Source: Gekko japonicus | Taxonomy: Eukaryota | Direction: 5' to 3' | Assembly (NCBI RefSeq): GCF_001447785.1 | Contig: NW_015173748.1 | Location: 139,309-203,308, forward strand | DNA: 64,000 nt | In this document: piece by piece, positions 1 to 64,000 of the stretch | Numbering within the stretch: position 1 is the stretch's first letter | How the letters are laid out: each line of letters starts with the position of its first letter | Position numbers and translations under genes: made by a program | The notes under the pieces: generated by a model | Told to the model about the DNA's origin: nothing | The model's database searches: none | Seen by the model: only the letters and a program-made list of their open reading frames with translations

Positions 1-725
1 CTATCCCCTCAAAGCTCCCATGGCAACCAACCATTGACCACATCCCCTGTCTACTCGTGATTGGCTGCATAGCCACAGCTAGTCATGATTAGATTGGGCT
101 ATAATAGTCTGGTCCCTTGGCAGGAGCTCTGTCTGTTCCTGCTTTCTCTCTACTTGTTTTGAATTGCACCTGGGAATGTTGTCCCAAGTGGAACAAAGAC
201 CCCCTTTGTGAGCTGAGCACATGGCTGCATGCTTGCACAAAGATGGGATTTCTGCTGAGGATCCCTTGGGGGTCTAATTTGGAATGTATACCTGGACATT
301 TCTTGGACTATGGATCATCCCTGGTAATTATACATACCTCTTTAATGTTTAGTGAGGGCCAAGAGCCATAAGTCTTTGTTATTTTGAAATCCTTCTAGTC
401 TATGCCAAGTTCTCTACTGAATAAACTTATCCTGGTTTCTAACTTGTCTGTATTGTTGTAACTGGATTCTAAGGCTAAACTCCTGTGCCTTCTGCTCACC
501 AACTGCACTACCTTGGTAAGATTAACTTCACAGCTCTAGATTGAGTTGTTCAATGTGTTATGTCCCAGAGGCTAACCTAAAGGTTTGGAATCCCTGCCTT
601 GGGGAAAGCTGGGACAAAAGGGATTCTGGTGGCTATCGTTCTGAAATCCAGGGAGGGCAGTCTACCATTCTGGGATATTGTTTAATGTACTGAAAAGTAT
701 GGGCTTCCCCCCTCATTCCTGGACA
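1..725 (+). mobile_element. Probable LTR, left end outside window
   Basis: TATAA-like (~100) and AATAAA (~420) in LTR order, ending ...CCTGGACA; no TSD checkable. Confidence 0.35.
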
Positions 726-755
726 GGCGTGAGGGCAGGACCTATACAGCTAGAA

Positions 756-756
<1 letters not shown>

Positions 757-790
<34 letters not shown>
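757..790. repeat. (AC)n microsatellite followed by (AT)n
   Basis: Direct reading. Other dinucleotide runs at ~35306-35326, ~59658-59675 and ~62685-62712. Confidence 0.95.
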
Positions 791-799
<9 letters not shown>

Positions 800-1001
800 T
801 ACACATATATATAGTATACTTTAGATATGCAAGATAACTTTGAAACATTCAAACAAACACTGCAGAGGAACCATCTATAAAAGATTAGAACACATCTTGT
901 TGGTCTCTAAGGTACTACGGGACTCAAATCAAGGAATGAGTTGATAGCCTTTAGAAGTTGGGAACCATGGGGAAGATAAACTATTGGGAAATACCCACAG
1001 C

Positions 1002-1197
1002 CAGTGTTCCCTCTAAGCTGAGTTAGCTCACAGTTCTTTAGCCTCCAGCTCACACATTTTTCCCTTAGCTCAGGAAGGATGGCTCCAGAGCAAACTAATT
1101 TATGCAGTAGCCAAATCGCTCACTCACAACTTTAATGCCAGTAGCTCACAAAGTAGGATTTTTGCTCACAAGACTCCACAGCTTAGAGGGAGCATTG
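1002..1197 (+). mobile_element. hAT-type MITE, CAGTGTTCCCTCTAAGC family
   Basis: TIRs CAGTGTTCCCTCTAAGC / GCTTAGAGGGAGCATTG; near-perfect 8-bp TSD CCCACAGC/CCCACAGT. Other copies at ~10246-10447 (-), 25672-25851 (+) and ~36965-37158 (-). Confidence 0.85.
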
Positions 1198-1609
1198 CCC
1201 ACAGTATCCTTGAGCTAATTAATGCTTGTGCAAGGCCTAGTAGTAATGAAGTTACAGTGGCTGTTCTATTCAGGAGGGGATTCTATACTTTTGTTGCCAT
1301 TATTACCAATATCACAATTTTAAAAAAAAATATTGCTTTTTCTACTAACCAACAGAGTCAGGGGATGGAAATAACCTAAAACTATGAGCAGCAAGGATCA
1401 TTAATACATGAGTTTAAAGTAGTCAATATTTCCCTATTACCCAAACAGTAATACATGAGAGTTGATACTGTAAAAGTATAAAAGTATAAAGCGAGCAATC
1501 ATAATCATACTTGGCTAAACTAAGTATGGCCGGTTATCAGTGGGTGGGAGACTGCAACCTCGGGGGGGGGCATATGTGGATGCCTGCTGCTTTAGCCAAA
1601 GGCCTGGTG

Positions 1610-2322
1610 TGTCATGCCTGCCCCTGCTGATGACCCAGATGAGGCACCTGCCAGCCAGGAGCATGTGGAATTGACACCAAAGGCTCCTGAGTAACGTACT
1701 GCAGCAGAAACTTATAAGCAAAGACTGGCTCCTGTGGCAGAAAGCTCCCTAAGTGATGAGGAGGATAGAGCCTCTCAGGAAACACCTGCACAGGATCAGG
1801 CTCTGCTGCAGCACAGTGCTTCGCCGCCGGATTCACCACCAGCTGTGACCAGGCTTCGGAATCAATGGAGACAGGAGCTGAGAGATCGACGCCGGGATGC
1901 ACGCATGCGTGCAAGACGATCTCTTAGCCCTGAGTATTGACTGGAGCCTGACCTTGCTCCTTGCCAGCTAACGAGCTAATTAGCCAGCACTGTATATCTT
2001 CCAGCCTGTTGCTGGAAGGGATTCGTGCTGGCAAACGTCGTTTGACAGGACCTGAATCCTTGTATCTCTGCTCCAGACCTTGTGGAACTCTTGTCGGCTT
2101 GATCCTCAGCTTTTGACCCTCTGCTTCGTTGACCGTGCTTTCGTCTCTGACTCCTCTGGCATCGTTGTGATTTATGGACTTGAAACTCTGGTATGTCTGA
2201 CCCTGGCTTTGGACTCTGATTTAAACCTGTTTGAACCTTGCTGCCTGATTTGCTCGGCTTGACCTCGGACTGCTCCTGGACTTTTGCTTGCTTGCGTCAC
2301 GCCCCCTGGCCCTGCCGTGACA
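1610..2322 (+). mobile_element. Solo LTR (Gypsy-like) inserted in an L2 element
   Basis: TGTCA...TGACA termini, perfect 5-bp TSD TGGTG (1605-1609, 2323-2327). Removing it rejoins L2 sequence CCAAAGGCCTGGTGGAACAGC. Confidence 0.85.
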
Positions 2323-2850
2323 TGGTGGAACAGCTTCATCTTGCGGGCCCTGTGGAATTGAATAAGATCCCGCAGGACCCTGATCTCAATAGGGAGCATG
2401 TTCCACCAGCAGAAAACGCCCTGGCCCTGGTTGAGGCCAGGCAGACATCCTTTGGGCCAGGGATCACCAGGGGATGTTGACTCTCAGAGCATATTGCTCT
2501 TGGAGGCGTACATGGGAAGAGGTGGTTCCTTAGGTATATTGGTTCCAGTCCGTATAAGGCTTTGAAGGTGACTACCAACACCTTGAAGCAGATCCAGTAC
2601 TCAACTGGCAACCAATGCAGCTGACAGAGCACATGCCGTATGTGAGCCCGCATAGGCGTCGACGTCAGCAGACACGCCGGTGCATTTTGTACCAGCTGTA
2701 ATTTCTGGATCAGCTTCAAGGCTAAGCCTGCATACAGCGAGTTGCAATAATCAAGCCTAGAAGTGTCCCCACGACCCAGGCACAGGACCTCAGTCTTCGA
2801 TGGATTTAACTTCAATCGACTCTGCCGCAACCATCCAGTTATCCTCCATC
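2323..2850 (-). mobile_element. L2-clade LINE, 3' part of ORF2 (continues ~1530-1609)
   Basis: RLKLNPSKTEVL...SRLDYCNSLYAGL...LQLVQNA...LHWLPV...FKALYGL.P.YL is the typical L2 RT C-terminus. Confidence 0.9.
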
Positions 2851-2859
2851 CATTGCTAA

Positions 2860-4050
2860 TGTTAAAGTTTCTATCCTACTTTTTGCGGATGATGCAATTC
2901 TCCTATCAAGAAAAACATCAGAACTGTCCTCTTTGATACAAGCCTTTGTCTCTTACTGTCTGGAAGAATACCTGACAGTTACCTATCAAAAATCCAAGAT
3001 AGTTGGTTTGGGGAAAAATTTCACATACACCACAAGTGGAAAATTCATGGTAATGATATTGATGAGGTCCCCTTTTTAAAATACTTAGGTGGTTGGTTTG
3101 ACCAGAGATTAACTTGGTCAGTACAAACTGCTCGTTAAAAGGTTGGCTACAGTAGCATCAGATATTATCTGTCTTTTAAAAATTTCATCTGGGACTCAGT
3201 ATATCCCAGCTGCCATCAAACTGTTTAATGCCAAGGTGGCAGTGCAAAGTTTATATGGGGCTGGTATCTGGATTTATAAGATAGGAGAGTCCTTGGATTT
3301 GGTTCTTCTTAAATTCCTACATTCCATCTGCAGAATTTCAAACTGTGTAGCGCAGGTAGCCCGCCAAGCTGAATTGGGACAAGCATCTCTTGAAGCTCAG
3401 GCTTGGTCAAAGGCTTTTCCCCTTAAAGTTAAAATTATACACTCCAACATCCAAGAGGGCTACCTCAGCTTAGTCAGAGAGGACTCTTATATCTCCCATT
3501 GGGTTAAACTTGTTGTACAATGACTACAGCTCCTCAGTCTTCCCTTGGACTCCCTTTATTCAGTTACTAGACAGGAAGCCATGAGAACGATTAAGAAATG
3601 TCTATTTAAGTATGATTATAATAGTACAATCTGTAGAGCACAATGCGTTTGTTCTACTAAATTTGCTGTTATTCTACCACCTGGAGAACTTACTGATTAC
3701 TGCTCATATTTGACTGTTCCTCACTATAGGCGTGCCTTTATGTTGGTGTATCTTAATGCCCTACCATCTAGAGTTTTGCAACGGAGGTATTTTAAGACAC
3801 CATACTCTGATAAAGTATGAGACTGTGGTATAGGTAGTGTAGACACCCTATATCACCTGACCTTTGAATGTAATTACTTTTCTGAGGCTAGAAATCTTTT
3901 AATTCTTTCTTTGCTCCAAAATATAGATCATATGGAGACATTACCTCTTTTATTAGAAGAGTAGAGTTATCACTCTTTTAGCCATGAGATTTTATGCATC
4001 TGTGATAGATTTTTGCAGTAATTCAAATGGGGTCTTCTTTTTCTATATTT
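2860..4050 (+). mobile_element. Degraded non-LTR retrotransposon ORF2 (RTE-X-like)
   Basis: LLFADDAILLS RT motif at ~2876-2908; AAIKLFNAKV...LYGAGIW; C-terminal RRAFML..LNALPS...CG..VDTLYHLTFEC zinc-knuckle remnant; stops and frameshifts. Clade uncertain. Confidence 0.7.
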
Positions 4051-4578
4051 TATTAACCTACTTAGAGCTAATAAGTTACGAAGCGGTATGAAGTAGACAG
4101 ATAGCTATCATATTCTTTGGATAATGGCTATTGCATTTGCACAATAAACCACTCTGTTCGGTTAGTAAAACAACTTTATTAAACTTCACAACTCATTTAT
4201 AACTGTTTTAACTAAAATAAAATATGAAGTACAGCAGAACAGTGAAAGAGGTAACCCATTAATTTTAACAATGAAACTAATTAAGCTGTCCCAAACACTT
4301 GGATGAGCCAGGCCATCTTGCACGTGGTGAACACTGGTGGGAAGAAACAACCCAGGCTTTGAAGAGATGGGCTGCTAACAAGCATAAGAGAGTGGAAAGT
4401 TCTCTCGGGAGTGGCCGAACACCATTCTTTCACAAGACTCAGGGTGACTAAGCACCAGCATGTAACAAAGATGGAGTCACGCAGGCTGTACATGAGAATG
4501 GTTTTATTCAGGATTCTTTAGTTATATCCAGTAGGGAGAGGATCCTGGAAGATCTATGGGTTCATAAAAAGTAAACTT

Positions 4579-5069
4579 TTGTTGTTGTTGTTCAGTCGCA
4601 CAGTCGAGTCCGACTCTTCGCGACCCCATGGATCATCTCCCGCCCGGCCCTCCTGTCTTCTGCCGTCCCCTGAAGTTGGCTCAATTTCATGTTCGTTGCA
4701 TCAATGACACTGTCTAACCATCTCATCCTTTGCCGTCCCCGTCTTCTTTGACCTTCAATCTTTCCCAGCATCAGGGTCTTCTCCAGTGAGTGCTCCCTTC
4801 TCATTTGGTGGCCAAAGTATTTGAGCTTCAGTTTCATTATCTGGCCTTCCAGGGAACAGTCAGGGTTGATTTCTTTGAGGATTGACTGATTTGTTCTTCT
4901 TGCAGTCCAAGGGACTCTCAAGAGTCTCCTCCAGCACCATAGTTCAAAAGAATCTATTCTTCGGCGCTCGGCCTTCCTTATAGTCCAACTCTCACAGCCA
5001 TACATGACTACTGGGAATACCATTGCTTTGACCATGCGGACTTTTGTTGGCAGGGTGATGTCTTTGCTT
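4579..5069 (-). mobile_element. BovB (RTE) LINE, 5'-truncated
   Basis: MVKAMVFPVVMYGCESWTIRKAERRRIDSFELWCWRRLLRVPWTARR...HGVAKSRTRL is the canonical BovB C-terminus; (CAA)n tail. Confidence 0.95.
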
Positions 5070-5580
5070 GAATTATAAGATGCGTCAGTGAGAATAGCAG
5101 TGTGTCTGGCGTGTTTGTGGTGATGTTCCTCTGGGGACGGACATGCAGGAAGGGGGCAACAGCGCTGCTTCTCTGTATAGCCTCAAGCGGATTTATTTCT
5201 TGAAGAGCCTCGATATAAAAAAGACTCTGTGTACTGACAGAACATTCAGTATCGAGGAGTACTGTGATGTAGAGAAGGATCTTGGTATTAAAGAGAGTTG
5301 ATATACTGCAAAGATTTGCCATGCCGATATGAAGACCAAACACAAAGGAATGCTTAGTACTGAGGGGGATGTTAAGGTGACTCTTGAACCTGAGATCTGG
5401 CCTGCAATATGGGGTAGAAATGATGATAGTCTTGACTATCATGTGAAGACCGATGTTCTCTCTGAGGCAGCTGAAGACAAACTGCTTGTAGGGGAGCTTG
5501 CAGCTGGGTGTGGCATGGTGAGTATGGTGAATCCTCTAGCTGAACCTCTCCCAAGTGAAGGTAAGGAGTCTTCTTCAGTA

Positions 5581-6133
5581 TTAGTTATTGTAGATTTTCT
5601 GGGCTGTATGGCCGTGGTCTTGGCATTGTAGTACCTGACATTTCACCAGCAGTTGTGACTGGCATCCTCAGAGGTATAACATAGAAAGATGGAGTACTCT
5701 GTGTCAATATGAGAAGAAAAATTGTAGGCAGGTAATTTATATCTACTCAGGAAGATGGAGTAGGGCTGAGTCATTATCTTGTAGGAGTTTCCCAGGCAGT
5801 GACATGCTGATGGAGGAGCTTTCCTGAGGAGGTTCTTTTGCATATGGATTGGCTGTTGAAATTCTAATCTTATCTGTAGTGCTGTTGTAAAACGTAGAGC
5901 GGTTTGTGTTTTTCAAGACTGGAAACCATGCCCTATTTATTTTTAAACTCTCTTCTTTCCTGTTGAAATTGTGTTTATGAATTTCAATGGCTTCCCTGTG
6001 TAATCTGACATGGTAATTGGATGTGTTGTCCAGCATTTCAGTCTCTCGGAATAAGATACTGTGTCCTGTGAGTTAGGCTATGTTCAGCCACTGCTGATTT
6101 TTCAGGTTGGCCCAGTCTGCAGTGTCTTTCATG
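5581..6133 (-). mobile_element. Penelope-like element, GIY-YIG endonuclease end plus pseudo-LTR
   Basis: HERHCRLGQPEKSAVAEH...LDNTSNYHVRLHREAIEIHKHNFNRKEESLKINRAW; 3' region with a hammerhead-like core; flanked by 10-bp direct repeat TTCTTCAGTA (5571-5580, 6134-6143). Confidence 0.88.
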
Positions 6134-6858
6134 TTCTTCAGTACTGATAACTCCAGAACAGGCTCAGTTTGCAAGAGGAGTTACAGAGGTATAGGATTAA
6201 GCTGACGATACTGTCTGTATCTGAGGACAGTGTGAGATCAATTTAATTCAATCTCATGCGCCTATGGGCTTCCCCACCCCTTTTAATTCCATTTCCCTTT
6301 GGGCTTCACTCTCTTGAAATTAAAAGTCTCTAGTTCTTTCTCTTTTTCTAATTTACCCATTTCAATTTCCTGCCTTATTTTCCAGAACTCTACTTGGTCA
6401 GTATTCACAAATTCCTCTGCTTCTATGCTGTCCCCTGCAGCCACTGACTCAGCTTCAGTCCTCTCAAGTGCTTTTACTCACTTAGGAGGCATTTTGATAA
6501 ATTTTACCTCACAAAATTTCTTAAATATTTATATCTTTATATTTTACTACCTTGGGTAACCTTTGTGAAACTTTTTGCCTGTACCCACCGCTATGGCACC
6601 AAATTGTGACAGGGTGTTTCTATAACTGAGGGGACCCACACAGCCTCCTAATGATTTGGGGGGACCCAGGTTTATTTTAAACCATAAACCTTTCCCTCAG
6701 TTACCAGGTGTTCTAAAGGTAGCAAGTATATAGCTTTGGGTTCACTGCTGAGAGGTACGTTTTGTGGTGCACAAGTAGAATATGGAGGTCACTGAGGCAG
6801 GAATTATATATTAACAACAAAGAAGGTTTATTTATTTACAAGTAGATTTTAAGGAATG

Positions 6859-7020
6859 GATCAGCAGCACGGGTCTCCAGGTAGACAAAACAGAAACCTG
6901 GCTGAGGCACATTAATTTAGAGAGTAGTTTCAATTTTCTAGATCAGCAGCATGGGTCTCCAGGTAGACAAAAGAGAAACCTGGCTGAGGCACATAAATTT
7001 AGAGAGTAGTTTCAATTTTC
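6859..7020. repeat. 82-bp tandem duplication inside the LTR
   Basis: GATCAGCAGCAYGGGTCTCCAGGTAGACAAAA...TTTCAATTTTC starts at 6859 and again at 6941. Confidence 0.95.
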
Positions 7021-7801
7021 TTTAATAGTTCAAACATAAACAGGTTTTTACCGATTAACCATTGGTTGGATTCTAACACACACACAGAATTCCACCCACA
7101 CAGTCAGACTAAATGGCACAAGGTCTGTTCATTGCCAGAGACAAGCCTAACAATAGGGTACTCTATTCTCTGTCAGGAGCCAGACCACTCTGCCACTACC
7201 AAGCAGAGCTACCCTTCATTCTGTCTGCTCTTTTCCTGAGCCAGACCTGAACTCTCATAGCTCTCTCCTTGACGCAGAACTCAACATCTCCTGCTGTGTT
7301 TCCCTCCAACATTGCATTCCCCTTCTCAAAGGTGACTGGATGCTGGAATAGCACTCCCATAGGATTAAATGAATGGCCATTTTTCCTTTCAGGGGTGGGA
7401 CAGCCTTCTGTCTGTCACGGTATCTCAGCTGAGGCAGAGTCACTACCCAAACTTTGGTTGGTATTAGAGAAGCTGGAGGGGCACTTTTAATTGGTTGCTG
7501 CTTCCCCCCTCCCAGCTTCAGTCTCTTTTTCTTATTCTGAAGAGATGGTGGACCCTCGTCTCAAGTGGGATGATGGTTTGTTGGGTCATCAAGCCCAAAA
7601 GATGGGACAAAGAGGGATTTTCCTTCTTCCTTCTCTGAAGCTGAGACACAGTGATCCAAGCTGGAAGGGCCTTCTCCCTCAGAATAGTAAGACAAGATTT
7701 TTTCTTTCCTGTTTTGTGACCATTAGGCAGTAAGGGCAAGAAACTACCCCATGAAATTTGCTTAATCAGAGAAGGCAGTGGTCATAATCATCTGTTGACA
7801 G

Positions 7802-8141
7802 TAGGGTTGCCAGGTCCCCCGGGGGGTGGGGAAACCCCTGCTTGATGGGTCCGTTCCCCGCCGGCCTAGATCGGCCCGCCAGGGGGAACCCAACCCACAA
7901 AGTGCCGGGAGCACAGAGATGTGCCCGGAGTGATGACACCACTCAGATATGATGTCATCACGTCAGGCACATTGCGGGGGGGACGTTTTATGATTTCCCC
8001 TTGAATGATAGTGGCCCCGCTCCCAACGTGCCCGATGCAATGACGTCACTTCCAGGTAGCGTCATCACATGCGCGCCGAAGAACTCCTGGGGAGGGCCAG
8101 GACTCCCTCCGCTCCAGGTAAAATAGGACTTGGCAACCCTA
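7802..8141. mobile_element. hAT-type MITE, TAGGGTTGCCA family
   Basis: TIRs TAGGGTTGCCA / TGGCAACCCTA with perfect 8-bp TSD GTTGACAG. Relatives at ~10132-10717, ~11099-11393, ~11500-11605 and ~24219-24426. Confidence 0.9.
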
Positions 8142-9307
8142 GTTGACAGGACATTACTCCCAAATGATCTACACTTCTTGAAGTTGGTCAGATCCAGGAA
8201 AAGTCCCCAGAAGAGGCTGCCTATGAGGCAGACAAAAGGAAACTGAGTGAGAAAGCACAACTCCTCTCCCTCAAAATATGCACATTTCAAGGCTGTGTCC
8301 CTAAGTGGGAGGATTTCACACCAAAAAGTTAGCTCTAGAAGTTTTAGAAGCATTCTCTGCACAGGCTCAAAGCCTACTAGTGAGATGCACAGAGACCATG
8401 AAGGATAAAAACTAGTTAACTTTTCACATCTCTTCGTTAATCCCTTGAGGGGAAGTAAGGTTGTTTAGTTCCAGTGCCTCATGGCTATAGGCCCTTTTCA
8501 CTTATTAAAAATAAACTAAACAACCTGATGCCAGCTGAGTCCAAGCTCCATTACGTGTTGCAGTCGCGTAAACAGCTTGTTCGGCATACGGATGAGAAAC
8601 CACCCGAACTGTCAAACTTTCACTATTAGAGTGTTTCAGAAGCCAACTACCTGATCGAAGCCCACGTGGAGTTATTTGCTTAGAACCTATTTATACCCTA
8701 GTATTTCAGGATACCTCTACACAGGGTTAACCTATCCTGGAGTTCCAGTAGAAGGCAGGAGAGAAGAAAACAGAAGCATTGATAACAGAGATGTGCCTGC
8801 CAGCTTGGAAAGCCAGATAGTGCTTGTTATAAGACTGATCTTACCGGTTACAGAAAATAACCCAAATCAGCACAGGTACCAGTGCAAGAGTCCTTTAGGG
8901 GTATATTTTTAGCTGAGATCCCTTTAGTTACTCAGGTGCAGAATATCTTCTTAGATCATGAAAAAACAAGTCAGGCAGGCAGCAGTCTCTGTAAAAATAC
9001 ATACCCTGCATATCCTCAAGCTAAAGACAAAACCCTTTGAAAGATTTCAGTTTACACAGAAATAAAACTATAGCCAGAAAAAGAACGAAACCCAACTAGA
9101 GTTTATATTTATTAAGTTTCCTCAACAAAGATGCAGATGGAGCATCTGACAACATCTTTTAAGATCAACAATCCCTCCAGTACACAAAAAACGAGCGAGT
9201 TCATTAAATACTTTTTGCGGCACAAAGGAGACTTTCTGCAGTTACCCAAGGGACATATGATACAATGTAAAAGTAGAAAAAGGAAAAGCACAAATAGCTC
9301 ATCTTAC

Positions 9308-9448
9308 CAGATTTAATAGACCTATCACTACAACTTCCATCAATGGAAGGTGATGTCTGCTTCTTTACTTTAGGTGCTGGACCAAGTATCTTCATTGCCA
9401 ATCTTTTTCCATCACGCCAGGATGATGTACTTATTATACTGAACCTTC
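9308..9448 (-). CDS. CEP350-like exon (exon 9 homologue)
   Basis: 141 nt, tatttag|GA...TCTG|GTAAGA. GRFSIISTSSWRDGKRLAMKILGPAPKVKK...DRSIKS vs human GSSHLISTSSWRDGQKLVKKILGPAPRMEP...ERTAKS. Confidence 0.92.
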
Positions 9449-9919
9449 CTAAATAAAGAACCAGCAATGATATATAGATTGCAGTGTTCCTTGGGTTATA
9501 AGCTATCAGGTATGCTAGAGCTGGAAAAAATATTTTCACACACTACAGAGCATACAGACTGAGTCCCCATTCTGTGTCAACTGTAACACAATCACATGTA
9601 AGTTGTAGGTTCTCCTCAATTCCTGAGCTCGTGGTACCCAATGAGGAGAACAACCATGGTGAATGCAGAGAAGGGGCTTCAGCTTCCCCCCTGCCATTTT
9701 CCCAACCTGAAACAAGCAAGGGGGTCTCTTGGGAAAACCCATGGATCCCAGGGAACATGTTGGTTTTCCCGAATACAATAATGCCGAGATTGTTTAAGAG
9801 AAGGGACAACTTCTTATATGGAGTGGGTGCTGGTACAAAAAAAGAAGATTTAAATCGAACCCTGTTTAAAAAGAAACTACAGGCAGAGTGTATGCTTAAA
9901 AGCAAGACTTAAAATTCAC

Positions 9920-10036
9920 CTGGCTTGGAATAATGGCCTGGCAGCTCTGTTACTTTCTGGACTTTGCGCACTCTTCCTGTTGACTTTTTCTTCTTTCTTC
10001 TTTCAGCAGGCTTGTCTTTGAAAACAGAATCCTCTT
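9920..10036 (-). CDS. CEP350-like exon (exon 8 homologue)
   Basis: 117 nt (114 nt via the tandem acceptor CAG-AAG), donor CCAG|GTGAAT. EEDSVFKDKPAERRKKKKSTGRVRKVQKVTELPGHYSKP vs human DDISIKEKPAEKSKEKKVVKPVRKVQKVAQLSSTECRT. Confidence 0.9.
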
Positions 10037-11727
10037 CTGAAAATCAGAAGAATACATACTCACAAATATTGTTTACCACCTACATTGTTAAAACTGGGAT
10101 AACATACCTTTCTAGATTTGGGGTAGGCAGATAGGCTTGTCAGTCTCCAGGTAGGGGTGGGGGATCCCCCAATTTTGCAGGTTCTGGCCTGCCACCAGCC
10201 AGCTGACCAGTGGGGGAAACCCCACCCCCAAACAGAGGTCCCCATCAATGCTCCCTCTAAGCTGTGGAGTCATCTGAGCAAAAATTCTACTTTGTGAGCT
10301 ACTGGCATTAAAGTTGTGAGTGAGCGATTTGGCTACTGCATAAGTTAGTTTGCTCTGGAGCCATCCTTCCTGAGCTAAAACAAAAATCTGTGAGCTGGAG
10401 GCTAAAAAACTGTGAGCTAGCTCACACTAACTTAGAAGGAACACTGGTCCCCACACAATGTCAGCAATGCGCTGACATCACTTTCGGAAGTGCTGTCATT
10501 GCATCAGCAATGCTGGGGGCAATGCTCTACTTTTTTGGCAAAACTCTATGGTTTGTAGCTGTTTTTAACCATAGAGTTTTGCCCAAAAAGTAGAGTGCTG
10601 CCCCAACGTTGCCACCACAATGACATCACTTCTGGAAGTGACATCAGAGCATTGCCACCATCCCCGTCCACCCCCCAAATCCCCCGCTGGCAGAAGGAAG
10701 GCACCTGGCAACCCGATAGGCAGAAGGTCACTTGGAAGTGACTGGAAACTCTTCAAGCAATTAAAAGGAGCTCCTACAGCACTACTGAAATCACTTTCTT
10801 ATCGCTCCCTCTAAAGCTACCGCAGCATCTTCTCTTTTTTTGCAAAGGAGGCAGCACATGCTTGCACTTTCGCTCTGGACTGGAAAATGACAGCACCAGC
10901 ACCCTTTTCCATTCTCTTCCTCTTTCATGCATGCTCAGACACACCTTTGTTGTGGGTAGGAAAGGAGCATGCTATTATCTACCCCCCCCCCCGTCAAAGC
11001 TGCTATTTGCCTTTTTTAGAGTAAACACAGAGATAACTGTACATTATCCCCCTGCAGGGCAAACAAAGAAAGAACAACAAAGGAAAGGTTTCCTCATTTA
11101 GGGTTGCCAGGGGGAACTTACAGGAGAAAGAGAAAGGCCCAGGCCATGTTGCCAGTGTCCCACAGGAAGTGGCATCATCATGCCAGCAACTTCCAGATGA
11201 CACTCTGGTATCTGGCCAAAAACTGTGGTAAAACCTACTTCTACCATAGAGTTTTTGCCCAAATACTAGAGCGTCACCTAAAAGTTGCTGGTGTGATGAC
11301 ATCTTTTCTGGTGTGGTGCTGGCAATGTGATCTGGGCCTTCCTCTTTCTGTGTGTTCCTGCCTGGAAGTCACAGATACCTTTGGCAACTCCTATTGGGGC
11401 ATGGAGGATGTTTAGAGAAGTGGCCTGAAACCTGCCTCTTCCTTCCAGCCCTGATATTCTTTGGAGGTCTCCCATCCAAATACTTGCCAGGGCTATCCAG
11501 GTTAGGGCTTCCTTTCTCTTTCTACTGGTAAGTCCTCCCATCAGCCAGCTGATCAGCTGCTAGGGGGCAGGGCCTAGTGCCTTCACTGGGGGGTCTGGCA
11601 ACCCTATCCCCATCTGAGCGCTGCATACCTGCTCTGAAATGCTATAACTTTCATACAAACCACCACTTTGTGACAGACCACAGTCAGTGAGCTACCATTT
11701 TGTGACTGTTAGCTCCCAAGATGTTCA

Positions 11728-11937
11728 AATAAAAATTAAGCAGCTCCCAGAAAAATAAAATCTACTCTTCCCTTCCCTACATAATGCTAAATAAATGCCT
11801 CCAGTCTACCAGCATTTTAACATTTATTAGAATGAATAAAAATTAAACAGCTCCCAGAAAAAAATATCTACTCTTCCCTTTCCTATATACTACTAAATAA
11901 ATGCCTCGTCTACCAGCATTTTAACATTTATTAGAAT
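11728..11937. repeat. ~107-bp tandem duplication
   Basis: AATAAAAATTAARCAGCTCCCAGAAAAA...CAGCATTTTAACATTTATTAGAAT twice, starting at 11728 and 11835. Confidence 0.9.
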
Positions 11938-13420
11938 TTATTAATGTAGATATGCTGCTAGCTTTAATTAAACACAAAATAAAACTCATGTTCCACATCT
12001 GTCAGAAATCTTGAAAATGGTGCTATCAGATGTTTAATCCCAACACTCGGGATTATGAAGATACTTGGTGGGTGGACAGTAATGAAACTAGGCCAAGTAA
12101 ATATGGTTGTGGTTGCATTAGTATGCCAAATAAACCAACCAGAAGTTGTTTGTGACAAGAACAGGCCAGTCCTCAGGCTCACATGCTCCTTTCTTTTTTC
12201 CGTTGGCCCGAATCCTCTCCTGCAGGCAACATGGCACAGCACTAAAATTGCAAACTGGGAAGCTTCCAATAGACATTGATTTGTTGTGACACATCCAAAT
12301 TGGGCAAACCACAGAGCATTTCTTGCTTGACAAAATTACCGAGTCCTGATTCGAAATCAGGTGGATTTAAGTCTTCCTTTTAAACATCAAACTTTGGTCT
12401 GTACTTTCTTTGCAAACAACAGTTCTGTTTCAATGTTCTCTTCCTTGTATCAGCAACCACTCCATGCTAGATATTACCCATTCGCTTAAACAATCTCTGC
12501 TCTATTCTGGAAGACTAGCAGTGCAATCCCAAGCAGAGCCAGTGGCGTACCAAGGGGGCGGGGGTGGTGGTCCACCCCGGGCACAGCTTGTGGAAGACTT
12601 TTGAAGGGGGCCCTCAAAGCCAGCCTCATACTGCCTCGAGCTGAAAGTTTTTTCCTTTATTTTAAAGTGCGGTTCTGGCTGCAGCCACTAGGGGCGCATG
12701 GAAGTCTGAGTATAGCAAAAAAGCATACTAGGATTGATCAGTTAGACTTCCTTTTCTCCCAGACAGAAGCAAACTTCCTTATCAACAACCGAGCCAGTAC
12801 ACTGAAAGCTGCTACAGAAATTGCCAGCCTGCAGGTTATTTTCTTTAACAATCTACGAACCTTTCTCTTTTCCTTTCCTTGCACCCAGCTCATGCGAAGC
12901 AGAAGTTAGGGTGTTACATAGGGTTACCAGATATGTTTGGTGTCCATCCTCTTTTGGGCACTTAAAAAAAAACAGATTAAATTTCCCCTTTTTGGGTTGG
13001 GAGGCTGTTTTGCCCTACAGCCCCCAGTGGAGGCAAGTCTCAGTTTAAATAGTAGTGGTATTTAAAATGAGATTTCTCATAGAGATCAGTTGTTTGAAGT
13101 AGTGAGTCGGAAACGTTATCTTTTTTGCTTTTCAAAATATAGTGACCCTACTGTTGCAGCAAAATAAAACCTTTCCCTCTTTTTAATTTCTCTCCCTCTT
13201 TTCCGTATGTTTCTCATTCATTTCTGTCTCCCCTCAACTAATTTTTCTGTGTCTCCCCCCCACCCTTTATTTTCACTTCTTGGTCTCAAGACCTTCTCAT
13301 CCCTATCATGCCTGGTGAAAGAATATATTTAAGAGTAGTATAGTAGCAAATCTTTGTTAATATTATGAACAGAAGGCACTGGGTTTGCTGGGCACTGTAT
13401 ATTGCACTGGTTCTGCTGGG

Positions 13421-14130
13421 TGTCAGCTAATGCTGCCATGGTCTGGAATGTGGGGGGTGCCCAGCTCCCTCTCCTCCTCTTCACCCTCCCTTCCCCCGCG
13501 TCTCATTTGCTGTGCTCTGTTATCTGTTTGGTGTCCTTGAAGGCTCGGCTCTGCCGGGTCCGCTTTTCCCTCTGGGAATGTAACTGCTGTATTTTGCCTG
13601 CGTTTACAGGTGCTTGCCTATTGGGTTCACTGCATCAGGGGGGCTGGTTTGAAAGGGTATAACTGTACAGGCTACCCATCCTCCCGCCATTCCTGACACA
13701 AGAGTTCATGGTGTCACAAGTACTAACCCTCAATAAACTGAAACTTCTGAAGGAATGTTGTTGAGTGTTTTGACTGGGAGGCCTGACAAAGGTGCCTTTT
13801 GAGGTATGGAAAGCTCGTAAGAACTTAAGAGGTGCTACGCACTACATGAAACCTGAACGCCAAGCAACTACGTTGGGCCGACTTCTTTTGTAAGTTCAGG
13901 TTCACTCTACACCACTTCCCGGGTAAATCGAACTCACTAGCTGACGCTTTATTGTGCCTCCCTCAACACAATAGCCAGAGGGAGGGCGTCATTGACTCTG
14001 TGTTCACTCCTGCCCAGTTGGGAGGGGCGGTTACAATGCGCAGCCAGGCATCCGCCCCAAAGGAGGAACCCATGGAAAAATGGGAAATGAAGTTCGCATC
14101 AGCGTTTTCAGAAACTGATCGGGATGTGTG
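13421..14130 (+). mobile_element. Ty3/Gypsy remnant: LTR-like segment joined to a pol RNase H fragment
   Basis: ~13790-14050 translates FEVW..KNL/EVLRTT*NLNAKQLRWADFFCKFRFTLHHFPGKSNSLADALLCLPQ, the Gypsy RNase H C-terminus. Preceded by AATAAA (13732) and ...CCTGACA (13788). Confidence 0.8.
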
Positions 14131-15245
14131 TGTGTGTGGAAGCGGGCTTCCACCCCCCCCTGCTTGGATTGACATTCTGAGCACCGCATAATGGCACTGC
14201 ATTTGCTGGGCACTGTACATTGCACTGGTTCTGATGGGCTTCCAACACACACCCCCAGACTGTGTTTGGCATCAGCTGGCATTGTCACAGTGGCACTGGG
14301 TTTGCTGGGCACTCTTATGATTGCACTGATACTGCTGGGTACCCTGTACAGTGCACTGATTCTGCTGGGCTTGCAAAAATGCCCCCCCCCCTTTCTACTG
14401 CACAGATTCTCTAGTTTGACTTTAGTCTTTTGGAAACAATGGAGGATGGGAGCACCTTCTTTGGGTCTGGTGAAGCTTGTGATCACTGTTTTGACACTTT
14501 TGTGATGCTTTGGCTAGTGTTAGTAGAAGTTAGTCCAAGGGTAGACTCCTGGTTCTCAAAAATGCCTTGTAGATATATGGGATGGTCAGCTCTTAGGCTT
14601 CAAAATGAAGAACAGAAGCCCATCCAAGTCCCTGCTCAGAACATGAGTGGTGTGATGGAATTATTATTACTATTTGCCATCAATTCACAACTGACTTATG
14701 GCAACCCTGTGGGGTTTTCAAGGCAAGAAACATTTGGCAGTGGTTTGCCATTGCCTGCCTCCACGTCAGCCCTGCTTAGCTTCTGAGATCTGACGAGATC
14801 AGGCTATCCTGGTCAGGGCTAGGCTGAGAGTAATGTGACTGGCCCAGCGTCACCCAGCAAGCTTCCATGGCACAAGTGGGGATTCGAACCTGGATTTCTC
14901 AGATCCTAGTCCAACACTTTAAGCACTACACAATGCTGGCTCTTGTGATGGAATAGCGTGTTGGAATTTGATTTGTTTTTCCTGGAATAATTATATATAT
15001 GAAGTTAAATAAATTTTTCACTGTCTGCATTTCTTTTCTGGCCATTGAAACAAACTTTGGGTTCAGTGGCACATTTAAGACCAAACTTTGTTCTGCTGCT
15101 TCAGACCAACATAGCTACCCACCTTTTTTCATATAGGAAAGGGGCCCGGACCTGGACAGCCCCAGCCTAGCCTGATTTTGTCAGATCTCAGAAGCTAAGC
15201 AGGGCCAATGCAGAGGCAGGCAATGGCGAACCATCTCCAAACATT

Positions 15246-15393
15246 TCGTTGTTCAGTCGCACAGTCGAGTCCGACTCTTCGCAACCCCATGGACCAGATC
15301 ACGCCAGGCCCTCCTGTCTTCCGCTGTCCTCTGAAGCTTCCTCATTTTCATGTCCGTTGCATCTGTGACACTGTCTAACCATCTCATCCTTTG
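15246..15393 (-). mobile_element. Short BovB 3' fragment inside a 5S-derived SINE
   Basis: Same 3' end as the 4579-5069 copy; 15-bp TSD CCATCTCCAAACATT (15231-15245, 15394-15408). Confidence 0.9.
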
Positions 15394-15539
15394 CCATCTC
15401 CAAACATTACTTGATTCCAAAAACCTACGGGTTCACCACAAATCACCTGTGACATAACAGCAAAAATATAAAAATAAAAATAGAGGAAAGGTGTTTTTCA
15501 CCCGCCTTGGGTGCCAAATAGGTTAGGTATACCACTGTA

Positions 15540-15935
15540 CAGGGCTATTTTTGGGCAGGAACGCACAGGAACGGAGTTCTGGCTGGCTCCCAAGTTGGCC
15601 ACGCCCAGCAGGAACTCATTAGCATAATAGGCCACACCCAACAGCAGAAATCCATTAGGATTGGCTTCATTAGGGGTGTGCGGCCTAACATGCAAAAGAG
15701 TTCCCGCTACAAAAAAAGCCCTGGGTTTTGACAACAAACATGGTAAACAGAATAACAAGCAAAAGGTGGGTGTGGCTGGATAACCACACTTCTGGTAACA
15801 TGGGGCTGCGTCCTAATGTGCTAATGAGCTGTGCTGGCAGGAGTGTGGCCTAATATGCTAATGAATTTCTGGTGTTGGGTGTGGCCTATTATGCTAATGA
15901 GTTCCTGCTGGGCTTTTTCTACAAAAAGAGCCCTG
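15540..15935. mobile_element. hAT-type MITE, CAGGGCT family, composite with an internal terminus at ~15724
   Basis: CAGGGCTATTTTT...AAAAAGAGCCCTG, perfect 8-bp TSD CCACTGTA; repeated ATGCTAATGA subterminal motifs. Confidence 0.8.
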
Positions 15936-16399
15936 CCACTGTACAGTTAGAGCCTTCCAAGCCCATTAATTTCAATGGACTTAGAAGCATGAGACTCTCC
16001 TTTGGATTGCACTGGAGGTATTTTTCAGCTTCTTGCATACTTCACTAATACTTGATAAACTAAGAGAAAATGGAGGATTAGGTAATATCAATATGGAAAG
16101 TATGACACCCTTGCAGGATGGACAAAGATTTACAAAAAAGATTGTGTGTGTGTGAAATATTAATAAAAACAGATTGTTAAAAGAAGATACTGGAGCCAGC
16201 ACCTAAACTAGAGCGGCAAGATAATCAACCTAAAGTGGAGAAGTGGGATAATCGACCTTCATTCACTGAAGATTTCCTAGTTTGCAGTTCTGGTGCTGTG
16301 CATGAGAGGAATTGGCAAGTATGAAAGAAGAGAGAGTACGTGTGGTCTTTAATTCATTGTTGTTACAAACAAATCAGTATTTGAAAGCGGCCTGCTTAC

Positions 16400-16513
16400 C
16401 TTCTAACTGGCGTTCCAAGTCTCTGCAGAGCTCTCTACTGAGACTGAGGAATTCTTCTTCATGCCGTACCTTTTCATCAGGAGTATAAATCTTGGCTTCT
16501 GATGGACTGAAAT
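16400..16513 (-). CDS. CEP350-like exon (exon 7 homologue)
   Basis: 114 nt, tattag|AT...GAAG|GTAAGC. DFSPSEAKIYTPDEKVRHEEEFLSLSRELCRDLERQLE vs human GFNPSETKIRTPDGKVWQEAEFQNMSRELYRDLALHFA. Confidence 0.92.
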
Positions 16514-17402
16514 CTAATAGAATAGCATAGCTATACCGAGCAAACCATTTTAAAAAGAAATCATCATGTTATGCTGGCTGAAATTAATTATATCAGGAGA
16601 AAGTACTATTTTAAGCACCTCACACATATTAGCTAGTTCATTACCACAATGATAAAGATACACAGAGATCCTAGCCTGTACTATATAAATTAAGAAGCTT
16701 TTCTATACAAAAGCAGCATTCATTATAGGGTATTCAAAAAATAAGGTACACGAGACATTACAGGAAAAACTAACCCCCCAAAGGGTCCAATGAAGCTTTA
16801 ATAGATTTTACTGATTCCCAAAGATTCCTGAATGCCAACATTGTATTTTATGTCTGTTGTGCACATGCAGAGAGCAAGTAATTTCAAATAAGTTAATATA
16901 AGAAAAAAGAAAATTTCAGGTAAAACATTATATTGCTATGACAATCACTGGCAGCTTAACAACTACAAGCAAATAAATCTAACAGAGATTGTGACACAAT
17001 CTGTAGCAACCCAAAATGGCACCTGGGATTGTGTGGCCCCCTGACATTCTGCAGGATCTTCGGGAGTCGTTTGGGGCTGCTAGAAGGCTGGAGAAAAGCA
17101 CTTAACATGAGCTTTAGGGGGAGCAGAGCAAGACGGCAGGAAGTGGAGGTCAGCACAGAATATCATTTTCCCTCCCACACAGAATCTCACAGATTCCCTG
17201 CTTGTACAGTTGAATACAAAACACGTCTATGGAAGGGAAGAAAATGCAACTAGAGCCCAGGGAACCAGAAAGCATTTTAAATGTTAAAATATTTCCATTG
17301 GTTAGAATTCTAACCACCACCACTGAAAGCAATAAATAAAGGCCACTGCATACCAATACAGATTTATCGTCTGCACAAAGACTAGAGACAGAGATTACAT
17401 AC

Positions 17403-18256
17403 CTTTATATGCAGGAGAAGGAGATGTAGCTGTCACTTTTCTGAGTTTAGGTGTTACTGTATTCTCTGTAGCTGCGACGATCACGGGATGATCAACATAG
17501 TCCTGAAACTGTTCTCTGCTATTCAGGTCTTCCTGAAACCGCCACTGTTTCCTAATCCGTCCCTTCAGTTTTTCCATTTTAGCATCATGCTGTCGATGCT
17601 TTAAGATAGCTAGCCTGTGGGTACTGGAGGTACTGGAAGAGGAAGCTGAAGATTCGGCCAACTGTGGGTCTTTCAGTTCAGCATCTGGGATTGTGATACT
17701 TAGAGACATTTTAGCATACTCATCTCTGGATCCCTCAGTCTTTTCCTCCTTTGAGCTTGTAGGTGTTACACCTTCCAAGGAAGGATCTGAGTTTCTAATC
17801 CGTCCCTTCAGTTTTTTCAGCTTTGCATCATGCTGGTGATGCTTTAAGATAGCTAGCCTGTGGATACTGGAGGTACTGGCAGAGGAAGCCGAAGATTTGG
17901 CCAACTGCGGGTCTTTCAGTTCAGCATCTGAGATTGTGATTGTGGGATTGTGAGACATTTTAGCATACTCATATCTGGGTCCCACAGTCCTTTCCTCCTT
18001 TGATCTTGTAGGTTTTACACCTTTCAAGAAAGGATCTGAGTTCTGCAAGGCATCAATTGCTGGTCGGTCATTCAAATATCGAACAACGGTTTCATCCACA
18101 GAAGACGGGCTTTTGAAATCTCTGTTCTGCAAATCTGGTTCATCTTTTTCATATGCCATATGGCTCGCTCCTTCTGCCTTATTCCTGGCTTTGTGCTTCA
18201 AACAATTTGCCTCTGACTGGCAAGAGCTTTTATAAGATGGGGACCCCTTTGTATCC
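17403..18256 (-). CDS. CEP350-like gene, large exon (homologue of human CEP350 exon 6) with internal tandem duplication
   Basis: VDETVVRYLNDRPAIDALQNS and HRLAILKHRQHDAKMEKLKGRIRKQW...DHPVIV...KLRKVTATSPSPAYK match recalled CEP350 (INDTVVRFLNDRPAIDALQNS; QRLDILKRRQHDVKLEKLKERIRKQW...DHPVMV...KVRKVATAPPAPAYK). Acceptor ctcttgctag|G, donor AAAG|GTATGT, 854 nt, phases 2 to 1. Confidence 0.92.
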
Positions 18257-19635
18257 CTAGCAAGAGAGGCATATTGCACTATAAAACAAATGCAGGAAGT
18301 TGTATGTAACTCTGATCAAACTGTATTAGTGTTACCCAAATAGGCAGTCTCGTAATTAGTTGGGGGCATTAGCTTTAAAAAGATAGAGTGAGAGGGGGCA
18401 ACTGGGATTCTCCATCTGTGTATATTGGGATTTTTGCCTTATGAGAACTCTCAAAGTGAACCAGGCAGATGTTCAACTGGAAAGGTTTTTATTAAGAACA
18501 AGAGATAGAATAAAACAAAATACACACAATAAGCGCACATACAAAAGCTAGCTAAGAGAAACACAGGGAGGAGAGGGGGAAAGTGATTTGGGGAAGCATG
18601 ATAATTACTATTTTTGTAGAGGTCCATGGAAGCAGTAAAACAACCAGCGTTTCAAGAGAGAAGAGAACCCAACAAAGTGGGGGTGTAGGTGAAGGACCCA
18701 AGGCATACACAGACAACTGCTGGGAAGCAGGGTGCTTCTGATATAGGGCAAAAGGTACCCTCAGGTGCATATGACATATTTGCCAGAAAAACAATGACTT
18801 AGTGAGTTTTACTGAGGTGGACAATGGTGTGTGTGAGGTCTGATGTGCCTACAAGTATCTGGCAGGAAAGGCTAATGGGTTAGGTGAACAGAATTAAGTG
18901 TCACTTAATTAAGGTAAATGGGTGCAGGGAAGTGAGGCTGAGTATGGATGGGATGAGTCCAAGGGTAAGTCAACAAATCATAGCTAAGGTTGCCAACAAT
19001 CTTCTAGAGAGAAAAAATATCCTGTCCCTTTAACAGAGGATTGTTGGGCAGAAATAGACAGCTGAAGCTTATTATGACATGGAGATAAAAGAACATCACC
19101 TGGTAAAATAACACCCCATTAAGCCTCTGTTAAAGGGACAGGACACATTCTCCAAACTACCAGCAAATCATTGAGAAGGGGAAATACTCTGTTTGAAAAT
19201 TCCAGCTTCTCACACACATAAATCTCCCTTGACAAGGATTCTATAAGCTGGGCAATTTCCCCATCTCCCTCTATTTTTTTCTTTAATTGACTTCCAAACT
19301 TCTGTGCCTCCCAGAATATGCTCAGTCCTCATCAAGCCAAGTTTTTTCAGAGGGGTAGGGTTAGGGTTTTTTTTGGTAAATGTATAACCTCATATGTTCT
19401 GCATACCTGGAAATCCTCTAAATTTGCTGTATGTTTGTTTCCCTGTTTCAAATTCGTATTTACCATTAAATACAGTAATATATTACAAAAGTAAACTACT
19501 CTTAACAGTTGAATGCAGTCAAGCCAAAGCTGGTCAAAACCTGGACCTGTGCAACCATTCAGAAGCTTCCATAACAAGCCAGATAGACATTATACTTCTA
19601 TTTTGATATCATAATTCGACTTTTCAAATGTTTAC

Positions 19636-19789
19636 CATACAGACCTAAAAGAAGCAGAGGCCTCACTACATTCAAAATTACTTTTCTTTTTCATGCTGTT
19701 ATCCAAAGCCGTAGCAGGAACAGGGCAGTGAGGGGACCGCTCCATCTTTTGGCTGGAAGACCTGCAGGCTGAAGCAAAAAACCAAGAAT
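19636..19789 (-). CDS. CEP350-like exon (exon 5 homologue)
   Basis: DSWFFASACRSSSQKMERSPHCPVPATALDNSMKKKSNFECSEASASFR vs human DSWVNAPISKSTKSRKEKSRSPLRATTLESNVKKNNRVEFREPLVSYR. Acceptor cctag|AT (phase 1). Two phase-2 donors, after 19645 (AG|GTCTGT) or after 19636 (TG|GTAAAC), both compatible with the next exon. Confidence 0.75.
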
Positions 19790-19905
19790 CTAGGTAAATC
19801 AAATTTATTATTATGGTTTGTGACCAGCACAAGAAGAATCTAGGTATCCACAATGCTCTTGGGATTCTATTAGCACTTAAGCACAGTAAATAAATCATTA
19901 CTCAC

Positions 19906-19927
19906 CATATTTGGAAGCAGCCTCAAG
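19906..19927 (-). CDS. Putative 22-nt micro-exon of the CEP350-like gene (LEAASKY)
   Basis: Branch-like TTCTAAT, acceptor ttcctgaaag|, strong donor ATG|GTGAGT. Phases 0 to 1 fit the next exon; (K)LEAA resembles KLEVA of CEP350 exon 4. Confidence 0.45.
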
Positions 19928-22900
19928 CTTTCAGGAATAAGCAATTAGAAGACTGTTTTCTAAATAAAATTTGTTACATTTGTTTTAAATAAAATTCATA
20001 AAAATAAGTATGACAATTAGTGCAAGTTGTTGCGTTAGGCTATTCTGAATTAAAGATCCACATTTTTGTCAGTATTTTGGAACTCTGGAAGAGCAGTTAT
20101 TTAATTTAAAAAAACCCAACCTCCATTAAAAAATTCCAAATCTCTACAAGAACCAACCTAAAAGCTTGACAGAAGCAATACATTTTCATTGCCCTCCTAA
20201 AAAGCCATAAGTGAAGGTGCCAGCCATGCTGTATAATGGAAGACATAGTTGTGGTGCTGCCACACAAAAGGCCCCATCAAATTGTGAAACCTGCAGAGAA
20301 GAGGCATACAAAGAGTTGATCTCACAAGATAACTTCAATATTAGGTAGGCTGACACACGCTGTGTGAGACCCTGGCCTGGCTAAAGATTGAAAGTGAGCT
20401 CATAGGCCACAGATTTCCTAACGGGGTTGACAAGAGAACTTCCTTGTCCTGCAGGAGGCTTAGGCGTTCACAGTAGGCAAGCAACCACTTTTCTGTGGTA
20501 ATGCCAGCTGTCTTGCACCAAACTAAGCCGATTATTAGGCCTACCCTCCCCAGGACACTCTGGCTGCACTGCTAATCTGACGCCAAAATTAGGTGTTGTT
20601 ATGTCTTGGGACTGCTTCAGAGCTTGACCATTAAGAAATACATTTACAGAATTGGTTTCAGACCTGTAAGTAAAAACATACCAACACAAAGGGTAGTCTC
20701 CCATGTCAAGTCCCGAACCATAAGGGGCAATCCTGTCCTTATATATAAACGTGTTTTTGCATGGCGACATTCTATGCTTGCCAAAATCAGTTGGCGGCCT
20801 GAACTGCCCATCAGAAGGTGTGCCTGAGTCCCGCCAACAGAGCCAGCTCCTGCCAAAATTCCAATCTGAACAGTTTACCACAGCAGCTGAGCAGCCATTT
20901 GCCTGACCAGCCTTCTTTAGCCGTCAGGAGAAGATCAGTGGAGGAGCAGCCGTGGCTGTTTGCCTGCCGACCATTCTTCAGCCCTCGGGAGAGTCTTGCA
21001 GCAGGTAGGGCCCATCTCCCCACCCAGCTGGATTCTGGCGAGCCGGCAGGGCCTGCTGGGGGGGGAGCAGCCGGCCTACCTGTTTCCCTGAAACCATCCA
21101 GCCCTAAACTATCTTGCTGGAAAACATTCCTAAGCCACACTTCTCTACCATAAATGACAACTTTCAAAACTATAGACATTTCACAACACTCATTTCCGAA
21201 GACTCCTTCTTCTCATTCTCACGTAACCTACTGAGACTTTCATCATGACCACTCACTTTCAACCCACCTTCCCTTGAGACCTCTGCTCTAACAGAGTGGA
21301 CAGTGCGACCACAACCACATTGAATGACACGGACATCCAACATAAATTGACTTCACAGACTGCCCAGTTGTTGACACTACTCCACAGACCCCTGTGTGCA
21401 ACATTTTCTGGGCCACATTGTGTGACCTTGGACACCGGCTGTTGTGTAACATAAGGTATGTCAGACTTTACTTCCACATTTGTATATTTCACTTACAGAC
21501 TGCTAATATTTACTTTACCACCTTCCAGCCTATGCATTTGTTACACATCACATCTTTCTAGAGCTCGTTATATTGCTTGCACGAGCTGTACTGCTAGTTA
21601 TTTTATAACACAATTTTGCCGTGTAGTAGGATGAAAGGCTACGTCAAGGGATGTTAAGGTTGGAGACAATTTCTGTTTTACTTCTGGTTATCAATGAACC
21701 TTCATATGATGAGTTTACCCATGTAGCAAATGGGAAAAGAACTCCCTGTTCTGAGTGGGTGGGCATGTGGCTGCATCACTTTAGTTTCCTTGTGACACTA
21801 TTTTTTTGCATTAGCTAGATGAAAAAATACTTATCCCACCCAGGTGTTGCAAAATGAATCCATAACACTAACTACAGCAACTACATAAATGATATCATTT
21901 TTTCTAATGGGTTTATTTGGCTTGCACACCATGCAGTTCTTCAAGTTTGCATTGTAGGTTGCTTCACTTAACCTTTGAGAACAGCTACAAAACCAGGACT
22001 ACTAGGGTTAGGAGGCACATACAGCCACCCACCAAATATTTCATGTGCCTGATGGTAGACAGCTTCCACCACTGCCAGCTGATCAGCAGTGCTGTAGGGG
22101 ACTCGAGGATGCCAAATAGATACATATACAAATGTCACAGGACTTTCTCCTTTCTCTTCGGTGGATATCAATGAGTTGTGCAATGATCCTTCTAGAAGCC
22201 AGCCCAGGTCTTAGCATGTCACAGACTGTATCACTGCTCCAGCTGCAGTGACTCCTCTACCACACAGGAGAGGTTACTAGCACTTAAACCCTGCCCTCTA
22301 GCCCTCTGGTTCAGAAGTTCTTTTACAATGTGAAGGATGTGCCCAAGATTGGTGTCCTGAAAACTTGACAGCTGTGTGCATGTTGGGAAGAACTTGAAAG
22401 GGTCCTCTCCACCAAGTTTATAGCGATGTTTCCCATCGGATGACTCCAATGCATACCCAGTCTTATCTCCTGAGTTGTGGAAAAGTGTTTGTGTGGTTTG
22501 GAGTCCCACCCTGGCATGTGACTGGTCCAATGAGGTCAACTGTTTTGGCATGCAGGGTTCTCCAGTATTTGGGCCACAGCAAAATTTCTTAACACTGCTG
22601 TCCTGAGGAGTCAAAAGCTTCTTCAGGTGAATTTCTCTCAGTCATTATCTCAGCTAATAGGCATCGGACCTTTGTTCTTTTTTATTTCATTTTATTTATT
22701 AAATTTTTATCCCGCTCTCCCTGCCATGGGTATTATTATTAAGGGTAACAAGCTGGGAGCAGCTGTTGGACAAGAGCTATTTGAAGGAAAGTCATATTTT
22801 TCTGCATAACTGGTATCCCTCACCTCCTACACCACTCTTGCCTTTCTGTATTGGTGCCCCTTCCCCTCACAGGGGGCACAGAGGCTACCCACTTTTCTAA

Positions 22901-25643
22901 TATCAAAAAGAATTTGTGTGGGGGGTATAAAATATTTTTAAAACCCTTCTCCAAATATCCTATTTTGGGATTCTATAAATTCTCAGGGCCTTGAACAGCT
23001 CAGTACCCCCCATCTCCCCCTTTCCTCCTTCGATTCTCAGTTACTCTTCATATTCCATGCCTCTTGTTGTATGCTCAATCTTCATCAAACCTCCGGGGGA
23101 GGTGTCCTTTTTCTTGTGGTTAATATGCCAAGTCCTATTTTTCTGTCTACGTGAGGAAATTCCTGAGTAAGTTAAAATTCCTATTTTCTCCATGGGTGGC
23201 CCCATTGTGCGGTTTTTGTTACTTATCCAGGGGCCAACTACTTTCCTAAGATACAATGATAATAACATTGGTTATGATAAGGGAAAGGGTGCTTCCAAAT
23301 ATCACGCTGATCAGCATCCAAACAGATCACATTCAGCAATATTTCATAGATGAGGGACATCCACTTGCAAGATATTACAATTCATGATGGGAGTACTACC
23401 TCCTATGCAGATCCCTTAAGTCTGTTTGAAATGTATTCTGCCCTTCCAACCACACACTGCAAATGCATAGATTGTGTGGTGACCGGCAGTCCAGTTCAGA
23501 GTGCCAATTGCCCATAAATCCATTAGTGTGGATTGATTTTTACCTATGGGCCGCCAACTTATGCATTATGCAGACTGAGCCTGGGGTTACAGTGTTTAAC
23601 AGTGGATTGTTATTTCTCCTCATTTCCTGCATGTGCAGTGCCCAATTTGGATCAGGAATGTGACCTCTGTGGAGAAAGTGTTCCACATGATTTTCTTGAC
23701 CTGAAATGGTCAATTGGCAAAACCCACATTACCACAGGGTACATGCAGGGTTCCCCAACAGGCCAAATAGCACCCCCTGGAATATTTCAGGTTGGGAAAA
23801 CAGCACAAGGAAAGGCTAAAGACCCCTCTTCACATGTGTTGTGGTTCCAGTCAGAACAAGGCACCACACATGCAGGAACTGAGGAAACCCTACACCTCTC
23901 TCTCTCTCTTTTTTTACAGAGGTTGGGAAACTCAGACGCAAACTGTGTCCTCTATAATGAATTGGCCCATTTAATATTGTGCATACCTTTTTTACTTCTT
24001 TTCCTGGTAATACTGGCAGATGGTTTCTTGGCATCCATGACATAGTCCAACACAGCTGTTCTGATAGGAGCAACTCTTCCAATTTATTTTCTTTGTGTTG
24101 CTGCTATAGTTTGTATACGTATATTGAAAACAATTAGCAAGAAGCAAATATTAAAAACCTGTCTTGCATTCATAAAAAGATAGTAGTTAAACCACAGCTT
24201 TACAGATTGAGTTGTACATAGGGTTGCCAGCTCCAGGATGGGAAATTCCTGGAGATTTGGGGAATGGAGTCTGGAGAGGGCAGGGTTTAGGGAGGGGAGG
24301 AATTTCTGTGGAGTGTAATGCCACAGAGTCCACCTTCCAAAGCAACCACTTTCTCCAAGGGTGATCTCTATCACCTGGAGATCAGTTCCCCGATCTCCAG
24401 CTACCACCTGGAGTTTGGCAACCCTATATAATTGTATGGGCATAGCTCAAAAATCCTGAAGCAAAATAAAACAGAGTTGGACTGAGAACTCTTCAGGCAC
24501 CCTAGATCCCAATTTTTACTTGCCCCAGACCATTAGCATATGTATCACTCATATTTTATATTTTAACCTGTCTTGCTTTTCTCTTGGTTCAATTGGAAGT
24601 CTTTTAAAGAACGTGAACCTATCTATTTAACAAAGCCCGTGGAATTAACAGCCTAGTAATCACACACACAAAACCTTTATTGGCATTGAAAGCACAGCCT
24701 AGTAATCTAGTAAAACCCACAGAATGCCATAGAATAAAATACATTTTATAGCACATTTCATGGGTAGTGTGCATTGTTCTCCTCTGTTCCACATTGTCTT
24801 CACAACCTTGAGAACGGAGGCCTATGGAACCCTGAGAATGACTGGCCTATGGACTTCATGACAGAATGGGGAACTGAAGCTGGGTGGGTGGCCAGCATCC
24901 AATCCACTATACCACCTTGGGTCTAATAATGTAATTGCTGAATAAATTCAGGTGGAAAGCCATGTTGGTCTGAAGCAACAGAACAAAGTTTGAGTCCAGT
25001 GGCACCTTTAAGACCAACAAACTTTAATTCTGGGTATAAGCTTTCATGGGCATGCATACTTGTTCACATAAATAAATATTATTAATCTTTAAGGTGCCAC
25101 TAGACTTCTGTTTTATTGCACTATAATAAACACAGATATCTCTATGAAATTCTCATGATTTCAGTAATCTTTACAAGAATGGTACAAGGTTGGCCAATGT
25201 TGTTATCCCCATGATACAGAAAGAAGGCTGGATTATACTGAGATTTGAACTCTGGACCTCTCTGCCCACTCTTGGTTTCTACACTACATTATCTGTAAAC
25301 ACTGTGAACATCACATCTGTAACACTGTGAACATTATTCAACTTGAATAAAACTTTGTTGGTCTCAAAGGTGCCACTGGACTCAAACTTTGGTCTGGTGC
25401 TTCAGACCAGCAGGGTTATTCACCTGAATCTATCTTCACTGTGAACACAGTCACACATATATAAAACTGAAAAGGGAAGGAGGGTTTTCTTTGGGTCTTC
25501 TCAGTGGAACTGAAACATTCAGATGTCAGGACAAAGAGTAACAGCCAAAGACAGTGGGAAAGTCTCAAGGAGCTGCTCCTACCAGAGACGTTCTTGGCCT
25601 GTTCCTTCAGTTTTAGTTTTTTTAAGAAAGCATGGCTCTAACC

Positions 25644-26029
25644 CAGTGGTTCTCAACCTGTGGGTCGCAACCAGTGTTCCCTCTAAGCAGAGTTAGTGTG
25701 AGCTAGCTCACAATTTCTTAGCCTCCAGCTCACATGGCTCCAGAGCAAACTCATTTATGCAGCAGCCAAATGGCTCACTCACAAGTTTAATGCCAGTAGC
25801 TCACAGAGTAGAAGTTTGCTCACAAGACTCCACAGCTTAGAGGGAACATTGGTCGCGACCCCTTTGGGGGTCGAACGACCCTTTCACAGGGGTTGCCTAA
25901 GACCATCGGAAAACACAAATTTTCGATGGTCTTTATGATAGCAACGAAAATAATTTTATGGTTGAGGGTCACCACAACATGAGGAACTGTATTAAAGGGT
26001 CGCGGCATTAAGAAGGTTGAGAACCACTG
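25644..26029. mobile_element. SPIN/URR1-like hAT MITE carrying a nested MITE (25672-25851)
   Basis: CAGTGGTTCTCAACCTGTGGGTCGC...CCCCTTTGGGGGTCGAACGACCCTTTCACAGGGG...AAGGTTGAGAACCACTG matches the recalled URR1/SPIN non-autonomous consensus; TSD CTCTAACC/TTCTAACC. Confidence 0.85.
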
Positions 26030-26223
26030 TTCTAACCTTTTTATTTATGGAGATGAAAACAAAAATATGCAACAACATTCTCATCAGTTATTAACCTAAG
26101 AGGTAACTTGCTCACACTTGTCAGTGTTCTGACAAGTGCACATGTGGCAACTCAATACAGTGGGATTTATGAGTAATATTTGCTGGATTATATCCTAAAC
26201 GTTCGGTTCCCAGAAGTGCTCAC

Positions 26224-26241
26224 TGTTTGTAACGCAATCAT
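26224..26241 (-). CDS. Speculative start exon of the CEP350-like gene (MIALQT; exon 26224-26274)
   Basis: ttacag| acceptor, caccATG context, phase-0 donor ACA|GTGAGC compatible with the micro-exon. No convincing homology. Confidence 0.2.
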
Positions 26242-27445
26242 GGTGAAGTGAGTAGATATTTGTTGAAATTTTAACTGTAATACTGAGGAATAGTGTGCTT
26301 TAATCAATATTACAGACTTAGGAAGCCACATAGAAATATTAAGACATATGAGAACAATTTGTCCCCTGGGAGTCCACATTTCTCCCAAAATGTCCATCTC
26401 CTTGTTGTGTAATGCATTTAGGGGCAAGCCTGTAAAAGATCTACTCAGTAGTAAGTCCCATTTTGTTTAATCAGGCTTGCTCTCAGGAAACTGTAGGATT
26501 GTGGCCTTGAGGCATGTTTATTTCAAAGGAAATCCCACCTTCTTCAATGAAGCTTCTAGTAAACCTTAAAAGGAAATCTGAACAGCAGCAGCAAGCTACC
26601 TGCTGTTCCATTTTTCAAAAGCCTGCATGCCTACTCAAACAGAAGTAGCTTCATCTTTGTTTTTGGTCAGCATTATTATTATTAAAGGTTTTTAAAGTCC
26701 TACATGAAAAGGATCCCCTTTTAACCAAAGAACGGCATCGTAAAAAAGGTTTCCTTTTAAGGGTTCGTAACCCTCTACACCTAAAGGAACATACATTAAT
26801 AATAAGCCATTTCAAATCATTATTTTAAATATATCTATCTTAGACTCTCTAACTCCAAGGAAATACTTTTAATAATAAATAGGTATTTTTTATCGTACAA
26901 CGAAGTAAATATTTACTATTGCTACTACTCATAATACAGTTAATTTGATTTTATCCTACATCTCAGTGAATATTCATTATAACTAAGATATTGGGTTGGT
27001 TTCCCCCCCCTCATCCTACCTCTGGCTGAGTGAATATTTAACAATGTTTCTAGGGGAGGGTTACCTTCCATCTGAGTAAGCAATTCACTGTTCGTAACAG
27101 CAATTAAATATTTCTTATTCTACCTCTGAGTGAATAATATAAGTACAGCAGCATTTTTTGCGTTTTTTATTCTACGCGTGCTTGAAGACTTCTTATTAAT
27201 AATAACGGGATCTACTGGCTGTTTCATCTGCTGTACACGGTACTTACTTGGCAATTAAAAAAACACACACACCGAACCCGAGTCCCCCCCACCCCCCTCT
27301 TCAGGGACGCCGCACAGCGGGGGTGGGGAGCCAGCTCGCTACAGGGGCGGGGCCAGGGTGGGCGGAGGAGCAACGGCCGCCCTGGGAGGACCGGAGGTGG
27401 GCGAGAGGAGCCGCTCTGTCCCCTGCCCGGAGCTTTGTGGTTAAA

Positions 27446-27475
27446 ATGGCGGGGACTGAGGGGGCGAGCCCGTGA
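27446..27475 (+). other. Possible uORF (MAGTEGASP*) upstream of the ABL2 1b start
   Basis: aaaATGg strong Kozak context, TGA at 27473-27475; overlaps the YY1-like motif; a uORF only if the TSS lies upstream. Confidence 0.4.
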
Positions 27476-27661
27476 GGGCCTGGCTGGAGCGCGGCGGCGG
27501 CGGCGGAGTAGGCGGTGGCAAAAGGAGGCAGGGCAGCCCTGTGGGGAGCCGGGCTTTGCCGGGCGCGGTGCGACAAGCGGCGTACGCGGCGGCATGTGAG
27601 CGAGAAGCGAAGCAGGAGGCCGGGGGCGCTGGCGGGGGCCCGGGACGGGAGGAGACCGGGG

Positions 27662-27875
27662 ATGGGCCAGCAGGTGGGCCGTGTCGGAGAGCCGGGCGCC
27701 GCCGCGCCCCAGCAGCCGCCTCAGCAGCCGCAGCAGCCGCAGCCTCCTCCTTCTTCTTCCCAGCCGAGGGGGCTTCGTGGGAGCAGCAGCAGCGCAGCCA
27801 GGCCCGCCAGCCGGAGGCGAGAGGTGGCAACCCCCCGGGGCGCCGAGAGCGGCTTCAATATCTTCACCCAGCACG
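27662..27875 (+). CDS. ABL2: ABL2 (ARG) tyrosine kinase, first coding exon of the myristoylated 1b isoform
   Basis: Translates MGQQVGRVGEPGAAAPQQPPQQPQQPQPPPSSSQPRGLRGSSSSAARPASRRREVATPRGAESGFNIFTQH, matching recalled human ABL2 1b (MGQQVGRVGEAPGLQQPQPRGIRGSSAARPSGRRR...GFNIFTQH). Ends phase 1 at CACG|GTAAG; lies in a CpG island; has the MG myristoylation start. Confidence 0.97.
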
Positions 27876-30800
27876 GTAAGCGGGGAGGTGGGCGGTGGGG
27901 GAAGGCTGGCTGGCTGGGGCCAGGGTGGCGGGGTAAGGGAGGGAGGGAAGGAAGGAAGGAAGGAGGACTGCTTAGAGTGAGCCGCCGCCGGTATGGGAAG
28001 CAAATGGGTGTGGCACCAAAGCGGAGGCTGTAATGGAAATGGGGAGGCTTCCTCCTCCTCCTCCTCTGAAGTGGCACCGTTGGAAAAGGTGGAGGTGGGG
28101 CAGTCGCCACCCCAGGCTTGGGAGCCGAGGAATGGCCATGCTGGGCTGTAGACAGGCCCACCTGGGTCCGCATCCTGTTTTTCAACAGTAATTCGGGTGT
28201 GAAAGGAGATAAGTCTTTACTGTGTGTCTTAAATCTCGGCTTTTCTCCAAGGAGCTTGGTGTGATATATATGGCGATCTCCAATTCTTTATCCTCCAACC
28301 GCCCTGTGAGGTGGGTTAAAGAATGGCTGGCTGAGGCTACACTAAGTTTCATGGCAGAGTGAGGATTTGCTCTGTCTGGTCTTCATTCAGCTCTCTTAAT
28401 CGTGACACTGTATACAGACTCACCTTCCTGGAACAGGCCAGAGGGCTATATCTACCAATTTAGTGGTTTTTTGCTCCCCGCTGTTCCACTAAATAGCTCA
28501 CAGAGGCATGTATAGTTCTCCTTCTGCATCTTATTCTCCCAATCACTCTGCAAGGCAAGCCAGGTGGCGAGAACATTTGGCCTGAGGTCACCCTGTGAGC
28601 TTCCATGGCCTGAGTGGATACTTGAACCTGGTCCAGTCTGATAGTCTTAACTGCTATGCCACATGGACTCTCCCACCTAATCCAGCATTGCCTCTGGGAG
28701 AGTACACAAGGAAGGCATGAAGATTACAGATCGCCTCTTCAACAATCCTAAGCATTGGGCACTCACAGGTATACTGTTCCTCTGCTTGGAGTTACAGTTT
28801 AACTGTTGTGGCTGATAACTGTCAAACTTAAGGTTAAGTCATCTCGAACCAGCTGCTCTCATTGCATTACATCAGATTAATATCTGCTTAAGTGATTGCA
28901 ATGTGTCTCTGGCGACAAATGAGCTCTTCCTCCTGGAAATGTCAGAGGCTTCTTGGGCTGTTTAGGGTTTTGGTTTTTTTTTTACTTGGAACATATGTAT
29001 ATGGATGCTGATCTAGAATTCTGACCACGTGTTATTTCTTTGGAAACACCTTTTATCTGTGGCTGACTTGCTGTTTCTTACACACCAGGTGACCGTTTTT
29101 ATAAGCAACTGTGAATGGGCCTGTGTGCTAGAATGTCAGATTGCAACAAATGTTCTTAAAATGTATGGTTTTCTTTACATTCTTTGCCATCTTCCTTTAC
29201 ATTCTTTAAATTTCTTTCCTCCAAGGAGGATAGGAAACAGGAGATAACCATGTATATTGCACTAAGCTCCTTGGAGGAAAGAAATGTAAAGAATGTAAAG
29301 GAAACCACACATTTCAAGAATGTTTGTTGCAGTTTGACATTCTAGTACAAATTGTAACAAATGTTCTTAAAATGTATGGTTTTCTTTACATTGTAGATAT
29401 CTCTGAGTGTAGACTCTGACTCTTGTGCTGTGTATTTCCTCTCCTACCCATGTATGTGCATGCATATATCCCTACTGCAGTATGAAGTGGTGTCCCTGCT
29501 CATCTTCCCCTTGTGCTTTCCTGGCTCTGTCCCTGGTCTGTTGATGTGTCTTGTCTCTTGTCCTGGGGAGGAGCCATGGCCCAGTGGTAGAGCCTTGGCA
29601 CACAGAATATCCCTGACTCAATCCCTGGCATCACCCATTAAAACAATCAGGTAGTAAATGCTGTGGAAGACATCACCCTGAAACCTTGGAGATCCACTGC
29701 CAGTCTGACTAGACAATACTGATTTTAATAGACCAATTGTCTGATTCATGTGATTCCTGAATGCTGCTTTATTGGCATGGTAAAGGTATGCCCTTGTTGC
29801 TCTGCATAAGTCCCCATTGTCATAGCATGTCAGGCAGTGTAGTTTTTGCCGGGCTTCCTGCGTGATGCCCATTTTAGAACACTTTAGAGTGCTCTTGGGG
29901 CTGTTGTTCATCATTATCCCTTTTGGCATTCTTAAGAAGCGTCGCGATGCCAGCTTTGTTCTTCTTAAATTAATGATCTATTGACTTTTACTGGCAGGAC
30001 TGAGGGCAGAAGTAAATGCTGTGTGTATGAGAGACAGTGGCATCTCTTGAGTGAGTGTCAGCTTCTCTAGCTGGGAGACTTTGGGTAGGTGTGTAAGAAA
30101 TGCAGTGCTATTTGGAAAAATTCAGAAAGCTTTATCAGTCTCTTCTGTCAGTATTGGTTTTTTATGGTCTCCTGATAGGTCTCTTTGCAGCAAAGTCGCC
30201 TCCCAGAATTGGACACAGTTTCTCCTTCATCACTGTTGGAAGGCAGACCACTTTCATTTAAAGTTTTCATAGAAAGCCAAACCAGGCACCCATCAGGTGG
30301 GGAACTGTAGACTGGTAGGAAATATATGATGAAGGTGAGCTGTGTAGTTATCCCTAGGGTGATAACTACTACTGTAGGCAGGTATGGCAAACATTACAGT
30401 AGCAGTTTGAAAACCTCCTTTCAAGGAACCCATTTCATTTTGTTGTAGGGGCTGTCCTACATTTTTACAGAGTGCTAGCCAAACCCCATTAGCTCTGCTG
30501 CTCTTGCATGAAATGAGAATATACCCTGAAACACACTAAACTTGTGATTGTGGCTGTTCATTAGAGGGGAAGGTGAATAATGATGGGAAAAGGCTTAGGG
30601 ATGCTTGCTCACTATGACCGATCCTTCTCGTTGAGGAAACCTTATATAAAATTTTGAGCATCTCCAGAATTCCCTAGAACATAATTTTGAATATCACTGG
30701 GTGAGAGGGATGTAGCAGACCCTAGATTTGAAATAGTGTATATTGTATGTGCACAGGTTATCAAGGACTTTATCGGTACTCTTATCCTGGGAATTTGCTA

Positions 30801-32878
30801 CCTTTTGCTGCTGTGTATGTAAAAAGCATGTCTTCTCAAAATGTCTTTCATTACTGGGACTAAGGCCTAAATATTTACCTAAAGTTCAAGCATCCTGAAG
30901 GCTGTGGGAAGGTAAAAGCTTAAACACTTAATTGCACAGTTCTGACAATTTGATCACATCATCGCTTGTTTAATTTGTTCTCCTAAACCTGGCTTAAAGA
31001 GGTCTTATTGGGCAAATTCCCTTCTTGGGCAGAAGGCAGCAGTAATCACCAAGTTTATTTCTTTGCATCTTGCTGTCTGGGCTTGGTGTAAAGATGTCAT
31101 CATTAAGAGGGTTGTGTTAATCTGGTTTTGTCGGTTGTGAATAATTCTTCTTTAATGGAATATACACTTAATTGTGTTTGCCCTTAGCCTATAATGTAAT
31201 TTGGCCAGATAAGACTTCCCTCACACTGCCCTTATATGTACTTCATTTTAACATGTCACACAGAGATAGCTAGTGTTGCTGCAACATATAGGTCCAGATA
31301 CCTTCCTCGAGACGTCAACCAAGGTTGGGGGTGTGCTTTATGTTTAGTAAAAGACAGCCTAAGCTTGCAAAGTTATTGAAGGCTGGAGAAGTTCTAAGAC
31401 AGTCTGTCAGGGGTGGAGGTTTTTACACGATCTCAAGATAGCAACTGCTTTTTTCTCTTCGTCTTTGAATTTAATTCATTCTGGGTTGTTAACATAGTGA
31501 AGTGGAAGCCAGTTAAATATAAGGATCAGAGTGCCAGAATAATCAGGATTCCTCCCCTTTTGTCCCCCCTAGGTGTCTGAGGTCCCCCTGATGTGTGACA
31601 TTTTTAAGTGTACACCTAGAAACATGAAGAATGAATATGGAAAGCAAAGTGGGGATCTGTAGTGGGATGGAATCAGCAGAAATCCTGAAGTCCTCCAACT
31701 GAAGGCCACTTCCATTAGCATCAAATATTCTTAGAATACAAGCTAGTATGTTTACATCTGCAGAAATAAGTTAGAACATCACCTCAGGGAAATTCTGACT
31801 GCTGGAATTGGCTCTTCAGCCTGGTTTGTCTTGGCTAAGGCTAATGCCCTAGAGGCTAGAACTTTCTTCATTCGGAAGGGAACGTATATTAAATAATACT
31901 GCCCATGCAGTGCTCTCGCATTTAAACATTTTTAATTGTGCCAGGCAGGAATCCAAGCTTTGAATTCATTTAGAGAACCAGAAAATCACACAACCTGGCA
32001 AGAGAATATCTCTCTCACACTCTCTCTCTCTCACACACACACACATACACTTGCTTTCTTGAACCCCTTCTTTTTGCTGCTCCTCTCTTACTGGTGTTTG
32101 CACGGCTTCTTTGACGTCAAGTATCTTGTTCTCCTCCTCCCAAGAAGGCTCTTATTTTAGATTGCAGTACACATAATTCATACACCCACCTTTTCTTTTT
32201 AAAACAGAACCTTCTGAAGAGCATTTCTGTCTTTTCTACTTGGTGCAAACAATTGAAGGCAGGACCTTTTTTTCATTTCCTAGGCAACCCAGTGATGAGC
32301 ATAGAACAACTAGAAGGCCCTTTGCACCAGTGATAAACTTGTTTAATGGTTCGTCCCTCTCCCAGGTCACTGGAGAAAGGGTGAAGGTTAGACATCAGGG
32401 CCAGGGCTGTGGACGGCTGCATCTGAAATTAGAGGTGGGGAATGGGAAAGTTTTTAACTCAGGCTTTCTAAAATTAATGATGTGAGCTGGAGAAGGTGCA
32501 GCCTACGGGGTACAGCTCTATTGACCATGCAAAGGAGGAAGCCAGGTTCCTAATTTTATAGTAGGCCTTGTCAGAAGCCTTTTCCTGCCTTCAGTTGTTC
32601 ATATCCTTTTAAAAAAAGAAAAGACAGTTTAACGTTCATATCGCACACTTCTATTCCCTTCTGCACCTGAAGAGGGCTTTGAGGCCTGAGTGTACACAGT
32701 TCACTAGGTTAGATTTCCTTTCTTAGGCAGGGTTGGTTAGTTATAATTAACAGATCCCAGCCTCTGATCCCGAGGTTCCCACTTCAAGCACTAATGACTC
32801 TGGGTGTGTTTAGAGCTAAGTCTCTGCCCTCCAAAGGAATTTTCACTGACATGATGGTCTGCTACTTACACTACAATT

Positions 32879-33091
32879 TTTGTTGTTGTCATCAAGTCAC
32901 AGCTGACTTACAGCGACCCTGTAGGGTTTTCAAGGCAAGAGACAGTCAGAGGTGGTTTGCCATTGCCTGCCTCTGTGTAGCAACCCTGGTATTCCTTGGT
33001 GGTCTCCCTTCCAAATACTATTCAGGACCAACCCTGCTTAGCTTTCAAGATCTGACTCGACTGGGCAAGCCTGAGCTATCTAGGTCAGGGC
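32879..33091 (-). mobile_element. 5S rRNA-derived SINE with RTE-like tail
   Basis: Head AGATCTTGAAAGCTAAGCAGGGTTGGTCCTGAATAGTATTTGGAAGGGAGACC aligns to 5S rRNA; tail GGCAAACCAC...GAAAACCCTA...AAGTCAGCTGTGACTTGATG(ACA)n. Other copies at ~14670-14820 (-), ~15145-15460 (+) and ~39160-39305 (+). Confidence 0.8.
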
Positions 33092-34679
33092 TGTTCATTA
33101 TATCTGCTGATCCTCTTCTGTCATGGAACTCAAAGCAGCAGACTTGGAGCTCCCATCTAGGTGCTTAATAGGCCTCCTTCATTTCAGTAAAATTGGTGTA
33201 TCATGTTGGTAAGCCTTCATGGTATTGATAAGCTCCTATTTGGGTGAAAACGCATAACACACTAGAACACTGATAATGTTGGCACAATAGGAGGATTTCT
33301 CACACTTGAGTCCTCTTTAAATAACAAGTGAGGGGGGATGAATTGCTGGACAACCTGTCTTGCTTGCTTTTCTTGAAATGTTGGTGTCTAGGGTATTGTA
33401 TATTTCATAGGCAACTGAGTTCATGCAAGTAGTTGAATGTATTATGTACAAAACAGTATTGTGTTAGTAGCATTTACTAGTGCTGGCTGGTACATCTAAG
33501 CAACAAAGTAATATTTCTGCTACTGTTTTCCCCATATGTATAATAAAGATTCTTGCTGTGAGTGTTGTAGACTGAACACTTATAAACCACTTTGAAGATG
33601 AAATGTGTGGTAATTGGTATAAATTAGTAGTTAGTACATAACCAAGATAATGAGTCTCTAATGTGGCTGTTTCTACAGAAGCTGCTTTTGGTAATGGGCC
33701 TGTTGGGGACTAGTACATTTGCAAGCTTTTGGTAGAGGATGCACAGTTCTATGCCTCATTCAGAAAGGGGAATTTTGCGGAGCTTGTTTATATGTGAAGA
33801 ACGGACCAAGTAAGCTTGTTTCTCAAGGCCTCCAAAATGGAGATTGTGGTAGAATCAACTACTGTAACTACCTGTTTTACATTAAAACAAGTAGAGGCAG
33901 TGTAAAAGACATAGAAGCATACTGGATCAGTGCGGCCAGTGCATATTCTAACAAGACTCAATGTATGGTATGATTTCTGTGCGGTGTGTGTGCTTTCAGA
34001 ATGGGGTGGATGATGTGGTGCTAATTATATTGGCAAAAGGCTATGGTGGCCCTTTTTAATCTATAGCACTGCAATATATTTTGGTAGTAAGACCCAGTGA
34101 TAAATGTAGCAGGGTAAAAACCCTTGAGAAATTGCTTTTTTGAGTTGATGCTAGTTAACATGTGGGCTTATTTCTTAAGGAAGATAAAACAAGTTTAAAT
34201 TCAGTTTTCATGTTTGAGCTCTGCAATCTGAACTTATACATGTGGACTTGAAAGTAAGTGTACATAGACTAGGGCTCTGGTTGTATTTTAACAGGGCTTT
34301 AGAAATGATGAGAGGTAAAGTTAGCCCTTTCTTTCCTTTAAAATGTTGAAATCCAAAAAGTTCTCCAGTTTCTGTTTTGCTGGAAAAGGTCATGTGTAAA
34401 AAGGGAGACTAAAGAACTGCAAAACAAGCTATTGATACATCATATATCAGAGCCTGGAGCTTGCAATGCTGCAGGAGCTGGTGTAGCTGTGGTGATTAGG
34501 AGGCAGAGTTATGATTCAGGGAGTTCTTAGTTAAGTTATGAGCTTGCCAGGTGACTTTAGGCAAAGTGTTCTCTCCTGACCTCAGATCCACCACCAAGTC
34601 TGTAAACTGAAGATGATACTTCTGACCTGCCTTACAATATAGTTATAAAGACTACAGCAAGTTGAGAGACAGATATACA

Positions 34680-35280
34680 CAGGGGTCTTTTCGTAGAAAA
34701 AGAGCTGCAGGAGCTCATTAGCATATGGTGTGCTAATGAGCTACTGGGCTATTAGCATATGCCATGCCCCCTGACATCAGCAGAAGTGATGTCAGAAGGG
34801 GAAGCAAAGGGGGGGGCATCTTCAAAAGCCTCCCCTTCCTCAGCTGGAACTTTAAACCCCTTCTCACTAGAGTTGGGCGACAGAAGGAGGAAAGAGAGAG
34901 AGTAGAGAGAAGGAAAGAAGGAAGGAAAGAAAAAGGAGGGAAAGGAGGAAAAAAGAAGGCGGGAAAGAAAGTAAGAAAGAAAGAAAAGGGAAGAAGGAGA
35001 AAAAGGAAGGAAGAGAAGGGAAACAGAAAGGAGGAAAAGAGGAAGGAAGAGAAGGGACAGAGAAAGAAAAGGAAAGGAGGGAATGATGGCAAAGAGATGG
35101 AGGGAAGGAGGCTCTGCCACCCCCCATCAAGCCCCCGCCACCCCCACCCCCGTGGATCCCTTACCTCTTCAGCGGGGGCCGGGAAAGCTGGTGGTGCGGG
35201 CCCAGGGAAGCCGGCGGCGGGGCTCTCCAATATCCCCCGAGCCACAGCACTTTCGGCGCTCTGGCCCCAAAAGACCCCTG
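34680..35280. mobile_element. hAT-type MITE containing a purine-rich low-complexity tract
   Basis: TIRs CAGGGGTCTTTT / AAAAGACCCCTG, perfect 8-bp TSD GATATACA; GA-rich tract ~34880-35110; related left end at ~47776. Confidence 0.88.
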
Positions 35281-38200
35281 GATATACATAAACATACATA
35301 CATACGTGTGTGTGTGTGTGTGTGTGTATAAGAAGTGTTTTGTATTTTCTCAAAATGCTATATTTCATGGCTACCCTTTGCAGGAACACGAAACCTGGTT
35401 ATGAAAGGTGTGAAAAGCTCCTGTGGACTTGTGGCTTCTACTGTTCAGCAGTAGAATGAAAATTGTCTCAGGGTCTATTGTTGGGACACTAAAGGGACAG
35501 GCAGTATGCTGATATTACTGAAGCCACCCCTAGATGATTGTTATACCCATGATGCACATGTCAGGGGTTGTACTGACTTCTTTTCTGGTTTGGTGCATCC
35601 TCAGGGTTCAGTGGGTAACAGTTCTTTAAGGCAGGCTAGACTTCATTAAAATATCAGTATATCGCACTGAAATCTTCCCAATATATGTTGCTTTAGCCAG
35701 TAAAAATAGGATGATCTAATATGCTTATAAAATTCTCAGGCTTTCACAAGTCTCCAGGGAAAGGTTGTCTGTACTGAGTTGTTGTAGGAATCGTGGAGGT
35801 TCAGAGCACGCAGGCTTTTTTATTCCCTTAAGCTTCCTCTGATGGTGCTAGTCACTGGATATGGGAGTGCAGTTCATGGAAATTCTGTTGATGCCAGCTA
35901 CTGAGTCTTCATACTCGGATAGAGAAGGAGGTGGGCCGCCCCAGTATGTAGCTTCCACTGTCTGGTAATGGCAGCACTGTTTAGGAAGAAGGTAGCTAGG
36001 AGGTATTCTCCAGTATTACAAGATTTCACAAGGGTCATTTGCTTACCACTTTGAGAATTTCATATAAGTAAGTTACATTTTAAGTGTGACCCTTCTCTAG
36101 TTTACCAGGCATCACTTGGAAAGTTTGTACTAGTCGGAGGAATTTAACCATTGCTCTGAGGTCAGTGTTCTCCTCCTGTCTGTGGAACTGTGATATCAAG
36201 ATCAGCTCTCTTCTCCAAATAATGTTAAACAGGGCTTGTTACTGAAACAGAGTACGAAATAACACATGAGTCCAGTGGCACTTTAATAATTTACTCCAGC
36301 ACAAGCTTTTGTGAGTCAAATCTTACTTCATCAGATGCATTAGGCTGACACATTTATGTCAGCAGCAGAAAGGTGGGAGGAGGGAAAGACACGTTACAAA
36401 GAGGTCAGTGTTCACTTCTGCTAAACTGACGTGAAGAAAATATTACACAATACTATGCATGAACATTTGATTTTGCGCAAGAAAGAACATAGTTGGTTAT
36501 GCTCTAACTTGACTGAAGTTCTAGCTGCTGGATAATTTGCTGTCACCTCTTATAGCCTTCAGGTGTATTATGCCTGCTTTGCTTATTTCCCAAGAACTTC
36601 ACATTTGTGCTCAGTTCCTCCAGTGTTGTTCACTAAGCTACATGAAATATTTCCTCAGTGTCCTTTCTTCCTGTTGTAAATGTGACACTTCACCTTTTGT
36701 CTTAATACTTCAAACAGTTAAGAATACACAAACCCTGAACACTAGACTGTGCACAGTTATACATTCTTAAGGGCCAGAATGAGTTGTTGCTGCCTACCTT
36801 GATCTGTTTTGTGATCATGATCTCCAATCTCATTGTGGCGTATCATTCAAGGACTGTTTATAGTCTTGTTAGGCAATTAGTTTACTGCTCCAGGTTTTAG
36901 TTCTAAAGTCCTGCATGTCAGATTATTATAGGCGATATTTTGTTAGATGTTTCTTCATAGTTATGTGCTATGGAGTCCTGTGAGCAAAACTTCTGCTTTG
37001 TGAACAAGTGGTATTAAAGTTGTGAGCAGGTGATTTGGCTACTGCGTAAATGAGTTTGCTCTGGAGCCATCCTTCCTGAGTTGAAGACAAAAATGTGTGA
37101 GCCAGAGGCTAAGAAACTGTGAGCTAGCTCACACTGACTCATCTTAGAGGGAACACTGGTTATGAGGAATCAGGAAGGAAACTATAAATAATCTCACCCC
37201 TTTTTCATACATATGTTCAAATGATAACTCTCCTTGTCAGTTTATTTCATTATGAAATAACAGCAGGTTGTTGACATTTAGTTTAAGTGTCACATGTTGT
37301 AGCAGGCAACTCAGTTATTACCTTGAGGAATATTAACAACTTTTATTATTTATATTTATTTATTATTTCGATTTATATCCCACCTTGCCACAGAGCTGGC
37401 TCAAGGCGGCTAACAACATTAAAACAATAAATACATTAAAATACAGAGTAAATGCAAACAACAACCATGAACCGTGCCCATGATGATGTTGATAATAATA
37501 ATGATGGCGATGTACAATATACAGACAATGACATTAACTAATTGGTGTTTCGTACGGGCTGAGATGTGTTCCGGCGGCCCATTCGTGCGGCCGAGATGTA
37601 TTCCGGTGGCCTGTTTATAGCCTAATTGGTCTTGCATTTGGTTGTCTTTGGCACCAATTGTGCAGTATATGAGATTTATGTATTTCTACTCTGTATTTCC
37701 ATCCTGTAAGGATCTCCAAGACACCTTACAAGGATAACGAAAAGCAGTATGTAGCAATATTAAAAAATACTATGATAGAACAAAAAGACACTCACAGTTT
37801 AACAAGACTCTATTCTGGATGAAACAGCCAGCAACCCAATACATAATCACCAGAAACGTAAACTTCAAAAGCCCTCCTGAGTAGAACAGTCGTTAATTGT
37901 CTGCAGAATGCTGACAAACATGGTATATGGGAAGCCTCTCTTGGTACTGCAATGACAAAGGCTGTCTTTTGTAGTTATGTCTCATGCATCAGCAAACGGG
38001 AACACACAGTGAAGGTTATCTGACATTGACACTGGTGTCCAGGTAGGCATATGCACATTGGATCCAGATTATAAAATGGCTTGGGTAGAGAATGGTATAC
38101 AGCGTACTCTGGATGTCACTGACCAAAGCAAATCTAGCGTTCATTTGCTCTCTTCTGCCTAGGAAAGGCTGCAGCTGACATATCAACCAGAGCAGGTAAA

Positions 38201-39578
38201 AGATGTTCCTGGCTACATGGCCATCTAGGAGCTGCAGTGCATCCACTTGTATGCTCAAGTCACAGACCTGGTTCTGAGAAAAGTGCAGTGGTGTCTGATT
38301 AAAGTGATACGTCTTCTCCCAGCACCTCTGTCTTCTCTGGATTAAGCTTGTTTGTTGATTTCAGACACAGTTCAGAACTTCCACTGCCTCTCCAGGATTA
38401 GACAGAAATGAAAGAGAAAGCTGGGAGCCATTTGCCTATGAGTGAAGCCAGGGCTAGTCTGTGGGGTGGGGTGGGGTCAGGCCAGAAGGGCTATTGGCCT
38501 GGGCCTTAAGCTTAAAGGGAACCTCAAATTTAGACAGGTCTGGGGGAGGGGGTTTGGCACTTTATAAGTTCTGCAACTTGTGTTATTTATTTTTAATGCC
38601 TTATTTTATATTCATGTATTGCCATTTTTAATTCTGTATTATGACTAGGGCTCTCAAAAGTGGTCAGTGGCCTGGTTCTCTCTGAATTGGCGAAAGGGCC
38701 CATGAGAAGTCGAAATCTTCAGACAGCCTTTGTTTTGGTTTCATGTAGATAATAAAGAGCATAGGTGGTATGATAGAACCCACAGCATCTCTTAGACCAA
38801 AAGGGTGCTCTCAGTTTTTATATGGCTTTTCTTTGAAGGTTCTCTTGTACCACATTTGGTGGCGCAACAGTTCACCATCACTGTTTTTTCAAACCTGTCT
38901 ACCAGGAAGGAATGGAACCACTCAAATATAACTTGTCCAGATACAGCAGGAGGGTAAAATGATTGATACAGAATACTGGTGAGAGTTCCAGAAGAACCAA
39001 CAGCAATATACTTCTCTATTTCGCAACACAGGTTTGGTTATCTACGAGGGTATTCAAGGCAGTTTCTATTCAAAATGCAGTTTCTATTCAAAATCTGCAA
39101 AATGCAGGTTTAAGTAATTAGTGCCCCCGTAGGAATCTCTCTGGAGGGAAGCCAGCAGGTATAGCCCATTCTCGTCAGATCTCGGAAGCTAAGCAGAGTC
39201 GATACTTGGCTGGAAGTCTCTAGCAAAACCACTTGTGTTTCTCACTTTGTCTTGAAAGCCCCTTGGTAAGGTCACAAGAAGTCACTTGTGACTGGATGAC
39301 ACTTAGATACTCACATAGGAAACTCTCTTTTGTTTGTTCATCACCTTGTCCAGTAGTGTAATACTGGAGGCTGGTTGTAAGATTCAGCGAAAAGATTCAG
39401 TGGAAAGCATTCACCACAGCTTCTTCCAACACGTTTGTGCCCCTTCCCTACAATAATGTAATAAGCATTTGTTATCTCTCCCAGGCAACTAACAAGGCTC
39501 TCTGATAGCTTTAACCAGCCAGGAAGGGTAGGAGTTGAACATACCAGGAAAAGGCCTCACTACTCCATCTATTGTATA

Positions 39579-39845
39579 GAGCCGGTTTGGTGTAGTGGTT
39601 AAGTGCGCGGACTCTAATCTGGGAGAACTGGGTTTGATTCCCCACTCCTCCACTTGCACCTGGCTGGATGACCTTGGGGCAAGCCATAGTTCTGATAGGA
39701 GCTGTTCTTGAAAAAGAGCAGTTTCTGTCAAGAGCTCTCTCAACCCCACCTACCTCACAGGGTGTCTGTTGTGGGGAGGGGAAGGGAAAGGAGTTTGTAA
39801 GCCGCTCTGAGACACCTTTGGGTAGTGAAGGATGGGGTACAAATC
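39579..39845 (+). mobile_element. tRNA-derived SINE, Squam3/MIR-like
   Basis: A box TGGTGTAGTGG, B-box-like GGTTTGATTCC, CCTACCTCACAGGGTGTCTGTTGTGGGG core and L2-like tail GTAAGCCGCTCTGAG; truncated by a gap. Older relatives at ~14815-14945, ~24770-24920 and ~28255-28670. Confidence 0.8.
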
Positions 39846-40185
39846 NNNNNNNNNNNNNNNNNNNNNNNNNNNNNNNNNNNNNNNNNNNNNNNNNNNNNNN
39901 NNNNNNNNNNNNNNNNNNNNNNNNNNNNNNNNNNNNNNNNNNNNNNNNNNNNNNNNNNNNNNNNNNNNNNNNNNNNNNNNNNNNNNNNNNNNNNNNNNNN
40001 NNNNNNNNNNNNNNNNNNNNNNNNNNNNNNNNNNNNNNNNNNNNNNNNNNNNNNNNNNNNNNNNNNNNNNNNNNNNNNNNNNNNNNNNNNNNNNNNNNNN
40101 NNNNNNNNNNNNNNNNNNNNNNNNNNNNNNNNNNNNNNNNNNNNNNNNNNNNNNNNNNNNNNNNNNNNNNNNNNNNNNNNNNNNN
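39846..40185. other. Assembly gap (340 N)
   Basis: Run of N. Confidence 1.
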
Positions 40186-40663
40186 GAAAGCCTGGAAGAC
40201 AGTAGGTTTCCTGTCTGTAGTCAGTGTGGCATGCAATCTGTAATGAATAATTTGCAAGGTGCTCTATAAAAGTCAGCCACAATAAGCCATCAAAAGCTCC
40301 ATCTCATTTTATTTGCCTAGTTTTAACAGGTCTTCAGAATGGTCTGCTGAATGTCTTTGCACAGATGCAGTGGTGGTGTACTCTTTTTGTTGCTGCTATC
40401 TGTACTGTACTGTAAGCCTTAAAATGATTTTTGTTTGTATCCAGCCAGATTAATATCGAGGGTTTTTTCCCATTTGTACTCTTAACTGTTGCTGTTTCAT
40501 TGCCCCAAGCTCCTCTGTAAGCCAGGGAGATGACAAGCCTATTTATTAAAACATTTATATCCTATCTTTCCTGATGGTTCAAAGTGGCTTTTCAGCGGCA
40601 GAGGCTACTTAGGACCAATTCTATCAATTACACAGGTTATTTTCTCATTCCTGAGATAACCAA

Positions 40664-41128
40664 GGCTGTGGTCACACGGGAAGGTAATTCTGCTTTATTC
40701 CCGCTTTAATTTAATCGGGAACATTTTTCTTCGGGTTGGGCTGATTAGATGCAGCCGGCCCCTCTCTTCCACCACCCGCACGCCTGCCAGCTCCTAAGGA
40801 AATTCACCGTGCATTACCCATGTTTTTTTTAAAAAAGCTTCCTGGGCTCAAACCACAAGCTTTAAAAAAAACAAAAAACCCAAAGAGCGGTCAGACGGCC
40901 CTAATTGCAATCATTGCGAAAGATGGCTGTCCAGATGGGCGAAATCGCACACTCCAAGTGCAAGTGCCAGGAAAATACTTGATTTCCCCAGTGGCAGGAA
41001 AACCTCGGAGCATTGCGGGAGTGAGCCCGCTTCAGCACGGGAGGCGGATTTGCCTGTCCGATCAGGAAATTTAAATGCGGGAGGGAACAGCGGCGAACCC
41101 CAATCAAAAGGACCGTGTGACCGCATCC
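40664..41128. mobile_element. PIF/Harbinger-like MITE, CpG-rich
   Basis: TIRs GGCTGTGGTCACACGG / CCGTGTGACCGCATCC with 3-bp TSD CAA. Confidence 0.75.
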
Positions 41129-41359
41129 CAAGGCTTCAAAAGAACTGCCAGCCATTCTAGTAGGATCTCCAGCCTCCCCAAGCTATTAGCTATCTGGTTA
41201 CTGTAGTTTTTGGTGTGGATTATTTTGTTGGTTCCTAGTTCCTGAAGAAGTCTGCTGCTCTTGTTGGTCAATCTAGGTATGTCCATGACAAATCCTCTTC
41301 TAGGTGAAATGAAAGACCAGTTCATGAGAATATCCATCTACATAAGATTTGAAAGTAAG

Positions 41360-41560
41360 AGGGGTTGTGGTTAAGTGGAAAACCTTTGCTTTGCATGCAC
41401 AAAGTCTCAGGTTCAATCCCTGGCATCTCCAGTTAAAAGGACCAGGCAGTAGGAGATGTGAAAGACCTCTGCCTTAGACCTTGGAGAGCTGCTACTGTTC
41501 TGAGTACAGTACTGACTTTGATGGACCAATTGTCTGATTCAGTATAAGGTAGTTTCATCT
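41360..41560 (+). mobile_element. tRNA-derived SINE with CR1-like tail (Squam2-like)
   Basis: tRNA head with GGTTCAATCCCTGGCATCTCCA B box; tail GATGGACCAATTGTCTGATTCAGTATAAGG. Second copy at ~29565-29750. Confidence 0.7.
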
Positions 41561-43547
41561 GAGTTTAAGTAGCGAAAGGAAACTGCTTCATGAAATCCAG
41601 GTGTGGAGATTTGTCAGAAGTTAGCAAGGAGTAGCCTTAGACTTTCAGTGTGTAACTTCTCTGTTGTTCAGTGAAGTCTGCCTGGCTTTCATGGTTGTGC
41701 AGTGGTTCACTTCACTTAAGACACAAATATTATGGGCTGTGGAAGCATTTTCTTTTGGATAAATGGGCAGCCAATTGCATTACAAAGCCCTTGAGGTTTC
41801 TTTCTGGCAGCACTAGTAAACCACAACACATAGCTTTATTTGTATCAGCAAAGTCTGCTTTGGAAATTTCATGGTTTGTGGGTTTTTATGCACATGTATG
41901 AATACCTACTCTGTTGGACAGGCTCCCTGCAGTTATATTTGTAACACAATAAATAACTATAATGGTGAGGGTGGTTTTTCGAACAGCCAAACCGGCAAAG
42001 ATTAATTCAAGCTAGCTTTTGATACTGGTGTCTTCCGAAGATGTGGGAAAGATGGAACCCACAGTTTCCTCTCTAAGAATAGAGTTGTTTCAGTTGGCTT
42101 TAGTGAGTCTCACTTGGCTTTTAGCACTGTAACATTAGGCCTGGCCTGCTCTTTCAGGACGGACAAACCATTCTGAGAAGGTAATAATAGGAGCCTTATT
42201 CTGATAATAATGACCTTGATACACTTGTAATTGTCTTGTTTTCTAATGCTTCTTTGATGTGTTAGAGGTACAGAACATCGGATTTTCTATCAGCAAGTGT
42301 TGCTGATATTAAACATTGGATGGAAACTTGTAGCCCATCCTGTACCAGTGGCTTGCCCAGAAGAGGCTGACCTGCAAAATGGAAAAAACGGGAATGATCC
42401 TGTGCCTTACTTACCATTTAATTCTATTAATTCCTGTTCCTCTAATTGAAGTACAACTTTCTCCCCTCAGTCTGTGTCTTCCTGTTTTCTCCCTTACAGG
42501 CCAGTGTCTTGTCCCTACTTCTGTATTTTCAAAGCCTCAGGTAGCTTTTTTCTTGTGTTGCTGGGGGCCCTTTTCTTCTGCAGTGCTAACCTTGCCTCCA
42601 TACTCTAATGCAGAACTGAAGAGTTGGTGGGCTCTTCATTGCTGCTGGTCTGAGAAGAGGCATATATTGATATTGATTCTTTAAAATTTCTTTTGTTCTC
42701 CTTTTGCTACAGGAAACGGTTTCTGTAAGTTGGTGGCAGCAGTGAAAGTGACTGGAATATCAGTTCGTTCTCTCTCTCTTGCTGCTTTAGAAACCTGTGA
42801 ATGGTAGGCAGCTATTTAACCTATTGCTGACTGGTATTGGCATCAGGACAGAACAGTATGAGTTATCCTAGGACAGATAAGCCTATAAGTGCCTTTTGTA
42901 CTAAATGTCATTTTAGGTTTGAACTTCAAGCGTGACTGCATCATTGTTTTTTCATTAGCGCTTGTATAGTCATGAAGCAGGGACACAACAAAGGCCTGTG
43001 TTCATGAATGGCTAGGCTAATTGTTAGGAAGATGATGAAAAAGTCGGTTAGATCAGATGTGGAGAGTCTTCTAATAAGGTTTTCTAAGTGATCTATGTTG
43101 GAGTGGGGTTTTTCTTTTTTGCTTTGTCATTAGTATGAACCCAGCAATCTGAGTTCATTGTGGCTCTGAATATGCACTTGCATGCTGCTTGTGTGCCTTG
43201 TGATTCATTTGCTTTCAAGAACATACAGTTTTATAAAGCTTTCTTTGTTAGTAGCTTTCAGTTCACTAGCAGAAGTTGGCTGTATGTTTGAGCAGTGGAG
43301 TCTGTTAGCACAAGCTACTGGCTTGAGACTGTTCTTTCATGCCACAGAACCCTGTGCACTGCAAATGATGCTGAAATTTAGGGATACTGTAAGGCATATG
43401 TGCCGAGTGGTGGCCCAGCCTACTACTGCTGGCCCATGTTTTTAAAAAAATATTTACTTTATAGTCTATTATTTATTTATTTATCAAATTTATACCCCAC
43501 CCTCACAGCCAAGGCTGGCTCAGGGTGGCTTACATAAAATCACATAA

Positions 43548-43725
43548 AAGGTAAAGGTAAAGGTTCCCTTGCTCGAAAGCCAGTCGAGTCCGACTCTAGG
43601 GTTGCGGTGCTCATCTCCGTTTCAAAGCTGAAGAGCCAGCGCTGTCTGAAGACATTTCCGTGGTCATGTGGCCGGCATGACTAAACACCAAGGCGCACGG
43701 AATGCTGTTACCTTCCCACCGGAAT
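43548..43725 (-). mobile_element. Sauria SINE, 5'-truncated
   Basis: (ACCTTT)n tail; near-identical to 51052-51225. Confidence 0.88.
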
Positions 43726-44005
43726 GGGGATATAGATACAGTTAAAACAGTTCTAAAACTTTTTATCTGAGATTCAAAGTGGATTGCACAGTGTACATCA
43801 ATGGAATCAATAGGATTAAACATTTAATAAGCAATGTAATAGTATTATAAGTCTGAAATAAAGCATTAGTCATGTTAAACAATATATAATGTGGTATTAC
43901 ATAACTGGGAAATGATGCAGTGAGAACAGGATATCTATAAATGACAGCTGATACATACTGAATGAAGTGCTGTAGTCTAGTCCTCCTCTTTATAAGAAGC
44001 ATCTT

Positions 44006-45585
44006 AACATAAGAGAACATAAGAACATAAGAGATGCCAATGTTGGATCAGGCCAAAGGCCCATCCAGTCCAACACTCTGTATCACACAGTGGCCAGAAA
44101 TACCAGTGCCATCAGGAGGTCCACCAGTGGGGCCAGGACACTAGAAGCCCTCCCACTGTTGACCCCCCCAAGCACCAAGATGACAGAGCATCCCTTGCCC
44201 CAGAGTCCCTATCTATACCTTGTGGCTAATAGCCACTGATGGACCTCTGCTCCATATGCTTATCTAATTCCCTTTTGAAGCCGTCCATGCTTGTAGCCGC
44301 CACCACTTCCTGTGGCAGTGAATTCCAAGTGTTAATCACTCTTTGGGTGAAGAAGTACTTCCTTTTATCCGTTCTAACCCGACTGCTTAGCAATTTCATG
44401 GAGTGCCCACGAGTTCTTGTATTGTGAGAAAGGGAGAAAAGTACCTCTTTCTCTACCTGCTCTTTCCCATGCATAATCTTATAAACCTCAATCATGTCAC
44501 CCCTCAGTCGTCGTTTCTCCAAGCTAAAGAGCCCTAAGCGCTTTAACCTTTCCTCATAGGGAAAGTGTTCTAACCCTTTGATCATTCGAGTTGCCCTTTT
44601 CTGCACTTTTTCCAAAGCTATAATATCCTTTTTAAGGTGTGGTGACCAGAACTGCACACAGTACTCCAAATGACGTTGCACCATTGATTTATATGGGGGC
44701 ATTATGATATTGGCTGACCTGTTTTCAATACCCTTCCTAATAATCCCCAGCATAGCATTGGCCTTCTTTATTGCAGTCACACACTGTCTCGACATTTTCA
44801 GTGAGTTATCTACTACAACTCCAAGATCTCTCTCTTGATCAGTCTCTGCCAGTTCAGACCCCATCAACGTGTATTTATAGTTAGGATTTTTGGCTCCAAT
44901 GTGCATCACCTTGCACTTGGCCACATTGAACCCCATTTGCCATGTTGAGTTCAGACCCTATCAACGTGTATTTATATTTAGGATTTTTGGCTCCAATGTG
45001 CATCACCTTGCACTTGGCCACATTGAACCCCATTTGCCATGTTGACGCCCATTCGCCCATCTTTGACAGATCCCTTTGGAGTGCCTCACAATCCTCACTG
45101 GTTTTCACCACCCTGAACAACTTTGTATCATCCGCAAATTTAGCCACTTCACTGCTTACTCCCATCTCCAAATCATTAATGAACAAGTTAAAAAGCAGTG
45201 GACCAAGTACTGATCCCTGTGGTACCCCACTGTGCTTACCTCCCTCCACTGAGAGAACTGCCCATTTATACTCACTCTCTGTTTTCTATTAATTAGCCAG
45301 TTTTTGATCCATAAAAGGACTTGTCCTTTTATCCCATGATTTTTGAGCTTACTTAGGAGCCTTTGATGAGGAACTTTATCAAAAGCTTTCTGGAAGTCAA
45401 GGTAAACCATATCTATTGGATCCCCCTTGTCCACATGTTTGTTCACCCCCTCAAAGAACACTAACAGGTTAGTGAGACAAGATCTTCCCTTACAGAAACC
45501 GTGCTGAGTCTGCCTCAATAGGTTTTGTTCATCTATGTGCCTACTAATTCTTTCCTTAATAATGGTTTCCACCAATTTACCCGGT
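44006..45585 (-). mobile_element. CR1 LINE, 5'-truncated, with a 97-bp internal tandem duplication
   Basis: QHGFCKGRSCLTNL...YLDFQKAFDKVPH...SGVPQGSVLGP...KFADDTKL...LEYCVQFWSP...RRLRGDMIEVYKI; (CTTATGTT)n tail; possible TSD ATCTT. Confidence 0.97.
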
Positions 45586-45872
45586 ATCTTCCTGAACTAT
45601 TTTGCTATAATATGGCCCTATTACTTTTAGAGAAATGCTCTCTTGAACCATTGTGTTTTACGTAGTTTGTTAAATGACAGAAGCATGACCTCCTCATCCA
45701 AGCCGTTCTGCAAGTTAAGGGTTGTAAAAGAGAATGCCAGTGCATGGGTAGTTGTTAATCTTACTCATTTACAAGGTGGCATACCCAGAAGACCCTTCTC
45801 AGATGAGCGAAGCTCTTGTAGCAGAACATAAAAGGAGAGGCAGTTCTGCGGACACAAGGAGTGCATCTAGAA

Positions 45873-46335
45873 TAGAGGTTCCCAAACTTATTTGGCCTAC
45901 TGCCCCCTTTTCAGGAAAAAAAAAACTACTCAGCACCCCCCTGGAAATCTGCCTTCAAGAAGCAGACAAAGAGATGCAGTGACAAATTTGCACATAGTAA
46001 AGAAAGATGTTGTAAATAAGACACTTTGAAGCTCAAAATCATAAAAGTATTTTATAAAATCAACTATAGTAACATTTGCATACACAGAGAAAATTAAGAT
46101 AACAAAGGCTGTGATTGGCTGTGGGGACTCCTCTCCACCTTCCTCCCTGATCCCAGGGAAGACCAGGAGAAGGCAGGAAAAGGCTGCTTTAAATAGGTCT
46201 TGGACTCTTCTTTCTTTATGCTTCTATCACCCCCTTATTTTTATTCAACGCCCCCCCCCCCAATTGTGCCCATGGCTCCTACCACCCATTCCAGCGCACC
46301 ACAGGGGGCGGTATTGCCCACTTTGGGAATCAGTG
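45873..46335. mobile_element. hAT (Charlie-like) MITE
   Basis: Imperfect TIRs TAGAGGTTCCCAAA / TTTGGGAATCAGTG; perfect 8-bp TSD ATCTAGAA. Confidence 0.8.
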
Positions 46336-48014
46336 ATCTAGAATGTATCTGACATCCTTCTTCCTGTGGCAGCTCATCGTAGAAGATCAGGAATGAAGGG
46401 GCAAGTTGTTGCGAAGCTTATCTGTCACTCTCATTGATTAGCTTCCATAGAATCCCAAGGTTCTGTTGAAATACAATCAAGAACAGGATTTTCAAAACAT
46501 TAATTTGACTTAAACTTGGTTTGACAATCCTGGACAGCTGTCATGTAAGACTTGGCATGAAAATTCTGCGTAGCCTCGCTTTCATGGTGGCCACATTTTG
46601 GCTTTACCTGGATGTTGTCTGGCATGAAGTAAATGTGGGGCTTCTTCTTAAGGAGAGTATAGCAGTCAGGGCTCGTACAGCTTTCCCAGGAAAAGTAGCG
46701 TAAGCCATTTTAGTCTCCAGGGTGGATTTGATTTAAATCACTAGTCAGTAAAGAATAATCGTTAACAGCAACCGTTTAAATTGTTTTAACTAAAACAATA
46801 ACATTATATAGCAAATTTATTCTTGAATTTGCTTAAACATCCATGAGGCTATACTCACAAAGATCTCGACACTTCTGGAGTATTCCAGTCAGAAAGTATC
46901 AATGTCATTTGTACTACCCGCCCCCCCTTCCTCACACTTATCTCTTAACATCTTCTAATCCAGATCTAGTCCACTCCAAACAATGTTCTATTCATTGAAC
47001 TTCTTGAAACTTAGCACCTAAGCGATAAGGGGTTGATTCTCTGTACATAGTTTTGCAGAGGAACAATAGGATTAAGGTATCTTTTACTACTCATTTTTGC
47101 TGTTAAGAAGAGGCGTGTTATCTCTGAAGACACAAATTCACAGTTTCGAGAACTGTTATGGCATGTTCTAGGTAGAAAAGTTACCCAAAAAAGTCTTATA
47201 GAAACCTCTGGGAGAGCACTGGAATTCATTTGCAGTTTTTAAACACTGAATGAATATACAGTCTCATACTGCATAATTAAAAATTAATCCTTATTTCATG
47301 ATGTAAAACCTTTGGACTATAATGTATCTTAAATAGAAAGCTATCTAGATAGATTTCTCCCCCTCAAAAAGCATTTTATCAAACAAAATCTTATTTAAAT
47401 TTTTAAACATCTTTTTAAATTGATTTTTATCCATGGTTACAGCCTCTCAGTTGTCACTATGTCTTGTCTTTTTGAGTTTCCTGGTCCTATATTTGGCTTA
47501 AGGGGAAGATGGTAATGTGACAAAATGTAATAAGGAGATTGAAGGTGCCTGGTTCTTCCAAGTCTGGAACAGACCCATTGTAATTTGAGAGCTTATCATT
47601 GACTTGCAGCTTGGAGTCCAGTCCGGCTTAATAACTCCATTTTTATACATCTGAATAGGTTCATATCTAGTTTATCTGGAAAATATAAACATGGTGCACA
47701 GATTGTGATGATTTTATACAAAATAGATCTGTTTTGTAGGTAGTCTGTTGAAACAAACTGCTCCTGAGCTAGAACTAGGGGTCATTTCGTAGAAAAAGAG
47801 GTGCAGGAGCTCATTAGCATAACTCATTAGCATAACTTATTTGCATATGTCACACCCTTTGATATCACCGGAAGTGTGTCAGAAGGCAACACCCGCTGCT
47901 CAGGCTCCACTGGACTGTTTTGGATTGCTAGCTATTGGGGGGGGGGGAATGTGCAGATCTGTCCTCGCAGAGGAGGGAGAGCCTGTACCTGAATAAAACT
48001 TGGTCTTAAAGGTG

Positions 48015-48184
48015 NNNNNNNNNNNNNNNNNNNNNNNNNNNNNNNNNNNNNNNNNNNNNNNNNNNNNNNNNNNNNNNNNNNNNNNNNNNNNNNNNNNNNN
48101 NNNNNNNNNNNNNNNNNNNNNNNNNNNNNNNNNNNNNNNNNNNNNNNNNNNNNNNNNNNNNNNNNNNNNNNNNNNNNNNNNNNN
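48015..48184. other. Assembly gap (170 N)
   Basis: Run of N. Confidence 1.
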
Positions 48185-49464
48185 CTATTTAAATGAATAA
48201 TTGCTTAGAATTTGCAAGTAGAGCAAGTCTTATGTAGAATGTGTTTGCTGAACTTGTGTTTCTTTGGGTGTAGTCATTGCCTGGGAGACCATCTAGGATC
48301 CTTACATATGCCACCGTCTGTGAAGATACTACATTTTGAATATGTGAATGTAGGGTCGGCTGTTCAGGTATCTTGTTGACAGAACTGGAAACAAAACAGA
48401 ATGGATGTCCTTTTTAATTATTGTTGCACCTTTTCATAGGTTTGGTTCCTAAGTTTCTGGGTTCTGTTCACAAAGTAGCATTTCCTTTGGTGAGGAAGGA
48501 GAGGGTGATTTTTGGTAGGTTTTTTTGTTCCCTCACTTCACACCCCACTTAGCTTGCCACACTGTTTCTGGGAGCAAGTGTACAATTCGGGGTGTGTGTG
48601 TGCTGAAGGCTGCTGGGAGAGGGGTCAGGGAGTTGCCTTCCTCTTGCATGACTGGTCTTGCTGCTTCAGATGCAAGCAAGATTCTGTAGGTGTGTACAGT
48701 GAAGGTATGGGGGGGGTTTCATTGCAGCAGCAGGTTCCAGCCTAAGCTATATGCATTCAGCTCTCCCCCCATTTGAATAGGTGCCCTCCCTTTCCTATAT
48801 ACTTGGTTGTGTGTTGAGAATTGTGTTCATATAGGCTCGGTGCTTATGTTCTAGTGATCACAACTAGGCTGGGGTAGAGCTCGCCTCTTGATTCCACTCT
48901 CCCCCTGTGACTGATGGAGTTCCGCACTCGCACTAGGCAGCCATACAGGGAATTGGTGACTGACAGAAAGGAGAACCTCTCCCCCTTCTAGAAGCTTTCC
49001 TCTAAATATCCATATAAGAGAGTATCATATTTCTTACAAGAATGACTTGGTCAGTATTCAGGTAGGGAATTTACCCTTGTATACTGCTAAATATCCAGCA
49101 CTATTTTTCTACTTTGTTGCTTGAAAGTTTTCTTTTTAAATACGACAGAAGATACTTGCAATATAGGGTAGATCATAATTCATAGCGTTGGGTTTGAATC
49201 AAGGAGACCTGGGCTTATTTCTGTTCAGTCAAAAAGTTCAGAAGCCTGTCAGTGTTTCTAAGCTTAATCACAGGATTTATAGTAAGGGTAGTCCTCATGT
49301 AACCTTGAGCTCTTTGGAGGATTCAAATGTCAGAGGGCATTGTTTGAAGGCACATGATTGTGCAGCCTTGTTGAAATGAAGCAGAGATGGAACTGGTTAG
49401 TGCCTAGATGGGATGCTGCCCGAGAACCCTGATGCTCTTCACATTTAATTCTGTGGAAGAAAGG

Positions 49465-50810
49465 CAGGGTGATGAAGACCAAGGCTGACTGTGAAAAGCT
49501 CCAAGAGGGTCTCCACAAACTGGGTGAGTGGGTGGCAGTGTAGCAAATGAAGTTCAGTGCTGGTAAGTGAGGTGATGCATACTGGAACAAAATATCCCAA
49601 CTTCAAGTATAGGCTAATGGGGTCTGAACTTGCTGAGACTGAGGGGGGGCGGCAGTGTCAACCCAGTGTGCTGCAGCAGTGAGAAAGGCAAACTCTGTGT
49701 TAGGGATTATTAGGAAAGAGATTAAAAATAAAATGGCCTGTGTCATAATGCCCCTGTATAGATCTATGGTGCAGCCTCATTTGGAATACTGTGTGCAGTT
49801 CTGGTCACCGTATCTTCAAAGTTGTGTTGGAAATATGTGTGTTGCAAGGTCTAAAATCCAGCCATTATAGGGTTAATGTGTGTTTACCTCGTGTGCTATT
49901 GTTTAGACTGACCTGGAAGGGAACCTGGCACAGAGTCAATGGAAAAGGTGGCCCAGGAAAACTGAAGCCTATTTACTCACAATCATTGGTTAATGCATTC
50001 AGGTGATTTCCTTTTAGGGGTCAAGAAGAAGAAGAATCTCCATCTACAGACCATGTGATCAAAGTGTAAAGATGTAGTCTTAGGTGTCTTTGTTGTTTTG
50101 TAGATTTCCTGTGAACCTTTCCCTTAGAAATAAAGATTTTTACATAGAAGAAAATGCCTCCTCTCCAGTGAAGCAAAGATCCATTGCAATCTCTGAATAT
50201 TTTCCTATTTTGCCAATTTTTCCAACAAAAAGCACATTGCAGAGCTGGGAAAAGTACAGAGGAGGGCAACCAAGATGATTAGGGGGTTGGGGCACCTTCC
50301 CTATGAGGCAAGACTGAAGAGTCTGGGACTTTTCAGTTTAGAAAGGAGATGACTAAGGAGATGACATGATAGAAGTTTATAAAATTATGCATGGGATGGA
50401 GAGAGTTGACAAAGAGAAATTTTTCCCCTTCTCCCAAAATACTAGAACTCAAGGGCATCCCATGAAGTTGATGGGCAGTAGATTCAGGATGAACAACAGG
50501 AAATACTTCTTTACACAGGGAGTGATTAAAATCTGGAATTCACTGCCAAAGGATGTAACGGTGGCCACAGTAATAAACAGCTTTAAAAAGGGCATTAGAA
50601 GATTCATGTAGGATAGGTGTATCAGTAGCTACTAGCCATAGTGACTGAGGGGAATCTCCACCTCTGAATCCTGGAACCAGGAGGCAACTTCAGGGGAAGG
50701 TCTCGGCCTCTATGGCCAGTTGCTGGTTCTCAAAGAATTGATTGACCACTTTGTGAGACAGGATGCTGGACTAGATGAACTACTAGTCTGATCCAGCACA
50801 GCTGTTCTTA
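49465..50810 (+). mobile_element. Older CR1 LINE 3' fragment split by an unrelated insert (~49820-50233)
   Basis: KANSVLGIIRK...PHLEYCVQFWSPYL, resuming [16 protein letters not shown]...MIEVYKIMHG...WNSLP, then CR1 3' UTR. Confidence 0.9.
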
Positions 50811-51051
50811 CGGACATGTAAAAAATAATATGTTTAAATAAAGCATGAATGCCATCAGTTTGCAGATGTCTCGCTAGTCAGGTTCTGCATTTAGAAGTGC
50901 CTTGTGTTGTGTAACTCAAGGGTAGGCGTTAGTGCTACAGATGCTAGTCTGCATACTCTGGAACACTGGTCCTCAACTGGGTAACTCACAAGTGTCTTGT
51001 ACCCTGATTTAAGGTGAGCCATGCTAGTGGCTTCATCATCATTTTTAATAA

Positions 51052-51407
51052 GGTAAAGGTAAAGGTTCCCTTGCTCGAAAGCCAGTCGAATCCGACTCTA
51101 GGTTTGCGGTGCTCATCTCCGTTTCAAAGCCGAAGAGCCAGCGCTGTCCGAAGACGTTTCCGTGGTCATGTGGCCGGCATGACTGAACACCAAGGCGCAC
51201 GGAACGCTGTTACCTTCCCACCGAAGTGGTACCTATTTATCTACTTGCAATTTCTTGCTTTCGAACTGCTAGGTTGGCAGGAGCTGGAACTAGAGACGGG
51301 AGCTCACTCCGTCATGCGGCACACTTGGGTCTCGAACTGCTGAACTACCGACCTTCCACAGCCTGCAGTTCAGTGTCTTAACCACTTGAGCCACCGCAGC
51401 TCCGAGT
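51052..51407 (-). mobile_element. Full-length Sauria SINE
   Basis: tRNA-like head with A box TGGCTCAAGTGG and B box GTTCGAGAC, BovB-like tail, (ACCTTT)n; 11-bp TSD ATTTTTAATAA. Confidence 0.92.
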
Positions 51408-54400
51408 ATTTTTAATAACTGCTCAGTTAAACAAAAAACAGAAAAAGTGTAGTGTGGGAAGGCTAGTCAGATGCAAAAAGACACCGGAGCTCTTTAACAG
51501 TTGTTATAGGAGAGGGTATTTTAACAGGTATCCATATTCTGTCTTCTCTGAGTCTCCAAATGCAGCAGTCCTATCCTTATATTGATTTCTGTCACCCTGC
51601 CTGTTAAAAAAAGTGGGGCATAAATCATAAAATTAAAATGGGTCCCATACTGTCTGTGAACTGTGGTTAAGAGTGAGTCCTTAATCAGGTAAAGTTTCAA
51701 GACTTGTGCACAGGTAATAGGGTTGCACTGTACAAAATGGTTTGCAAACTTGCTTGGATAAATGATTAGGGACTGTGGTCTGTACTGCTGTGTTTAGCTT
51801 ACTGTAAGTAGGATCCTGTTTAATTTTTGCTTTGCTTAATGTGCCATGTTAATACTTACGCTGTGCTTCAGTTCTATTAGATTTCTGGTTGATTCCAGAC
51901 TTCTACAATCCTACTGCATTGTAAATTGGGTATTGCATTTTGTTGACTGTATTGACTCATGGTGTGTAATCCACCTTGAGTCCCTATGAGAATGGCCGAC
52001 TATAAATAACGTAAGTAAATAAATACTTTAGAGTAGGCTTATGTCCCACTGAATTTCATACAGAGTGTTCTAACATGGAGTTCTCTAGGAACAAGGCACA
52101 AGGGAGTGCAGAATGTTTCTAGAGAAGGTTCTTCACTGTTTCGAATGTAGTGTGTACTGTGGTACTACTCAGCAGTGCGGTGTGATTGAAAGAAATATAG
52201 CCAGTTCTGTCCGTTTGTGAGCACATGGCAAAGGTGATCTGTGATGCTGGCACAATACAGTATTTGACTTGCATGGTTTCTTGAAATAAAATAATTAGAA
52301 CTGTGTAGCTATCCAGCTAAGAAGTTGATTAAAAGATTCTCTTTTCCTTCCTGCCTTCTTACTTTCTAACCTTCCCTCATAGCTAAACATGTTAAATATT
52401 CCACAGTAATTTCTTTAAAAAACTTTAGCTGTGTTAATTTGCACATAAAAGGACTTGCTTGTAATTTAATTGCTGTAAAAGCATTGTAAAGTAATCATTT
52501 CGTTTTTCCACTAGGGGATGCTGCCGGCCTTAAGCAATCTACATGTGTGCCAGTAATACAAGCTCTGCTAGTCTGTGCACAGAAGTTGTGGGAGTCTGTG
52601 TGTGTGTGTGTTAGTGCTGCTTTTTCCTCAGTCACAGGTACTTGGATACTAAGTATGGGAGGGCAAATGCTGTGTATCATGCGCCTTTTCTGTTGTCAGA
52701 AGGGAATACATCCGCTAAGAACCCTGGAGTTCTGAGTGCCTTTAGAGGCTGCTGTGGAAACGGCCTTTTAACAAGAGTTCAGCAGAAAAGGCTTTTAGTT
52801 TCTTTCAAACAGATCTCTCTTTATTACACTGAACAATATAGTGCTTGGTTAATTTTTCACTTTGGGCAAATTGGTCTGTGCTGTGACTCTGCCCTCTCAG
52901 TTTTTAGAATATCAATCTGCATGTTGCAAGTCAGTTCGAAGGAACTTTGCAATTATAGTACCCACTTCAACAAAAAATGAAATTATTGGGGGGGGGTGTT
53001 GATTGTCTCTCTAGGATTTTACATACTTTAAAAGATCTATGTACTCTAGGAGATGTTGAGTTTCTAATTACTTAAGCACACTGTCTTACACAAACAGCTA
53101 TGTACTTATCTGTTTTTGTATTCTTTGTGTTGCTTGCTGTATAAATTAAGGAATGCATTGGGAAAACTCAAGCAGCAGAACTATAGGAGACACTTATATT
53201 TAGGACTTTCAAAAAAGAACACTAAGACATAGCATTTTCATGCGAGGTCTTCAAACTGTATTCTGTACAATTGCCACAATATTTGTGTACATGCATTCTG
53301 ATTATCCATACAACTACAGGACAGGCATATAGCCACTGATACCTTGATGTGGATGGCCACACTCATAGTGATCAGAAATATTGTTTTAAAATTATGCAGC
53401 TGTAGCTGTAAAGCTCTAAAACTACAGTGTTGCTACTGGGGTCTTCGCTGATCAGTGGGGCTGGGTCTCAGTGCTGCCCCCCTGGACAACTTTTACAAAC
53501 TGTTTATCTCTAATGGTTAACTCAGTTGTCCTTTCAATTTCTATAATCCTTGAAGATTACTAATGGGTTGAAAACGGAATGGCACCAGTGGGGGTGGGAA
53601 GGTGTGCAGTCTCTAGAACTTCGGAAGGCACTGCAAGGCCATTCTGTTTGCTAGGGCTTTAAATGGGGATAAAGGCTGCAGGCATATTTGTTTTAGGATG
53701 TATGGAAGGGACAGAGTTTGTATTTTGTATGGTGTTCTAGTTTTGTATTTTTTGAGTTATAAAGAAAAGTAGTTATACATATTTTAATAAAAGCTAGATA
53801 TTGAATTTGTTGCACAGAATAAAGAGTTAAGCATTGCTTGACTTCCATAATTTTTTATTAGACTGTAGAAGTTTTCTCTGATACGGTTGGTCAAAAATGC
53901 TCCATCAAATATTTAAACCATTAATTTGTTAGTATTGTTACAAAGTAATAAGCTTATACTGCTTCAAGAACGGTTATGAAATTATGACTGGGTTAAAAAG
54001 AACAGTGAGTGCAGCTGGGCTTGCACAACACGTCTTTACTGCCTTCGTCCTTCAAAATAAAGCCCCCACAAAAGCTGTTTCTGAGGATCAGGAATCATTG
54101 GTAACAGGTAGGCTGATACAGGGAGAAGGGGACACTGGGAGAAATCATCCCCTGCCTCTCTTGCCAGTTCAAGTAACTGTGCCAATCTGCTTGCACAATA
54201 GGTGAGGACGTGATCCAGTGAAATTTGCCAAGCAGGCTATCAAAATCCAGAGACAAACTATTAGTAGTTAGGTAGTGAACATTGTATTTAAATAGAGATT
54301 AATAATTACTTAATAATATTTTAACGTTTGATATTCTGGACAGTGTTTGTATGAATCTTAATGCTCTATTGGCTGATTTTTTTTTTCCTGGTCAATGACC

Positions 54401-54647
54401 TATGACCAATGACCAAACTAAAACTAAAAAAAAAACATTCTGCACAATTATAAGGGCTGTGCACTTAAAACTTTTTAAATGATATTAGAAAGATAAAGGA
54501 TTCTTGTTTTTTTATCACAGAATAAAAGAAGTAAGCCAGACAATTATAGTTCTTTTTAAATAAGCAGCAAAACCCAGCATTTCAAAACGCAGATGAGCTT
54601 ATAGGGTAAAGTAGCTTGCTCTTAGTAGTATGTGTGGTCCCCAACAA

Positions 54648-55190
54648 TTTATTTATTTATTGAATTTCTACCCCGCCCTCCCAGCCAAGGCTGGCTCAGG
54701 GCGGCTTACATAAAATCAACACATAGTTTACAATAAAGCGTAACATATAAATTAGATTTTTTAAAATTCTAAGACCATTTAGATCACACAACATGATAAA
54801 GTGCTAGTGACGTTGATTTCATAATGGGTCCTGTCACTCAGTTCTCTCTTCTCACAGTCGGTTCCTCGATCTTCTTTGATTGTCCTTCTGGTGGCTAGCT
54901 TAGGCGGCTGTTAGAATTCCAAGAGAAAACAGGGCTCTCTAACCTCAGCTGTCAGTTCTTAATGGTAGTGGCGGCTCCAAAAGCCTGGTGGAAGAGCTCC
55001 CTTTCACAGGCCCTGTGGAACTGCAAAAGATCCCACAGGGCCCTGATCTCCTCTGGGAGCTCATTTCACCAGAGAGGAGTGACCACCAAGAAAGCCCTGG
55101 TCCTGGTTGCTGTCAGCCTGGCCTCCTTAAGACTCGGGAGGGCCAGTCGGTTCTGGGCCTCTGATCACAGTGCTCTCTAGGGTACATGTG
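54648..55190 (-). mobile_element. L2 LINE 3' end
   Basis: (TAAA)n tail, GTAAGCCGCCCTGAGCC 3' motif, ORF end homologous to 2323-2520. Short L2 tails also at ~37340-37420 and ~43465-43535. Confidence 0.85.
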
Positions 55191-57982
55191 GGGAAAGGGA
55201 AAGCTTCTCTACCACCTTTGCTATGAGAAGGTTGTCTGATAGAGGTGCACAACTCATATGTTTATGTAGGCCAGAACTGACCTTGGCTGAAGCTTTTCCT
55301 GCATTGTAAAAGCCTATAATGTCATCAGGCCCTGCCCCAAATGGATTGGAGGTTAAAGAATTGAACCTCCTCTCCTTTCCTTGCATGACCTTGAGGCCAG
55401 TTGAAGCTGTATGAGCCTGCAGTATGCATTTTGTGGAGAAGATGCTTGATGTTTGGTCTGTTTGTCTGACTGTTTCTGTCATCGCAGTGCAATAACATAA
55501 TTCCGGTTAGGTACCTCACAGGCAGTAATGCTGTCAGAAAGAGGGAATTTCAAAAATGTGACCAGTCTCAGCTTAGGGGAGTTCTCTCCTTCATGAGGTC
55601 AAAGAAGTTTGCATGGCAACATTGGGTCTTGCTGCCGCTTGTGTTTTGACTACCGTGAGGACAGGAAGGAACTTCAACATATGTTTATAGTTCCTGTTGC
55701 TTGAGCTCCTTTTATGGAGTGAAGTAAGGAGCACCTGACTTAAGAAAGACAGTTGCAAAAGCAGGGGAAACCTTGGTTATGGGTATGGGGAAACATATAG
55801 AGTACTGCCTCATGACTAGCAGTACAGGACATTAGCAGCAGTCATGCGGGGAGGGACTCCGATGTCTCTACAGAAATAAAGGGGAATTGTACTGATAGGA
55901 GTTGAGGGTGTTCAAAGATGAAATGGGTGTATAGTGGAAAGACACGTTCATACAGGTGTTCAGGTATACCAAGAGAAAGCACTCTCATTATCAGTAATGT
56001 TGTGAGCAAAGCTCAGAGGGAAGAACAGAATTTTCCCATCTTCCCCTGTCCTGCTACTCTGTGCCCCCGAAACATTGGGCAGGAGACCCACAGAAACAGT
56101 GCTGTGCGTATTGTGAGGATCTGCAGTGGGAGGTGATAATAAAAATCATGCGTGCACACTGCCAGCAGAAAACACAGTTATAGGCCAAGCCATCCCTTTT
56201 TGAAGAAAAGGGAAAATTCCATTTTGCACTACTGAAATTATTGGGGGAAGCTGAAAAAGTGATACTCAACATAAGAACAAGCCTAGTTCAGCTTTTCTCC
56301 AATTTGACAAAGTGCCAGTCAAAGCCATGAGGCTATCCTAGATGCACGCAGTTGTTTGTACATTTAGCTCATGATAAGCAGTGTATTGGGTAATGCAAAA
56401 TGCTTGAAAGTGATTGCAACTTGTATAGCATTCTTTAAATGAGCACCTGAGCCACAAGGAAAGGCTGGGTATAACTATTTGAATGAAATCACTCTTAGTT
56501 CCATTCACAGATCTAATTTTCTCTGCCATTTTATGATGATATTTGTGAGTTTCTAAAAAAATTGGGAGATTGCACTGCCAAAACTCTTCTGAGAGAATTG
56601 ATACAGGTTACTTAGAGTAAAACAATGGAAGAAATTCAGTAGCCCATGCAAGTTCTCCCAGAAGAATTCAGGCAGTGCAAAAAACAAAACAAAAAAAACA
56701 CATTTTTAAGGTTGTAGATGTCATAAAATGGCAGCTTATCAGTGTGAAATTTTGGGAGGATGTACTGCCTGAATTCTTCTGGGAGAATTGACATGACCTA
56801 CTGCTGATGTGAAAAAATCTATAGATTAACTTCAAGCTGAGTAACTCTGTGGATAACTGGGCATAATTTCCCCCCCGTGGATAGAATCAGGAGCAGAGAG
56901 AGCCAGAACGGCTGATGAAATCATTCAGCCTTCACTTATTTTATGTGAGAGGAGGTGGAAGGAGTCCTAGGCTGAAATTTCATATTGGTGGTTTGATCTT
57001 GGCTGTGATTCCCATTCCATAACGTGTGCATTATCTTGGTATTCATATTTTCCAGTCGTAAGTTGAACTAGATATGATTTGAGAATTAGAATCAAGCAAC
57101 CAGATGGAAAAAGTTTTTGTGAGTGGAAGAGATGTTAATATGAGGGAACAGGCATCAGAGGGGGAAAGTACTGAGAATCCTACTTTTTCTGGATCTCCTG
57201 CAATCCTAGCTACCCCTCCCCCCATGCATGAGCCCAGCTACCGCTAAAATGTGCAAGTAGGGTGGTCAGCTGTCAACTCTTAGGGGCTTTGGGGGAGGAG
57301 GCTAAGCATCTTTTGGCATGACTTCTGGTCATCTAACTGAAAGTGAAGTCACACATTGTTGGGGCACTCCAGGAATCTCTGTGATAAAATCATAGATATT
57401 TTGGGGATTGCTAGGGTGTCACAGCAGCATGTGATGTCACTTCTGTTTACACCACAGGAAGTGATCTTGTGGCATCAGTGCCACACACACCCTTTTTCTG
57501 TTGCTACTGCACCAGGGCAGAAGAATATTATGTTAGTGCCAGAGAGTATACTTGAATGACCTACATAATAGAAAATCTGTTTGTGTTCTGCCCTCATGTT
57601 TAAAAGGGAGCAGTTGTGGTAACTGGTCGTACTAATGTAATGGCTGACGCAGACTTTAATTTAACAGACACTGTGTGTAAGAGAGGAACCTTGTATCTTA
57701 GATTTCAAATTCAATTTGGTATGTGCTTAGCTTCCTTGGAAGCTTATATCCAAATCTACTCCCTGGAGGACCACTTCTGCCTAACATGGCACATTCTTAA
57801 TTTGGCTGCATTATATACTCAAATAGCTGTCTTTGCTAGACCTGGCAGGCATTCAGTAGCTTTGCTATTGAGTGGAAGAAGAATTGCAAAAGGGCTTTCA
57901 AGACTAAAAGAATCCTCTGGGAGCAAGAAGCTTGTGATGAACTGCACTTAGCTTAGAAGTGCTGTACAAACAGCTGAAGGAC

Positions 57983-58850
57983 TGTGAAGGGTTAATTCTT
58001 TACAGAAACAGAAAGCCTTGAATGACAGGCTGCTCCAAGCAGTCTGATTGGTTAGCATCAGCTGAGCAGAGAGACTTTAGAGCTGAATGCTGAGGAGGAG
58101 ATTTTCATTCTGAATTCAGCCCTGATTGAGAGCAGTTTAACACAGGCAGGAGGACTGGGGGAAATTGGCAAGGACTAGTGGGTAGTTAGATGGAGACTCC
58201 CATTTGGGCCAAGGAAAGGGGATAGGTCTTCTAATGAGAGAAGAATATTCCCTACCCAGTAAAACAGGGTGATAGCGCTGAAGAGTGTAGAGATCCCTGG
58301 TCTGGTATGGTTAGAAACTGCCTTTAGAGACCTTAAGAGTCAGTTAAAAACTCAAGACAAGTACTGGTATTTCAAGAGAAGGGTTTGGGTGCTAGAAAAA
58401 GTGTACCAGCCTTCTGGAAACCAAAAGAGTCAGACAAAATTCTAAGAAAGTATACTAGAGTGTTTGGGAAAACACTGGAACAAAAGCCGTTCAACCTAAA
58501 GATTTTAAGTAACTATGGATAGTTTAAGAAACTCTCATTAGCCTGAAATATAAGAACTAAAGTCTGTGCATGTACTGATCTTCAGAGTTATCTATATTGA
58601 GTTACCTCAGAAATTTTCAGCCCCTGATTTCACTTGACATTACCCATCTGTGTCGAATAAAATATTTTGTTAATTTGGAATATAAAAACTTCTTGAGTGC
58701 CATGTAAGCTGTATACATTAAAGGGGGCTCTCATTCCTTCCCTCAGGTTCCTGGGCTGAGCAAACAGCTAAAATATTATACTGTGACAGGGTGGGACAGC
58801 CAGAATTCTTCAGGAAAAAGAAAACAGAAAACTAAGGTGGCTCAGTCACA
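57983..58850 (+). mobile_element. Probable solo LTR
   Basis: TGTGAAGGGTTAA...CAGTCACA termini, AATAAA at ~58657; no clean TSD. Confidence 0.4.
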
Positions 58851-59852
58851 GAAGGGAAAGAAAAACTGAGGGAAAATCTTGCCACTGAGGGAGGCAAGTG
58901 GACGGGGCCAACGGAAAACTTTTAACATTGCAGTAGAACTAAGATATTTATAGATGCAAAGATCAGAGCAAGTCTATACATGTTGCCCCTTAATTGTGTA
59001 GGCTAGGAACAGATCTACAATGAAGCTTCTGAGTGTGTTGGCAAGCGGAGACACTACTTTCCTGTGAGTGAAGCCAGGAGGATTAGCATGTCAGTGCCTG
59101 ATTTTAAGTGGACACTAACCTCACCTTTATATAGGAACCAAGTTAATTACGCCTTTAGCTCTGTATTAATGTTAGGTCTCCCACTGTGGTTTTACTGTCT
59201 CTTACTCAATTTGAAATATATAGAAAACTGGATCTTAAGACTGGCAGCTCCGAGACAGGTGTCATGGAGACAAATGTTTGCGGAGCCTCCCTGTACAAAC
59301 GGCTGATGCCGTCCTGACCAATCTTTTATGGCATTCCACTCACGCCACCATTGTGGCAACAGGAAGGAATGATGCAATAGCAGCCAAGTTCATCTCTGTG
59401 TGGGAGGAAGGCTCTTAAAATAACAGTAGGTGGGTCCTGTTCTTTGACTTGTTCGTTACAATTGCCTTGTGAAGGCAAGTTTGGGAGTCTTAACTTCTTG
59501 GCCTGCGGGAGAGTAGGCTGTGGGTTGAGGTCCTGTTCAGTTTAAGCGCATCTTTTGTACTGGGAGACTCTTAGGGGTCCAGTTTTAGGAGGGTAGCCAT
59601 ATTGATCTGCAGTAGAAGGGCTTGATTCAAGTGCACTCGCATCTTAGAAACCAGCGGGTGTGTGTGTGTGTGTGTATAAGCCTTTGAGAGTCAAAGCTTC
59701 CTTCATCATATACAAATCCAGGATTCTGAACCTCAGTGATCATTCTGGAGGAACCAAGGTGGATTGATCGAAATCATTCCCCATTTTGAAAGGCATAAAT
59801 TCCCTAAATAAGCATACATTCTAGCTAGTTACTATAAGAAAGCATATCAGTT

Positions 59853-59978
59853 TAAGAACATAAGAACATAAGAGATGCCAATGTTGGATCAGGCCAAAGG
59901 CCCATCCAGTCCAACACTCTGTATCACACAGTGGCCAGAAATACTAGGTGTCATCAGGTGGTCCACCAATGGGGCCAG
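59853..59978 (-). mobile_element. CR1 3' end fragment
   Basis: Near-identical to 44015-44135, including the tail. Confidence 0.9.
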
Positions 59979-60007
59979 CTTGTATCTTAACAAAGTTTAT
60001 ACAACAA

Positions 60008-60195
60008 CAGGGGTGTCAAACTCATTTGTTATGAGAGCTGGATCTGACATAAATAAGACTTTGGGCTAGGCCATGTGTGTCATAAAAGGTAATTCCAGAT
60101 AGTGGCGATATAAACTTTATAAAGGACACAGATAAACACAATTAAAGATTTCTTAAACTTTAAATAACACATTTCCAGTGAGTTCGACACCCCTG
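60008..60195. mobile_element. hAT-type MITE
   Basis: TIRs CAGGGGTGTCAAACTCA / TGAGTTCGACACCCCTG; TSD not evident. Confidence 0.7.
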
Positions 60196-60891
60196 AATAG
60201 GAGCATAATGTTTGGCCCTGCTGCCTGCGTGTGTTCTTAATTATGTCTTCTTTGATGACAAATTTCTGTTTGTTGTTCACGATACACATAGGAGGGTACT
60301 AAAGAACATAATTTACTTTGAAGGCTAAGATTCCGGAACATCCCATAAATAAGGTTATGGTAGTTATTAGGCCAAATAGTGCTTCTCCACAGTGTTAACT
60401 CCCCCCCCCCCGCTTGTGACAGTATTGATCTAAGAACTTAATTTGTGAAGAGTCTTCATTCTGTAAATCTTATTTGTAATTAGATTCAAGGCAGTTTTCA
60501 GTGAGTTCATACAAATACCTGGTTCTTTATAAACTTCAGAAAAATGTGTGGGTCTTGTATGCATTGCTCAAATATACTGAAACTCCTCATTCAAGCAATT
60601 TAATTTCCTACTATGAATGAATAAGGTTTCATTGTTCTTCCATGTCAATTCCTGAACTGTTTCGATTCGCAGTCCATTCCTGGCATCCTGACTTTTAGGA
60701 AAAGCTCCACCTTTCCAAAGCTTCCTGTTGCTTAATGCGGGAATGCTTTCCCTTGCTCGTTTCCCCCGCCCACGCCAGCAGTTCTGCCTCTTGTCGGCTC
60801 CAGCTCTTATTCATGGTAATCACATTTTTGTGACACACCATGCCTGAGGGAGCTGCTTTCTGACTTGTGCTGGTTTTCTGTAGGACACAAT

Positions 60892-61000
60892 ATGATTCTT
60901 GGGACCATTCTTCAGTCGAACAGTTTTGGTAAAGAGAATGATGAGCAGCTGTGCCCCTTCTGTGAGGAGGCCTCCTATCCTAGATTATGTGGTTTGACAG
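60892..61000 (+). CDS. ABL2: ABL2 alternative first coding exon 1a
   Basis: Translates MILGTILQSNSFGKENDEQLCPFCEEASYPRLCGLT, similar to recalled human 1a MVLGTVLLPPNSYGRDQDTSLCCLCTEASESALPDLT. Phase-1 donor ACAG|GTATGT; expected position downstream of 1b. Confidence 0.9.
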
Positions 61001-61715
61001 GTATGTTGGAAAGGTATATGATTTTAAGTCCACCAGAACTGTGGGCTTCTGAACTCTGGTGAACCTAAGTGAGCAGCCACATATTAGGCTTGGCTTTTAA
61101 GAATGCAGTTTGTTTGGTGCTCCTTCAGTTTCTTTCGGCTTGATTTTATGTTGGGTCTGAAGTGATCTGTAGTATGGTAGGGCATTGTGAATGGACTCAG
61201 GCAGGGAGTAGGTCATGGGGGGGGTGCATAAGAAAGGTAAAAGGATGTGGTGAGGCAGTCTATTCACTATCAGAGATTGCACAGCTTGGTCGGGCAGCAA
61301 ATGTTTTGAAGTGCTAAATTCTTCCGTTGTGGTAGGTAGGTTACTGAACTGTAGATTTAGAGATTGCATTCTTGCATTTCCATACCATAGAGGATTAAAG
61401 TGATGGTCACATAAAGCACATAAATGGGCTCTTGCTAATGCTTTCACTGCATAAGGGCACAGTTATCTTGCTATTTAAAATGCAGTTACATAAACAGTGC
61501 CCTTGGTTTAAGTATTCACTGGTTAAGGAAAGGGGTTTTGTAGTCCAGTTTCTTATATTCTCCTATCTGTCATAGGTTTCTTAACTGTAGTTGTTTTTAA
61601 GGTACCAAGAGTTCCCATTGTGGCTTGCCCTTCTATTTACTATGTTTTCAGTCCTCATCAGTCTCTACTAGGTTCAGGTGTGAGAATCCTATCAAAGATG
61701 TACTGTACATTTTAT

Positions 61716-61870
61716 AGAACAAAATTTAAGTCCAGTGGCATAAGCTTTCGTGTGCATGCACACTTCTTCAGCTTTATACCCATAATTAAACTTTGTTGGT
61801 CGTAAGGGTGCCACTGGACTCAAACTTTGTTCTGTTGCTTCAGACCCCAACATGGCTACTCACCTGAATG
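61716..61870. mobile_element. Penelope-derived non-autonomous element with inverted arms and a hammerhead core
   Basis: Inverted arms AGAACAAAATTTAAGTCCAGTGGCA / TGCCACTGGACTCAAACTTTGTTCT flank CTGAAGA-A-GTGTGCATGCACAC-GAAA (-). Same family at ~24945-25110, ~25345-25432, ~15050-15122, ~36268-36340 and ~59590-59712. Confidence 0.7.
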
Positions 61871-62682
61871 TACATTTTATAGTAAGGATGAGTACTTCTA
61901 TTTACTTTGAGCAAGATAGGGCAAAAGCAGTCTTCTGACTCTGTTCAGTATTAGGAAGAAAGTTGAAGATGGGGATATAGAAGCATGTTTATCAGGATGG
62001 AGGCGATGGTCTTGACAATAGAGTGCCCAGTATTAAAAATATTTACTTTATTTTTTGGATTTGTATCCTGCCCTCCCTCTAACGGGCTTACTGTGATATG
62101 TTAGATGTCTGTCAGGTATGACTTTGATTTAACTGGCCTTCCTCAAATGCAAGGGGGGGGATGACTCAAATGATCCCTTGAGGTCCCTTTTAAACTTTGT
62201 GTGCTGATAAATTATGTAGTCTTCAATGCTTCAGCAGTAATCTTTTATGTAACTGGATTGCACAGTTACCTGACCGTTTCCTCCTTTTATATTGGAGGAA
62301 AGTTAGCAGTAAATATGTGATAGTTGACTTAATTATGACTGGTTTCTCAGTTCTTGCCGTGTGACTTGAAGCTTTGCACATCTGCCTCGAATTCCTGATC
62401 GTGATAGGGCATAGCACAGAACTACAAATGGCTTTGTGGGCAGCGCTACAAAACTGGCAGCAGCAGGTGGGGTGTTACTGCCACTTTCTTTCATTGGGCC
62501 CTTATGCGTCTTTCATGCGTGTTGCTGTGACCCAAGTTGCATGTGGCTGGGCTATTGAGGTGTGGCTGGTGCTTGTGTTTGCTTTAGCACTGAACCAGTC
62601 CTGGGTTTGGGGCATAATGAAAGGGGGAGATGGCTCTTTGTCCTCCTGTTCCTTACCCTTTCTACTGTCAGTGCTGCCTGTT

Positions 62683-62713
<31 letters not shown>

Positions 62714-63413
62714 CACTTTCTGTCTTGCCGCTGTCACCTCAAGTGAGATGAGAAGCAGCAGCTGTTTGCTGAGCAGACCCTTGGGGGGCAGTTTCCATCT
62801 GATGCTCTGTCAATCCACCGGGTGGATTGGCTGGTCTTGGTCTAGCGTGACTGTCATAATGTTATGCTGTTAACTGTAGAGTGACTTGCATGGCTGCTGA
62901 AGGTTATAATGATGGCAGTGACTTATCCCTATATCAAAGGGGCTTTTATAATTAGGGAGTAATTTTATTAGGGAATAAATTTTAAGCCTCTCCTGGCAGA
63001 ACCTGCCTTAATTAGATTTTGCTCCTTTCTTTGAAAGTTGTCGGCTGTAAAGCAAAGGCATAGCCGAACCTTGCTTTTTCCAGGCTTCAGAAACTTTGGT
63101 TAGCACCAGTGTATTTAGATCATAACTACACTGATGAGTTCTGACCCAGTCACATGTACCTTACCTCAGTTCTAATAGCAGCGTTTAGCGGAGTTTCACC
63201 CCACGTGCTGAGTTCTTTAACCACAAAATCCAAATATCGGGGTTGGAATACATTTTGGAGTTTGCAGGCCCAATGCCATTTGAATAATGTTTCTTCTAGC
63301 CCCACCCTTCCTTGAATGTGTGTGTGGTGAAAGATGCTTGGTAAGCACAAGAGCTAGATCTAATAGTCTGGAGAGAATGGGGAGAGGAAGGAAGACTCAG
63401 GGTAGAGCCATGA

Positions 63414-63699
63414 TTTTTTTTTTGTAAATAATTTTTATTTTTATAACAAACAAACAAAACCAAACAATAATACATACAAACATACAATGGGAGAATCTCT
63501 CCATCTCTTTGAATGATCTATTAGGTTATCTATACATCTCTCAGTAAAAGTATATTTCTACATCTTATAATGTTATATGTAACTTTTGCACATTTATTAT
63601 AGATACTCTCATTGTACACTATTTTAGTTATGTTCAGGCTTCATTTAATGTATTCTTCAATCCATCTGTAAAGTCTTGACCACGTATTTTCAAATTTTT
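63414..63699 (-). mobile_element. L1/Tx1-type LINE 3' fragment with poly(A)
   Basis: Poly(T) on + at 63414-63423 with TTTATT nearby; the - strand ORF ends EKFENTWSRLYRWIEEYIK*. Confidence 0.65.
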
Positions 63700-63727
63700 C
63701 CTGGCAGGGGAGACACCATGATCATGA
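63700..63727 (+). pseudogene. U1 snRNA 5' fragment (nt ~8-35)
   Basis: CCTGGCAGGGGAGACACCATGATCATGA vs recalled U1 CCUGGCAGGGGAGAUACCAUGAUCACGA (26/28). Confidence 0.75.
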
Positions 63728-64000
63728 GAAAGAGACTATTTTAATTTTTCATTAATTAATGAAGTATTTCTGAACTTTCATAAAAATAAATCATTGTCAT
63801 ACCATTTTAAAGAAACTGAAAGAGTTTTTAATTAATAGAGTTGTTAAACTACATGAAATCCAGGCATGGTGCTAATGAGTCTGGAGGCTTACAACGAAAC
63901 ACAGGAAGGAGTATTTAACTGTGAAATCTAAGCTGCAAGCATGCAAATACTGGCTCTTTATTAGTGCAGAGTGAAAACTATTCCTACCCTCTGCTGAATA

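What the first reader, a model, noticed from the sequence alone, without database searches (positions are those of the whole stretch)
9016..27300. Diverged, apparently truncated CEP350-derived gene head-to-head with ABL2
Seen: five exons with intact frames, GT-AG sites and phases matching CEP350 exons 5-9. Motifs are much changed from human (APPAPAYKGFNPSETKIRTPDGKVW becomes TSPSPAYKDFSPSEAKIYTPDEKVR). Exons 2-4 are unrecognisable or shrunken, and no exon-10 coiled-coil ORF (RRHYDTDEVRQYI...) occurs in the 9 kb downstream. Known: CEP350 is ~3100 aa, with a microtubule-binding N-terminus and C-terminal CAP-Gly and CEP43/FOP-binding regions; in human the gene divergent from ABL2 is SOAT1, not CEP350. 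Inference: a lineage-specific partial duplicate of about 474 aa in my full model (including the speculative 5' exons), retaining only the basic N-terminal module and possibly acting as a new microtubule or centriole regulator.
Basis: partly seen in the sequence, partly recalled or inferred. Interest (0 to 1): 0.85.

Follow-up and report, generated by a model that had tools for sequence, protein, structure and literature searches.

The report
Diverged CEP350 5' copy beside ABL2
Next to the ABL2 promoter this gecko-like genome carries a real, weakly expressed CEP350-derived stretch whose original start is destroyed but whose 474-codon frame stays open; it is probably an extra copy, and neither that nor its truncation could be proven from this window.

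Summary
On the minus strand, six exon pieces, all phase 1-1 with GT-AG sites, match gecko CEP350 residues 49-447 in order. They sit 3 kb from the CpG island that holds ABL2 exon 1b. Nothing from residue 448 onward is found anywhere in the 64 kb.

New here: the DNA just upstream of the first piece is the decayed 5' half of the same ancestral exon. Its ATG is now CTG, codons are deleted, there is an in-frame stop, and a 2-nt insertion shifts the frame. This locus therefore cannot make the conserved CEP350 N-terminus.

The copy has changed 23 of 104 positions that are invariant in 18 canonical sauropsid CEP350s. Each canonical protein changes 0-6. Even so, 1,422 in-frame bases carry no stop and no frameshift. 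An unnamed genomic ORF from another public run set is its sister, so the copy is probably old.

RNA support is thin: about 1-4 reads per exon, and one contig whose end is clipped at an exon boundary.

I could not test whether a canonical CEP350 lies elsewhere in this genome, or whether the gene continues left of the window. The tree cannot separate time from rate.

My reading is a diverged extra copy that still codes (about 0.42). The rivals are a rearranged sole orthologue (0.28), a sex-limited gametolog (0.12) and a transcribed pseudogene (0.12).

The parts
27662..27875 (+). ABL2 exon 1b. ATG at 27662, ends ...FNIFTQH, donor G|GTAAGC. The rest of the window to the right has no further ABL2 coding exon recognised by motif.
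   Evidence: translation and motif positions. ABL2 identity is from my own knowledge of the 1b N-terminus.
27300..27900 (.). CpG island shared by the two divergent units (GC 0.73-0.76, CpG observed/expected 0.7-1.0).
27241..27450 (-). Candidate non-coding first exon of the CEP350-like unit. Consensus donor CAA|GTAAGT, with GT at 27247-27246, at the left edge of the island. Its use is not shown.
24075..24197 (-). Decayed 5' half of the ancestral first coding exon (residues 1-48). ATG is now CTG at 24197-24195. Several codons are deleted. There is an in-frame TAA four codons before residue 49. The ENKLE remnant is out of frame because of a 2-nt insertion at 24076-24075.
   Evidence: frameshift-aware protein-to-DNA alignment
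23987..24074 (-). Preserved 3' half of that exon (residues 49-78). Contains the first in-frame ATG, the conserved Met of ...VMDAKK. Donor G|GTATGC.
19667..19768 (-). Exon for residues 78-about 111. It is the most altered piece: 10 of 16 invariant positions are changed.
17403..18278 (-). Large exon (residues about 112-322). In-frame tandem duplication: copy 1 at 17794-18042, copy 2 at 17551-17793.
16400..16513 (-). Exon for residues 322-358.
9920..10036 (-). Exon for residues 359-397.
   Evidence: about 3 RNA reads in X12
9308..9448 (-). Last recognisable exon (residues 398-447). Donor TCTG|GTAAGA, phase 1.
   Evidence: X2 contig 9303-9450 is clipped at the acceptor; about 4 reads in X13.
9108..9307 (-). 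Possible read-through 3' end. The frame runs 34 codons past the donor to TAA TGA (9206-9201). AATAAA lies at 9113-9108, followed by a T-rich stretch. Its use is not shown.
   Evidence: One X13 read lies mostly in 9136-9299.

Best explanation
This is a second, diverged copy of the 5' module of CEP350, running from the ancestral first coding exon to the exon that ends at residue 447. It lies 3 kb from the ABL2 CpG island, on the opposite strand.

Shown:
- Its canonical start has decayed.
- From the next in-frame Met (residue 61) onward, an open frame of about 470 codons with intact splice sites is kept.
- Many residues that every canonical CEP350 conserves have changed.
- It carries an old in-frame 82-residue tandem duplication.
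- It is represented in RNA at a low level.

Inferred:
- It arose by duplication of a CEP350 segment from the same chromosomal neighbourhood.
- It is transcribed from the ABL2 bidirectional promoter.
- It makes a basic, mostly unstructured protein that holds only about the first microtubule-binding region. Such a protein could decorate microtubules, but it would lack the second binding site needed for bundling, the CAP-Gly domain and the centrosome/FOP-binding end.
- Either it ends at the AATAAA 195 nt past the last donor, or it splices on to something outside the window.
For: Homology and gene structure:
- The pieces match gecko CEP350 residues 49-447 in order, with GT-AG sites and a single frame.

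Loss of the canonical start:
- The start codon is lost, and there are two frame-breaking indels and a stop in the remnant of residues 1-48.
- These residues are nearly identical in all five named geckos.

Changed constraint:
- 23 of 104 invariant positions are changed, against 0-6 in each of 18 canonical proteins tested by leave-one-out.
- The tandem copies differ at dN/dS 0.84 with dS 0.126.

Frame retention:
- There are no stops or frameshifts in 1,422 nt. The chance of no stop under neutral change is 1-9% at 5-10% divergence.
- Every indel seen inside the frame is a multiple of three, whereas the 123-nt remnant next door has two frameshifts.
- A 24-residue motif (VDETVVRYLNDRPAIDALQNSDPF) is untouched.

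Age:
- ORF P0039, from another public run set, is sister to the window at 99/96 support. It shares two derived changes and lacks the duplication.

Expression:
- Eight probable RNA runs from two studies hold 28-52% of the 31-mers of 16300-18400. Exons make up 47% of that stretch.
- RNA reads lie on the last two exons, and one contig is clipped at an exon boundary.
- Depth corresponds to roughly 1.5-2 TPM, which is low for a sole CEP350.

Functional mapping:
- The microtubule-binding regions are mapped in PMC4357431.
Against: - No second CEP350 locus was seen, because the rest of the genome was not available to me.
- The last exon keeps a strong phase-1 donor. The 9.3 kb to its left holds several repeat-derived stretches and could be a single intron.
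- X2 contigs at 8501-8866 suggest that transcription continues past the AATAAA.
- Keeping a frame while residues drift is also what a sole orthologue would show if only the downstream domains still mattered.
- The tree does not fix the copy's position. Placing it outside all sampled geckos, or inside Gekkonidae, is not rejected (p-AU 0.30 and 0.25). The long branch may therefore be time rather than rate.
- The organism is unidentified.
Confidence: 0.42

Rival explanations
1. Sole orthologue. This is the only CEP350 of the species. A rearrangement placed its second exon beside ABL2, and the gene continues left of the window across an intron longer than 9.3 kb. After the original start was lost, translation begins at Met 61 or further downstream. 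The N-terminal region then drifts but must stay in frame to reach the essential downstream domains.
For: - Strong phase-1 donor at 9308.
- Several repeat-derived stretches in the left flank.
- Unique X2 contigs downstream at 8501-8866 look like pre-mRNA.
- Frame retention combined with near-neutral residue change fits a 'spacer that must stay open'.
- A placement outside all sampled geckos is not rejected. Ancestral states at two positions of the last exon fit an unsampled early gecko family.
- No second copy was seen.
Against: - It requires the sole copy to lose residues 1-60, which are almost invariant from geckos to birds.
- It requires 22% of invariant positions to change.
- It requires two precise breakpoints that spare both genes.
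- Expression of about 1.5-2 TPM is low for CEP350 (rough estimate).
Confidence: 0.28
2. Sex-limited or otherwise non-recombining gametolog. One deletion, running from just upstream of ABL2 to CEP350 intron 1, removed the genes that normally lie between them and also CEP350's own promoter. That leaves a decaying full-length CEP350 copy head-to-head with ABL2. The working copy sits on the partner chromosome.
For: - One deletion in the arrangement known from human (ABL2 divergent from SOAT1, CEP350 further on the same strand as SOAT1; my own knowledge) gives exactly this geometry and orientation.
- Decay is strongest at the 5' end.
- Several unchecked first-reader notes in this genome describe W/Y-like decaying gene blocks on other pieces.
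Against: - Those notes are unverified and concern other pieces of the assembly.
- ABL2 exon 1b here looks intact.
- 1,422 nt without a frameshift is a lot for a decaying copy.
- No depth or sex data were available.
Confidence: 0.12
3. Transcribed pseudogene fragment. This is an extra copy that no longer codes. The open frame is chance plus youth, and the RNA is by-product transcription from the ABL2 CpG island.
For: - Start codon lost, and two upstream ATGs lie before Met 61.
- dN/dS of 0.84 between the tandem copies.
- Invariant positions change about as often as other gecko-conserved positions: 22% against 21%.
- Low RNA level.
Against: - No stops (1-9% by chance) and only in-frame indels across 1,422 nt, with all twelve splice sites intact.
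- Untouched motif islands, and a fourfold difference in change rate between exons: 43% in the second piece against 14% in the large exon at gecko-invariant positions.
- The sister ORF in another run set is also open.
Confidence: 0.12

Closest known systems
Canonical CEP350 / CAP350 of squamates (for example Euleptes europaea P0213, Paroedura picta P0216)
   Same: Matches residues 49-447 in order, with 55-79% identity per exon. Shares gecko-type residues in the large exon. The composition is basic and Ser-rich. It corresponds to most of the first microtubule-binding region (human construct 1-560, PMC4357431).
   Different: - The first 48 codons are destroyed.
- 23 of 104 invariant positions are changed.
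- It has an 82-residue internal duplication that no relative shows.
- No second microtubule-binding site, CAP-Gly domain (PF01302) or C-terminal region is present in the window.
- Its neighbour is ABL2, not TOR1AIP1/QSOX1.
Truncated genes born from partial segmental duplication (human SRGAP2C, ARHGAP11B, NOTCH2NL; from my own knowledge)
   Same: A 5' part of a large gene, copied with its introns, that keeps an open frame and may act on the parent's partners without the parent's other domains.
   Different: Here neither the duplication nor the truncation is demonstrated. The original start is lost rather than kept. The copy appears much older (tandem copies at dS 0.126).
Degenerating W/Y gametologs of conserved genes
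   Same: Relaxed constraint, loss of the 5' end, and neighbouring genes brought together by deletion.
   Different: No evidence of sex linkage for this piece. The long frame is still intact.

Membership tests
CEP350 (centrosome-associated protein 350) orthologue | Sequence homology to the N-terminal region, in the same exon order | tested here: met
   tblastn with five gecko proteins covers residues 49-447 in order, E down to 1e-54. phmmer finds only CEP350 proteins and unnamed public-run (Logan) ORFs.
CEP350 (centrosome-associated protein 350) orthologue | Conserved N-terminus (residues 1-48, ...AWDAFSQTKAALRHIENKLE) with its start codon | tested here: not met
   Only a remnant survives. ATG is now CTG, codons are deleted, there is an in-frame TAA, and a 2-nt frameshift. 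The HMM for residues 1-50 finds nothing in the window.
CEP350 (centrosome-associated protein 350) orthologue | Residues invariant across canonical sauropsid CEP350 are kept | tested here: not met
   23 of 104 are changed, against 0-6 per canonical protein by leave-one-out.
CEP350 (centrosome-associated protein 350) orthologue | Downstream coiled-coil regions, CAP-Gly domain (PF01302) and C-terminal PF14309 region | tested here: inconclusive
   Absent from all 64 kb. They could lie left of the window, where no data were available.
CEP350 (centrosome-associated protein 350) orthologue | Single copy in the genome, in conserved synteny (TOR1AIP1 - CEP350 - QSOX1 in human) | not testable with these tools
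Within the window the neighbour is ABL2.
Expressed partial-duplicate gene | A parent copy exists elsewhere in the same genome | not testable with these tools
   No access to the assembly. Earlier notes hold no second CEP350 locus.
Expressed partial-duplicate gene | Open frame kept beyond chance | tested here: met
   No stop in 1,422 nt (1-9% by simulation at 5-10% divergence). All indels in the frame are multiples of three, while the adjacent remnant has two frameshifts.
Expressed partial-duplicate gene | Spliced transcripts that end within or just after the copied part | tested here: inconclusive
   RNA reads lie on the last two exons, and one contig is clipped at the acceptor of the last exon. 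There were too few reads to see what the donor at 9308 does.

The most novel reading that the evidence does not exclude
An old truncated paralogue of CEP350 (tens of millions of years; the tandem copies differ at dS 0.126, and a sister ORF exists in another public run set) whose frame has been preserved. It keeps only about the first microtubule-binding region, has doubled part of it, and is driven by the ABL2 bidirectional promoter. It would act away from the centrosome as a microtubule decorator, or as a competitor of full-length CEP350.
Probability: 0.25. Interest if true: 0.6.

Novelty: new member of a known kind. Interest (0 to 1): 0.4.

Why it matters
If a canonical CEP350 exists elsewhere in this genome, this locus would be a rare vertebrate case of a long-lived gene fragment. 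It lost its start, recruited a neighbour's promoter, doubled an internal segment and still kept a frame of about 470 codons. That makes it a natural experiment on what the first microtubule-binding region of CEP350 does by itself.

If it is instead the only CEP350, then a gecko lineage has dispensed with an N-terminus that is conserved from lizards to birds. That would say the segment is not essential for centriole function.

Either answer needs only one whole-assembly search.

Tried and rejected
Its length window stops at 3,106 aa, so a full-length protein carrying the 82-residue duplication could have been excluded.\n- **No protein encoded by the window itself** appeared in any search.\n- **The single read-laying run** was set by me to 85% likeness and included a highly expressed repeat at 5528-6183. 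The joint and loose-end tables were filled with repeat reads, and the junction at 9308 was not resolved. This was my error of design.\n- **Earlier-notes searches** for CEP350 and for nine neighbouring genes (QSOX1, TOR1AIP1, SOAT1, LHX4, NPHS2 and others) were blank.\n- **Paper searches** for 'CEP350 + gecko' and for the ABL2 N-terminal motif were uninformative.\n- **Pfam** finds no domain in any exon piece, as expected for this region.\n- **Rfam** finds nothing in the expressed repeat.\n- **A parsimony count of gecko-specific residues** gave too few informative columns.\n- **AU tests** rejected neither alternative placement.\n- **The apparent match of 'LPIEIR...' at about 2390** to a downstream CEP350 motif was set aside.
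Full report
**What is there**

The minus strand between 9.3 and 24.1 kb holds six exon pieces with consensus splice sites:
- 23987-24074
- 19667-19768
- 17403-18278
- 16400-16513
- 9920-10036
- 9308-9448

I read the splice sites directly. Every junction is phase 1, so the chain keeps one frame.

A phmmer search of the large exon against 1.8 billion representative proteins returned 22 hits. Every hit that carried a name was a CEP350; the rest were unnamed public-run (Logan) ORFs. tblastn with five named gecko CEP350 proteins lays residues 49-447 on these pieces in order, with E values down to 1e-54. His quoted motif spans the 17403/16513 junction.

The large exon carries an in-frame tandem duplication of 249 + 243 bp. 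None of about 60 relatives shows it. It was already noted separately as s1-816687.

On the plus strand a CpG island (27300-27900) holds an exon that begins MGQQVGRVGE and ends FNIFTQH plus a donor (27662-27875). From my own knowledge this is ABL2 exon 1b. A consensus donor, CAA|GTAAGT, faces the other way at 27247 (note s1-816750).

**What is missing**

tblastn and profile HMMs built from 15 sauropsid CEP350s find nothing for residues 440-900 anywhere in the 64 kb. They also find nothing for residues 1-50.

By itself that absence is weak evidence for truncation:
- The 9.3 kb left of 9308 holds several repeat-derived stretches. There are reverse-transcriptase-like ORFs and piles of diverged RNA reads at 5528-8151.
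- The last exon keeps a strong phase-1 donor.

**The decayed start (new here)**

The DNA immediately upstream of residue 49 is not an intron. A frameshift-aware alignment of gecko residues 1-80 to 23980-24400 (sequence) shows several lesions:
- ENKLE (residues 44-48) lies two bases out of frame with VAP... (residue 49 onward).
- QT.AA sits further up, back in the residue-49 frame.
- A TAA stands four codons before residue 49.
- Several codons are deleted.
- CTG TGG ... AAC stands where the geckos have Met-Trp-Ser-Asn.

Residues 1-78 were therefore one ancestral exon, and its 5' half has decayed here. These 48 residues are nearly identical in all five geckos and well kept in a bird. There are several independent lesions, so this is not a single assembly slip.

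The first in-frame ATG left is the conserved Met of ...VMDAKK. Two upstream ATGs precede it.

**How the rest has evolved**

Identity per exon:

| Piece | Window vs geckos | Geckos vs each other |
|---|---|---|
| Second piece | 55-61% | 88-100% |
| Large exon | 71-77% | 75-87% |
| Last three pieces | 59-81% | 74-100% |

Other measures:
- At columns invariant in all other canonical rows, the window has changed 23 of 104. Each of 18 canonical proteins changes 0-6 in a leave-one-out count.
- The rate at invariant columns (22%) is no lower than at columns conserved only among geckos (about 21%). The old constraints are therefore largely gone.
- The change is uneven. At gecko-invariant positions it is 43% in the second piece and 14% in the large exon. 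A 24-residue motif is untouched.
- The two tandem copies differ at dN/dS 0.84 with dS 0.126. The duplication is therefore old, and its copies drift almost freely.

Against this drift, the frame is intact:
- 1,422 in-frame bases hold no stop. Simulation gives 1-9% for that outcome at 5-10% neutral divergence.
- All indels inside the frame are multiples of three, while the 123-nt remnant next door has two frameshifts.

Something keeps this frame open.

**Relatives**

The closest sequence is P0039, an unnamed 169-residue ORF from a 1.75-kb public-run (Logan) contig. Like the window, it reads into the intron as ...AYKGM-stop. It lacks the duplication, shares two derived changes at invariant positions, and has changed 9 of 50 invariant positions itself.

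In a maximum-likelihood tree of the large exon, the window and P0039 pair at 99/96 support inside the gecko clade (100/96). They sit on long branches and are weakly sister to Euleptes. Two alternatives are not rejected: placing the pair outside all sampled geckos, and placing it inside Gekkonidae (p-AU 0.30 and 0.25). I therefore cannot tell a long time from a fast rate, or speciation from duplication. I rest no claim on the branch length.

No annotated protein of 160-509 aa resembling this copy appeared from the five annotated gecko genomes.

**Expression**

- Eight probable RNA run sets from two studies hold 28-52% of the exact 31-mers of 16300-18400. Exons make up 47% of that stretch.
- In the one reads call, the two raw RNA runs put roughly 1-4 reads on each of the last two exons. 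That is about 1.5-2 TPM by a rough conversion.
- One X2 contig (9303-9450) begins with seven unaligned letters exactly at the acceptor of the last exon, which suggests it is spliced to the previous exon. It runs five letters past the donor.
- One X13 read lies mostly in 9136-9299.
- Two near-perfect X2 contigs lie further down, at 8501-8866.
- My choice of 85% likeness, and of a stretch that held a heavily expressed repeat, flooded the joint and loose-end tables. The use of the donor at 9308 is unresolved.
- An AATAAA lies 195 nt past that donor, after a read-through stop. It is the only AATAAA in the 2.3 kb scanned, so it is suggestive only.

**Mechanism**

Human CAP350 binds microtubules through two N-terminal regions, mapped with constructs 1-560 and 555-900. 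Each region decorates microtubules, and both are needed on one molecule for bundling (PMC4357431).

The window's frame corresponds to roughly residues 60-470. That is most of the first region and nothing else. A protein made from it would be basic (92 K+R against 62 D+E). By inference it could bind microtubules without bundling them and without centrosome targeting.

**Weighing the explanations**

The decayed start, the changed invariant positions, the low RNA level and the odd neighbour argue that this is not the working 5' end of the species' only CEP350.

The retained donor, the repeat-derived stretches in the flank, the possible downstream pre-mRNA and the 'frame kept, residues free' pattern are just what a rearranged sole orthologue would show.

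A third possibility uses a single deletion, from upstream of ABL2 to CEP350 intron 1, on a non-recombining chromosome. It reproduces the geometry in one step. It gains some prior weight from unchecked notes of W/Y-like decay elsewhere in this genome.

My probabilities:

| Explanation | Probability |
|---|---|
| Extra copy that still codes | 0.42 |
| Sole orthologue | 0.28 |
| Gametolog | 0.12 |
| Transcribed pseudogene | 0.12 |

**Limits**

- The organism's name is coded.
- ABL2 identity and the human gene order come from my own knowledge.

Noticed in passing
window 5528-6183: A repeat with very high RNA depth: hundreds to over a thousand reads deep in X12 at 3% sampling, and word depth above 10,000 in contigs. 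Reads are mostly 85-95% alike. There is a sharp pile of read starts and ends at 5727, and small 'goes back' joints at 5820-5856 suggest a variable internal mini-repeat. No Rfam family matches.
   Followed up: partly
window 8501-8648 and 8716-8866: Two near-perfect 151-nt contigs of run X2 (0-1 differences) lie in unique sequence downstream of the last CEP350-like exon. Low X1/X2 depth runs from 8316 to 8971 and stops at about 8316. This could be pre-mRNA of a longer unit, another transcript, or DNA carry-over. The strand is unknown.
   Followed up: no
window 9546-9800 (minus-strand ORFs) and 23533-24045 (plus-strand ORF): Similar peptide strings (...FQVGK.A.GK.K...) appear on opposite strands. 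They look like two copies of one interspersed element in inverted orientation, inside two introns of the CEP350-like unit. The second copy ends close to the exon at 23987-24074.
   Followed up: no
window 27695-27760 (+): ABL2 exon 1b carries a Pro/Gln-rich run (PQQPPQQPQQPQPPP) over a GCAGCAGCC-type tandem repeat (TRF 27712-27743). From memory it looks longer than in mammals. Not compared with any reference.
   Followed up: no
window 27248-27595 (-): An ATG-initiated frame of about 116 codons runs on the minus strand through the CpG island, right up to the antisense donor at 27248 (phase 0). It does not fit the phase of the next CEP350-like exon and is probably a GC-rich chance ORF.
   Followed up: partly
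window 2336-2830 and 4592-5182 (-): Reverse-transcriptase-like ORFs of two different retroelements lie in the flank left of the last exon. One of them contains 'LPIEIR', which mimics a downstream CEP350 motif.
   Followed up: partly
window 39846-40185 and 48015-48184: Two N runs inside what should be ABL2 intron 1.
   Followed up: no

What the first reader, a model, noticed from the sequence alone, without database searches (positions are those of the whole stretch)
17552..18043. In-frame intra-exonic tandem duplication (83 + 81 aa) diverging mostly by amino-acid changes
Seen: units 17795-18043 (249 nt) and 17552-17794 (243 nt) each encode NSDP...HRLAILKH.QHDAK..KLKGRIR and account for the exon being 854 nt. 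Manual alignment gives ~91% identity, with about 15 non-synonymous and 4 synonymous differences plus one frame-preserving 6-nt indel. Inference: near-neutral or positive divergence with the frame kept open, doubling a basic coiled-coil motif that is single-copy in human CEP350.
Basis: partly seen in the sequence, partly recalled or inferred. Interest (0 to 1): 0.7.

Follow-up and report, generated by a model that had tools for sequence, protein, structure and literature searches.

The report
Doubled helix in gecko CEP350 copy
A gecko carries a second, fast-changing copy of the centriole gene CEP350 in which an 81-codon stretch is doubled in frame; the spare half likely drifts freely inside the protein, though it could be turning into a new intron.

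Summary
The duplication is real: two in-frame units (249 and 243 nt, 219/243 identical) in an 854-nt exon, spanned by single contigs in an independent run of the species and in a second species. The gene is not CEP350 itself but a second, gecko-specific copy beside ABL2; the syntenic CEP350 lies on other contigs with one unit. The paralog keeps a 2794-codon open frame, changes about seven times faster in amino acids than the ortholog (pairwise dN/dS 0.41-0.56), and also exists, single-unit, in Paroedura. Unit-versus-unit dN/dS is 0.8-1.0 (CI 0.4-3.2): neutral-like, no sign of positive selection. Derived changes concentrate in the redundant copy (15 vs 5, p=0.04), whose two indels keep the frame. 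Best reading (0.6): a tolerated spare helix in a disordered region of a relaxed paralog. A duplicated AG|GT makes the 249 nt a possible GT-AG intron, and the RefSeq model skips exactly these 83 codons; an exitron or new intron is the bold rival (0.2). Expression and splicing are untested. The stretch lies outside the mapped microtubule-binding site.

The parts
17403..18256 (-). 854-nt coding exon of the CEP350-like paralog that holds the duplication
   Evidence: AG/GT ends shared with the ortholog exon
17794..18042 (-). unit 1 (5' copy, 83 aa); carries 13 of 20 polarised changes, the 6-nt insertion, net charge +9; helix lacks the following conserved KQW stretch
17551..17793 (-). unit 2 (3' copy, 81 aa, ancestral length); its helix runs on into the conserved KQW stretch
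17772..18020 (-). possible 249-nt GT-AG intron/exitron between the two copies of an AG|GT motif; the only in-register GT/AG pair; skipped in RefSeq model P0131
   Evidence: splicing itself not tested
17999..18013 (-). 15-nt in-frame deletion in run X1 (likely a polymorphism), inside unit 1
23987..24038 (-). first in-frame coding piece (from the ATG of MDAKK) of the paralog; a 2-nt insertion just upstream shifts the older frame; ortholog coding exons 1-2 not found
19645..19768 (-). paralog exon upstream of the duplicated exon; holds the ATG that starts the Paroedura paralog model
16400..16513 (-). paralog exon downstream
9920..10036 (-). paralog exon
9308..9448 (-). paralog exon; 29 more modelled exons follow beyond the window start, to G000:C14038:75734
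27000..28000 (.). CpG island with the first exon of an ABL-family gene (ABL2 by recall) on the + strand, head-to-head with the paralog; possible shared promoter (inferred)
   Evidence: GC 0.55-0.73, CpG o/e 0.73-0.77; ORF; F_actin_bind domain at C14038:228768-230561

Best explanation
This is a real in-frame tandem duplication of 81 codons inside one exon of a gecko-specific, fast-evolving second copy of CEP350, and the spare copy is likely translated as a redundant linker-plus-helix that drifts almost neutrally while selection likely removes only frame-breaking changes. Shown: duplication, paralog status, open frame, rates, asymmetry. Inferred order: (1) CEP350 was duplicated in the gecko lineage and lost its first two coding exons; (2) the copy came under relaxed but real constraint; (3) after the split from Paroedura and before the split from organism B, 243 nt doubled, probably by unequal crossover or slippage; (4) the outer halves stayed joined to their conserved neighbours (upstream VVRYLNDRP stretch, downstream KQW helix) and kept most constraint, while the inner 83 codons, predicted disordered apart from a shortened helix, accumulated changes.
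For: Paralog: a second CEP350 with one unit sits on C16853/C1771 between a LAP1_C gene and a thioredoxin-domain gene; window gene and Paroedura CEP350-like form a clade, 100% bootstrap, outside four gecko orthologs. Constraint: 35-exon model, 2794 aa, 0 internal stops against 15-43 expected if neutral at d=0.05-0.15; pairwise dN/dS 0.41 (0.37-0.46) to 0.56 (0.51-0.63) on 2690 codons; 444 paralog-only vs 59 ortholog-only residue changes. Neutral-like units: dN/dS 0.79-1.03. Asymmetry: 15 vs 5 derived bases in the inner vs outer halves, p=0.041; 18 vs 5, p=0.011 with three indel-adjacent sites. Translation of the spare copy: both its indels (6 nt; 15 nt in X1) keep the frame where 30 of 182 intronic gaps do (about 0.03 by chance, post hoc), no stop in either species contig seen. 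Fold: disorder with helices at 127-154 and 211-248.
Against: No paralog RNA was seen: in X21 (raw reads, about 3% of one run, tissue unknown) depth was 0 over 16300-17509 and the few reads on the exon carried 7 or more differences, like ortholog reads. RefSeq P0131 skips the 83 codons. Unit 1 vs unit 2 asymmetry without the AG|GT breakpoint is not significant (13 vs 7, p=0.26). 13 random changes leave the frame stop-free 69% of the time, so lack of stops is weak. The gene model was fitted for best match to P0010, and one junction after the CAP-Gly exon needs a very weak donor (score -4.95) or an extra exon. The +7 charge shift in unit 1 is unlikely under random change (P 0.002-0.006, post hoc).
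Confidence: 0.6

Rival explanations
1. The duplication created a new intron or exitron: the AG|GT motif present in both units supplies a donor (18020) and an acceptor (17772), and splicing removes exactly the extra 83 codons in some or most transcripts, restoring a one-unit protein.
For: One in-register GT/AG pair exists; it arises from a C-to-G change absent in the ortholog. Donor scores 6.15 and acceptor 6.47 on a matrix from this locus: above 15 of 68 true donors and 17 of 70 true acceptors, and in the top 3.4% of 355 and 1.6% of 860 exonic decoys. RefSeq P0131 drops exactly these 83 aa. Derived changes fall 15 vs 5 inside the would-be intron. Paroedura paralog models X5 and X6 also cut inside this exon (26 and 107 aa). 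The mechanism works in cells at 6-16% (PMC3265369).
Against: P0131 is flagged LOW QUALITY and reads through a frameshift at its N-terminus, so homology-guided modelling could have forced the skip. Both indels in the stretch keep the frame (about 0.03 for free intron DNA). Neither site has been strengthened since the duplication. The asymmetry is equally expected from protein-level redundancy. No spliced read was seen.
Confidence: 0.2
2. Unit 1 is under positive selection toward a more basic second helix that changes binding to microtubules or a partner.
For: Net charge +9 vs 0; all five charge-changing derived residues in unit 1 go toward positive; simulated P(+7 or more) 0.002-0.006. Unit 1's helix keeps the conserved motif with one derived residue change in its last 23 codons.
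Against: dN/dS not above 1. The statistic was chosen after looking. Shifts of 8-9 occur in other 81-aa windows of paralog vs ortholog, though at greater divergence, and E-to-K outnumbers K-to-E gene-wide (20 vs 11). One of the changes is absent in organism B and X1 deletes five codons of unit 1. The mapped microtubule site is elsewhere.
Confidence: 0.08
3. The paralog is now a dying gene in this lineage and the duplication is unselected debris in a sequence that is no longer translated.
For: Coding exons 1-2 missing, 2-nt insertion in the first piece; the CAP-Gly exon ends in a 27-nt repeat with about 230-250 codons lost and its nearest consensus-like donor out of phase; no paralog reads in X21.
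Against: 0 internal stops in 2794 codons, all other 33 of 34 junctions canonical and in phase; exons after the lesion keep dN/dS 0.31-0.44; the Paroedura paralog has 7 RefSeq isoforms and also starts late. Any death would have to be very recent, later than the duplication.
Confidence: 0.1
4. Assembly artefact (two alleles or paralogous copies stitched in tandem).
For: None found; fragmented assembly of 191500 contigs.
Against: Single contigs span both units in X1 and X14, and the junction in X17; flat depth.
Confidence: 0.01

Closest known systems
CEP350 (CAP350), vertebrate centriolar scaffold
   Same: Same exon order and phases, CAP_GLY (78.7 bits) and DUF4378-like C-terminus in model P0131; conserved HRL..IL..HQHDAKLEKLK.RIRKQW motif (mean conservation 0.92 over 156 distinct segments). 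Human aa 1-983 binds CEP78 (PMC8354638 passages); aa 403-725 binds microtubules (PMC9623370 passages).
   Different: A second locus, 74% identical to the same genome's ortholog, lacking the first 60 residues and about 230-250 residues after CAP-Gly, with the motif doubled. None of 256 fetched proteins has two true copies, with the caveat that this gene's own RefSeq model also shows one.
Paroedura picta CEP350-like (XP_077188567.1, P0132; 7 isoforms)
   Same: Sister in the tree, late start, same relaxed rate, same chromosome-length contig as its CEP350.
   Different: One unit in its models; keeps the region after CAP-Gly but has a deleted CAP-Gly core (23 bits, under the 26.5 cut-off); its isoforms cut the exon at a different internal site.
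Intron gain by tandem duplication of an AGGT site (ATP2A1 intron 8, Hellsten et al. 2011, PMC3265369; potato RdRp case, PMC4974935)
   Same: Exonic tandem duplication containing AG|GT; removal would restore the one-unit peptide exactly.
   Different: Here the copies are still 90% alike and the frame is open, and splicing is not shown. The potato case crosses an intron-exon border (abstract seen).
Exitrons (Marquez et al. 2015, PMC4484396)
   Same: Internal, stop-free, multiple of three, in a disordered region, weak-to-moderate sites.
   Different: No transcript evidence here; the abstract proposes origin from coding exons after intron loss, not tandem duplication (abstract and outline seen).

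Membership tests
CEP350 family | Colinear homology over the protein with conserved exon structure | tested here: met
   35 exons colinear with the ortholog, 74% identity
CEP350 family | CAP-Gly domain and C-terminal DUF4378 region | tested here: met
   CAP_GLY 78.7 bits; DUF4378 22.3 bits, under cut-off but above the ortholog P0010's 17.9; joining of the C-terminal exons in frame is uncertain
CEP350 ortholog | Syntenic place between TOR1AIP1 and QSOX1 (order recalled) and grouping with other species' CEP350 | tested here: not met
   That place is held by C16853/C1771; the window gene groups with Paroedura CEP350-like
CEP350 family | Centriole localisation, binding of CEP78, FOP and microtubules | not testable with these tools
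   needs cell work
Intron gained by tandem duplication / exitron | Duplicated AG|GT giving an in-register GT-AG whose removal restores the ancestral peptide | tested here: met
Intron gained by tandem duplication / exitron | Usable splice signals (donor, pyrimidine tract, acceptor) | tested here: inconclusive
   scores in the lowest quarter of true sites, top 2-3% of decoys, on a 68/70-site home-made matrix with paired paralogous sites; branch point not scored
Intron gained by tandem duplication / exitron | Spliced transcripts observed | tested here: inconclusive
Positively selected repeat | dN/dS significantly above 1 | tested here: not met
   0.79-1.03, CI 0.36-3.2, low power
Pseudogene | Accumulated stops and frameshifts, dN/dS near 1 gene-wide | tested here: not met
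   0 stops, dN/dS 0.41-0.56; two frame lesions only, at the 5' end and after CAP-Gly

The most novel reading that the evidence does not exclude
An intron being born: a young AG|GT-containing tandem duplication in a gecko-specific CEP350 paralog is spliced as an exitron, giving one-helix and two-helix isoforms, a natural vertebrate example of the tandem-duplication route to intron gain with both copies still 90% alike and segregating variation inside.
Probability: 0.2. Interest if true: 0.72.

Novelty: new variant of a known kind. Interest (0 to 1): 0.38.

Why it matters
In-frame exon-internal duplications in disordered scaffolds are ordinary. Two things lift this one. First, geckos keep a second, fast-evolving CEP350, annotated only as '-like'; no paper on it was found in three searches (listings only), and its two known members have lost different parts, which offers natural deletion variants of a centriole-length regulator. 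Second, recent vertebrate intron gains are very rare (PMC3265369); if the 249 nt are spliced, the case makes the tandem-duplication model testable in a living population with one RT-PCR or long-read run. It also shows that protein databases can hide such duplications, since the RefSeq model drops the unit.

Tried and rejected
Pfam on the exon: 4 weak matches, all under cut-off. PDB sequence search with unit 2: 0 hits. Representative search: 8 hits, 7 with one stretch, 1 unrelated repeat protein with 6. Copy count in 256 fetched proteins: 251 one, 3 none, 2 with a second 26-bit match at 24-38% identity, taken as chance; an earlier strict pattern matched 98 of 129 once and none twice. Sex-chromosome gametolog idea: rejected, since the neighbouring FAM20B-like exon and ABL2-like exon 1 have one full match each in the genome. 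No RNA holder listed among the indexed runs; nine rows guessed to be RNA with shares 0.06-0.88 were never laid and are not counted as evidence. The planned lay of four such runs over the 5' exons gave no result, so expression, start site and splicing stay open. Paralogs from Heteronotia, Euleptes or Eublepharis were not among the listed hits (120 of 599 and 120 of 216); this is not proof of absence. Earlier notes of the scan: none found. Literature searches with no relevant listing. No complex prediction or fold search was run: the model is two helices in disorder. Supplements were not read; the CEP350 conservation figure in PMC9623370 (Fig. S1) might bear on the motif.

Full report
Observation. 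The minus strand holds a 306-aa open frame with a repeated motif and a direct repeat at spacings 243 and 249. The exon is 18256-17403, 854 nt; units are 249 and 243 nt, 219 of 243 bases alike with one 6-nt gap. It is not a mis-assembly: of 4 runs laid, X1 (same species label, own variants) and X14 (organism B, 32 differences in 836 nt, no gap) each have one contig over both units and X17 (organism B) spans the junction; the fourth was RNA.

Which gene. A genome search with unit 2 gave 3 matches: the two units and one copy, 83% alike, on C16853. That copy encodes P0001 (CEP350-like, Gekko japonicus; my model matches it at 1693 of 1702 columns), lies downstream of a LAP1_C gene, and appears to continue on C1771 upstream of a thioredoxin-domain gene; this is the TOR1AIP1-CEP350-QSOX1 order I recall for other amniotes, and joining the two contigs is my inference. 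The window gene runs over about 88 kb of C14038 between a FAM20B-like exon (name recalled) and an ABL-family gene, each single in the assembly. Flanking intron pieces of the two CEP350 genes still align at about 70-78%. In a tree of 17 proteins (2407 gap-free columns) the window gene pairs with Paroedura CEP350-like at 100%, outside the orthologs of Gekko, Heteronotia, Paroedura and Euleptes and inside Eublepharis; long branches may have pulled the pair outward.

Is the paralog alive. A model fitted to P0010 gives 35 exons and 2794 codons with no internal stop; neutral change at d=0.05-0.15 would give 15-43. Pairwise dN/dS is 0.41-0.56 over 2690 codons, dS 0.27-0.34; residue changes are 444 on the paralog against 59 on the ortholog. 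Against this: coding exons 1-2 were not found and a 2-nt insertion precedes the first in-frame ATG; after CAP-Gly about 230-250 codons are lost and the in-phase donor is very weak, while RefSeq adds a small exon there. In the one raw RNA run laid (about 3% read, tissue unknown) no paralog-like coverage was seen. Paroedura's paralog has 7 isoform models, which usually means transcript support (my knowledge of RefSeq practice).

Evolution of the units. dN/dS between units is 0.79, 0.94 or 1.03 for kappa 1, 2, 3, CI 0.36-3.2: neutral-like and not separable from the gene-wide value. dS 0.11-0.13 places the event well after the gene duplication; it is shared with organism B and absent from the Paroedura models. 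Of 24 differences, 20 were polarised with the ortholog DNA, 3 more by outgroup proteins, 1 left open: 13 in unit 1 and 7 in unit 2 (p=0.26); split at the AG|GT in codon 8, 15 in the inner 249 nt and 5 in the outer halves (p=0.041; 18 vs 5, p=0.011). Five of 6 listed organism-B differences in unit 1 change the residue (only 40 of 170 rows were shown, ranked by depth). Both indels in the inner copy keep the frame, against 30 of 182 intronic gaps. Unit 1 has net charge +9 against 0 for unit 2 and -1 to +2 in relatives; P 0.002-0.006 in simulations, chosen after the fact.

Structure. With a 40-row alignment the exon is predicted disordered (mean pLDDT 55, pTM 0.22) with helices at 127-154 and 211-248. 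The helix motif is the conserved part of the unit (0.92 vs 0.62); unit 1's copy stops before the conserved KQW stretch. Passages of PMC9623370 put the microtubule site at aa 403-725; passages of PMC8354638 map CEP78 binding only to aa 1-983. No function of the motif itself was found.

The intron rival. Both units carry AG|GT, giving one in-register GT-AG of 249 nt, 18020-17772. RefSeq P0131, on a contig of the same length as the window's, lacks exactly these 83 residues. Site scores are in the lowest quarter of true sites and the top 2-3% of decoys. Hellsten et al. (PMC3265369; parts 1-2 of 4 read) show 6-16% splicing from such a duplication. But P0131 is a low-quality, probably homology-guided model, the sites have not improved, and frame-keeping indels argue for translation. 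Partial splicing is compatible with both readings.

Verdict. Real; a new variant of known kinds (paralog under relaxed constraint, exon-internal duplication). Best reading 0.6, exitron or new intron 0.2, recent decay 0.1, positive selection 0.08, artefact 0.01. Interest 0.38; 0.72 if splicing at the duplicated AG|GT is shown.

Noticed in passing
G000:C14038:83900-83750 (outside the window, locus L009): End of the paralog's CAP-Gly exon: a 27-nt direct repeat 59 nt apart with loss of about 230-250 codons; nearest consensus-like donor is out of phase; RefSeq bridges it with a small exon at about 83280. Could be a recent lesion, a polymorphism or an assembly error.
   Followed up: partly
window 24038-28000: The paralog starts about 3.5 kb from the CpG island of the ABL2-like first exon, head-to-head; it may have borrowed a bidirectional promoter after losing its own first exons.
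   Followed up: partly
P0132, P0243, P0246: The Paroedura paralog has a deleted CAP-Gly core and two isoform models that cut inside the same exon (26 and 107 aa), one removing the conserved helix; the two paralogs have lost complementary parts.
   Followed up: partly
window 6859-7021, 11728-11937, 44851-45045: Three other two-copy tandem duplications (82, 106, 97 nt; 91-97% alike) in non-coding or mobile-element DNA: such events are common here.
   Followed up: no
G000:C14038:132161-132149: The ancestral acceptor AG of one paralog exon has changed to AA; an in-frame AG 9 or 12 nt downstream rescues the frame.
   Followed up: no
G000:C1771:46618-46779 and 47055-47216: The last coding exon of the ortholog appears twice, identical at protein level, 437 nt apart: tandem copy or assembly duplication.
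   Followed up: no
G000:C1771:8673: A donor site of the ortholog reads GG where the paralog has GT; probably an assembly error; my ortholog model used a GC 12 nt further on.
   Followed up: no
window 44226-45596, 2336-2875, 4592-5182, 13850-14191: Fragments that look like reverse-transcriptase-bearing mobile elements in introns (identification by recall).
   Followed up: no
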